A stretch of 64,000 bases of DNA from Antedon mediterranea. Its lineage: Eukaryota; Animalia; Echinodermata. Where the stretch lies: contig NC_092678.1 of assembly GCF_964355755.1 (NCBI RefSeq), positions 14,472,371 through 14,536,370 of the forward strand. Reading direction: 5' to 3'. The notes beneath the pieces were generated by a model, which searched no databases, was not told the origin of the DNA, and saw nothing but the letters and a program-made list of their open reading frames with translations. The translations under genes were made by a program, and so were the position numbers. Shown one piece after another: positions 1 through 64,000 of this stretch; position 1 is the stretch's first letter; every line of letters starts with the position of its first letter.

Positions 1-268
1 TAGACCGCGTAATTTGTTATTGCGCACCGTGAAATCATAACCACATCGATTCCTGGCCATAAGGAATATTCTGTGAAAAATTGATTTAGCTAGATTAAAC
101 TGATATCAAGATAAGGTCATAAAGCGATAAAACGCATAGTGATACCGGACCGACAGACAGACAGACAGACCGACAGACAGACCGACAGACAGACCGACAG
201 ACAGACAGACAGACAGACCGACCGACCGACATAGTGAACTATAGAGTCGCTTCCACGCGACTAAAAAC
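1..268 (+). mobile_element. 3' end of a DINE-1/HINE-like (Helentron-associated) non-autonomous element
   Basis: (GACA/GACC)n microsatellite at 148-230, followed by terminal hairpin AGTCGC-TTCCAC-GCGACT (245-262) and an A-run. This is the typical HINE layout. Confidence 0.55.
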
Positions 269-3200
269 TTAACAATTATAAAGAGGGTAAAATAGATTCA
301 CACTGATGATGGGTAATGCTTCTCGAAACATGTATATAGGTGTCTACAACCATCGGTAACATCAGATTGAAACCTTCTGAAACGAGTTGTTTTATTTTCA
401 TGTTAATACGTCTAACTTCAAGTCAAAATGTTATTTTCGTGAACTTTAAAAATTATTCTATTGATTTGAAATATGATTCCTCCCACAAAATAAAAATTTC
501 TTATAATTAACATTTAAAGAAAACAAGCATGCCTGAAAACCTGGACAGCGATCAAATGTGTTTTGTTTCCATGTGTTTTTTTTTATCCTACAATAGATAG
601 CAATGAAAACCGGAGCCTTTGGAACAAATTCGAAGATTTTATAAGAAGTAAAATAGGAAGTGATGATTTAGAGAGTATTTCAAATGAAATAACTAGCATA
701 TGGGACTACGCTGGTCAACTGGATTACTATATAACGCATAGGGTATGCTTATCAATATGTTAATTATTAATAAAAGTAGTATTATTAAAGTATGTAAATA
801 GGATGTACATTGCATTTGACATTATCCCTACAATTAATAGGCAGGCGTGATATCGATATTACCGTTACCGAAATTGTATATCCATACAAACCTATTTTCT
901 GCCGTAACGTAACCATCCCATTAATATGATTAATTCTTCATTATTATACTATATCGTGGCCAATACAAGCTTAATGACATACTCCGGATAAATTTCCTTT
1001 TCACACCTGATTCATAACACGGGAATGACACTGGTTGCGTGTATTTACACTGCAAAATACCAACCCATGTAAATGTCCTAGATCAATCGAAATATCGCCC
1101 TATCACGCATGAAGAGACACCATAGTAACGGTCTGCTGATAATACCTCCCACAATTTTGTTTTATGGCAATACACACACACATTAAGTCTACTCGGGAAG
1201 AATAATATCTTGAAATAAAAATGAATAACAAATAACAATAAGTTTTAATTATTAAATAAGCGAATAAACAAAATCAATCTTATCCTAATTTTATTTAAAT
1301 TAAATACTATAGTGGGCGAAGATAGTAAACAAACGGGTAAAAATACGCTGAGCGTTTTACACCGCAAACACGGGTTCATCCCGGAAGCGTCCCGGGTTGA
1401 CTTGAGAATGGAGAATGCTCAAAATCATTAAATGCTACATTAATTGTCTGTGTTTTGTTCAGTTTTTCCTTACAAATACAGTGTCGTACTGCGTTGTGTT
1501 TAGTGCGTTGGATAAATTAGACGAACTAGCTAAAAGACGAGATCCAGCATTGGTAAGTTTAATAAGTTAGATTATGCTATTATATTAAAATGTAATATTA
1601 ATAGTTTAATATAAGGTACGTAGGCTATATATAATACACTATAATATCCTTTTAAATCCATTTTACATTTAAAATTAGGGTCCATTAGGAATGACTAATT
1701 TGGACATAATTCTGTTCTGGGTAAGGTCAGTATATGAACATACTGTGGTACAACATGCTTCAGGAAACACCATTTCAATTGATGGCAAAGTGATAAAATC
1801 GCCTCCCATCAGTTTGGTTGCTACTCATATAGACAAATTGCAAGGGAGAACATCAGAAAAGCTGAGAGAGGTAATAGCCACAATAAAATAGACAGATAGA
1901 TTTAGGAATATATATTGATTATTTCTGTCTATTCGATTATAACAGTGTTTTATTGAAGTAGCAGTTAATGTAAATACATAATTAATATACAGGTAATATA
2001 AAGAGCAATGGTCATAACGTTGAGTAATACAACATGCACAGATAAGAAGTTTGAGTGTAACATAATGGAATAAATATTATACTATAATATTTAAAAAAAT
2101 TCCTGCGAGCTTTTTTTTCGGGAGAAAAACAAAGTGTATACATTATTTTGTGAGTCGTTAAAAATCATCAATACATACTGTTATGCGTTTGGGTAACGGT
2201 TTCACAAGACAATTTAAATATTAGGCACACATTTATCACATCAATAGAAATAATAATATCAGAAAAAAGAGTGTGATTAAGTACTGATCAGTGCCGAGAT
2301 TAGTGCTTCAACAATCAACAAACGTGTATAATGATAACGATAAGAGCATTATATGTGTTTACAAATGAATGGTTTGTGTTGCAGGCTATGTACTAAATTG
2401 GACAGCCAACTATTTATCGACTTTATACTGTTATTAGACTTATAGCTTGAATAGTGTGTGTTCGCAAAAATCTTTCTTACAAAGTGTTTCAATTCAATTG
2501 TAGTATTGAACCAGTATATGCTTATTTAAAATGAATCACGATACCCCGTAACCGTATATACTGTATTATGTAAATATTTAACCAAACGGTTGCATTGAGT
2601 TTATTTCAGTATTGACACGAGCGTGGTTGTAGGCATAGTATGTATCGACATAGAACATCTCACGTAATATCAGTTATCTAGCTTTGTATCATCTGGACCG
2701 CTAGGCATGTAGGCCTACCGTACATACGATTTCTTATTTAAAAATAGTAATCCACTGAAACATTGAACATTGCATTTTGAATTGACAGACTTTAGCAGTA
2801 GGCATGGTTGGCAACATTAAACACACACTGCAATATATTACAGTTAAAAAGTATTAATTTGTTATAAACGTAAACTGTAACAATATTAATACATGTGCTG
2901 TTATTATTTGAAGGTTCAGAATATGTATAAGACCATTTTTGCTAAAATGGAAAGAATGGAATATGCCGAGCATGTAGATCGTGAAATGTACATGGTCAAC
3001 AACACGGTGAAATCACACGAAGGTATTGAGAAACTTAAGAGAAACGTTGTTAGATACATGGATGTAATAGGGACGAAGGTCATTCCTCTAAAGTGGCTTG
3101 ATTTTCAGGAAAGATTGCAAGGAATTGGAAAAACAAGACTTTGCATATCCTATAATGAGGTAAATCTTGATTGTACTTCCATTGTATAATAGCAATATCT

Positions 3201-6200
3201 ATTTCATACCATTTCTATGTATATATGATGGCAATTATTGTGTGCACAACATATTTAAGGTATGCAAATCACGTGTTTGCTCAAGAATAGTGTGACTCGA
3301 AGACCGCCTCGCAATACGTACAGTTTGTTAGATGATAGTGTGTTATTTTGTAACTAACTAAAAACAAAAATATTGTAGAGATTTGCAATTCCCCTAAAAG
3401 ACACTGTAGAAAAAACATTGTCATTTTTAGTATGATAGAATAACTATTTTTATGTTTTCTGATTTACAATTTATATAAAAACATAATTTTGAATATGTGA
3501 TTAAGTATGATTTTTACTATAGTATAGGTTTTGAAAAATACACTCTTTAAATTGTATCACATTTGAAAAAAAATTGTTACCGCATTAATGATATTGTATC
3601 ACATATCAAATTAATAGCATAATATGTGGATTTCTTTCTGCATGTAATGATTTTTAATTAAATTGTTTAGTTTGAAAAAAATACACTACGTATTAATTTT
3701 ACTTAATAGATTTTCCGATAGTTTATGCCCAATTTCGTCGCATTACCTTTATTTACCAGGCGTTAATCACAAGGATTCATGTGTATTCATCGGCGAAACC
3801 TTCTTCATGGATCACTGATCTTAACTAAACATTAAAACTGCATAAGTTAAAATCTGCAGAGTCACCGATGTCCAATGAGCTTAAGCTCATTTCTCATGTC
3901 GATGCCGTAGTTTTCAATCTCTTTTGATATTGTTGTCTCAGATATAATATACAATATTGTGCTTTTTTTTAATAATTATATTTTCGGCAGACAATCCACA
4001 ACTTCCCTGTGCAGAATATAATTTATCATTGTACTTCTTATTTCACAACTAACAGTACGTCTACATCGTAGTTATTTCTTCATTGTACTTCGAGCTGCAC
4101 TATGACAGACAATAATTATATAAAGTAAAACATTTACGTCAGCCTAATAACCAAATAAACTATCAATTATTTAACGAAACAAAACATTTAAATACAAATA
4201 CATCAAAACAACTTTATGCTTTAAACAATTGACGAGATTACACGTGTAAACTAAAAATGACATTATACACTTTAATAGCCTACTGTGACTTGTAATTGGA
4301 AGTGTAATTACCTCTATAATGACTACTATTTTAGTTTGTTATCACAATGTTGTTATTTAAGTATTAGTCAATATATATAAAATCGTTTTGATAAAATGTA
4401 TAATTTTGATTAGGCTACTCGAATTTGCACTGAATGTGGAATTTCCGAAGAAGCGATCATCGTTGCCATAAGGTAGATGAATGACATTGGAAAGATTATG
4501 TATTCCGAAAAAGACGAGAAATTAAAAAACACAGTAATAACTAATCTTCACACGATGATACAGATGTTGACAACTGTGATCACAGTATTTCCACCAGATA
4601 TTGAAGATGTAAGTAGACAAATCATAATAATTATCATAGTATTAGAATAAGAAAAAAATAGATAAAATATAAATTCTATTTTGCTGAAAACTGGAGTCTT
4701 CAATTGTGAAGAAATTTGTAGTAATTATTGTGTATACTTACTTACTTATTTGTAAATAGAAGAAAATGAAGACGCTATGGAAAAGACTTGAAGAAGAAGG
4801 TATTCTTGAGGAAAAGTTACTACGTTATTTGTGGACAACTCAAAACCGAGATCACTTCGAAATCTTCATTGAAGTGATGAGGGTGTTTTGGTTGCTCTAT
4901 GAGAAGAAGAGTGTAAGTATTATGTGCATCAATTGATAATTATAAGATATTATTCTCTCTCATCAATATTGTGTAATCACCAATGTTTATAATAACAGGT
5001 ACAAGAAGGTAACCGTGAATTCTTGGTTCCATGTCGGATGAAAGTTTTTACAAATACTAGTCTAGAAGTGACAAAAGATGACATGCATATGGTATCAATT
5101 TACCTGACTCCGACAGACTTTCTTCCTGAGGCTGTGTACCACACTTTAGTTGTTGTATTTCTTGAATTGATGAATGGTACAGATAGTGATGATTCAAAAG
5201 TGTTCCGGAATCGTAGTGATTTTGAATTTAAAGATCACAAAGTCAGTTTAGGTGCCGTACAAATTAATCGTGAAAATGAAAAACCACACGCAATTAAGGT
5301 AGGACAATTAATTGTTAGATATTTCTCACTATGTTTGTAGCATATAAATAAATATTAGATCAATTATTATATATAGTGCATGTATTACTTATAGTACATA
5401 ATGGCATAACGCATCTTGTACTACGCACCTACACCTACCAACTTAACATATCTCTTATTAAGTAATGTTTACAACAATAACACAAATCAACCAACCAAAT
5501 TAACTTTAATAAAGAGAAAGAAAGGCTTCATCAACAAACACTTACTTTTGATTTACTTTTGTTTTATTACTTAATAGCTGCAAATATATCGTAGGACAGA
5601 AAATAGTTTCGACACAGAAGTTGGTGGCGCCAAACCAAAAAAACGACAACTGAAACCGAGTGTTTGCATGGAGGTAATCATTAGTATGCATGATATTAAC
5701 ACTCCTGAATAAAATGTAATGTAAATGTAAATTAAATGTAATATCGTACACCACTTCCATGTGTTCAGGTACTAAGTTACTTGAGGGTCCAACTACAAAC
5801 CGTATGCAACATATATGAACGTAGTGGTTACAATCTACGTGTGGTATGCGATGCTTGTAATCCAAAGGAACATCACTTAGTTTACCTTGAAAAGTGTTTG
5901 AAGAATGATGTAGTTCCATGTGGAGAAGATACGACTATGAATACAGCTCATATCAAGCGATATTTTTCTAAAGGTAAATTTGTTTTCTGTTTATGTTCCT
6001 TCGTCAATTTCATTACCTCATCTTAATTAAATCTCAATCTTTTTTATCATCTTTATTCGTCATTACCATTGATAAATACATCAACAACACACTACAAAAT
6101 GAACTTAACTCGTTTGAAAAATTAGGAGTCTAATGACAGGCGCCTAGCAGAAGTGTTTCAGTTATGCTTCACATGTCATTGACGTTATCGGTTTATATTT

Positions 6201-7379
6201 TAATCTTTTAAAGAGCTGCTATATTATTTCATTGAGAGTTTAACAATAATACAGGTATCGCTCCCCTGTATTTCATTTAAAAAACTAAGATGTTTGTTCT
6301 TTTAGCAAAAGAGTATATAGCTCTTACAACTTTGTCACTCAGATACTGTGTCCGTGAGAGCTAATCTGTCACTAAACATTTGCAAGCTATTAGATAATTG
6401 AAATAATAGTACTATCAATATTTAAATTCAATATACAATACTGATATTACAATTAATTACTTTACAATAGTTATACACACATGATACAATAATATTGGTA
6501 AATTTTCTCATATAAAATATGTAAAATCTCTACGATTTCTACAAAACAAATGTTGCGTGGTAAAAATCCTCAGCCATCCAATCTGGCTCTTGAAAATAGT
6601 GTAGCTGCTCCTGTTGATTACTATATCGTCCAGTAGGCCTATTATGTCTAGAGACAATCAAAATAACCTGCATTTTACTTGTCTGCCACTACCTTTCCAG
6701 CACATAGGTTACTTTTTAAGTTCCCTGGGTCGTCGCAAATGTAAATACCATTTATGTTTCTGGCATGATACGGGGTAATATCATTTTACTACTATAAATC
6801 ATGTTAATTGTATTCCTATACCTATTATTATTTTCTATTACAAATAATACTATACACTGTGTCTATAATTCTTGTGGGCACATCTAATATACTAGCAGTA
6901 GGGTAAATTAGCTTGGAAAGTTTCTATGTCCGTCACTTTACCAAAATACTTTATTACCAAGCTTTTAAGACGTTTTTAAATTGTTGATCTTTTCACCCCA
7001 ATTATTTTGGGTTGTCAATGGAATTCTAAAACGTTTGATAAACCATCACTGCCTGAAGCCTTATTGGATTTCATTTTTAAAAAACGTGTTTTACATTTAT
7101 CAATGTTTAGAATACATTCACATATTTCGTGTTCTTCTGATAAGACGCTGACATTAGTATTATTTAGTAGGTAACTTAAAATACCTACAATTGTAGTTTC
7201 AGATCATTATATAATCATTATAATGTAACACAAAGAATCTAGAATTTATATTTTTAATGGAAATGGTTATTGTATTGTTTATTTACAACAGGTGTTGTTG
7301 GGGCATCCAGTTCAACTACAGGTATGTTGTATATATTATTGTATTGGTTTAGATTAAGTGAATATTAATTAAAATGTAC

Positions 7380-7511
7380 TGTTACGGGCTCGCTCGTTAG
7401 GCTGAAACCAACAATAAGAACATAACAAAACACGTTGTAGTTGTCGTCCATCTTTATTCATCTCCTCTCTTTTACTCTAGAGGGCTCACTTCCGTGTGAC
7501 AAACCATCACA
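7380..7511 (-). repeat. Short (~132 bp) 3' LTR of the Gmr1-like element
   Basis: TGTTAC...ATCACA termini, directly next to the polypurine tract (CACCCCCACTTAAA on +). Host sequence on the left matches the uninterrupted paralogous segment at ~12840. Confidence 0.7.
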
Positions 7512-10500
7512 CACCCCCACTTAAAGAACGTTTGATATGATTAAACTTATAACTGTTTACTATAACATCTTAAATCTTTTCTTATACAGTAGTTATTTTA
7601 ACAGGTCGTTGATATGAATTTACTTCAACTGCTTCTTTAAAATTTCACAAGTTATAATTACTTTAAATCCGTGTATGCCATTAATGCATCACTCTATCAC
7701 AACTAACATATTATAATGAAATAAACACTTTTAAAATCAACAAAACTTTTAAAATCATTTCATGCATGTTTTATCTAAACTCTTGACAAAGCGTCAGCTA
7801 CAACATTGTCTTTTCCTCTGATATGATGAATTTCCAGATTCATTTCTTGAACTGCTAAGCTCCATCTCAACAGGCGTTGATTCTTGTCCTTCATTCTTGC
7901 CAAGAACGTTAATGGGTTGTGGTCAGTCCAAACTATAATTGGAAACGGAGTAGATCCAAAATACACTTCAAAGTGCTTTAACGCTGACATCAAAGCTAAT
8001 GTCTCCTTCTCAACAGTAGAATAACGTTTCTCATGCTGGTTGAATTTTCTGGAGTAGAAACACACAGGCTTGTCAACACCATTCGCGTCTGTTTGCGCCA
8101 ACACAGCACCAGAACCAACATCACTGGCATCAATCATTAACGAGAACTGTTTATCAAATTGTGGAGCCATCAACACCGGTTCGTTTGATAACATTGCTTT
8201 AACTTTAATGAACGCATTATTGCATTCCTCCAACCACACACAACTTGCATTTTTTTCAGCAGATTCGTTAATGGAGCTACAAGCGTTGAGAAACTTCTGC
8301 AAAAACGTCGATAAAATCCAGCCATTCCCAGGAACCGCATTAACTCCTGCTTACTCTTTGGAACTGGGAAATCACAGACTGCCTTAATCTTAGCACTTAA
8401 TGGTTTCACTTTTCCGCAACCAACTTTATGACCTAAGAACGCAATTTCTGCACAGGAAAACTCGCTTTTCACCAAATTTACTGTCAACTTTGCAGCTGTC
8501 AACCTGTCAAACAATGCCTTAATTCTCTGCACATGGACATCCCATGTATCACTATAAACAACCAAATCGTCCATATAAGCTTCACAACCCTCCAACCCTG
8601 AAATTATACCATTAACCAATCTCTGGAACGTGGCTGGTGCGTTTTTTAAACCGAAAGGCATGACTTTATACTGATAAAGACCCATAGGAGTTACAAAAGC
8701 TGACATTTCTTTCGCACGCTCTGTTAAAGGAATTTGAAAGTAACCCTTTAGAAGATCAAATTTACTGACAAACTTAGCACTACCCACACGATCAATACAG
8801 TCGTCTATCCTCGGTATGGGATATGAATCTGTAGTAGATTTAGCATTAACCTTCCGATAATCAGTACAAAAACGATACGATTTATCTGGCTTCGGAACTA
8901 ATATACATGGAGAACTCCAAGCACTGCAACTAGGCTCGATGATATCATTCTTAATCATGTAATCAATCTCATTTTGTAATATCTTCATCTTGAACGGATT
9001 TGCTCTATATGGATTTTGTTTTATTGGTGAACAATCAGCTGTCTTAACGTCATGCTCCATTAAGTTCGTTCGCCTGGAACATCCGAAAACAACTGCAGAT
9101 TTCCAAATATCAAACTAACAATTTCAACCTTACGATCACAAGATAAATGACCAACTTTCTCTTCAATGTTTGCAAGAACATCTGAATTACTGAACTTAAC
9201 ACATGTATCAGGATCACCAAACTCTTCAGAATTCTCTTCAACAACACACGCAACTGGTGTTGACGTACAGGTATCACTATTATTTCTCGCTATGTATGGT
9301 TTCAACATGTTTATATGACGCAATCGCTTCTTCTTACGCCAATCTGGAGTATCTAACACATAGTCAACTTCTCCTACTCTTTCTAATACTTTTTAAAGAC
9401 CAGCAAATCTTGCAGATAATGGTTGACTGGGAAGAGGCAATATAACTAACACTTCATCACCTGAATTAAAGCTTCTCTTTTCTGATTTCCAATCAAACAA
9501 TCTCTTCATTTTACCCTGAGCCTTCACAAGATTATTTCTAGCCATCTCACGAGCACGATTTAATCGATCACGAAATTCAGACACATAATCTAGTATCGAT
9601 ACAGACTTTTCTGCATTCCCTAACAGCCTTTCTTTGACTATTTTAAGAGGGCCTCGGACCGAATGACCATACACCAACTCAAATGGGCTAAACCCTAAGG
9701 ACTCTTGCACTGTTTCACAAACAGCAAATAACAATAAGGGAACTCCCTCATCAAATTCCTTTTCACATTGAAAACAATAGGTTTTAATCATATTCTTAAG
9801 TGTTTGATGAAATCTCTCAAGTGCCCCTTGAGACTGTGGATGGTAAGCACTTGAACTTATATGGGCAACACCTAACTGCTCTAAGACTTGTTTAAAAATC
9901 TTTGACATGAGGTTTGATCCTTGATCGGACTTAACAGCTTTAGGCAATCCTACCCATGTAAAGAATTTCACCAATGCTTTAACAACATTCTTAGCTGTAA
10001 TACGCCTAAGAGGAATCGCTTCTGGAAACCTACTTGATGCACATATTATTGTTAATAGATACTCATTTCCATTTTTAGTACGTGGTAATGGTCCCACACA
10101 ATCAACAATAACTCTTGAAAATGGTTCACCAAATGCAGGAATAGGCTTAAGTGGGGCTACTGGAACCTTTTGATTAGGCTTCCCCACTACCTGACACGCA
10201 TGACAGGATTTACAATAGTTAGACACATCTTTTCTAAGACCTGGCCAAAAGAAATGCCTGAGAATTTTGTCTACCGTTTTATTGACACCTAAATGACCTG
10301 AAAGAGGATCATCATGCGCAATACCAATAATATCATGACGGTATCCACTAGGAATAACTTACTGGTGAATCTCATTCCAAACATCACTACTTGGAATATC
10401 TGGTGGCCTCCACTTACGCATAAGTATGCCATCCTTTATATAATAACAAACAGGAACAATAGACATTTCCTCTACAGAAAGAGCTTGCTGACCAAATGAC

Positions 10501-10660
10501 ACCAAATCAGGATCTTTACTCTGCTCTTCCACTAACCTAGACCGATTGAGAACTGTCGGACCGAAATCACACACTTTTGGGTGCTGTTGTTCAGCCTGGG
10601 CAGTGTGTGACTCGGGACCTGAGCAGACAGCCTCTTGGGAAACGCGATCCGTAATGTCTC
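7380..10660 (-). mobile_element. 5'-truncated Gmr1-like Ty3/Gypsy LTR retrotransposon (domain order IN-RT-RNaseH)
   Basis: Minus-strand integrase (VDCVGPLP, SDQGSN, GALERFHQTLK; 10574-9393) precedes RT (YMDD; 9060-8170) and RNaseH (IDASD, WTDHNPL, ADALSR; 8302-7775). PPT at 7512-7525. Frameshifted. Confidence 0.9.
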
Positions 10661-11975
10661 CGTAAAATTGTATAGATATTGTATTATTGTTTCGTTTTAT
10701 ATTATTGTATTGATAATATTTAAGTGTGTATCAAGTTGTTTTGTTATGTAATGCAATTGTTTTTATACTTTATGCATTCAATAATCCACTAACATTAAAC
10801 AACCTTTTTAAAGAATCGGAGCCAGAAGCAGACCAGGCGAAGCTAAACTTGGTACCTAGGGAAAATGAAGAACATGAGCCAGTGCTAGAGGTAGTACAAG
10901 TGCGTGTGTCATCACCAGGACATCAAGGTAACTATAATAGTAATTGTTATGACTAGCAGAAATTATACATACACTTTTGAAAGCACACCTTATTGGTGTA
11001 ATATAGGCATAATGTGTGAGGATTCTAATCGCTTGCAGTTGATTGAAATATCACAGTTGTCTATTCAGTAATACGATATGGCTGTAGATGTGCTTCTGAG
11101 GAAGTGTCGTGTCTGAGCTCTTCTGAAACTTGGGCCATATCGGCTTCTGTTTATTAGCATTACATAATCTCTGCGCTTAACTATTGGTTCTAAGTTTATC
11201 CAGGTACATTTGGAGGGAGTGATCGATGGTATCTGGGGGTTACAATGACGAATTTGCCCTTTAAAATGCCTAAAAAGAGACGATCTCTATTAGTTTTACA
11301 ATAGCAAAGTTCATAGGTCAGATAAACTTGTTTCTTTCGGTAACTAATTAAGCCTACAATGATCATTAAAATATCTGGTCAATTTCTTCACTGGACGAGA
11401 AAACATAATTTCTATGTTTTTTCTTAAAACAAATGACAATAAATGATACTTTACTTGACACTGCCAGCAGGCAACGAGGGGAGATTTTAAAACTTAAAAT
11501 GATATACTGTTTACAACTTTACAATCTCAATCTATTGGCACTGGCTAAGAGATGGAAGAAAGCCCATACAGACAAACCAAACAAAGAAGAAGAAGATGAA
11601 GACGACCAGTGAATTATCAAACATATCATAATGTTCACAAATGCGAATTAATATACACCAAAATAAAATACTTTGTTTATGAATCAGAGTCAGAAGCTAA
11701 CGAGGCGAATCAGCTAGTGCCAGTTACAGAGACAAAGGCAGAATCAGAGCCAGGCTCAGTACCTCGGACATACATTAATGTAGCCATTTTGTTTTATTTG
11801 GAGTACTATGTACCATTCTAATGATGAAAGCAGAAATATTTGTAAATGGATGTTTATGATTTTTTTATGGCAGTAAGACAAACTATATTTCTTTTGATAA
11901 CTGAGATAACAATTCAAATTGAATTTCTGATAATAAGAAGGTACACTTATTACATCTAAGACTTTGTTTTTGCAG

Positions 11976-12527
11976 AAAACCAAAAAGTAAATAAAATGAC
12001 AGACTTGAATGAGCATTTCAACGACTTAAAAGCTAATCTTAGTAAACATTATGCTGGTGATCACTATCGTTTGGTAAAACTATGCTTATACGATCACTTG
12101 CCCCTGGGAGACTTTGAAGGGCGTGGCTTAACAGCACACAATTTGTTTAATAAACTCCAGGCAAAAGGTTATATCGAACCTTCTAATGTCAAGTTACTCA
12201 TGGAGATCGCAAAACTGACATAGTTTAAGGTTGCTGAAATTCTTGTACTCGAGTATGTTAAGGATAACAATATTAAACAAACTCAAATTAATATAAAACC
12301 AATGTCGCCATATCGAAAACGGTTGTTTGATGCTTTACAACAAGTTGAAGGAGACAGTTTATCAAATGTTATTGCTTACTACAACCTTGAACATTTTGGA
12401 TTAACAAATATCTTGGATGTAGTTTTCAAATTAGAGAGTAACGAAGAATTGAAAGATGAACCAGGCACAATAGAGAAATTTGCAAGTCTTCTTAACGAAC
12501 GTGCTAAGAAGCTACTACTTGATACAG
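11976..12527 (+). pseudogene. Exon encoding a tandem pair of death-effector-domain-like folds (one in-frame TAG)
   Basis: FNDLKANLS...LFNKLQAKGYIEPSNVKLLMEI, then SPYRKRLFDALQQV...LDVVFKLE. ORFs 11996 and 12302 share a frame across TAG 12221-12223. Splice sites are phase 1 on both sides. Confidence 0.65.
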
Positions 12528-14741
12528 GTAATATAATTAATATATTCGTTCACTTACAAGTACCGATAATTTTCAATAATTTGGATAAACATTATGCTAG
12601 AATGTGTATTCTAGTACAATTTCAACAAGTCTTATTTTCACCAGCGAAGCTCGTTTGATAAGGCGCTGACATTAGTATTATTTAGTCAAGTTAGGATACC
12701 TAAAATTGTGATTTCAGATCATTATGATAATTATAATGTAACACAAAGAATCTGGAATTTATATTTTGTTTGGAAATATTGGGCATCCAGTTCAAATCAA
12801 AGTATATCATATTTATTATGGTTTTGGTTATGGATTAAGTGAATATTAATTAAAAGTTACAACTTTCTTAGCCTAATTATTCACTGTCACACAGAACAAG
12901 AACAATTGTGATACGTATGTTGTTTACAACATTGCGTACAAATAATGAACACGTTTAGACAACTAAAATAACTAAAAGTAACATCACAATTTGATCACTT
13001 TTAGGAAATTGCGACGAAAACGAAGGCGCACCACTGAGTCGTCCAAGTGAAGGTAAATAACCAGTAAATAAAGATAATAATGATATTATGTATTGTCATG
13101 ATGTGTTTAAATATATTTTGTTATTTTGACACAGTCTATTTTAAGTCAATACTAACTAAATACATAATCTATGAATATTCTTCTCTCTTTTAAGAAACTA
13201 TTCAATAATGTTTGATAACAAAAAAGTTGTCTTAAATTAAAACATTTAAGGATTTGGGTTCTTAGTTAGAAAATAGGTAAAAAGTTAACTTCACACTGTG
13301 ACCAGACGACGGAGGGTTTTAAAACCTAAAATGACATACTTTTTTAAAACTTTACAATGTCAACAATGTATCGTAATGTGCATGTGCCATCTCCAGGACA
13401 TCAATGTAACTATAATAGTATTATTTATGACTAATAATAATAGTAACATGTATCACTAGCGGAAGATTTAAATATTCTTTTGCAAACATACCTTTATAGT
13501 TTTTAATCCAATATGTTATTTATTTCTATCTCTTTCTTTTTTGTTGCATTTTGTTAACAATCGCATTTTTTTTCACTTTAGTGTTTTACATTTTTAATTA
13601 AAATGTGTTTGTTTAAATTTATAAAACAACATAATCTTTTATTTTCCACAATTCAATAACTAAGATAACAATACTTCCCAAAGCATATTCTAATTGGCTT
13701 TGTCTGCTAGTAATTACAACAGACCTACAATCTAGATGTTTTTGATGACCATATGTTTTATAATATCATTTTATAAGTGTGTTTTTTTTACGTTTGAGTT
13801 AATTTTACTATTGGGGCTCTATACGTTTTAAAGATTATTTCGTTCTAAAAAAGCGATAATTTATAGCGTTTTTTTGTGTTAATTTTTACGTTTTGCGCGC
13901 GTTTATTTTACAAGTTGCGTTGCGGCACTACATAATACTCTCACCTTATAAATATAAATATTGTTTTATTAATGGGTCTCTACATGTTTTAATGCTTATT
14001 TTGTAAGAAAAATGTTTTACGAATTGAGTTATTATGTTAGTGTGTTTTTTTCATATTTTTACTTTTGGATTGATTTTACGATTTATAAATATGTATAGTT
14101 TTTGTGATATTGATTTTTGACAATGTTAATTGTATTTGTTGCAGGTGTTGTTGGAGCATCAAGTTCATATCCAGGTATGTTATATTTGTGTTGGTAATGT
14201 TTTAGATTAAGTGGTTATTAATTAAAATGCACAAGTAACCTCACTGTCGCCCATGGATAGAACAGAGAACTGGAAATGGGAGTGTTTTTTACGAATAACA
14301 ATTTATAAAATTCTGTGCCATGTTTAATAAATTCATATAAAGTAACATCTCATCGTGATACTTGTAGGCAATAGTGACGAAAATGAAGGCGCATCATCGA
14401 GTCACCGATTTCATCCAAGTGAAGGTAACTTACTAGTAGACCAAGACTATAATGCAATAACTATGGTCATGATAATGAATAACACGATTACAAATAATTG
14501 TTAATAATCATGACACTGTTACCCATAAAGTAAGAGTCCTATACACTTATGCAAAATAATATAATGTTCACTATAAAGTGTACATTATGAGTGTACATTA
14601 TGATATACAAATTGGTGTTTCATTACTTAATTATATAAGCATAATCTTAAAGCAAGTGACAACAGTGATTATATTCATGTTAACCATTCTACTGTATTGA
14701 TTACATAATATTGTAAACATTGTTTTTATTTAACCATGTAG

Positions 14742-15235
14742 ATCTTTCGGACGATGAGTTTAAACAGTTAATTACATAGTTTGCACAATGGTATGATGAA
14801 CGTGAATTCCTTAACAGACTAAAAGTCCTGTTCAAAGAAATGCTAGGCGATTTTGAAGCGGTGATTAGAGTTACCAGTACAATGGAACTGTTAGCACTGT
14901 TAACTGATTCTGGGTTGTTAAGTCGACACAATCTGGCTGTACTGTATGACACAATACAGATAACTAAACAAAATGGCTTTGAGGACATGGTTAAAAATAA
15001 GCTTCCTTTTTTCAAGGGTTGAGACCCAAACTACATTGTCATTTTCACCACCATAAATCTGTTTAATCTTGGAAAAAGTCTCAGTGACTCAGATGTGAAA
15101 ATTTTTGATGGACGATACAACTTCCCTAACCTAAAGAGGTATGCAGATAATTGGAGTTTGATTTTGGATTTTGAAAAGCGAGGGATCTTGAGTGAAGACA
15201 ACATTGAATTGTTAAAAAATAAATTGGAAAGTTAA
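14742..15235 (+). pseudogene. Terminal exon with a second tandem DED-like pair
   Basis: DLSDDEFKQLIT*FAQWYD...LKVLFKE...ELLALLTDSGLLSRHNLAVL, then NLFNLGKSLSDSDVK...LILDFEKRGILSEDNIELL. Ends at TAA 15233-15235. Confidence 0.65.
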
Positions 15236-15511
15236 ACTAAATGTAGACTTTGTGGTGCTATATTTCAACCATGTGTGCAATTGATATTATTATGTATGCA
15301 CTAGGCCTATACAAATTTACTTATGGGAACATTTCAGTAAATCTCGCGTACCGTAACTGTTATTATTGCGAGATCTGTTGCTGCAGTTGATAAACAAATG
15401 TCCCGTAACCGTTTTAGCCTAAATACTTCAGGTTTTTATGGATTTTTCGTCACTATCGATACGATTCTGCGAACTGTTTGATAATAATACTGTAATAATA
15501 ATAATAACTAA

Positions 15512-16070
15512 GACCCTTTCTCACAGAGCTGTGTGTCAGGAATATTGCGGGAATATACCATTACCATGCCGGTATTGTTTTCTGTGAGAACGGGTCGTCT
15601 TGGCATCATCCCGGCACCATGCCGGCATCGACATGACCTGCTTTAGACCTAGTAATATTACTAGGATTATTCCGTAATGCCGTTATATTGCGGGGTTATA
15701 TTTAATTCCCCGTCGAGGCTTTGACATCTGGCGCGGTATAGTGTATCACTTTGGCGCCGATTCAATTCAATTAACAATAATAATGTCAAACTGGAGGGAT
15801 AATGAGATAAGAGAGCTGCTTGAAATAAGAAGACAAGAAGAAATTTGTAGCATAATCTGGCCATATAGCTCTTGAGTCTTGTTGGTGCCAGACCCTTCGT
15901 CGCCTTGTAAATTGTACAGCCTTCTAATTTGTTTTACAGATTGCCGATGACGGATAATTAATTGCTGTACCTGTATAATGTATGCTCAATATACTGTACT
16001 TAGCATGTATTGCATAAATATGCTATAAAAGAAGATAATAATCGGTAACTTAAAGTTCGCCGCCATATAT
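15512..16070. mobile_element. Internally deleted PIF/Harbinger remnant
   Basis: TAA-flanked end GACCCTTTCTCACAGA with an inverted copy at 15581-15596. Myb/SANT-like start MSNWRDNEIRELLEIR at 15783 (+). Convergent RRRRVW transposase-like start on (-). Confidence 0.5.
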
Positions 16071-16129
16071 ATCGCTAGACAAAAATAAAAACATTAAAGG
16101 ACGCCCTCAATATATATTTTGTACGAGAC

Positions 16130-17428
16130 TTTTTATTGGCCGAATATGCCTTTCAATGATGTGGGTATCAGTGGCTGGATTTCAATAGAGATACAAATAG
16201 AATGAACCAAATGCTAAATTAAAACAGTTTTGTACCCTTCAAAAGAAACTGGTGGTCTTAAAATGCTGCACTAAAAACATTATTTTTGTCAAGCTTTGAA
16301 GACATATTGGATAAAAATATTCCTTAACGACCAACCCATTCCAATATTTTGTTATCAGACATTTTAGCAAAACTTGATATTGATCGATTATATATTTTCA
16401 ATTGTAACTTTTCACCAGGTTCACTAGTAATAGATAAATCCAGTGGATTTTATAAATATGTTTTAAGATCATGGAGTCAGTACAACCATGCAATTTCAGG
16501 TTAATTAAATGAATTCTACTCACAGAGTATTTGGTACAATTCCCACATTAATACCTCATTTTTCAAAGAAGGTTTGAAATTCATGTTTGATGATAATAGA
16601 AAAATATATTCGCTAAAGAAACTACAAAAAAGCAAAGGATTTAAAATACATTTTTATGAATTATTTTAGGATAGTTACGTCTATTCCTAAAAAATGGAAA
16701 CAGATAGAACAGCAAAATACATATGGTAACACTCGTGAAAACAATAAATAAAAAAATTGCGAATTTCGAATCGAATGTATGTATACAAAAATAGGAAGAA
16801 AACTGACATATTAAAGTTTAATTGGAACCTTTATTAATGAGATTGCATATAGTTGTACTATAAATTGTAATTTAAAGGATTTCCAGTTCAAATTTCTTCA
16901 TAAAAGCGTATCAAAACAATTTCCTCTGTAAAATATACTTATTAGATTCACCTACATGTCGATTTTGCAACAAAAAAATTCAAACTTTGACATATTTATT
17001 TTTTGATTTCAACAAAGTTAAATTGTTCGGGGAGTCCTTTAAAGGTTTTAATTGTAAACAATGTTAATATTATATATTTTGGTATCGGAAAATGTCATAG
17101 ATTCGATACATTAAATACACTGATTTTGAAAGCTAAAATATTTATATTCAACTGTAACATTTTCAGAAGACCCACTGTACTTTAACCAATTAAAAGTCAT
17201 TGTTAAAATAAATATTGAAATAGAAAAATAAATTGCTTTTGAACATGATAATATGCATGCATATAACCTAAAATGGAAACATTTAGGAGTATAGTCTGCC
17301 AATTAACTACTCATGATTTGTATAAATTGTTGCTTGATTGTTTTTCTTTGTTTTCTTGTTGAGAACCATTTTTGTTTGTTTTTGTTGCTAGAGCAGATGG
17401 CGTGTTGTGTTTTGCCAATAAAAAAAAC
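16130..17428 (+). mobile_element. Degenerate 3' fragment of an L1/Tx1-type LINE
   Basis: LKDFQFKFLHK and SPTCRFC (zf-RVT-like) remnants, T-rich 3' UTR, and AATAAAAAAAA tail at ~17417. Confidence 0.7.
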
Positions 17429-18259
17429 CAAAACAATATGTTTTGAGTTTTCGTTCAATCTCATCTATCCTTCCCTCTCTATTTTTATTTGAACCAATTT
17501 ATTTATAAACCCTACTTATGTTGAATGGTTCATCAAACCTATACCTATCCAACATGCTTTTGTTTGTTTTTTATTTAAGTTCATACATGATATAAAAGAC
17601 AAACTTGTCTTATACCTTTGTTCATAACAACCATTATTAACATTAATACATTCTACCTAATTGTATAATTTTGTGATCCATTTCCAGAAATAATGTCCAA
17701 CAACAAATTTGTTTAAACTGAAAACATGAATTCACGGCTAATTAAATCACATGATTTGTTAACGGTTAAAATAAAGGCACATCATATCTCCTTCAATATC
17801 CTTTAGCTTGTTTATTATAGAAAGTCCTTAATTAAACTGTAGTTTTCAACTGCACAACGACATTTGATGTACACTTTCTGGTCATAATTTACATGTGACT
17901 TGCTTATAATCTTTATTTAAATTAAAAATGGGATATCGGACTTCAGTTTACATACTTTAAAAAGAAATTAGATTACTACGCTTTTGTGTGTATCTTAATT
18001 CTTCTATTTTTCAACATTAAATTAATGCATTACATATTTGTGATATCAGTCCAAAAGATAGTTCATAGTTCTTTTTGACATTTGTTGCCATCAAAAATGT
18101 TCTGCTCGGACATTTCTACTTTGGCGAGCCAAAGCAAACCCAAATTTGGCCGCCATTTTGAAGTTATGAAAATATCTCTCTCTTTCCAAGTTTAAGTTGG
18201 CTTTTAGAAAATGTAAAACTGATCAGTTAACAGATTAAGGCTGATGATATGGCTAGCGC

Positions 18260-18500
18260 CCTGAAGGGCAAACATTTAGAGAATATCCTGCAAAATGTAA
18301 TTAATTTGATACACATAACTCGATCCTGTTTCTTAATATCATTATCATAATTCATAGAGTTAAAAATCACATGACCCAAGTATTTTATACAGTCAACAAA
18401 TGCAATGTTAGTATGGTTTAGTTTAACACTAGGTATACCTTGTAACTTACGTACACGGGCACATAATAACATACACTTGGATGTTATAGTATAGTACACA
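18260..18500 (-). mobile_element. Non-LTR retrotransposon RT C-terminal fragment
   Basis: FVDCIKYLGHVI...DNDIKKQ motif. Confidence 0.55.
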
Positions 18501-19173
18501 ATATCTTGATTCGTAGCAAAAAGTTGGTTGCTATAGTTCCAATTCTTCTCAGTTTCTTGAGTACAATTAATGTTCACTTCAGTGTAGCCATATGATTTTC
18601 CCCCGCAAAAACACGTAAGGGGAAACTTTTGGTTTTTTGGCATTGTCCCCCGACACCGTCACATTTATTGGCTCCCAAAAATGTCCCCTTAACGGGAGTT
18701 CTACAGTAAAAATCGGGTGGAAAGACAATGAATATGGAGAAGGTATGTGGAGCTAATTTTATGGACACATTGGTAAATGTAAACACATTTTTAAAGATTT
18801 TACTCGACCATAATATTAAAACCTATGTCTTTATTATGATTCGAACAAAAGGCATTCATGGTTTGAATCGTCTTATACACATGTCAACAAACTGTGAACA
18901 CTACCGACTTGTTGGGCGAGATTGTTGTAATTAGCGCAGTTGTGCTAAATTATCTACATGCTCTTTATGCAATGAAACTCATTTAAAATAATTAAGTGAT
19001 TTCATCTCATAAATGAATAACTGTTATTTTTTAGGCCCGTTTTACAGGACGACAAAATCATGTCTATTAAGAACGACGCATGCATTTAAATGAATGATGA
19101 GTTTGAAGTATATGCTGCATGCTCTCATCAACTTAAGTTACAAAACAATAGGCCTGCTGCATGGAACTGCATT

Positions 19174-19680
19174 ATACGATACGATATTATTTATCGTCAT
19201 GTTTAAAAACAAGTAACAAATGATATGTGGTTGGTTGAATACATGGAATTAGACAAACGAATGCAAAACAAAGCGTCGTAACAAGTTATTTTAAAGAGAT
19301 CTTACAAATTTGCTATTAAAGACATGATGGAATATATAAACGAATACTTGTAGACAGCATTTAGTGTTTTGATTCAAAGTGATCAGTCTACCAGTTTGGC
19401 TAAGATTAACAAATGTATTGAGAGGATGATTGGGATCATTGATTACACTTTTTACGATATAATTTATTATGATGGCATACATCAAATAATACTGTTGTAT
19501 TTGCGTGTATTAATTATCTCTGCTTTTATTTTCTTCAACACGAAGATCATCTGTAATGTCCATTATTTATTTTCTTCTTTCATATTTCATATTGACTCTA
19601 ATTTTCAGGTGCCTCTTTTGTGTGCAATTCCTTTTGATATAGTGCAGTGCAGACATGAAACAAAATGCAGTGAACACACA
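19174..19680 (-). mobile_element. Rex1/Babar-like LINE 3' fragment
   Basis: INDPNHPLN C-terminal motif and a short tandem-repeat tail (TACGA)n at 19174-19185. Confidence 0.55.
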
Positions 19681-20901
19681 CTAATTGAAGTACAGTAATG
19701 CTACACAGTAGTCAATGCAATGACATATTTACTAAAAGTCTATTTTATTAAACTAAAGATTCATTTCGGTTTAGTAGTCATGCGAAACCTCTGATAATGA
19801 TCGAGTTCACAAACACAATGGTTCTACACTTTATTTTCTTAAAGCTACAGTTATGCAGAAGAAAGCATACATATGTATGGGATTAGCATTATACTGTTAA
19901 GTTGGATTGTCAAGGAATTATTTGAAAGTTGTTTAACTTCTACTGCTTGTACTGCACTGGTTAGTTTTACCCTGCATTTATTCTAGTATAAATCACATTC
20001 TGAATGTAATGCAGCATACGTTATTGTTGTAACTTTTGGTTTTTTTTTGTATATTTCCCGCCTCTTTTTTAGTATGTATTTCCTCTGTTTCGCCAATAGT
20101 GTATTTATATTTATATAAACACTGCCGTAGTCAAGCTTATTTATGCTTTGATTTCAATTTTATTAATACATTTAATATGTTCAATCCATGTGCAGTTTTA
20201 CAGTTATCGGGACCAATTTTTAATTAATTTAGGGAATGAATATATTACAGTTATTTTAACTTATGTGTTGGCTTTTAATATAGAGTCTATAATGTCAAGT
20301 GTTCTTGTTTATTTTTCGTGCACACCATCTAAAATGAAATTAATTCGTCACTTTTACAAATTATAGATACTTTTTGTAATAAATATAACTTTTCTGACAC
20401 TTTAGGATTGGTTAACTTAGTTAGGTGGCTTCCGGGTACGTGTGCCCTCATTCGGCAGTTTGTTTTCAATCATGCTAAAAAAAAAACTATAGAGGGCGTT
20501 ATCAAATAAGTTGAATATGTATGAAGAGATGACGTCATGTTTGTTGCTTTTTTTATTGTCGTAAATAGCGATGTTGTTTGGTCACAGTGTTTGTCGGCCT
20601 CTCTCCTCCAATTCTCCTCACGTTCATATGTTATTTGTTTAAATATTAATTATTTGTTAACTACATTAGAAAAGGGAATAATAATGACTTCCATAAAAAT
20701 ACCCTAACAACTGAAAAACGGTTTTAACCCAGAAACAAGGCAAACGATCAAAGTACCTGTATTCTATTTATGGTACATCAGTTTATATTGGTAAATGTTA
20801 CGTTGAGCATTTATTCATCATCAACATTAGTTGACATGGTGATAAATGTTAGAAATGTAATTATTGTCTCACACCTTTAAGAAAAGATGTATATTTTAGT
20901 T

Positions 20902-22315
20902 ACAAGATACAAGATACAAGATAACTTTATTGTCAAAATTGTTAACAATTTTGAGATATGTTTTGTACCTGAGTAAAATAAATAATACGATGTGATAACT
21001 ATATAAATAAATACAAATGATACAAGTGACTATCTTGAAAAGTTTTTGTTAAATAAATTGCATGCTATGTACATTGGTGAAAATCTGAAACGGTTTGTGG
21101 ATATGTTGTCCTGTGTCAGTTTAACCCTTTCTGATCTACTTATAATGATGTCTGAATGTAATGGGTAGTATGGGTCTTGCATAACTGTGTCAAATTTCTT
21201 AAGTATGAATATATTAAACATTTCATCTAAAGATTTCACTTCTACACCGATAACTCTGCTGGTCTTGTTTACTAATCTCTGAATTTGACTTTTACTGTTT
21301 ACATTGATATGAGAAAACCAAACAATAATACAATAAGAAATGATTGATTGAACAACAGAGGAATAAAACATATGAATGAGATGAGAACTAACATTAAACC
21401 GTTTCATTTTGTATATAAAGTCTAGTACATTCTCTTATTAGCCTTGGTACGGAGTTCTTTAGTGTTGCTCTCCCGATTTAGTTTATTATCAATTATTAAT
21501 CCCAAGTACTTATGACTTTGTACTATTTCAACAATTTCATTATCGATTTCAATATTTACATGATTAGTTTTATTTTTCCTTCTAAAATCGACAATAACCT
21601 CTTTAGTTTTTTTGGCATTTAGTTCAAGACATTTTTTTTTTACACCAGACTACAAAATGTTCAACATATTCATTTAACAGGGATGTATTATTATTTGAAA
21701 TTAAACCAACTAGGCAAGTATCATCTGCAAACTTAACATTGAATGATTTGCTTGGGTCAATATCACTATAAAAATCAGAATAAAATGAAAAAAGTAAGGG
21801 TGAGAGAACGCATCCCTGTGGTGCACCTGTATTACAAGTTAACTGCTTAGATACAATACCTCTAAACTTAACAATCTGTGTTCTTCCATTTAAGAAATCA
21901 GAAATCCAGTGATTTAATCGTGGATTTATTCCTAACTTTAATAATTTATCTGTAAGTAAATGAGGCTGAATTGCATTGAACGCTGCAGAAAAATCTAAAA
22001 ATAATATTCTAGCATAGTTATTTGGATATTCAAGATGACCATACACCTTTTGCGTGAGCGTCATAACTGCGTCAACTACGCCCCTTTTTTCCCTATAAGC
22101 AAATTGGTTGCTATCAATCATACCCTTTGTCTCATTATTTAATATATGTTTTTATAATTTTCTCAAAGCATTTCATGGGGATGGCTGTTAATGCCACTGG
22201 CCTATAGTCATTGCAAACAGTACATTTATCATTTTGTTGGAATCGGTGTGATAATAGCAGACTTCCAAAGTTGTGGTACATGACATACATCAACCGAACA
22301 CTGAAATAGTGAAAT
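20902..22315 (-). mobile_element. 5'-truncated Rex1/Babar-like LINE
   Basis: RT motifs QFAYR, FLDFSAAFN, GAPQGCVLSPLLF, KFADD. (TATCTTG)n tail at ~20901-20923. Candidate TAGTT TSD; the empty site is visible at 24891-24910. Confidence 0.85.
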
Positions 22316-23491
22316 AGTTTGGCTGGTAGGCCTATTCACTTCCTCATGCATGTATTTGAAAATGTACACAAACTTATAGTCAACTTTATAATTGTATAGT
22401 GTTGTATAGTTTCACTAAATTGGAAACCGGACAGAAAAAAAAAATTGGAATGAAGAAGTGAACGGCATTTGCATAGTCTAGAGCTTTTGCTAGTACATGA
22501 TATATAATCAGTAAACATGATGATTTCAATTCTAGTTTTAAAAATATAATTTATGTAGGGTACTACACAGTAGTCAATACAATGATAGATATTTTACTCA
22601 AAGCCTATTTTATTCAACTAAAGATCAATTCATTTCCGTCTTTTTGGTAGTCATGCGAATAGTTCTTTTGACTTTTGAATGTTAACGACTGAGTTCACAA
22701 TCACAATAGTTCTAAACTTCATTCCTTTAAAGATATGGTTATGCAGAAGAAAGCCTAAAATATGTTTAGGTTTAGTAAACGTATCCATTATACTGTTTGA
22801 GTGCCGTGATAATACACAAGTGGTTTAGCTTTTACTGAGTAGTTTTAACCTACAATTATGTTACATTATTATTCAGTATCTTTTTGGATTTTATTCAGGC
22901 ATGCCCTTCTTGGTATGTATTTTCACTGTTTGGCTTTTGCTTATTTTGGTTTTTGTTTAAATGTTTTAATAACCAATAATGTGGAGCGTCTATTATGTCA
23001 AGTTTCCTTTTTTTATTTCCTCACTTTAAAAATGTATAGGTAATTTTTGTAATAAAAAATAATTTCGTGACATTTTTATACAAAACTAATCTGTAAAAAC
23101 GCAACATGCACGTACGTTAAAGTATGAGAGTAACACGTTGATGTATGCCATTCCATAACAACTGAAAAGAGTTTTAACCTTGAAACAAGACAAGCGATCA
23201 AAGTACCTGTATTCTATTTATTGTACATCTGTTTATATTGGTAAATGTTACGTTGAGAATGTCTTATTCATCATCAACTATTCATCATCAACATTGGTTG
23301 ACATGGTGATATAATGTTATAAATATAATTATTGGCTAACACCTGTAAGAAGATGTATATATTAGTTTGGTTGATAATATGGCTAATATAATAATGTATG
23401 ATACTACACAGTAGTCAATAAAAAGATAGATATTTACTCAAAGACTATTTTAGTCAACTAAAGATTAATTCAGTTCCGTCTTTTTGGTAGT

Positions 23492-24130
23492 TGTAGTGAA
23501 CTTTGTAGAGTTGGTTCCGAGCGTATGCTTTCTCTTGCCTATTAATCCACGAGACCGTACACAGACTAAACGTGATTCCACATACCAAAAGTATACTTTA
23601 TTTAACTAAAACGTTTATTTTTTGTAACTGAGTATTATTACAACTTTCTGTCAGTCTAGACCTTTCTTCTATATACTTTATACATCTTTCTACTATGGTC
23701 ATATTTTCTCTTCTTTAATATCTATAACATTTACTACTTATACTTGACATGGAAATTAGGGGCTTCTGAGGAGGATCAAATGTTGCCTTAAACAATTCCC
23801 CACCAAATTTATACTATTCTGATTGGCTCATAAATTAAGTAGACCTAGTCTGAAAAATCCTTTAAATAACTACATGAAATCAGAAACATAATTATGACAT
23901 TCCCCTTCTTTAGAAAAAGATTGTATCGATCTTTCCAAAAATTTAACATTTAAAACCATTTTACTTTTTTCTACTTTATCATACCATCTCTTTAACATAT
24001 TAAATTGTAGAATTTGTTTTTCTTTTCTCCTATCTCCTATTTATATTTCATAATTTACCTCATTGACCTTTTTAGTCACAGTGAAGGGGCCTTGCCACTT
24101 ACTGTCTAATTTACTATGTCCTGCTTCATG
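23492..24130 (-). mobile_element. Gypsy 3' fragment (integrase GPY/F region, PPT, 3' LTR)
   Basis: SKLDSKWQGPFTVTKKVNEVNYEI on (-). PPT at 23900-23913. LTR TGTAGT...ATGACA at 23492-23899. Confidence 0.75.
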
Positions 24131-26068
24131 CTACATTTTGACAATGCCGTAGTCAAGCTTATTTATGTTTTCATTTCAATTTCATTAATAAATCTAATGT
24201 GTTCAAGCAATGTGCAGTTTTATTATCGGGACCAATGTTTAATTCATTGAGGGAATTATTATATTACATTTTAGCTTGTGTTTTGGCTTTTAATAGAGAG
24301 TCTATTGTCAAGTTTTTTTGTTTGTTTTTTGTGCACACCATCTAAAAAAAATTAATCCATCACTTTCACAAATTATAGATACTTTTTGTGATAAATATAA
24401 TTTTCCTGACACTTCAGGGTTGGTTTACTAAGTTAAGTGGCTTCCGGGTACGCGTGCCCTCATTCGGCAGCATTTTTTTTTTCAATCATGCTAAAAAAAG
24501 AAACTATAGAGGGCGTTATCGAGTCAATTGAATATGAGATGACGTTATGCTTGTTGCTTTTTTATTATCGTGAATAGCGATGTTGTTTTGGTCACATTGT
24601 ATGTCGGCCTCTCTCCTTCAATTCTCTTTACGTTTATATGTTATTTGTTTAAAAATACTGATTAGTTGTTAAATACAGTTTTAGAAAGTGATGGCAAATT
24701 CCCTAACAACTAAGAAAGGGTTTTAACCCTGAAACAAGAAAAATGATCAAAATACCTGTATTCTATTTATTGTAAATCAGTTTATATTGGTAAATGTTAC
24801 GTTGAGCATTTATTCATTATCCACATTAGTTGACATGGTGATAAAATGTTAGACATGTAATTATTGGCTCACACCTTTAAGAAAAGATGTATATTTTAGT
24901 TTGGCTGGTAGGCCTATTCACTCCCTCGTGCATGTATTTGAAAATGTACACAAACTTATAGTCAACTTTATAATTGTATAGTGTTGTATAGTTTCACTAA
25001 ATTGGAAACCCGACCGGACAGAAAAAAAATAATTTTGGAATGAAGAAGTGAACGGCATTTACATAGTCTAGAGCTTTTGCTAGTACATGATATATAATCA
25101 GTAAACATGATGATTTCAATTCTAGTTTTAAAAATATAATTTACGTATAGTACTACACAGTAGTCAATACAATGGTAGCTATTTTACTCAAAGCCTATTT
25201 TATTCAACTAAAGATCAATTTATTTCCGTCTTTTTGGTAGTCATGCGAATAATTCTTTTGACTTTTGAATGTTAACGACCGAGTTCACAATCACGATAGT
25301 CCTACACTTTATATGTTTAAAGCTATGGTTATGTAGAAGAAAGCCTAAAATATGTATAGGTTAAGTAAACGTATCCATTATACTGTTTGAGTGCCGTGAT
25401 AATACACAAGTGGTTTAGCTTTTACTGAGTAGTTTTAACCTACAATTATGTTACATTATTATTCAGTATCTTTTTGGATTTTATTCAGGCATGCCCTTCT
25501 TGGTATGTATTTTCACTATTTGGCTTTTGCTTATTTTGGTTTTTGTTTCAATGTTTTAATAACCAATAATGTGGAGCGTCTATTATGTCAATTTTCCTTT
25601 TTTTATTTCCTCACTTTAAAATGTATAGGTAATTTTTGTAATAAAAAATAATTTCGTGACATTTTTATACAAAAATAATCTGTAAAAACGCAACATGCGC
25701 GTACGTTAAAGTATGAGAGTAACATGTTGATGTATGCCATTCCATAACAACTGAAAAGAGTTTTAACCTTGAAACAAGACAAGCGATCAAAGTACCTGTA
25801 TTCTATTTATTGTACATCTGTTTATATTGGTAAATGTTACGTTGAGAATGTCTTATTCATCATCAACATTGGTTGACATGGTGATATAATGCTATAAATA
25901 TAATTATTGGCTAACACCTGTAAGAAAAGATGTATATATTAGTTTGGTTGATAATATGGCTAATATAATAATGTATGATACTACACAGTAGGCAAAACAA
26001 TGATAGATATTTACTCAAAGCCTATTTTAGTCAACTAAAGATTAATTCATTTCCGTCTTTTTGGTAGT

Positions 26069-26710
26069 TGTAGTGAACTTTGTAGAGTTGGTTCCGAGCG
26101 TTTGCTTTCTCTTGCGTATTAATCCACGAGACCGTACACAGACTAAACGTGATTCCACATACCAAAAGTACACTGTATTTAACTAAAACTTTTATTTCTT
26201 GTAACTGAGTATTAATACAACTTTCTGTCAGTCTAGATCTTTCTTCTCTATAATCTATACATCTTTATACTATAATCTTATTTTCTCTTCTTTAATATGT
26301 ATAACATTTACTACTTATACTTGACATGCGAATTAGGGGCTTCTGAGGAGGATCAAATGTTGCCTAAAAATTCCCCAACAAATTTATACTATTCTGATTG
26401 GCTCATAAATTGAGCAGACCTAGTCTGAAACATCCTTTAAATAACTTTAGGAAATCAGAAACATAATATTATGACATTCCCCTTCTTTAGAAAAAGATTG
26501 TATTAATCTTTTCAAAAATTTAACAGTTAAAACCATTTTACTTATTTCTACTTTATCATACCATCTCTTTAACATATTAAATTGTAGAATTTGTTTTTCG
26601 TTTCTTCTACCCCCTATGTATATTTAATATTTTACATCATTGACCGTTTTAGTCACAGTAAAGGGGCCTTGCCACTTACTGTCTAATTTACTATTTCCTG
26701 CTTCATGCTA
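26069..26710 (-). mobile_element. Duplicate copy of the Gypsy 3' fragment (copied with the tandem unit)
   Basis: Near-identical to 23492-24130 with the same junctions. LTR at 26069-26476. Confidence 0.75.
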
Positions 26711-29700
26711 CTTTATGAAAATGCCGTAGTCAAGCTTATTTATGTTTTCATTTCAATTTCATTAATAAATCTAATGTGTTAAAGCAATGTGCAGTTTTAT
26801 TATCGGGACCAATGTTTAATTCATTCAGGGAATTAATATATTACATTTTAGCTTGTGTTTTGGCTTTTAATAGAGAGTCTATTGTCAAGTTTTTTTGTTT
26901 GTTTTTTGTTCACACCATCTAAACAAAAATAATCCGTCACTTTCACAAATTATAGATACTTTTTGTGATAAATATAATTTTCCTGACACTTCAGGGTTGG
27001 TTTACTAAGTTAAGTGGCTTCCTGGTACGCGTGCCCTCATTCGGCAGCATTTTTGTTTTCAATCATGCTAAAAAAAGAAACTGTAGAGGGCATTATCGAG
27101 TCAATTGGATATGAGATGACGTTATGCTTGTTGCTTTTTTATTATCGTGAATAGCGATGTTGTTTTGGTCACATTGTATGTCGGCCTCTCTCCTTCAATT
27201 CTCTTTACGTTTATATGTTATTTGTTTAAAAATACTGATTAGTTGTTAAATACAGTTTTAGAAAGTGAATAATAATGACTTCAATAGAAATTCCCTAACA
27301 ACGGAAAAAGGGTTTTAACCCTGAAACAAGGCAAATCATCAAAGTACCTGTATTCTATTTATTGTAAATCAGTTGCTGTTGGTAAATGTTACGTTGAGCA
27401 TTTATTCATCATCAACATTAGTTGACATGGTGATAACATGTTAGAAATGTAATTATTGGCTCACACCTTTAAGAAAAGATGTATTATTTAGTTTGTCTGG
27501 TAGGCCTATTCACTCCCTCATGCATGTATTTGAAAATGTGCACAAACTTATAGTCAACTTTATAATTGTATAGTGTTGTATAGTTTCACTAAATTGGAAA
27601 CCGGACAGAAAAAAAATAATTTTGGAATGAAGAAGTGAACGGCATTTGCATAGTCTAGAGCTTTTGCTAGTACATGATATATAATCAGTAAACATGATGA
27701 TTTCAATTCTAGTTTTAAAAATATAATTTATCTATGGTACTACACAGTAATCAATACAATGATAGATATTTTACTCAAAGCTTATTTTATTCAACTAAAG
27801 ATCAATCTATTTTCGTCTTTTTGGTAGTCATGCGAATACTTCTTTTGACTTTTGAATGTTAACGACCGAGTTCACAATCACAATAGTTTTAGACTTCATT
27901 CCTTTAAAGATATGGTTATGCAGCAGAAAGCCTAAAATATGTATAGGTTCAGTAAACGTAACCATTATACTGTTTGAGTGCCGTGATAATACACAAGTGG
28001 TTTAGCTTTTACTGAGAGTAGTTTTAACCTACAATTATGTTACATTATTATTCAGTATCTTTTTGGATTTTATTCAGGCATGCCCTTCTTGGTATGTATT
28101 TTCACTATTTGGCTTTTGCTTATTTTGGTTTTTGTTTCAATGTTTTAATAACCAATAATGTGGAGCGTCTATTATGTCAATTTTCCTTTTTTTATTTCCT
28201 CACTTTAAAATGTATAGGTAATTTTTGTAATTATGACATTCTTAATGTAATGCAGCATACCGTACATTATTATTCAGTATCTTTTTGGATTTTATTCAGG
28301 CATGCCCTTCTCGGTATGTATTTTCTCAGTCTGCTTTTGCTTTTTTTCGGTTTTTGTTTAAATGTTTTAATAATGTGGAGCGTCTATTATGTCAAGTTTC
28401 TTTTTTTGATTTTCAATATTCTATGAACTGAAGCATAATTTGCTTATTATAGTGCTGAATTGTGCCTATTTTTGTGTTATGTATAAAGCTTGTTGTCTCT
28501 TAGAAAGTATTTTCTAAATACTATCAGACAATTTTCTCGTTTAATGGTTGGTTTACTTAGTTAAGTGACTTCCGGTACGTGCCCTATTCAACAGCAATAT
28601 TATTTTTCAATTAGGCTTAGGCAGAAACTATAAAGAGCGTTATCGAATCAATTAAATATGAACGAGGAGATAATATTATACCGGTTGCATTTTTGTTGGA
28701 ATAACGATGGTGTGCACAATCATATAGACATTTCCCTAGAAGCCCTAATTATTTTCTTTTAAAATAAATTAAAGTTATATTGTCACCCAGTGAAAACATT
28801 TTTTTACATATTTCTGTTGAATAAGCCATTTTAATGGTACATAAAAGTTATTCACTTTAACAGAAAATTGGATTGAAAAAAAAAAGTATTTACCCCCAAA
28901 AAAAATTAACCAACTGGAAGGTATTTGTCTGGAAGACAAATGTGTTCCGGTTTAAATTAACCCTTGACCTGAGTTAGCTCATAAATATGCATATTGTATG
29001 TACGAAAGAATGAGATAAGACGACACAAAAAGATAAAGATAAAGATGCTTACCTGGATCGCCACAAATCAACTATCAAACTCTTCGAGAAGTTGACAATA
29101 ATACTAATAAACCATCCTTATTATAATTTCAGACCATCCAAATAATCTCAAATAATAGGTGTATTTGAAGACCTTCTATCCAGATAGGCTAAAGAAGCAA
29201 GACAAAACACCCTACATTTATATTTTTACGATTTATTTACAAAGTGCCTTTACTATAAATGTTTGTGGTTTGCTAGACTTGTCTATTAACCTGAAGAGTA
29301 GCAAGAAACATGACGTATGATGGATGCTCTAGAATAATTCAACCATATCGAAAACTAAAAACTGTTTTAATACGATCGTGGTGATTGTTGGTGAATAAAA
29401 CGATGGCCCGTATTCATGAAAGGAGACTAACTTTAGTCCTGGACTATCTCTGGATTTAGTCCTGGACTACCTCGAAATAGTATTTATGAAAGTGGACTAT
29501 CTTTAGTTCTGGACTAAACCTGGACTATACCTGGACTAAAACCGGCAAAAAATAGTCCACCCAAGGAGTAGGTTTAAGAAAGTTAATTTTGAACTATCTC
29601 AAGAATAGCTCGAAAAAATGGTGGCCTGAGGTAAGGTAGGTCAGGTAAAGTGCGACACATTTAAAACGGTATTTAAGAAGCAAAATAATAATAATAATTT

Positions 29701-31452
29701 TTATTTGTATAAAATTAGTAATTACAACGTATGTTTAATATAATAAAGTTCTTTAGAAAGTAAAACAAATATATTTAGTAAGTTAATATAGTGTGTTTAA
29801 TATAGGCCCACATCTTTAGCAATCACCCTATACTGGTAATGTTAAAATGATTTGTTCTTCATTAAGCGCGCATTTAACTTATTTAAAGATGTAAATCACA
29901 TTATATATAATTGATGATTATGCAAGAGTATACTATACCTGAAGTATAATCGAGATTATACGAGTTTTCCAGAGGTGGGAATCAATATGCGTTCATATTG
30001 ATTCGAAACCGAAGGAGAATGAAGTATAATCTTAATTTGTAATATATTTTACATTAACATTTTTGTTTAAAATGATGTTAGATGGATATAGCCTAGATAG
30101 CTAGGCCACAGTCTAAAGCCTATTTAAGCTAGGCCTACACTTAAACTAGGCCTCTCTAGACTATGCAATTGGCTAAGTCGATGGGCATTGCAAGGCCCTA
30201 CTTCAGGTAACCAGTAAACAGTAGTCTTCTCCTATTGTAGGCCTACATTGTATTACTTAGTAAGCTTTGTCTAGGCCAAGACTGGGAATGAATGAAGCGT
30301 TAGATATTTTCAAAATATTGAATCAATTTACATAGAGCATCCTGTTGAATTAATTTTAATTTAGTATAATAAATTCAATAGGCCTAGGCTAATTAACATT
30401 TAGTAGTAATATCATATATGTATATATTTTTAAAAAAAATATTTATTTTTCCATTTGTTTAGACAGCTGAAGAAATGTCTGGTTAATATTATAATATGCC
30501 TCCACTACTGTCCTAGTTACATGGAATGCTGCTGTTGATCAGGTAAGGTATTATTTAAAAAGATAAAAATAAACAATTTACATACAACCTGTTGAATTAA
30601 TTTTAATTTGGCATAACAAATGTAAATAGGCCTAGGCTAGTAATAGTTTCAATATTTTTTAGAAAATATAGTTTAATTTCATTTATTTTTCTATTGGTTT
30701 AGACTGCTGAACACATATCTGGTCAATATTATATGCCTCCTCCACTACCGCCCTAGTTAGGCTACATGGAATGATGATGCTGGTCATGTAAAGTAATAAG
30801 ATAAAGACAAATATTTAAAATGTGTTATTAAATTGTTCAAAAAATTGCATCCTCCGCTCTACACAAGATGGGTTTGGGATTGAATTAAAAAATCCTGGAT
30901 CCACACACTGCATAGTTATCTATGAAGGCCTAATTTTCTGGATATTTTCATCATTATGAAGTTAAGAGGTACTGTTGTACAAAAATGGAGTGGAGTATTG
31001 TGAAAAATTATCTAGGCTTGTAAGCATATATTCTTTTTTGGCCAGGGATAAAAATTGTCTTTTGTCTACCGCTATTATCTGTACTGTGTTTTAGTTTTGA
31101 AGCTATTTGGATGTAATATAATTTAACATTTTTTATTTATTTTTTTAGATGCAATTGCTAACAAACCTGGATGAAGCGCAATAATCATGCAGAGAGGAAC
31201 AGGACTATCAAAACAATTGTATACGTTTTAGCAAGTTGTACTTGTGTAGAAATAAATGAAAATAAGAATAACCATATAAAAACAACAAATGAAACTTTTT
31301 GAATTACTGTATTGTTTTATTCAAAAACAGCAAATAAATAAATTAAAATACAATATTACTGTAGTTTTGTCAGCATGTACATTCATGTTCAGATCACAGA
31401 ATTCTGTCCCATTTTCATTTAGAAAAATGATTTTTTTTTGTAACTGAAATAA

Positions 31453-31477
31453 ATATATATATATATATATATATATA
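31453..31477. repeat. (AT)n microsatellite
   Basis: Direct reading of the sequence. Confidence 0.9.
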
Positions 31478-32355
31478 CACAATTGTCATCAAAATAGTTT
31501 TGTTACTTAAAGATGGTCATCATTTCTTGAATTATTTATATCCGATTCTCAATTCTGCAGTCGAGCCAGTTTTTAATCTGTGATAATTTTGCAACCACAG
31601 CTCCAACAATGAACATAATAACAGTATTTAAACAAGGTTTATGCATTGATAACTTGAAAATCTGTTTTAGATAAAAATATGGAAATTTACAATAATGTTT
31701 AGGTTCACCATTTAACAAAAATATATAAAACATATGAAATTATTATGTATAAGGTAGTGAACTATTTAAATGTGATATCTCATTGTAAATCTTGAACACA
31801 GATCTTCAATTAAATAATGCATATGTTATTGTTATGCCTACTGCCAGGAGAGACTACCCTGGCCAGTAGCTAGTAGAAGGCAGGCTCTTGCTCTACTCTA
31901 GTCTAGTACTAATAGTAGGAACTAGATGGGCAAGGTTGCAGCTAGCTAGGTTAGGCCTAGTTTTTCTAAATTTAATTACTGTTATGGTTCAGTGATTTTG
32001 TTTTGATGTTTGATATTGGAATAGCCCATGGTGGATGGGAACCCTGCTGGACACCCAAGCCTAGATAGCTGTATCCAAGGAGACATATCTCTCTTTAGCC
32101 TGGGTGACTGGCAGGGAGAGGAGTGTTCTCCTTGCTAATAAAGCAAATAATAAATGTTATAGAATTTGTAATTAAACTGCCATAAACTGGTGAGTAAGAG
32201 TTTATTATGACTTATATTTTATTTTTTGTTTCTTATAGTTGGTTTACATTATAGGCTTGATAGGATTAACATTTTGTGAGGTTGAACATTGTTAAAACTA
32301 CTGTACAAGTTAACTACAAGGCATCAACGTCCATCATGTCCATCCTGGAATCAAG

Positions 32356-33566
32356 TTGACCAAGTTTAGAGGTTCCAAGGCAACCAACGAACCTTCGTTG
32401 ACTGAGTGGCTGGAAGATTGCTCAGCCTACGCAAATCAGTATGGACTGACAGATGCCAAAAAAGATCAAGCATTGTTGGACCATTTGGGGGGAAGTGCTA
32501 AAGAAGAACTAATGTGTTATGGGGTTGATGTGCGAAGCAACCATGAGCGGATAATCAATGTTTTGAAAGAACATTTTGGTCTACTTGAGACAAAATGCTT
32601 CGTTGAGTGAGACTCTACATAATTGTGTACAACAAGATGGAGAAAGCCTGGCAGAGTTTAGTTTAGCACTAATGAGACTGTATGGAAAAATGGAAACAGC
32701 AACGACAGATGCTCGTGAAAGAACTGCAATGACAATACTAAAATATAATACTCTGAAAGAAAGATTGGTTAAGAGGTGTCCGCGAGAAATGGGTGCAGCG
32801 AGAGTTGCGGCGAATAAAAATTGATTGCAGGGGCAGTACGTTTATGGAAATGCGTAGAAAGTGCACTTGATTTTTTTTCCAAGATCAGGAACCAATCGCT
32901 AGAAGGTCCCATGGCGTATACGAGGTGCATGCTGATCAATTGGCGAATACTTTTTATCGTGAGCAAAACAATCAATCAACCGGGAGTCATGAGTTATCCA
33001 AAGAGGTCAACACCCTGAAAGATGAAATGGCCAAATTAAGGTTGGTGATCGAGAAAATGGATAGGCCATGGAGTACAAGTACTAAAAGCAAAGACGCTAA
33101 GTGCTACGAGTGTGGGCAGAAGGGTCATTATAAACGACAGTGCCATAACACAAATCGGTCACAGGACACCTATTCACAAAGGTCCTACCAACCACAGCCA
33201 AGCTACAAATCTCAACCAGCTTACCACCAAGCACCATTTCCCCAACTTCAAGGAGCCTACCAAATTCAACCTACACCTCAACAGATGTACCAGCCACAGG
33301 CAGTCAATTAACCCGGACCAAATTACCAACCACCAATAACTAGTCATCCACATACAACTTACCAGCTACAGGTAGTCAATCAACCTAGACCACAATACCA
33401 ACCACAAATAACTGGTCAGCCACAGGCAACTTACCAGCCGCATATGAACTATTCATCTCAGAAAACCACGCAGCAACAACGAACCATACAACCAGCTATG
33501 CAGCAGTCGGCAGGAGTACAGCACCCGGAAAACTTATGCTCTCCGCCATCAGAGCCAATGTGGTAG
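32356..33566 (+). pseudogene. gag: Gypsy gag (CCHC zinc knuckle, Q/P-rich tail)
   Basis: Frameshifted ORFs 32356, 32576, 32925. Knuckle CX2CX4HX4C. Frame continues past TAA 33309 to TAG ~33564. Confidence 0.75.
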
Positions 33567-36500
33567 GAGGGAGTGATAAGCTGCCTATTGTTGCACATGA
33601 GAGTAGGGTGAAAAGTGAGGATCAAACTGAATCGACTAGGTTGGGACTACTGGCGCCGAGCCCGAAAATGATCGGCTGCATTCTTGATACAGGAGACGAA
33701 GCCTCAATAATCCTAACTGATGTATACAATTCAATACTGAAGCCTCGTATTGGTCCAATGGAAAACCTAGATTCCGCTATTAAGATTGTTGGAGTTACAG
33801 GAACCAAAATAGCAGTTGAAGGTTATGTACAGATACCTGTTACCATAGGAAATAAGAAGGTCGTCGTTGGGTTTCTGGAGGTAGAAAGCAATTCACCGAA
33901 ATGTGGAAGTAAGCAAGATTTTCCTTTGATACTAGGATGTAATGCCCTACGATTATTCATTGATACACCAGATGAAAACCTAAGCATGGTGATTAATAGC
34001 CTGAAGATGTTTAATGAAACAGCAGAGTTAAAAGTTAAATGTGGGAAACGTGGTTTACTAACCAAAGATTTGTTAGAAGTCGTTCCCACACAATCAGTAA
34101 AAAGACTAGAATGCTGTTTTGATGCCACATGTAGGCTTGATAATGATGTTAAGAGTCTATGGTTAATTAAATCATCCAGAGATAGAGAAGGTCTGGAGGT
34201 AATTGAAGGTTGTGTATCGGGAGTTTCACAAGTGAGTCTGCTTGTTTCAAATTCTACTGACGAAGAACTAATCTTAAAATCCAAAACCATGGTAGCAGCA
34301 GCAGTATAGCTAGTTCAACAAGCTCATGTAGATACATTCCAGACAGATGATGTTCTACAAGTAGATGTTAGAGAAGTTTATACTGATGAAAGTTAAGTAA
34401 TTAAAAGCTCACCTATTCCACTAACGCAAATAAATACCTGTGAGAGATGTATGTGTGTAGAGATGGCACAATCTTGGAACTACCATTTGGAGTAAGTCTC
34501 AATAACATCGATCCTGATGAAATTGACCAAGTTGCAAGATTGCTTGTAGATCATAAAGAGGTTTTCTCAACTGGGGAGTTCGATCTTGGATATTGTGATT
34601 TAATTCCACATGAAATCAAAATCTCCACTGAAAAGCAAATCCGTATGTCCTATCGTAGAATACCACCATCACAAATGGCCGAAGTCAAACAGCTGCTACA
34701 AGACATGCTCGATAAAGGAATTATACAGAAGTCCTCTAGTCCGTACGCTAGCCCAATAGTACTTGTACGGAAAAGCTCAGGAGCACTGCGACTGTGTGTG
34801 GATTATCGACAACTCAATGCAATTACAATCAAGGATTCGTTCCCGTTACCTCGGATTGACGAGACTCTTGAGACTTTAGGTGGAGCCAAATATTTTTCAC
34901 ATATGGATCTCTCTCATGGATATTTTCAAGTTTCGATGCACCCAGACTCCGTCCCATTAACAGCTATTCGAGTTCCTTGGGGGTTATTCGAATTCAATCG
35001 CATGCCTCAAGGATTGTGTAATAGTCCAGGAACATTCCAGCGAATTATGGAAAATATATTTGGTGACCTAAACCTCGAATAATTGATATTGTATTTGGAT
35101 GACATTCTGGTTTTTTCAAACACTTTTGAAGAACATTTGGACCGGTTAGCTGAAGTATTCAGGAGACTACAGAAGTGTGGTTTGAAGTTAAAAGGTGGAA
35201 CATGCAAGTTGTTCCAGACTGAAGTGACTCATATAGGTCATATCGTCAACAAAAATGGAATATCGGTAAACCCAAGCAAGGTAGAAAAAGTTATGCGGTG
35301 GCCCACTCCCAAAGATTCATCGCAAGTGAGTTCATTCTTGGGACTTGCATCGTACTATAGAGGATTCATATCTGGCTTCTCGAAAGTTGCTGCTCCATTA
35401 CATGCATTGACCGGGAAAAAAACCAGCAATGCGGGGAAGAAGCTATCGTTTGAATGGAGTGGACAAGCCGAAACAGCATTCCAGACACTGAAGAAAGCAC
35501 TATCAACAGCACCTGTCTTGGCCTACCCCAAATTTGATAAGGAGTTTGTTATAGAAGTGGACGCTTCTTTCAGTGGTCTAGGAGCATGCTTAATGCAAGC
35601 AGACGAAGATGGAAAACTTCACCCCATATCAAATGCCAGCCGCAGCCATCGTGGAGCTGAAAAAGATTATGCAGATCTCTCAAGCTTTAAAGTAGAACTT
35701 CTCGCTCTGAAGTGGGCTGTAACAGAAAAGTTTGGATCATACATTATAGGATCAAGATGCACTGTCTTTACAGATCATAACCCATTAGTTTATTTAAGGA
35801 CAGCCAAGTTAGGAGCAACGGAACATGGTTGGGTGGCTCAGGTTGCACCTTTCAATATCGAAATTAAGTACAAACCTGGAAAGAGCAATCATTGTGCAGA
35901 GGCACTAAGCAGATGTCCAGATGCTGAAGCATGTGATGTTACAGTAATAGTAAAAGAAGTGACAGCCTGTATTTTAGTACCATCAACATCCGAAATGCGA
36001 ATCAAACTACTAAAGAAATTCACACTCAAGATGAAACACATAGTTTGTTTCCGTCCTACACTCATCAAAAATTAGCGAACCTCCAGCAAAGCGATGCAGT
36101 ATTGGGAAAGGTTTTGGAGTATTGGCAAACCAACTGGAAACCTGGGCAACCAATTACTGATAACTCTTTTGAACTAAGAGGATGGTTAAAACAGATAACA
36201 CATTTAAAGGAGTGGGAAGGAGTACTCTACCGAGAAGTTAAATGTAACACAGGTGACTGTCGACAACTACTCATTCCACATAGTCTTCGCAACAAAATGC
36301 TAGAGATGGCATACGATGGATGGGGTCATCAAGGTGCTTATAGGACTATTGGCATTTTGAAGACAAGATGTTTCTGGCCTGGACTTCAAGATGATGTCCG
36401 ACAACATATTAAGAAATCTTTCACTTGCACAACATCCAAGGCAATGTGTCCCATGATTCGCATGCATAGACGCCATCTAATCGCATTCCGTCCATTTGAG

Positions 36501-37689
36501 TTGTTAGCTATTGATTTTCTCAAACTTGATAAGGGCAAAGGTGGTTACGAGGATGTCTTGGTTCTAACAGATGCGTTTACTAAGGTTGCACTAGCTATAC
36601 CCTGCCGAAATCAGTCAGCAATAGTAGTAGTGAAAGTCCTTCAAGAAAAGTGGTTCAATTATTATGGTGCACCACAGCGGCTTTACTCCGACCAGGGGAG
36701 AAACTTCGAAGGCCTAGTCATTAAGGAACTTTGCAAACTTTACAAAATTCACAAATCCAGGACCACGCAATATCACCCACAGGGCAATGCCCAAAGAGAG
36801 AGATTTAACCGGACCCTGTGTGGAATGATAAGATCTATTGATCATAAACAACGACGAAAATGGCCAGAGTTGCTTGGACATTTAGTGTTCTTGTATAATT
36901 CAATACCCCACAGTGTTAAGCCTTGTCTACACTATCAAACTTTATGTGTCAAAAAAGTTTGATGTGCCTATATATGGTAGTGCTATGCTTAAATATGGTA
37001 GTGATATGACATCATCATGTCCATATATGGGCACATCACATTTTTTGACACATAAAGTTTGATAGTATAGACAAAGCTTTACTGGTGTTTCACCATTTCG
37101 CCTCCTATATGGATGTGAACCGTTTACGCCATTATACCTACTTCTCAACAATTCACGGGAAAACTGGGAAGAGGACTTCATCGAATAACAAGCTGATGCT
37201 ATACAACAAGCCCATCAAGTGGCAAAAGATAGCATTGAACAGAAAATAGAAAACTCTACGCTGAAGCAGAATATACATAAAATGAGTCCAGAACTGAGCG
37301 TTGGAGATCGTGTACTGTTGAAAAGGTGTGCTTTTGAAAGCAGAAACAAGTTAGAAGACAAGTTTCATCACGGCGTCTACATCATAGTTTGGGTTAACGA
37401 CGCTGGAGACGTTTATAAGATTCGGCCTCTTCTGGGTGGCCCAACACGTACTGTAAATAGAAAACTCTTAATTGTCGATCCAAGGGAAGCAACAACTGAA
37501 GACATTGTAGGAAGTGACTCAGATGAAGAAGATGAAATGCCAACCTGTGTATTTACACATCATGACTTACCACAGCAGGATGCAATACACCAACCAGTAG
37601 AACCTCAACTCAGACGATCATCAAGATCAACTAGAGGTTTTCATAGTAACCCTGAGAAATGGCCAAAGTCTACAGTTTCTCGCCATTAA
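33536..37689 (+). pseudogene. pol: Gypsy pol (PR-RT-RH-IN)
   Basis: ORFs 33536, 34447, 35083, 36045, 37219 carry the canonical motifs in Gypsy order. Confidence 0.9.
36919..37078. mobile_element. Tourist/Harbinger-like MITE inserted in the integrase
   Basis: ~55-bp imperfect TIRs (AGCCTTGTCTACACTATCAAAC / GTTTGATAGTATAGACAAAGCT) and TTA TSD. Removing it restores HSVTGVSPF. Confidence 0.9.
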
Positions 37690-40600
37690 GTGTTGACTTA
37701 TTTTATGAACTTGGATTTATGTATGCACACCTTCTATTGTCTTGTGCTACTTTTCTGTAATTTTTAAACCATTTTAAGCTAAATAATCTATGATGATAAA
37801 GTGTTTGGTGTTTATCAATCTTTACTGCATAAGAGTTATTGTTATAATTATGTTACTTTTGTTTACCTAATTGTTAATAGGTATTTAAGTTTAAGAGTAC
37901 AGCATGTTATGGTGTCATAATATGGTATTTTGAAAATAATTAGGTACACACAAGTTCTTGTATCATGTAACATGAGATGTAAGTATAGATGATTGAAAAT
38001 TCGATAATAATGGTTTAAAGTACCACAATCTCTGAAGCTTGTATTATATAATGTACTGATCTGTCACAGGGTAATGATTATAGGGTAACCTGTGAGTTGT
38101 AGTTATAGTTTTTGGGGTATGAAGCCGTATGGTGGCACCTATTGGATTGGTCATACTCCTTTAGTTGTTAGTTGCGTTGGAAAGCAGTCTTATGGGTGAA
38201 GCTTTAGCAGTGGTCATGAGGTGCGAACAGAACTGTACTGATCTGGTGAGTGTCATGGTAACAAGGGCCATGATGGGTGGACTCGCATTGGAAATTCCTC
38301 ATACTTCTGCTATTGGGAGGGACCGTACTGGCTCCGTATTTAGTATCTTCACTTTAACAGTTGGCATGACATGATGGTTAGGAGTCCATTGCAGAATGTC
38401 TTAACGGGGAGTGGCATCCCGATGCTATTTCAGCAAACAATCGGGTATCTAATAATCAGTATACTTTTATCTTGAGACAGTGTGTCAGATTACAATATTT
38501 TGGGGCCAAGTATAGTCATCACGGGGAACATGTTATGGTTCAGTGATTTTGTTTTGATTTTTGATAATGGAATAGCCCATGGGGGATGGGAACCCTGCTG
38601 GACAGCCAAGTCTAGATAGCTGTATCCAAAGAGACATCTCTCTATTTGGCCTGGGTGACTGGGAGGGAGAGGAGTGTTCTCCTTGCTAATAATGCAAATA
38701 ATAAATGCTATATAATTTGTAATTAAACTGTCATAAACTGGTGAGTGAGAGTTTGTTATGACTTATATTTTATTTTCTGTTTCTTATAGTTGGTTTACAT
38801 TATAGGCCTGATTTTGTGAGGTTGAACATTGTTAAAACTACTGTACAAGTTAACTAGCCTAGGCCTAGGCCTAGCCCAGGCCTAGGCCTAGCCCTACATT
38901 ATATCCTAGGAGGCCTACAGTAACGACTAGCCTAATTTATGGAAATATTGCATTGAACTATCTATCTTTGATATCTGTATTACAGAGGCTGTTTTGTTTG
39001 CCTGTTTATATTCTAATAAATGTTTGTTGTGAGATCAAATCAAGACGATTTACCTGGTATCATCATTTCACGTGTCAACCGCTACCCCACATAAGTTAGG
39101 GAGGCTGGAGCCGTTTACATTACTATGAATCAACCTACTGTAACAGATCAATTAATAACAAATGATGCATCCATTCTTTTAAACAAAATATAAAAAGGAC
39201 AAAATTAGTAGTACTACTAGGCATAGTACTAGGCCTTTAGATAGTAGTACTACTAGCAGTAGTAGAAGTCTGCCTATAATAATCATCATATATATAATAT
39301 ATGCCTAGTAGTAGTTAGTTAGCTAGGCTAGTTTAGAACTAAAGAGTAGACATTAGTTACTATTGAAACTAGCCTAGGTAATAGGCCATAGTTTTAGTGA
39401 AACTAGTGTATGCCTATGACTAGTAGTCCATGGGCCATACATTTGTTTCGGTATCAAATTGGTGGCAAATGCTACCATACATTTTTGGAAAGCTTACTAT
39501 GTCTACTTTTCAGAAATCCATGATAGCAATGCCAATTGTACAGCTTAATAGTCATTTTTTTAGGATTATATAACACTGCCTACAGAAAATATGCAACACA
39601 AAATTTTGGGGTAGGGGGTAACACTTTTGCAAATAACTCTGGATTTAATGAACAGATTTGCATTTTCTTGGTATCAATATGTAGTGTATAGACTGCTTAT
39701 AAGTGTAATATATTTTTCTAAGTAAATTATTATTATTGACGCCATTAGAGGTCAGAAGGTCATTGGACTTTAATAATAAATGATGTTTTGTCTAATTAAC
39801 TTATAACTTTCAGTTTTTAACAAAAAAATACAATAGATGTTATGCAAACTGATGTTTTTATGAACATATAGACCCAAATAAACAAGAAAATTGAAGTTAA
39901 AGATTAACAAAATATAAATATGCTGTGTATTATGAAGAAATTTGTTGTTTTTAGTAATTTGTAATCGTTTACAATTATGGGGTAGGGGGTAACATTTTTG
40001 CGAATAACTTACAATTTAGTTAACATATTTGCATTTTCTTGCTAACAATATGTAGTGAATATATTGCCTAATTGTAATACACTTTTTAAAAATTAATCCT
40101 GCATTTGTTGACATCTTTAGAGATCAAAAGGTCACTGACCTTTAATAAAAAATGCAATTTCTTCTAAATTAGCTTATAAATTTCAATTTTAAACACAAAA
40201 ATACAGGAAATCTTATGCAAACTAATGTTTTTTTAAACCCATAGACACAATAAATAAGAAAATTGAATTTAACATTTTTTCAAAATTGAATATGCTGTGC
40301 ATTATAAAGAAACTTCGTCATTAGTAATTTGTGACAATTATGGGGTAGGGGGTAACCTTTTTGCAAATAACTTAAGATTTAGTGAACAGATTTACATTTT
40401 CATGTTATCATTATGTAGTGTATGGATTTCATTATTGTAATAAACTTTTTAAAAATGAATCCAGCATCTATTGACGTCTTTAGAGGTCAAAAGGTCAATG
40501 ACTTTCAATCAAAAATGCAATTTCTTCTAAATTAACTTATACATTTCAATTTCAATCACAAACTTACAAAAGATCTTATGTTGATGTTTTCCTAAACATA

Positions 40601-41469
40601 TAGACACAATGAATAGGAAAATTGAAATTAAACAAACAAATATTCTATGAAGTTATGAAGACATTTTGTCCGTTAATAATATTTTTTTATAAACAATTAT
40701 AGGGTAAGGGGTAACATTTTTTATAATAACTTTGTATTTAATGATCAAATTTGCATTTTTTTTGTATTAATATGTACTGTGTAGGTTGCCTAATTGTTAT
40801 ATTCTTGTTGAAAAAATAAAACGTAACATATTGACATCATTGTAGGTCAAACGATCATTGAACATTACCAAAAATTACAATTTCTTCCAAATTTAACATT
40901 AATAAAGTTTCAATTTTAAACACAAAGATACAACAAATCTATTACAAACTGGTATTTTTTTTCAAACCTATAAAGACAATGTACAAATACAAATTAAAGT
41001 TAAAGATTAAACACAAATAAACATGTATAGGCACTAACAATATGAAGAATTTTGACCATATTAGCAATTTGTAATCCTTAAAAATTATGGGGTAAGGGGT
41101 AACATTTTTGCTAATAACTTTGAATTTATTGAGCATATTTTGCATTTCTTGGTAACAAAAAGTAGGGTACTGTATAAACTGTTTAATTAAAAATTGTTAT
41201 ATCAAAAAATTATGCAACATTTTGATCTCAAATAATATTACCAATAGTGGTTGTGTAGTTTTATTTAAAGCCTGTAGACAAAATTTTAGTATTTAGTGTT
41301 GTTGTGGGGTACAAAATAACATTATGCATGACTTGTTGGAGGGTATACATTATTGAAAAAAAAAATAATGATTTTGTTTTAATATGAGGATAGGAGCTTT
41401 TTAAAAACATTTATTTCATCGTGAAATTACAGGGTGGATAAACTATTTTATAATTTATCGTGATTATAA

Positions 41470-41606
41470 ACTAAGTTTCACTTAAGGCTTAAGGAGTGGA
41501 GTTGAAAGAGTCGTGAGTTACAAGCCTGGCACTTGGTCAGGATTGAACCCCGGACCTTGGGATTGGAAGGCAAGCACGTTAACCACCAAGCTACAGCTCC
41601 ACTACT
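41470..41606 (-). mobile_element. tRNA-derived SINE or tRNA pseudogene
   Basis: GGAGCTGTAGCTTGGTGGTTAA (A box) and GGTTCAATCC (B box) on (-). Acceptor and anticodon stems do not pair. Confidence 0.7.
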
Positions 41607-42909
41607 TTATATAGGGTATTTGGTTATTTTTAAAATACATACCCTCCGGCTACTGTTTTAGGCTATACTGTATAAATTGTTATTATTTTACAGATTGTAC
41701 TTTAAATCAATTAATCGACTTATATAGTAATTTTAAAAATGACACTAGGGCCTACCAATTAAATTTGTATTTAAAAGATATTCTTTTTCTATAAATGTTC
41801 ATCTGATATTTTCCTGTATCTTGGTTTACAAAAATGAACTCCGTAACAATATGTAAATGTTTCAGATCTGCATATCAGCTGCAGTTTAGCAATTCACACT
41901 TTCTAGAAAAATTAATTCTAATATATTACATCGTCAAATTCCAGTCATTTAAAACAACTGGGTACGGTATATATAGAAAATGAAATCTTTAAAAGACATG
42001 ATTTTGTTATCGCAAACTAGAGTATGATCTTGTGCAATGTTCCTTGACATTTTGGAATATGATACTTCGCAAGTTTCCCGATTTTGATCAACGTTACCGT
42101 TAATATCTTTTAAAATGTTATGAAAAAGCTGACGAAAATACTAGAATCAAGTACACTGGTACAGCACGTTATAGTCTTCAGTCTGTATTCTCTAGAGATG
42201 TGAAGGGCATCCAACAATGGATAGAAACACCATTTGGCTCAGTGGCGTCTGTGAGCAATGAGGAAAATGTAAAGTATGCATGACAGTCTCTTCTGAAGAT
42301 GTACCAGATATGATTTTTCCTTCTACTCCTGTGTAAATTGTATTGACTGGACCTTCTCACCTAACTTTAGGTGGTTGTGTCAGAGTTATCCTCCAATATT
42401 ATTGTTAATTTCCATGTCAATGTCTCTATCGACACAATATTTTGGGTCCTTTCCAGGAGTCCAGAAAATACAAAGAGACTGAACACCGTAACATGCTGCA
42501 CCAGTGTTCTTGGTTAAAACATTGGTTAATAGATATTAATGGTAACCTTGATCAAAATGGGGAAAACTTACAACCACCTTCGACCATGCCAAGATACATG
42601 GCACATACTTCAAACTGCGATATGAAAACATAGAGATACCCTGTTCTTTCAAGCGTATGTGGAAGATGTGGAACTGCAGCTAATATGAAAATCTAAAACA
42701 TTGACATATTAATGAGTTTGAATAAACTAACTGTTTTCTTTAAATCAAGATGAAGTAAAATGTAATTATCCTGTAATATTACAATACCATAACAGTTTTG
42801 TTTAGAAAACTATCTCATTTGCATTTGCAAACCAGATGAACAATTATAACCTTAGAATATCTTATCAGTTACAAATAAAAGATATAATTGGTAATCTAAA
42901 CAATTTCTA

Positions 42910-45705
42910 TGATTGTTGCTAACGTTTTCCGTCTTCCGACATTACGCTTTCCACAATTTGTTTCCATTTTTTTCTGTTTATGGCAGGATGGTTTGCTATT
43001 GTGTTAGTGTCTACTAGTCCTTGTAAGTCTTTCTTTATTTGATTCATCCAGTTATTTCTTGGTCTTCCTACGGGTCGTTTTACTTTCCTGTTAGTTTCCT
43101 TCATTGTTTGTTTGATTGGGGTATCATCCGGTAATCTAATTATGTGTCCATACCATTTTAGTCTCCTTCGTTTAATTCTTTTACTCCATTCTTCTTGTTT
43201 TGTTATCTCGTATATTTTCGTGTTACACACTCTATCTGTTAATTTAATATATATCATCTTTCGCAACATTTTCCTGTGATATATATCTATACTCTCTTGT
43301 AATTTTTTGTTTAGTACCCAGAGTTCACTGTTATATAAGAAAATACTTGCTATGTATGCGTCAAACAAACGGGATTTCACGTCTATAGACATCGTTTTGT
43401 GTTCTAGCGACGGCTTCAGCTTGTTATATGCCATAGCTGCTAGTGATTTTCTTCTTTTAATGTCTTTTTCTGTGTCCAAGTTACTACCGAGGTATTTGCA
43501 TTCTTCCCATTTACTATCGGTGTTTCTTCCTATTAGGTATTCTTCTGTTTTACTTTCGTTTATCTTTAGATTGAATTCTGCTAATTTCTCTGTTACATTT
43601 TTCTTTATTTTAGTTATGTGTTCTTTTGAGTCGCTAATAAATGAGATGTCATCTGCATACTGCATCTGGATATTAAGCTGTTGTAGGGGTAGTGGTGTTG
43701 TGTTTGCTGATTCGAGTGCCTTTGCTAGGTATAGTGTGAACAGTATCGGAGACATACAGTCACCTTGTGGTACTCCTAGTGTAGTAGTAAACAATTTGCC
43801 TGTCTGTTTTCCAATTCGAAGGCTTAATTTTACATTGTTTATCAAAACTTTCAAAATGTGTAGTTCATCATCTTGTAATATATGTGTCAGTATGTCGAAT
43901 AGAGTATTCGTCCGCACCGTGTCAAATGCACTGGTCATGTCAAGTAGTAGTAGTATTATTTCGTAGTTAGATGACGCAATTGCCTTTTCTGCTAACATTT
44001 TGCATGTATGTACATGTTCGGTAGTGCTTCGTCCTCTGCGATACGCGGCCTGTGTTACAGGGACATGTTCATCTAATCTGTCGTTTATCCTATTTAGTAA
44101 GCATATTGCTAGCATTTTCCTAAGAACCGACAGTAGGATGATGGGTCGGATGTTTTTTGGTGGACCTTTTTTCTTGCCTGGTTTTGGTATTGGATGCAAT
44201 ATGCCTTCGTTGATTTCTTTAGGTATGTTTCCTGTTTTAGCTGTTTGGTTATATATGTCTGCTATGTGGTTAAAAACTTCTATAGGTGCATATTTTACCA
44301 TTTCAGGGTATACTAGGTCACTTCCTGTTCTTTTATTATTTTTTAAGCATTTTGCTGCTTTGGCAACTTCATCACCTGAAAAGGGAGACTTCATTTCAAT
44401 AGGTTTAATGTTTTCGTTTATAGGTTTTTCTTGTGATTTGTGATAGACGTTTTCAAAGAAATTGCTAATTATTTCTACCTGCTCTTCTTCGTTTGTTGTT
44501 ATACCGAACTCTGTTTCTACCACAAGTCTTTTATTTTCGTTAAGTTTTAGGTTTTTTACTGCTTGGTACATTCGTGTTGAGTCATCTTTGAATTTTTCAA
44601 TTTCAGCTATCTTTTCTTTTAGTGTGTCTTCTTTTTCTTTATTAAGTTCAGTATGAATACTCTTTATGATTTGATTTCTTTCTTTTCTAAGTTTTGTTTT
44701 CTTAGATTTGTCATTTGATGAATTTATGTCGCACCTCAATTGTTTCTGCTTCTTCGATAACTCTTGTATATATTTATTGTTTGATTTAGACTTTGCTTTC
44801 CTGTAACCAACCACTTCCAATGCTACATTCTGAAAGACTGTCGTTTATTTGGTCCATTTCTCTTGTGGTTCCAGGTCATGGATGTTCACAGATTGTATAC
44901 ATCTCGATACCTCTCTTTGATATGTTTGTCTGTTTTGTTGTGCTTGAAGTTTTGACACATCTATTTGTTTGGTTTTCTTAGCGTTACTATTTAATTTATA
45001 CCATTGTAGTGTTAAAGTTGTCTTGACTAATCTATGATCAGTGTATGTTCTCGTACCACTGTATGCTCTTGCGTTAGTGACTAGCTTCATGTGTGAATTC
45101 TTAACTAGAATGTAATCGATCTGGTTTCTGTAGGGGTTGCGTCTGATCTCTCCACTCTTCTGATCGTTATACTGATCGCGTCTCTGCGGGCATTCCCACG
45201 TAGTCCTATGTGACATCTTATGTTTAAACATGGTATTTGTTAGTACTAGATTATTTCTTAGTGCACATTCAACTAGCTGAGTTCCATTATTGTTCGTTTT
45301 TCCTTTACCATATCTTCCTACACATTGTGGGTAATCAGGATGGCTGTCCCCCGTTTTTGCATTCATATATCCAGCTAATATTAGGATATCTTTGTTTTTT
45401 GCTTCATTTAATGCTTCTTGTACTTCGTCATAGAACCTATCTCTATCCCAAGGTTGTTGTTCACTGTGTTCTAAAGTAGGTGCATATGCGCATACGAAAA
45501 GTACATTCCTGGGTTTTGGCCTACGCCTCGACCCAGGCTTACCTCCTCTACTTTCTATGTTGATTCGGGCTGTAATTACTCTCTCCGATATTTCCTTAAA
45601 TTCTGCTTTAAAACTGCTCTCAACTAGAATTCCAACGCCATGTCTTGTGTTGTTTGCGGGTCCATGATTACTATAGACAATTGAATGTTTAGAATATGTA
45701 AATTA
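42910..45705 (-). mobile_element. RTE-clade LINE, 5'-truncated, near-intact APE-RT ORF
   Basis: One frame from ~45700 to 42919 with a single TAA (44845-44847). Motifs GVG, AYAPT, NQIDYIL, TDHRLV, GVPQGDCMSP, YADD, KYLG. Very short 3' UTR with a CAA-type tail. Candidate TSD AAACAATTT. Confidence 0.9.
42919..44820 (-). CDS. Reverse transcriptase portion of the RTE LINE ORF (633 aa open frame)
   Basis: Uninterrupted ORF with non-LTR RT motifs and the RTE C-terminal RRLKWYGHIIR..RPVGRPRNNW signature. Confidence 0.85.
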   Translation of the reverse strand: MEVVGYRKAKSKSNNKYIQELSKKQKQLRCDINSSNDKSKKTKLRKERNQIIKSIHTELNKEKEDTLKEKIAEIEKFKDDSTRMYQAVKNLKLNENKRLVVETEFGITTNEEEQVEIISNFFENVYHKSQEKPINENIKPIEMKSPFSGDEVAKAAKCLKNNKRTGSDLVYPEMVKYAPIEVFNHIADIYNQTAKTGNIPKEINEGILHPIPKPGKKKGPPKNIRPIILLSVLRKMLAICLLNRINDRLDEHVPVTQAAYRRGRSTTEHVHTCKMLAEKAIASSNYEIILLLLDMTSAFDTVRTNTLFDILTHILQDDELHILKVLINNVKLSLRIGKQTGKLFTTTLGVPQGDCMSPILFTLYLAKALESANTTPLPLQQLNIQMQYADDISFISDSKEHITKIKKNVTEKLAEFNLKINESKTEEYLIGRNTDSKWEECKYLGSNLDTEKDIKRRKSLAAMAYNKLKPSLEHKTMSIDVKSRLFDAYIASIFLYNSELWVLNKKLQESIDIYHRKMLRKMIYIKLTDRVCNTKIYEITKQEEWSKRIKRRRLKWYGHIIRLPDDTPIKQTMKETNRKVKRPVGRPRNNWMNQIKKDLQGLVDTNTIANHPAINRKKWKQIVESVMSEDGKR

Positions 45706-48028
45706 TAAAAAACAATTTACAACACAGAAGCTGGATATGTTTATCATTATCAATATGTAATAACAATGAAACATCAAAGATATATATTATCCTCATATTT
45801 AAAATTCATTTATTTTAATTAATAATAAATCAAATAATGTATACCTTCCAAAAAGTCATGCATTTTGTTATTTCGTACCCCGTAACAATACTAAACGGTG
45901 AATTTTTTTCTATAGGTTTAATAAGTTAAAAACCACATAAATCTATTGGTAATAACATTTTGATAATTTTTTAATATATAGCAATTAAACAGTTTATATA
46001 TTACTTATTGGTTCCTAGAAATGCAAAATATGTCTACTAAATTCAAAGTTATTAGCAAAAATGTTACCCCTTACCCCATAATTTTTAATAATTACAAATT
46101 ACTATTACGGTCACAATTCCTAATATTATTACACATGTTTATTTGTTTTTAATCTTTAACTTCAATTTCTTGTCCATTGTCTTGATAGGTTAAAAACAAA
46201 AGTTAGATTTGGTGTATTTTTGCGTTAAATATTGAAACTTTATTAATGTTACATTTGGACGAAATTGCATTTCTTTAAATGTCCAATGACCATTTGACCT
46301 ACAATGATGTCAATATATGTTACGTTTTATTTTTTCACAATGAATATAACAATTAGGCAACCTACGCAGTACATATTAATACAAAACATATGCAAATGTG
46401 ATTACTAAATACAAAGTTATTAGGAAAAATGTAACCCCTTACCCTATAATTGATAATAATACATTACTATTAACAGACAGAATGTCCTCATAAATTCACA
46501 GAATATTTGTTTGTTAAATTCAATTTTCTTATTTATTGTGTCTATAGGTTTAAGAAAACATTAGTTTGCATAAGATATCTTGTATTTTTGTGTTTAAAAT
46601 TGAAATGTATAAGCTAATTTAGAAGAAATTGCATTTTTGATTAAAGGTCATTGACCTTTAACCTCTAAAAGACATCAATAGATGTTCGATTCATTTTTTA
46701 AAAGCATATTACAATAAAGAAATCCATACACTACATACTGATAACAAGAAAATGTAAATGTGTTCACTAAATCTTAAGTTATTTGCCAAAAACGTTACCC
46801 CCTACCCCATTATTGTCAAAGATTACTAATGACGGAACAATTTCTTTACAATGCACAGCATATTCAATTTTGAAAAATGTTAACTTCAATTTTCTTATTT
46901 ATCGTGTCTATAGGTTTAAGAAAACATTTAATTAGTTTGCATAAGATATCTTGTATTTTTGTGTTTAAAATTGAAATTTATAAGCTAATTTAGAAGAAAT
47001 TGCATTTTTTATTAAAGGTCAGTGACCTTTTGACCTCTAAAGATGTCAATAAATGCGGGATTCAATTTTAAAAAGTATATTACAATTAGGCAATCTATAC
47101 AATACATACTGATAGCAAGAAAATGCAAATCTGTTAACTAAATTGTAAGTTATTCGCAAAAATGTTACCCCCAACCCCATAATTGTAACTGATTACAAAT
47201 TACTAAAAACAACAAATGTCTTCATAATACACAGCATATTCATATTTTGTTAATCTATAACTTCAATTTTCTTGTTTATTGGGTCTATATGTTCATGAAA
47301 ACATCAGTTTGCATAACATATATTGTATTTTTTTTGTTAAAAACTGAAAGTTATAAGTTAATATTAGACAAAAAATCATTTTTTATTAAAGTTCAATGAC
47401 CTTCTGACCTCTAATGGCGTAAATAATTGTTGGATTTACTTAGAAAAGTATATTACACTTAAGCAGTCTATACACTACATATTGATACCAAGAAAATGCA
47501 AATATGTTCATTAAATCCCGAGTCATTAGCAAAAGTGTTAACCCATACCCCAAAATGTTGTGTTGCATATTTTCCGTAGGCGGTGTTATATAATCCTAAA
47601 AATGACTATTAAGCTGTACAATGGGCATTTCTATCATGAATTTCTGAAAAGTAGACATATTAAGCTTTCCAAAAATGTATGGTAGCATTTGCCACCAATT
47701 TGATACTGCTTTCGCAAAAAAGTGGACCTGGCCCATGGACTATAGGTAGAAAAGTGGGTAGGAAAACTAGGCCTATATAGTAGTTGTGCCTAGACTAGTC
47801 TAGGTATGCCTAGAGGTAGGCCTAGGCTAGCTATGCATATGCTAGGCCTGAAGTTTGCCTTAAAATTAAAATTAAATTACACAAGAGTCTCTTTAAATAT
47901 TCAAGATTTACTTTGTTTTCCAATATTTTTATTTATGCTTCTGATTTAATGGCAAAATTGGTTGTTTTGTGTCACTATTTATTCATCAGGCCTCTGTCAC
48001 ACGTGTACACGCGTACTGTGTGTAGAAT

Positions 48029-49707
48029 CAAAGAATATTATCACAAGAATGAGTAATCCGCGATTTTCCCTGTAATAGTAATAATATTGTAAAAACAGTT
48101 TGCTTCATCAACCAGGCGCTACGATAGCGCTACCGGGCGTGTTGGTGTTTACGCGTTTTCACAAAGGATAGTTTAATAATATTCCGATATTTAACATGTT
48201 TCAGGTAAAACAAATACATCTTAATGAAATTTAACATTGTATCCTATGAATAACCTGTATTTTATACTAATTTATATCATAAAAACAATACTTAATTTAC
48301 CGGGCGTAGATAAGTACGTGACAATGGTAAAGACTAGGCTGTGCTGAGTAACGCTTTGTTAATTTTTTGTGTTGCTGTTAGGCCTTTTTTGTGAACTAAT
48401 TTAGCATGTTAGTAAATAATTGTGTTTAGAAGTGAAATTACACTAGTTTATTTAACACGTTGACTTCCAAACACGAAGATCTTCGTGTTTGGAAACATAA
48501 GGCTCGACTGCAAAACACGAAGATCTTCGTGTTTCGCGTTTTTTTTACGAAATCCGGTAGATAGGTTAATTATTGGTATATACTATGAATATGGACACTA
48601 TATTCGGTCTGGAAGGTCAATATTTTACTTTATTAAAGTAACTAATCTGGTTACGAACAAATGTCAAAATGGTACCTGCCAAAATAACATACACCGTGCA
48701 TCACAGTAGCGCGTACAGCGATGGCTTGGCGCATTGTGTATCGGTCGCGCGTTAGCTATGCCGCAGAAGCATTACAAAGGCTGTTGTGGATTGGCATGTT
48801 TGTTTGTTATCTGAATAAAAATAAATTGATGAATTTTCAATATGAAGTCTTTAATTTTATTATTGTATGTATAGGCCTACCCTAATTATTTTGGTGTTTC
48901 ACTGTAAGTGGCCGAGTTTCACGCAACAAACTTGTTTAGAAATGGTATGGATATTATCATCAATTTACTAGCTATAGGCTAGTAGTACTACTAGGCTAGC
49001 CTAGGCCTAGTCGTAAAACGGTTCCGGACCAACTTTAGGAATAGTTAACTAGGCCTGGTGTCTTTACTATATTGATTTTGGCGAAACATTGATGCAAGAT
49101 TTATGATTTATAAAATGTAATACATTTTTCGATAGTGATAACTTGTTTTTATAGGCCTATCGGTGCCGTGTAAGTAACTCTTTTGTTGTTTGTTGATCTC
49201 ACCTGGCTATATTTTCATAATGTGAGGTCTTGCACAAAATCACGAATAACTTTCTTGCGTGAAACTATGAAAAATTAAAAAAGTGGGTTACTTTCATTTT
49301 ACCATTACGATTTACATATTATGATTTGAAAATCGTTCTTAGTACCATTGTAAAGGTAAAATCTTTATGATTATTTTAGTCTAAATTACATGTAAATCAG
49401 ATTACATACATAGTTTCAATCAGCTTTAATAAAAATATCGAATTAGGCTAAAAACGCTGGCGGTGGCAGTTATTTTCTAACTGGAAACACTTCTGGCAGT
49501 CAAAGTGTTAATGAATATGTATTATAAAATGGGTTACAATTGCAAAATATATTATCATAATTCTATTTAATGTGAAATGTATAATATCTATTAAATCAAG
49601 TCTTATTTAGTCGGTATACATTCACCCTTATGAGGGCGGCATCACTCTCTGTTACAAATTTTTCAGGCAACAATCGCGCAATACTCATTCTTGTGATATA
49701 TTCTTTG
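48029..49707. mobile_element. P-element-like non-autonomous DNA transposon
   Basis: TIR CAAAGAATA(T)TATCACAAGAATGAGTA at both ends. Flanks GTAGAAT/TTAGAAT (7-bp TSD with one mismatch). It interrupts the Harbinger transposase remnant. Confidence 0.6.
48456..49507. mobile_element. piggyBac-like non-autonomous element
   Basis: TTAA on both sides. TIR CACGTTGACTTCC / GGCAGTCAAAGTG. Palindromic subterminal repeats at 48465-48494 and 48513-48534. Confidence 0.7.
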
Positions 49708-50229
49708 TTAGAATCTATAAGCTGACCTCTAGTTGAACTTGTGCAGGGTAAATTGGACCCTGGACGCGTAGTACGTGACTGCAATGCTAGCTTGTTTAGA
49801 ACAAGTTTAGAAGGAAACATCATGGACCACCTAGCTGCTGTAATTTTCTATGGCTTAATCCATGACCACTTGGTTCAGGTTTCATGAATACCATATCAAA
49901 GATAGTCCAGGATTATCCTTAGTCCTGCACTAGGCTAAGGATAGTCCAGTACTAAAGATAGTTCCCTTTCATGAATACCGGCCAATGAATTTAGGCGTTC
50001 ATAATCGGCGGCCACAATTATCGGACCGACTTGATACCTAGCTAATAGTGTGCCTAGCCTATGCATAGGAAGCTAGGTTTAGGCACCCTAATATATGCAT
50101 ATCAATACGCTGTAGAATCACCGCACACCGACACGGCCCATCGCGTGTCACACCACAGAGGAACGTTTTGAATGTGATATGGTTGAGCGATTCCATCCCG
50201 ATATCACAGATGTTATGGTTTTAGCTACT

Positions 50230-51330
50230 TCGTCGTACTTCGTCTCAAATTAAAAAGCCAGTCAAAGTCTCATTCCAGAAGGTTTCTATAAAATTCGACG
50301 CTTAATCTATCCGATCCTAGACTTTCTATCTCGAGATCTTTTGATTTTGATCGAAGTTCTTTTGATTAGTTAGTATTTTTGCTTCTTTGTTCAATATTTC
50401 TTTTTGAATATTTTCTATGTTTTCATTTTTTACACAATATTGTATAAAAAATGCTTTAATTTTTATTTTTATATATTCCCATAACATTTCAGGGTTTATG
50501 TTATGTTTATTTTTTGTTTCATTTTCAAATATTCTTTTTATAGCAAAACTGTAATTTTCTTCGTTTAGGACACATTATTGTCATTTATTTTCCATATTCC
50601 AGGTACACGCTCGTTGTCTTTGTTTAACAATTTGAGTGAAATAGCTAAGTGATCGCAACAAATTGAGGGCCTTATATCTGTTGACATAATGTCATCATTT
50701 TTATTTAGGGCTTTAGAGACACACCCGAAGTCTAATATTCTGTAGGTGTTTTTACGCGCCAAGTGAATTGTACTTTACAGTTAGAACTATGTCTCCATAT
50801 ATCTGATTATGTTTTTTCATGCAATTTTCAAGAATCAATGGTGAATTATCATAATTATGAACACATTTCTTTGGTCAAAAATCAAAAACGCACTTCATGT
50901 CTCCACCTAAAATAGTATAATCGTCAGTTGTATTACAGAGAGTATCGACCTTTTTCTCTACTTTTTTAAAGAACAATGCTCTCTCTTTGTAATTGTTTGG
51001 TGAGTACACGTTAATTATATTAATTATTTTTCTACCATCTGTTATACAAAGATCATTTTTCCCTCATCATCAATGTATTTACACTCGATGTTTTTTATAT
51101 CAAAATTCTCTTTAAATAGGATGGTTAAACCTCTACTATTTCTGGTGCCACAGCTATGGTACGCCGTGCCTTTCCATATGTTTTCTTTACAATTTGTATC
51201 TTTCTTACCGCAATGTTTTTCTTGTAGGAAAACAATAGCAACTTTTGGTCTTCTAGCCATTTATAAACTTGTCTTACCTCTTACATTTAATGAAATTAAA
51301 TGCGAATAATTATTTTTTTTTTTCATCCAT
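50230..51330 (-). mobile_element. L1/Tx1-type LINE ORF2 5' fragment (APE endonuclease), degenerate
   Basis: ISLNVRG, FLQE, RGLTILF, INVYSPN, ILGGD, CDHLAI, PGIWKIN remnants. Confidence 0.8.
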
Positions 51331-51802
51331 TTATATATATATTTTGTTATATATTTTTTTTTAATGTCTTAATTGAGCTTTAAACGTACAAATATCGACG
51401 TTAATGATTGTAGTAAGTCATGTTTTAACTGACGGCTTCCTTATTTCCCCTAAATGTTGTGTTCCATACGTTTAATATTATTATTACTTTACATTTGTGT
51501 TAAAGATAATTTCAGATTTCTCATTCATGTCAACATACAATGGATATTATTGTTGCATCAAAAAATATTATTGTAATAATAATTAAATATTAAAATGTTA
51601 ATATTAAATTATTATCTTTAGAGAAAACAAGCCAAACCAAAACAGCAAATTAAACAGCTTAATGTGTTGAGGTGAGTTGTAAAGTTGAAGAACATTTTTA
51701 AAAGGCGAAAGACATTTTATATGAAGTTACAAAAATCATAAATGTTACCATTATTTTGTTAATGTATTGATGTAATTCATGCTATATCCTATACCTTTAC
51801 AG

Positions 51803-52196
51803 TTTACAAAATGCACTCGAGAATAATGACTTGCAACAAATTAAAGAAATATGTAAAACAAAGCCTGATCTTTTGACAACCCAAGATGAGGTAAGCAACA
51901 GATAGTGTTTCAATATTACTAATAATAAATTATTTTCATTCAATTAGTTCCTAGAAGACCATTATATTTATGTAAATTGTAAAACTGTTTTCAAAAAAGC
52001 CTACTTTCAAATGTAATGTGTACTGGATCAATAACATATTCTTTATTGACGAATGCTACAGATTAAATGAACAAATTAACTTACCGTCAAGATTCATCAG
52101 AACTTACTGTCATTGATTTTCTTAAATAGGGAGATCGGTGGGGTACACACTGTAGTTGGTTGAACGTTTCATTAGACGGTCAGATTGAAAGTTTAT
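51803..52196 (+). pseudogene. Possible exons of an ankyrin-repeat-like gene fragment
   Basis: AG/GT-bounded 51803-51890 (LQNALENNDLQQIKEICKTKPDLLTTQDE) and 52130-52196 (...VSLDGQIESL). Weak similarity only. Confidence 0.3.
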
Positions 52197-53255
52197 GTAT
52201 GCAAGAGACATTTTTGTAATTTAAAAAACTAAGAACATAATTGAGTTCATCTAAATATTATCTACAAGATACAAGATAAAAGATAACTTTATTGTCAAAT
52301 AGTTCAGTGAAAGATTTGAAATTGGTTTTACTCATGGCAATGTAATATAAAAATAGAATACAATCAGTAAACTGTTAAAACACAAAGTAAAACACACAGT
52401 ACTTTAAAATATACAGATAAAATGCATATACAAGAATTACAAAAATAATAAGAGGATAAAGGCTATTAGGTGTTCCCAGCGGTTCGAAAATACAATTATT
52501 TGTGTTTGTCGTCATTATATCTAAATATGTATTGTGCATATAATTATCTCCATTTATACATTTCTTAACTGTTTTAACTATGCGTCCAAATTGCTTTTTA
52601 TTGGATTCATTCGTGTTGCCATTGTAGGAAGTTAAGTTGAACATTATAACAATTTGTATAACGGCTTTGTAGAAGAGCAAAATTATTTCTTCATTTACCC
52701 TAAAGCGTTTCAGTTTCCTAAGGAAATATACCACAGCTGTTCCAGAATTATAAATTAAGTGTAGCGCCTCCAACGTTCATATCGTTTTATGGAGTAGCGA
52801 TTCCGAAAACATATTGTATACAAACCACACGAGGTACCCGGAAGCAATCAAGCATAAAACGACTGTATTTTAATAGCCAATAAAAACAAATAAAAACCGC
52901 GAAAGCCAGAAAAATAATGAATATTCATTAGAACAACCCTGGATGAAGGTAAAAAAGATGTTGATGTCGTTTTATCACGTGGATTTTCAGAGGGAATCTA
53001 ACTGAAAGTTAACCAACATTGTATACCCAACGCCAGTTTTTTTCTCAAGTGATACATTTAAAAAGTAGGTATAAATGTTTTTTTCCATATCAGTTTAAAA
53101 ATAATTTTTGAAAATGAATTCTTGATTTAGTTGGATACTTTAGTTATCCTTGAATGTTTTAACAAGGTTTGTATTCATATTGCCTTGCTGGATTTTTTCC
53201 TATGCTAGCTAGGCCCAGGCCTCCTTGCGTGGTTAAAACCAGCTGTGTATTTTTA

Positions 53256-54053
53256 CGCCGTGCCTAAAGATACGGTACCGTATTCTAACTTCTGTTTACT
53301 AAAGGTACGGTAAAATTGCATTAAGTCATAATCAGCCAATGGGTGCTGGTACGTGTGTGACGTCATCGTATAAGGACTTGGGATTTTTTTTCATATCGCG
53401 TCTGTTGCATGTTTGTGTAGAGAATTGCTATCGGTGGCGCCAGGCTGCGTGGATGTGTGTGCGCTGCAGATGAGGGTTTTATTTTTATTCCAAATGGCCT
53501 ATTTAGGCCTATATTTTTTATTAAACTTTGTTTAATAATGGTGACCATAAACAACAAGCAAATGCAGACAATAAAGGGGCCCTTAAATACTATGATTTAG
53601 ACAGTAGCCCCAGGGCTAACGAGTCACAGAAATCAGCGCACACATGCAGCTGGCCCCAGCCTGGCATCGCTTTCCCTTCACAAACAAACTCATATAATGA
53701 TGTTATAGTAGACCTACGTAGTACGTAGTACGTAGGCCTAGCCTAGGCCTCTTTTGAAACGGTTTTCTGTATTCTAGAATTAAAATCAACATGTTTTGGC
53801 TTTTCAATAATAATAACAGACGTAGGCTACATTTAGTTTTTGTCACACACGACGGCGATAATAGCGATAAATAAAGCATACAGAAAATGCGGTTGATCAC
53901 TGTTTTCGCGATATGAAAAAAAATCCACAAAGTCCTTATACGATGACGTCACACATGTACAGCACCCCATTGGCTGGTTATGACGTAATGCAATTTTACC
54001 ATACCTTTAGTAAAAAGAAGTTAGAATACGGTACCTTATCTTTAGCCACGGCG
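53256..54053. mobile_element. Mutator-like (MULE) MITE
   Basis: ~145-bp TIRs (CGCCGTGCCTAAAGATACGGTACCG / CGGTACCTTATCTTTAGCCACGGCG) and a perfect 9-bp TSD GTATTTTTA. Confidence 0.85.
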
Positions 54054-54660
54054 GTATTTTTAACAGGTAAACATGTCTGTTCTGGGGCCTGAGTGACAGG
54101 TTAAAGCTGTTTCTAGTAGGCTAGCCTGGTCCTAATTAATAATGAGGCCTAGCTTAGGACCTAGCTGGGAGGGGAGGGGAGTTACACTACAGTAGGTCAG
54201 GCTACAAGCCTATACTATATATAAAATATAGGCTACATCATCAGCAGGTTAAAGGCCTAGCAGCCTACCTAAACCTTCTTAGTCAAAGATAAGTTCTCGG
54301 GGGTGTAATATATTAATAGAAAGAAGCTATAGAGTACTGTGACATTAAATATTTAATTATAACAAATGTATATTTCTTTCATATTTGTATTGTATATTTA
54401 TTATTAATACAGTATTTTGATATGCAATCAAAATCTGAATCAGGAAATAACATTTTAACATTTTATTTGAAACATGTATTGTCATTTGAAAGATGTATTG
54501 TCTTTTGAAATGACAAAAATCATGAATTAAATTTTAATGTAACAAGAAAGTTTATAAATGAGAATTTAAATTATACAGATGTTTGAAGAAATTAATCACA
54601 CATTAAGAATAAATAAAACCAGACAAAATTCACATAATTTGTTCATCAGTTTTTGCTTAC

Positions 54661-56920
54661 CATATTGATCTATTTCTGAATCAGTGATGCGCCTAGTATG
54701 GTTTATGCATTCATGGACATTAGTAAAGGTTTTGAATACAGGTGTAAATGATTCCTGTATCTTGTGCAATTTTGTTTCAAGCAGTTGCTTACAGTTTGTA
54801 GGACAGTGATGTATCTGTTGCTTTAAAGTCATTGAGACACCATCCATGAGCTTTTATATGATGTTGAACTAAAAATAAAATGAATAGTTTAAAATAAAAC
54901 ATTTACAGTATGGCGAGAGTCAATCGCAAATAATTCTTAATTGTATTACTTATTTTGCTGTGTAAAAATTAACGAACTTCACTAGAAATTTTAGTTACTC
55001 ACTTTGCATGCTCTGTATACATGGTTTCCCACAAAACTCTTTCCGTGGTACTGCTGTCGAGGAATTTTATTTTTCCACAACACCTCGTCCATTTTTGTAC
55101 ATAGAGGTCCAGTTCAAAATGTTATCTCTTGGTTCATAGTACTTCGCTATATAAAATATAAAAGAAATATAGCATTAATTTTTATAGTATTGTATATTTT
55201 AGACATAATTTTAAATTTTAAAGGTGTTTACTGTAGTACTGACCAAGTCTTTGACCTCTTGTTCTTTCAGATTTATTCTGTGGCCAGTCTCTGCAATCTC
55301 TGCAATCTTGTTATGCTGTTTTGTCACAAGTGACACTGAGAGCTCGTTTCTTAAATCCTCAAGATTCTCTTCTAAAGACTGGATTTTAATCATTGTAGCA
55401 TTTCGATGCGCTGCAACTTCTGATATGCTTTTCTCAAAGTCTGCTAGATGATCACCTGAGATTAAACAATATTGGTCAATCAAATAAATTTCAATCTGCA
55501 TCAAAAATGAGCATCAAAATTAGTATATTTAGAAAATGTTAATGATAATATGGATAATTCATAGAAAAATAAGTTTCACCCAAAGGTTTGTTTATTATGC
55601 ATAAAAACAGGATAAACAATTTCGAAATTTACTGAATTCTATGCTGAAAGGGACAATGTATATTTAAAAAGCAACTTGACCAATTGAGTTTATTTAATGT
55701 CAATGTAAAGTTGAAACAACATTTGAAGTTACCAGTCAAGATGTCACCATCCTGTCGCATGTTAAAAATTATAACATCAAAATTGTGCACGTCTTTTTCC
55801 AGCATATCATAGAGTTTCTTAAACAACCCAAGAGAAATGTGTAATGCTGGTATTGACACCTGGAAAAATAGTTTAATAAAGAGGTATATTTATAAATTAC
55901 TGTAACAATTGTTTGTTTTGACAGTTATTTTATACTAACATTGTTATTTAATATGGAAGTACAAACACACATTTCATTGTTTGGAGTGTGTATTAAACTT
56001 TCTAAATTGAGATTTTAATTAATTTTGAATTTAACATAACATAAACACTGGGGACCTGTGCTGTTATGATTATTTACCTACCCTGTTTAATTCGATGTCT
56101 ACCAGGTATGGCCTAACAACGCTGTGCGATATTGTTTTCCTTTTTTTTTCACTACCATGGTCTACAAAATACTTGTAGTCACGATTCTAGGTCTTGATAC
56201 ATCTACAGGCTTGAGGAACATTGTTGGTTCTAATGTCATCTTGATTACAAAAACAATAGATGCAACTGTACTTTCCTTTAAAAAAATCAATTTTTAAATC
56301 TACATAATATATATAGTACTTCAGTTTTGTGTAACAAATGCCAAACAATGAGAACTAATAGCCAAAATATAAAAAAAAAATTGTATTGAAACTGGAAATT
56401 GTACTTACCATTTGGGCCAACAAGTCCATATACCTTTGACAAAATATCATAATCTCCAAAAAAGAATAGGCGGATATTGTGAGTTCTGTAAAATGAGAAG
56501 TTATTTTCATTCAATTACCATGAATTCTAATTAATTACATTAATCATAATTAAAGATATACAAATTGTAACATTTTCAAATTAAGTTGCATATTATAATT
56601 ATGTAACTCTGCTATATACTTAAGTCAGTGTTACTCATTCCAATATTATACTACTGTATTTAATATTACTTTTTGGTCTTTGGTGAGGTCCACTGGTTTC
56701 CATCTAAATCCATGACTTCATCAAGAACCAGTTTCAAGCCTTTTTCGACATTAACTATAAAATCTGGTGCTTGGAATGCCAAAATGACAATAATACTGTG
56801 CAGTGCATTGGGTTTAGGTAAACTGCAAATTTGAACTTCAAATTTAGTGGTATCACCAGCCTTGTCTCCACCAAACTTGAGAAATATGTCTCCACCTAGC
56901 TTAGGCCCACATTACTGTCA
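54661..56920 (-). pseudogene. Multi-exon Chapaev/RAG1-like DDE transposase, degenerate
   Basis: Exons ~56920-56670 (LKFGGDKAG), 56485-56409 (FFGDYDILSKVYGLVGPNG), ~56276-56082 (KYSCIYC), 55859-55733 (IPALHISLGLF), 55455-55244 (coiled coil), 55146-55003 (RQQYHGKSFVGNHV), 54868-54661. GT-AG introns; several stops. Confidence 0.75.
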
Positions 56921-59900
56921 AGTTTATCGCCGGCGTCAACGCACTTTCTAAGCCTATCGCCAAACCGTTTTCTCGCTGATAACAATAACAATGTATAAAG
57001 GGTTGAAAAATATGCGAGTTTTACTAAAAACTGAACCAGGCTATATATTAACATAACTTGTATTATTTTATTTATATAATAATGATGGCCTATAATCTAG
57101 TTCGTTCTTTTTCTAAAAAAATGAATTATATACAAAAAATAAGTTAAGAATACAATGATATTTTCTACTTACGATTGTTTACTATTTCATTACACAGTTT
57201 ATATCGACTTCCTGGTTTAAGTGTGGGAGATTATTTCAGTAAAATGGACAATGTCATCGTTTATTTATTAATTTATATTAAAGAAACAATAAAATATTGA
57301 TTTTTTAATTGAACATAAACTTTTTTAATCGTTTGGTTTTGTATAAAATGTGTTTTCTACATAAAAACTAACGGTAGCAAAATTTAATTTGGCGTTCGCG
57401 AAATAATGGTTTGTAAACAAAATTCATAAGTTTGCGCGGATCGGAGAGCGTCGTCTGCTAACACTGAGGGCGCTTTACTTTTTCTGATATCTTAACACTA
57501 GTTGAAACAGCTGTGATACAAACGTGTATTAGCTTTGCGAACAATTGCTGCAGTCTGGTCTGTCCATGTAAGTTTCACATCAATCATGGTTCCTAAATAT
57601 GTATATTTGTCAACTTGTTCAACAACTGATCCGTCAATTATAAGTGGTTCAATTGAGGTTTTTTAATTCTGAAATCAATAATTAATTCTTTAGTTTTCTT
57701 AATATTGAGCTCTAAGTAATTATATATTTACTTCATCGAAGTAATCGTAGGTTTGTCTGACATGAAACCCGTTATTACAGTATCATCTGCATACTTGATG
57801 ATGGAGCACTTAAGGTCTTCACACGCATAGTCACTCGTATAGAGTGTAAATAAAATGGAGGATAATACATAACATTGTGAGGCGCCGGTGCTGACTTTGC
57901 ATACTTTAGATTGCGCATCTCCGATCTTAATATACTGTTTTCGTTTCCTAAGGTAACTGATAAGCCATAACAACATTTTAGTGTTGACATTTAATTTATA
58001 CATTTGAAAGCACTAGAAAAGTCAATAAAAGTTGATATGATGAAATATTATCTTTTATAGAATAAGTGTGTCTCGCCAATTTAACATCATAATAATCGAG
58101 GGTCATTCACACATATGTATTTACATAGTAGTCTTTCAATTGTTCTGTTTATTTTTAAGCTGGTTAGAATATAATTATTATTCTTGAAATAATGTCAATT
58201 TGAAAATTTACCTGAATCTGATAACCAAAGTTCTAAACAGAGACTGAAGGAAGACAGGGTTGCTATTGAGAAATTATTCAATGAGTTGCTAGTGATTGAG
58301 GGAGTTGAAATAACAGAAGTGGGAAATACACGGAAGACGGGTGTAGAATGGCAAGAGTTTTTTTGGATAGCCTGAAAAGTAAAATGGAAGTGATGGTAAA
58401 TGCAAAAAAACTTAGACGCACGCATTTCTAAAGAACATATATATTAATCTTGATAGATCAAAAAAAGAGAGGCAAATGAACTATGAGTTAAGACAGGAAC
58501 TAAGAACAAGAAAAGTTAACGGCGAGATTAATCTTGTTATAAGAAGAGGTAAAATTGTGAAGCGGGATAGCGAACTGGCGTTTGATCGTTTTCGAGGCCC
58601 TAGTTCATCATCATAAAGAATTTTCGAATATAGAATTTTTTAGTTTGGAAGAAAATTATTTTAAGTGAAACACAAATTTATAAGAAGAAAAAAATGTACA
58701 GAGGACAAGAGAAATTTTAAAACTTTTATAGAAGGAATAAAGCAGAAGAAATCTAGTATAAGAAACGATGACATTGTTGATTTTCATGAGAAGTCGTTGA
58801 CTTTTCTTTACACAAATGCAGATGCCTTGAGAAATAAAATAGGTGAGTTGCGTGATAGTACAAATCAAAAAACTTGATGTGGTTGCAATAACAGAAGTAA
58901 ATAACAAAACTTGTACAGACATATTGGAAGTTGAGTTAAGCATCAAGTGATATACACAATTTGATTCTGGCAGAAGTGATAGAGGTGTGGTGATTTTAGC
59001 AAAGGAAGAGCTGAAATGCCAGTATCTGTAACGAGTTACTAAACCAAATTTTCACTTTTCAGGTATATCTCTGCTAAAAAGGCACCTAGAGTTCTGATTT
59101 TAGGTGCAAATTATATGGTAGTGGGGTCACCAAACATACTGGTATAACTAACATTTTGATTCCATGGCGGCCATGTTGGATTTCAAAATTGCGGATTTCA
59201 AATTTCCATTTTTCAGGTATATCTCTGCTAAAAAGGCACCTAGAGTTCTGATTTTAGGTGCAAATTACGTTAATGGGGTCACCAAACATATTGGTATTTA
59301 ACTGACATTTTTATTGTATGGCGGTCATTTTGAATTTCAAAATGGCGAACTCAAAATGATTCAGTACGGTACCTACAGTTATAATTTTAGGTACAATGTA
59401 TAATAATTATAGTATTGAGGTCAACAAACATATTAGTATAACGTCATTGATTACATGGCGGCCATTTTGAATGTAGCTCAACCCGTAGTGGCTTTACACT
59501 ATTTGTTTACGTTCATAATTACATGTATTTAACACGGACACTTATTGTAGGTTACATTTTCCCTGGCAACCACACAGCTCTGTATATCGTAAATCACTCT
59601 TTCTGCATTTACAGCATCCAAGATCACAGTCGGTGTGTCCAAAGCGAATTAAAACCTTTGTGACATCTGAAAGTTCTCCAAGCAATGAATCCAAGCTGTA
59701 CTAAATTTGTTGCCGTCCTTCCTCTATCCCCAGTTCGCTGGGTCCTATTCAACCCTGAATACATCTAGACAGTCGTACCACTTCCTGGCTTCCGTTTCAC
59801 ATGTTCTCTTAATGCCGCAGATGTTGGGGGATATTTTCAATAGTCTTTCTCTTGTTGTAAAAAGATATCGTATTGCATCATTAAATGTTCTGCAGTACAC

Positions 59901-61054
59901 ATAGTTACAACAAACTGTTCTAGATAATCTGTGTCTGTTTCACTAACATGCCCTACAGACAATGACATCCTCTCAAAAACTGGAGTCATACAGTACATGG
60001 CATCTTTTTCAAAGTCTCGTCAAATGTATCTTTACCTTTTCCTTAAACAGATGAAGTTCTATCACAACCGCTAATGGTATGAAAGAACAAGTAAGCGGCT
60101 GATGTTTGTGATCCAAGAGAAGAAGCAATCTCGTGTATTGGGATGTACTTCAAGTGCTTCCCCACTCCAAATTCGATCAGAAGCTCGTGGATGCCAGATA
60201 TTCTGTGGAAAGCTGACAACAACATCACTGTGTACCAGTCTTGACAATGCGTGGAAAATTTCAGCGGCAAGTTTAACGTGAACAAACATACGTTCATCTG
60301 CCTCTTCTATGTTACATGGCATCAGCGATTGTATATTTACTGGTTTGTTACAGCTCTGTCTCCCAAAGATCCTACAAACATTCCGTGATTTGTGCCAATG
60401 TTCTCTACTACTTCAGTTACAATAAATGAAAACCACTCCGATTTGTTGTCATCAAATCTAAAAAAATGTGGTCCAATTGTTGGGCATGCTCCCGCTGGCT
60501 TTAACGACCATCCTTACACCACAAACGCGGTTTGAACGTGTACCAGACTTTAAACTGTCATTTAAGTATATATCGAAAAACAAATCTAGTCGTGTCACTG
60601 ATCGAAGTTGACACAAATCACGGAATGTTTGTAGGGTCTCTAGGAGACAGAGCTGCAACAAACCAGTCTGTAAATATACAACTGATGATGCCACGTAACA
60701 TAGAGGCAGATGAATGTATGTTTGTTCATGTTAAACATGCCGCTGAATTTTTTCTGCGCATTCTTGTCAAGACTGTAGACAGTGATGTTATTGTTATTGC
60801 ATTGTCAGCTTTCCACAGAATACCTAGGATCCACGAGCTTTGGATCGAGTTTGGAGTGGGGAAGCACATCCCAATACACGAGATTGTTTCTTCTCTTGGA
60901 CCACAAGCATCAGCCGCTTACTTGTTTTTTTCATTCCTTTAGCGGTTGTGATACAACTTCATCTGTTCAAGAAAAAGGTAAAGCTACATTTAACGAGACT
61001 TGGAAAAAGATGCCAAGAATGACTTCAGTTTTCGATGTGCTGTCATTGTCTGTA

Positions 61055-61370
61055 AGGTAAAGTGTCGAGACCTAAGCTAATTATAATGGCCGTGGTGCCC
61101 ATGTCCATTTCTTTAGCGTTTGAGCCAGACTCCACTAAGTGTGTATGTTTGTGGGAGTACGCCACTCATCCCGCACAAACGAGTCTGATTTACCTTCCCA
61201 GTACTTTTTACATACCGGTACCCATTTCTATCATCTGGGTGGGGAGGAACAATGTGGATAAAGAATCTTACTTAAGGACTCAACACTGCAGTGACCGACC
61301 GGGCTTGAACTAGCAACCTATTGATTGCAAGTCCAATGCTCTAACCACTGCGCCACAGTGCTCCACACTC
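61055..61370 (-). mobile_element. tRNA-derived SINE with a Deu/Nin-like central domain
   Basis: TGGCGCAGTGG A box, AGTTCAAGCC B box, GTCCTTAAGTAAG..CACATTG..AAATGGGTACC core, CTTTACCTT tail. 11-bp TSD CATTGTCTGTA (61044-54, 61371-81). Confidence 0.85.
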
Positions 61371-61649
61371 CATTGTCTGTAGGGGATGTTAGTGAAATAG
61401 TTCATTGCTGGAACTTTCAGATGTCACAAAGGTTTTAATTCGCTGTGGACACACCGACTGTGATCTTGGACGCTGTAAATGCAGAAAGAGTGATTTACGA
61501 ATATGATGTACATAGCTTTGTGGTTGCCAGGGAAAATGTGACCTACAATAAGTGTCCATGTTAAATGCATGTAACTATAAACATAAACAAATAGTGTAAA
61601 GCCAGTACAGTTGGAGTTACGTTAAAAATGGCCGCCGGCGGCAATGCAA

Positions 61650-62365
61650 TCAATATGTTTGGTGACCCATTACCACATAATTTGAACCTAAAATCAGAAC
61701 TCTGTGTACCTTTTTAGCAGAGATATACCTGAAAAGTGAAAATTTGGGTCCGCAATTTTGAAATCCAAAATGGCCACCATGCAATCAAAATGTTAGTTAT
61801 ACTAATATGTTTGGTGACCCCATTACCATATAATTTGCACCTAAAATCAGAACTCTAGGAGCCTTTTTAGCAGAGATATACCTGAAAGTGAAAATTTGAA
61901 GTCCGCCATTTTGAAATCCAACATGGCCGCCATGCAATAAGAATGTTAATTATACCAATATGTTTGGTGACCCCACTACCATATAATTTGCACCTAAAAT
62001 CAGAACTCTAGGTGCCTTTTTAGCAGAGATATACCTGAAAAGTGAAAATTTGGGGTCCGCCATTTTGAAATCAAACATGGTCGCCATGCAATCAAAATGT
62101 TAGTTATACCAATATGTTTGGTGACCCCACTTCCATATAATTTGCACCTAAAATCAGAACTCTAGGTGCCTTTTTAGCAGAGATATACCTGAAAAGTGAA
62201 AATTTGGGGTCCGCCATTTTGAAATCAAACATGGTCGCCATGCAATCAAAATGTTAGTTATACCAATATGTTTGGTGACCCCACTTCCATATAATTTGCA
62301 CGTAAAATCAGAACTCTAGGTGCCTTTTTAGCAGAGATATACCTGAAAAGTGAAAATTTGAAATC
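61650..62365 (+). repeat. ~153-bp tandem array (about 5 units), Academ subterminal repeat; inverted copies at 59047-59470
   Basis: GAGATATACCTGAAA recurs at ~61720, 61873, 62026, 62180, 62334. Confidence 0.9.
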
Positions 62366-64000
62366 CTAAATGGCGGCTTTCCCCTGACCAAATTTTGTGC
62401 AACCTTTCCATTTCATGTTTTTGACACCCTATTGAATAACTGTGCAAAGTTTCAAAATATTATCACAATTTGAAGGATTTGCCTAAAATATGCACCTTAA
62501 AATGCCTACTATAAATGGTATTTGTTATTTCATCATGATAGGAGATTTTAATTTTCCTGAAATTGATTGGATTTCTTGGAGTACAATAAAAATGAAACAC
62601 ATAAAAGTAATCGGTTTATAGAATGATAGAATGCCTTAGAGAAAATTTTTTATGCCATTGTATACAGCAACCAACACGATTTCGAGATGGTCAAACACCT
62701 AACATACTCGACTTAGTAATCACAATGGATGAAACCAAAATAAGTGATATTGAGATAGGTCCACCATTAGGAAAAAGGGACCACGTAACAATCTTGTTTT
62801 CAAATGACTGTGTAACTAAAATACAAGAGAAAATGGAATACAAGATAAATGTCAATAAGGGTGACTATATTAATATGAAAAATTGATTACTGAGGTGGAC
62901 TACCAATTTGAAAATACAAATGTTGAAGAGGCCTGTGAAGCTTTAAACCAATCAATAAGAAATGCTGTTCAGATCTGTATTCCAAAGTCAAACATAAAAA
63001 AAGAAAATCAACCTATCTGGATGACTGGTGACGTTCAGATGAAATTAAAATGAAACACAATGCATGGAAAAAGTTTACAAGGTATCGATAACAAAAAGAT
63101 TATGACAGTTACACAAAGGCAAGAAATATAGTAACGGGTGAAAAAAGGGCAGCAAAGATTGCACTGGAGCGGAAAATATGCAATGAAGTAAAAACTAATC
63201 CTAAACGATTCTGGAAATATGTAAGAGAAAAAACCAAAACAACTCAATCTATTGGATTGGTGAAGGATGGAAAGGGTAATATGGCTGATGACAATCAGCA
63301 TAAAGCTGAAATTGTTCACGCATTTTGCACAAGTGTATTCACAAATTGAATTGAAATATTTTTAATAGTATTGAATGAAGACCTCGAGTCATTGTCAGAA
63401 GTTACACCAAGAGTTGAAGTGGATGACCATTTGTATTCAATCGAAGTGACAAAGGAGGAAGTGCTTACATGCCTTCAGCAGATGAACTCAAATAAATCAG
63501 CTCGACCAGATGACGTGCATCCAAGAGTACTGAAGGAACTTAAAGAAATTGTTGCAACTCCATTAACGTCAATAAACAACATTAATCACTATCGACTGCA
63601 CAGTTACCGGAGTGCTGGAAATGTACCAATGTAGTACCAATGTTTAAGAAAGGGGACAAGACGGAGGTTAGAAACTAAAGGCCAGTAAGTTTGACATCTG
63701 TCATATACAAACTTTTGGAATCAATTGTGAGAGACAAAATTATACAGTTTCTAAATGATAGAAACATTATTACAAAAGCACAGCATGGGTTTCGGAAAGG
63801 TAGATCTTGCGTCACACAATTGCTGGAGGTGATGGAAAAATGGACAAAATTGCTGGATTCAGGGGAAAAATTGGATGCAGTATATTTGGATTTCAGTAAA
63901 GCGTTCGATTATATCTCCCACCAAAGATTAATAACAACATTGAAAGCGTATGGAATAAAAGGAAACCTACTGAGATGGATACAGCAATTTTTGACAGGGA

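Follow-up and report, generated by a model that had tools for sequence, protein, structure and literature searches.

A dead Chapaev transposon of the crinoid Antedon mediterranea features terminal blocks at short and long spacings resembling those of recombination signal sequences

How the 12/23 rule arose is a matter of debate. Some Transibs have been called the sole other known case of it (PMC8355894), and a later study traced the rule to the ends of RAGL and Transib elements (10.1101/2023.08.20.553239). Asymmetric ends are described for Transib5, Transib2_AG, and TransibN1-3_AG, as well as for subgroup I (PMC1131882, PMC9435367), and the five Transib families named in PMC1131882 have a short 5' and a long 3' end. 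Among RAGL elements, an asymmetry of 10 bp was given for PflRAGL-A, and values of 4/13 and 27/31 for AanRAGL and ProtoRAG, respectively (10.1101/2023.08.20.553239, PMC9435367, PMC8355894). Chapaev elements, which belong to the CMC/CMCT clade (Pfam DUF1280), are placed outside Transib plus RAGL in published trees (PMC4411706, PMC12730594), and the available text on their ends reports a terminal CAC and short TIRs only (PMC4079192, PMC4411706, PMC12730594, 10.64898/2026.01.24.700457). No description of asymmetric Chapaev ends was found in the open literature searched, the supplementary files of which may list termini.

Within the window, i.e., the entire 64-kb stretch of Antedon mediterranea DNA analyzed here, positions 52732-57515 represent a dead, internally deleted copy of a Chapaev transposon. 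It is flanked on both sides by the target site duplication (TSD) ATAC (52728-52731 and 57516-57519), as the sequence-only reading had stated; both copies were read directly, and a single ATAC was found at the empty-site joint in other copies of the host LINE (joint 52728>57535), the empty-site contig being about 10 bases shorter than the right flank of the element. The LINE remnant, located on the reverse strand, is split into a reverse-transcriptase part preceding the insertion (57516-58012; RVT_1, E = 1.6e-4, under the curated cutoff) and a part following it (52378-52731; ALKBH8_N, E = 2.4e-5), its reading frame running from ...KANTRLY, across the element, to VYFLRKLKRF. The expectation that this frame fixes the boundaries was confirmed insofar as the element breaks the frame and an empty site exists; the precision is within 2 bp, because an extra AT adjoins the TSD in the left flank. 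An unrelated MITE of 798 bp with 136-bp TIRs, a 9-bp TSD (GTATTTTTA), and a very high read depth is nested in the element (53256-54053).

Seven exons encoded on the reverse strand of the copy correspond to a Chapa-RING-DDE transposase of 890 aa (P0005, XP_071961268.1), which they match at approximately 90-99% within exons. Downstream of a deleted coding part, a cut exon for residues 393-466 carries the first catalytic Asp (GGD) and DUF1280 (56670-56894). The second catalytic Asp (GDY) is encoded by the next exon, for residues 467-492 (56409-56485). Further exons follow for residues 493-559, containing C(2)C together with an in-frame stop and a deletion of one residue (56082-56275), about 560-600 with the PALH motif (55733-55859), about 601-671 (55244-55455), 672-719 with one in-frame stop (55003-55146), and 720-788, the last one kept, also with one in-frame stop (54661-54868). 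Residues 1-392 and 789-890 are missing, the latter with the C-terminal exons that encode the third catalytic residue, and three in-frame stops occur, which agrees with the earlier description of the copy as degenerate. P0005 itself is apparently an intact single-gene enzyme on record. Its residues D402, D478, E838, C497/C500, L564/H565, and H812/H817 were invariant or nearly so among 52 homologues, thus representing the DDE triad and the C(2)C, LH, and H(4)H motifs of Chapaev, and E838 corresponds in the alignment to the second Glu in the EGNE motif of RAG1. Family matches to RING-type and DUF1280 domains were seen on P0001, a cluster mate of P0005. The Chapaev identity proposed previously therefore held, since the 5'-CAC..GTG-3' termini (PMC4079192), the 4-bp TSD, being within the 3-4 bp typical of Chapaev, the DDE-type residues, and the domains agree, the latter including the N-terminal Chapa zinc finger and the RING described for some subgroups in PMC4411706.

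A relationship of the transposase to RAG1 had also been claimed, and RAG1 was indeed both the best profile match and the best fold match. The model of P0005 (pLDDT 84.7) predicts a RAG1-like fold, with RAG1 as the top match (E = 1.3e-16), followed by ProtoRAG (6b40, E = 5.9e-12) and HzTransib (E = 2.6e-7), with only 12-14% of residues identical to RAG1 when the two are structurally aligned. The family profile aligned to positions 101-490 of mouse RAG1 (E = 2.4e-13), covering the N-terminal zinc finger, the GGRP hook, and the nonamer-binding domain (NBD); sequence alignment of the catalytic core to RAG1 was obtained below significance only. A G[QRK]P hook is located 70-79 residues ahead of the next helix in 23 of the 40 long homologues (74 residues in RAG1). 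The enzyme of the Antedon family has kept the GRP hook and, as annotated, is missing about 50 residues of NBD-like helices, so that P0005 and P0014 leave no room for three NBD helices, although the ends stay asymmetric; the NBD-like segment is complete in relatives such as the L058 and L042 families. The CACAG tip, the 13/23 spacing, the top fold match, the RING, and the N-terminal zinc finger could also suggest that the element belongs to Transib or RAGL, has genuine RSSs at its ends, and stands near the immediate ancestor of RAG. This is extremely improbable, given the TSD of 4 bp, in this copy and in its relatives, in place of the 5 bp of Transib/RAGL, the DUF1280 family, the low identity to RAG1, the insignificant core alignment, and the result that no RAG2-like frame was seen among the six frames of this copy, from which internal parts are deleted.

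Regarding the ends, the left one, which is short and lies 3' relative to the transposase, comprises, on the forward strand, the tip CACAGCTGTTCC (heptamer plus GTT; 52732-52743), the inner 9-mer AAATTAAGT at 13 bases past the heptamer (52752-52760), and a family-specific extension of the inner block (AGCGCC..CA..GTT; 52761-52777). The right end, long and 5' relative to the transposase, is composed, on the reverse strand, of the tip CACAGCTGTTTC (57504-57515), the inner 9-mer AGAAAAAGT at 23 bases past the heptamer (57477-57485), and the corresponding family-specific extension (57460-57476). Both layouts, CACAGCT + 13 + AAATTAAGT and, read inward, CACAGCT + 23 + AGAAAAAGT, were thus found as originally described, the spacers falling within the 12 ± 1 and 23 ± 1 of RSSs. 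The tips are identical at 11 of 12 positions, and the inner blocks at 17 of 26 with an offset of 10, which was the best of 41 offsets. Based on 3000 dinucleotide shuffles, P was 0.042 when any offset was allowed and 0.007 when only offsets 9-11 were considered, a modest statistic for this copy taken alone. When the profile was built without the Antedon family, the left 9-mer was the best of 30 free positions and the right one the best free position, yet with only 0.2 bits; the 13/23 register is exactly what the profile of the other families selects. A second copy of either end was not found within the window.

Sequencing reads from other copies indicated that the shortness of the left end is no deletion peculiar to this element. 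Instead, this form predominates among many copies: a single contig from run X5, spanning 52732-52829 with five substitutions and a one-base gap, reached a depth of 923, compared to about 24 for a single-flank contig. Moreover, read depth rises at 52732, where several other flanks join, and the left-end spacing is identical in a second organism (X1). Within the left-end extension, most other copies have C at 52762 and 52769. For the left end, the majority form answers the concern about an indel private to this copy; the right end was assessed indirectly only, by its high read depth, with 12 of the 111 indel rows covered. No contig bridging the right end and the N-terminal transposase exons was seen; a family contig extends about 1.3 kb beyond 56894 (records 14 and 29). 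A private inversion of the gene is disfavoured, since locus L005 and four single 3' ends share the same 5'-long/3'-short polarity; AT skew was uninformative in this respect.

The same geometry recurs in distant families. Among 83 related loci, 15, belonging to five two-ended families with 25-30% protein identity to the Antedon family, featured a convincing tip pair with an offset of 10-11 bp, and 11 of these 15 have an exact 4-bp TSD, at eight distinct sites. In 65 loci, no tip pair was found, and the pairs of L048, L059, and L061 were set aside as spurious or nested in our judgement. Two further loci, L079 and L005, came from outside the main tip-pair screen; the former did not pass the offset test, with -3 as its best value, and its 5' tip seems to bear a three-base insertion, whereas the latter has no matching TSD. 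The best offset was 10 or 11 in four of the five families, with a tie of 9 and 10 in the fifth, and P for any offset ranged between 0.009 and 0.34 in single families, so that each family's offset taken alone is weak. As the five families form two related clusters (53-63% identity within), about three independent cases are represented, including the window. The tree of relatives was computed from 43 of the 83 loci and seven proteins, omitting near-duplicate copies and most short fragments.

Across 26 ends, of which 11 lack a partner end and four were chosen by a motif containing the 9-mer, the 9-mer lies 11-14 or 22-23 bases past the heptamer, with CACTTAG as the commonest core. The seed consensus was picked by eye after the data had been seen; leave-one-family-out placement recovered the assigned position in 24 of the 26 ends. 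All eight two-ended families examined combine one end at 11-14 with the other at 22-23, the spacer sequences being free. Bipartite short/long ends, suggested before for this lineage, are hence a shared feature of it; the same suggestion for the AGCGCC..GTT extension failed, because 11 of 17 positions agree between the two Antedon ends and only 1-6 of 17 in six relatives. Polarity flips among relatives, the long end being at the gene's 5' side in the Antedon family and opposite in most others. Viral contigs gave 89 pattern matches and zero relatives; three contig matches lie in bacterial MAG records, presumably eukaryotic contamination, and two of them were used, as single ends only. The offset could also be due to a 10-bp indel confined to this copy or to a fortuitous match within a single decayed element, for which the P value of 0.042 and the merely indirect check of the right end might speak. 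This is very improbable and largely refuted, considering the majority form of the left end, its occurrence in a second organism, the geometry repeated in relatives, and the choice of 13 and 23 by their profile.

The spacing is RSS-like, unlike the sequence found in the 9-mers. The resemblance to the RSS nonamer that had been pointed out was not upheld, amounting to 4 of 9 positions on the left and 6 of 9 on the right; T occupies position 5 in 23 and position 6 in 21 of the 26 ends. According to PMC1131882, RSS nonamers have A at both positions, where the right end has AA and the left TA.

We consider it fairly probable that this dead member of a multi-copy Chapaev family carries 9-mers at 13 and 23 that were read by a RAG1-like dimer favouring the pairing of a short with a long end. 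The DDE core would bind and cut the CAC tip plus GTT, and the inner 9-mer would be bound by the region aligning with the RAG1 nonamer-binding domain, including the GRP hook. With one additional helical turn, the 9-mer would keep facing the same side of the DNA, and a flexibly linked module could thus tilt to one short and one long end. In the Antedon family, the contacts likely differ from those of its relatives because of the approximately 50 missing NBD-like residues and the longer, GC-rich end block shared by both ends. The present copy would be mobile only with enzyme supplied by another copy.

A 12/23-like pairing rule may operate in Chapaev. Conversely, the layout might be conserved with no such rule, the 9-mer being an auxiliary site that is recognized at both distances alike, or else by a host factor, so that like ends would pair equally. 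This is unlikely on balance, as none of the eight two-ended families, at 25-30% protein identity, has like ends, which is hard to explain without selection on unlike ends; it would fit, in turn, with the loss of most NBD-like helices in the Antedon family, the flipping side of the long end, and the proposals that RAGL enzymes depend on the outer 15-17 bp and that those of invertebrates are fairly insensitive to end asymmetry (PMC7204232), as well as the observation that RAG1 without RAG2 does not prefer 12/23 over 12/12 (PMC8355894).

With regard to evolution, we tentatively entertain the possibility that Chapaev enforces a 12/23-like rule without RAG2, by a geometry inherited from an ancestor shared by Chapaev, Transib, and RAG1 that would have outlasted a new 9-mer, the polarity flip, and the crinoid loss of NBD helices. 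A separate origin of the one-turn offset in Chapaev and Transib/RAG, forced by a shared dimer geometry, appears rather unlikely. It is in line with the 9-mer sequence, the TSD of 4 instead of 5 bp, and the symmetric Transibs described in PMC1131882 and PMC9435367; it is opposed by a block at RSS-nonamer distances from the tip, by the GRP hook and NBD-like segment aligning with RAG1, and by the asymmetry reported for subgroup I Transibs and RAGL elements (PMC9435367, 10.1101/2023.08.20.553239).

Our results suggest that the spacing underlying the 12/23 rule is likely older and more widespread than described. A conserved 12-13/22-23 spacing in Chapaev, the more distant branch, would put the geometry deeper and separate it both from the nonamer sequence and from RAG2. 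Since the apparently intact P0005 is on record as a single-gene enzyme, the pairing question is directly testable, and the Antedon family, having the hook without the NBD-like helices, is naturally suited to show which part recognizes the asymmetry.

In comparison with Chapaev as described in the accessible literature, the Antedon family shares the CAC..GTG termini, the 4-bp TSD, the DDE core with C(2)C, LH, and H(4)H, and the N-terminal Chapa-type zinc finger plus RING (PMC4411706), and differs in the second block at short/long spacing, the roughly 50 missing NBD-like residues, and the long end at the 5' side. Asymmetric Transibs likewise have a short and a long end, composed of heptamer, variable spacer, and inner block (PMC1131882, PMC9435367), but are described with a 5-bp TSD, an A-tract nonamer, and neither Chapa nor RING domain. 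RAGL transposons have in common the asymmetry of about one turn, the GRP hook, the N-terminal zinc finger, and the RAG1-like fold, predicted here, whereas a RAG2L partner gene, a 5-bp TSD, and an A-rich TR2 adjoining the heptamer are reported for them, and their CCGHC motif has no counterpart in the P0005 tail. Finally, the 12RSS and 23RSS of V(D)J recombination share the CAC tip and the inner 9-mer at a spacer of 12 ± 1 or 22-23, while in Chapaev the commonest core is CACTTAG, compared to ACAAAAACC, and bases 8-10 (GTT) are conserved.

The element was found to span positions 52732-57515 of the window, flanked on each side by ATAC (TSD, the duplicated 4-bp target site). At its left end, CACAGCT is followed by 13 bases and AAATTAAGT, and at its right end, in the inward direction, by 23 bases and AGAAAAAGT; these are the ends and the 13/23 spacing proposed in the sequence-only reading. 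The tips were identical in 11 of 12 bases, and inside them the top ungapped left/right match lay at an offset of 10 (17 of 26 bases). Tested against 3000 dinucleotide shuffles, this match had P = 0.042 when any of the 41 offsets was allowed and P = 0.007 within offsets 9-11. The proposed ATAC duplication and LINE interruption were borne out by a LINE reverse-transcriptase remnant on both sides of the element and by an empty-site joint with a single ATAC in other LINE copies among the assembled contigs. An extra AT in the left flank of the window copy had been overlooked in that reading.

Further repeats were recognized in the window. A 798-bp MITE nested in the element (53256-54053) featured 136-bp terminal inverted repeats (TIRs; 88% alike) and the 9-bp TSD GTATTTTTA, the latter suggesting a Mutator-type element, and its depth was far above that of the host element. 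An 8.3-kb element (39451-47706) with inverted arms of approximately 1.7 kb, composed of 360-390-bp repeats, enclosed at 42919-45702 a LINE whose frames are of endonuclease and reverse-transcriptase-like type. The 3.3-kb region 59044-62360, whose long inverted arms consist of 153-154-bp repeats, is probably another DNA transposon; its decayed frames (60043-61060) gave no useful Pfam match. Moreover, two broken LTR-retrotransposon pol regions (7775-10730 and 32871-37689) with reverse transcriptase, RNase H and integrase-like frames were identified by eye, the second being flanked by the two copies (31980 and 38531) of a 282-bp direct repeat, as well as a tandem array (19792-28453) with units of approximately 2.59 kb that were 86-98% alike.

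An 81-aa frame in the window matched (97%) a protein labelled Antedon mediterranea, whose cluster has five members from contigs of three different lengths, among them the 890-aa transposase P0005. Seven minus-strand exons of the window copy, delimited by GT-AG, encode P0005 residues 393-788, and thus the right end of the element corresponds to the 5' end of the gene. Since residues 1-392 and 789-890 are missing and three in-frame stops are present, this copy is dead. A RING finger and DUF1280 were seen in the family on the cluster mate P0001, and a search of 50%-identity representatives gave 1603 relatives at E <= 0.001. Across an alignment of 52 homologues, D402, D478, E838, C497/C500, L564/H565 and H812/H817 were invariant or nearly so, residues described as Chapaev/CMC motifs in the available text of PMC4079192 and PMC12730594. 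The AlphaFold model of P0005 (pLDDT 84.7) yielded RAG1 as the top fold match (E 1.3e-16, TM 0.42 by query, 12% identity), followed by ProtoRAG and HzTransib. The family profile aligned to mouse RAG1 101-490, covering the N-terminal zinc finger, GGRP hook and nonamer-binding helices, and aligned to the RAG1 catalytic core below significance only. Hence, the RAG1 relationship suggested earlier is upheld by the first fold match and the profile alignment, and the Chapaev identity by the 4-bp TSD, CAC tips, DUF1280 with RING, and Chapaev/CMC motifs; by every feature testable, the element is a Chapaev member.

Other copies were represented by contigs assembled from public runs of two organisms and two studies (X2-X5, one sample and possibly the source of the window; X1, organism A). 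At the left end, contig depth rose exactly at 52732, where several distinct flanks join. One X5 contig (depth 923; single-flank contig approximately 24) spanned 52732-52829 with five substitutions and a 1-base gap, and most contig depth carried C at 52762 and 52769, the latter change improving the left/right match. In X1, left-end spacing was identical and the flank different, and no 10-base indel was listed in the contigs aligned to this end. The offset had been proposed to be refutable as a private indel; for the left end, the depth step, the several flanks, the X1 spacing and the lack of a listed 10-base indel mean that the short end, found in many copies and organism A, is not a private deletion. 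The bin holding the last 44 bases of the right end, which was aligned only within the whole element (12 of 111 indel rows listed), reached mean depths of 4052, 620 and 73 in X2-X4, compared to 338, 56 and 10 in the adjoining flank bin, which by this indirect measure fits multi-copy cover up to the tip. Interior depth fell into two classes, approximately 10x and 60x that of a single-locus contig (X3), interpreted as one family that is nearly complete and a larger subfamily with deletions, depth being no copy number. At 52729-52762, a contig (X2, X3, X5) followed the left end for just its first 31 bases (tip, spacer and inner 9-mer) before becoming unrelated; it represents a truncated copy or else a sister end lacking the AGCGCC extension.

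Scanning with the 52-row alignment recovered 80 metagenome and three genome loci, in which ends were searched by identity between tips together with a TSD or GTT, leaving the inner block out of consideration. Convincing tip pairs were obtained at 15 of the 83 loci, 11 with an exact 4-bp TSD (8 distinct sites). Five two-ended families showed offsets of 10 (L019, L058 and L042), 11 (L038) and 9/10 tied (L071), with per-family P for any offset between 0.009 and 0.20; L005 gave -9, without TSD, and L079 failed the offset test. The relatives' transposases were 25-30% identical to P0005; among themselves, identity was 53-63% inside each of two clusters and 36-43% from one cluster to the other. Therefore, the window included, approximately three independent cases are represented. 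Pooling gave 26 ends (15 from eight two-ended elements by tip, TSD or contig end, seven single by tip, and four by a motif including the 9-mer). The 9-mer, with the commonest core CACTTAG, followed the heptamer at a distance of 11-14 bases in 16 ends and of 22-23 bases in 10. A leave-one-family-out profile with 30 free positions agreed with the assigned position in 24 of 26 ends, the window ends being placed at 13 (6.2 bits) and 23 (0.2 bits); since the seed consensus was picked by eye, this serves more to confirm the register than to provide a P value of independent standing. In the spacer, GTT at bases 8-10 was likewise kept across ends, and the remainder was not conserved. The inner block proposed previously thus stands in part: its 9-mer is kept in the relatives at both distances, and its AGCGCC..GTT extension is private to the window element's family.

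The most RSS-like end among those examined was the 5' end of L080 (66-93), reading CACGGCC + 12 + ACAAAAAGT, 7/9 to the RSS nonamer at exact 12RSS spacing; the 3' end of this locus was not located. At L035, L036, L038, L039, L040 and L048, a second CACAGCAGTT-tipped end recurred 1.5-2 kb past the family's 3' end, which points to a composite or nested element of larger size. Chapaev-type transposase matches within records labelled bacterial MAGs (L081, L082 and L083) likely represent eukaryotic contamination.

The short end lies at the 5' side of the gene in the five two-ended families, and the long end in the window element and L005; in L016, L020, L023 and L081, the 3' end is the short one. 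In a FastTree phylogeny of 43 loci and seven proteins (SH-like support, no outgroup), the 12 rows carrying a 5'-short or 3'-long label all fell into one 19-row clade (support 88), and all six opposite rows outside it. A single polarity flip would account for this pattern, single-end labels being weaker and kin sharing labels. This shows that each element holds one end of each kind, on whichever side.

End geometry and protein anatomy are the demonstrated part of the proposed mechanism, in which the DDE core would bind and cut at the CAC tip and the inner 9-mer would be bound by the segment aligned with the nonamer-binding domain (NBD) of RAG1. In 23 of 40 long homologues, a G[QRK]P hook and the helix that follows it are 70-79 residues apart (74 in zebrafish RAG1), and the two-ended families carry the NBD-like segment at full length. 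For RAG, the accessible text of 10.1101/2023.08.20.553239 describes an NBD dimer that pivots to accept one 12 and one 23 signal; by analogy, a similar preference for unlike ends in Chapaev appears fairly probable. In P0005 and its 49%-identical relative P0014, GRP lies just 26 residues ahead of the helix; the P0005 model shows a short hairpin there, with a linker of low confidence. This sub-lineage therefore lacks the helices, provided that the two gene models do not omit the same stretch. Helix loss in the P0005/P0014 sub-lineage, together with ends that are still asymmetric, speaks against a simple copy of the RAG model.

One-turn end asymmetry is described, in the portions of the sources available, for five Transib families (PMC1131882), subgroup I Transibs and AanRAGL (PMC9435367), and PflRAGL-A (10.1101/2023.08.20.553239), and the excerpt of PMC8355894 names some Transibs as the sole known case besides V(D)J. 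For Chapaev, the literature as far as accessible mentions only CAC termini, TSDs of 3-4 bp and short TIRs; a description of asymmetric ends was not found there. Transib, RAGL or true RSS identity was rejected on account of the 4-bp TSD and the different 9-mer. Compared to RAG, the end layout of the element is alike, and it is the pairing rule that we only infer here.
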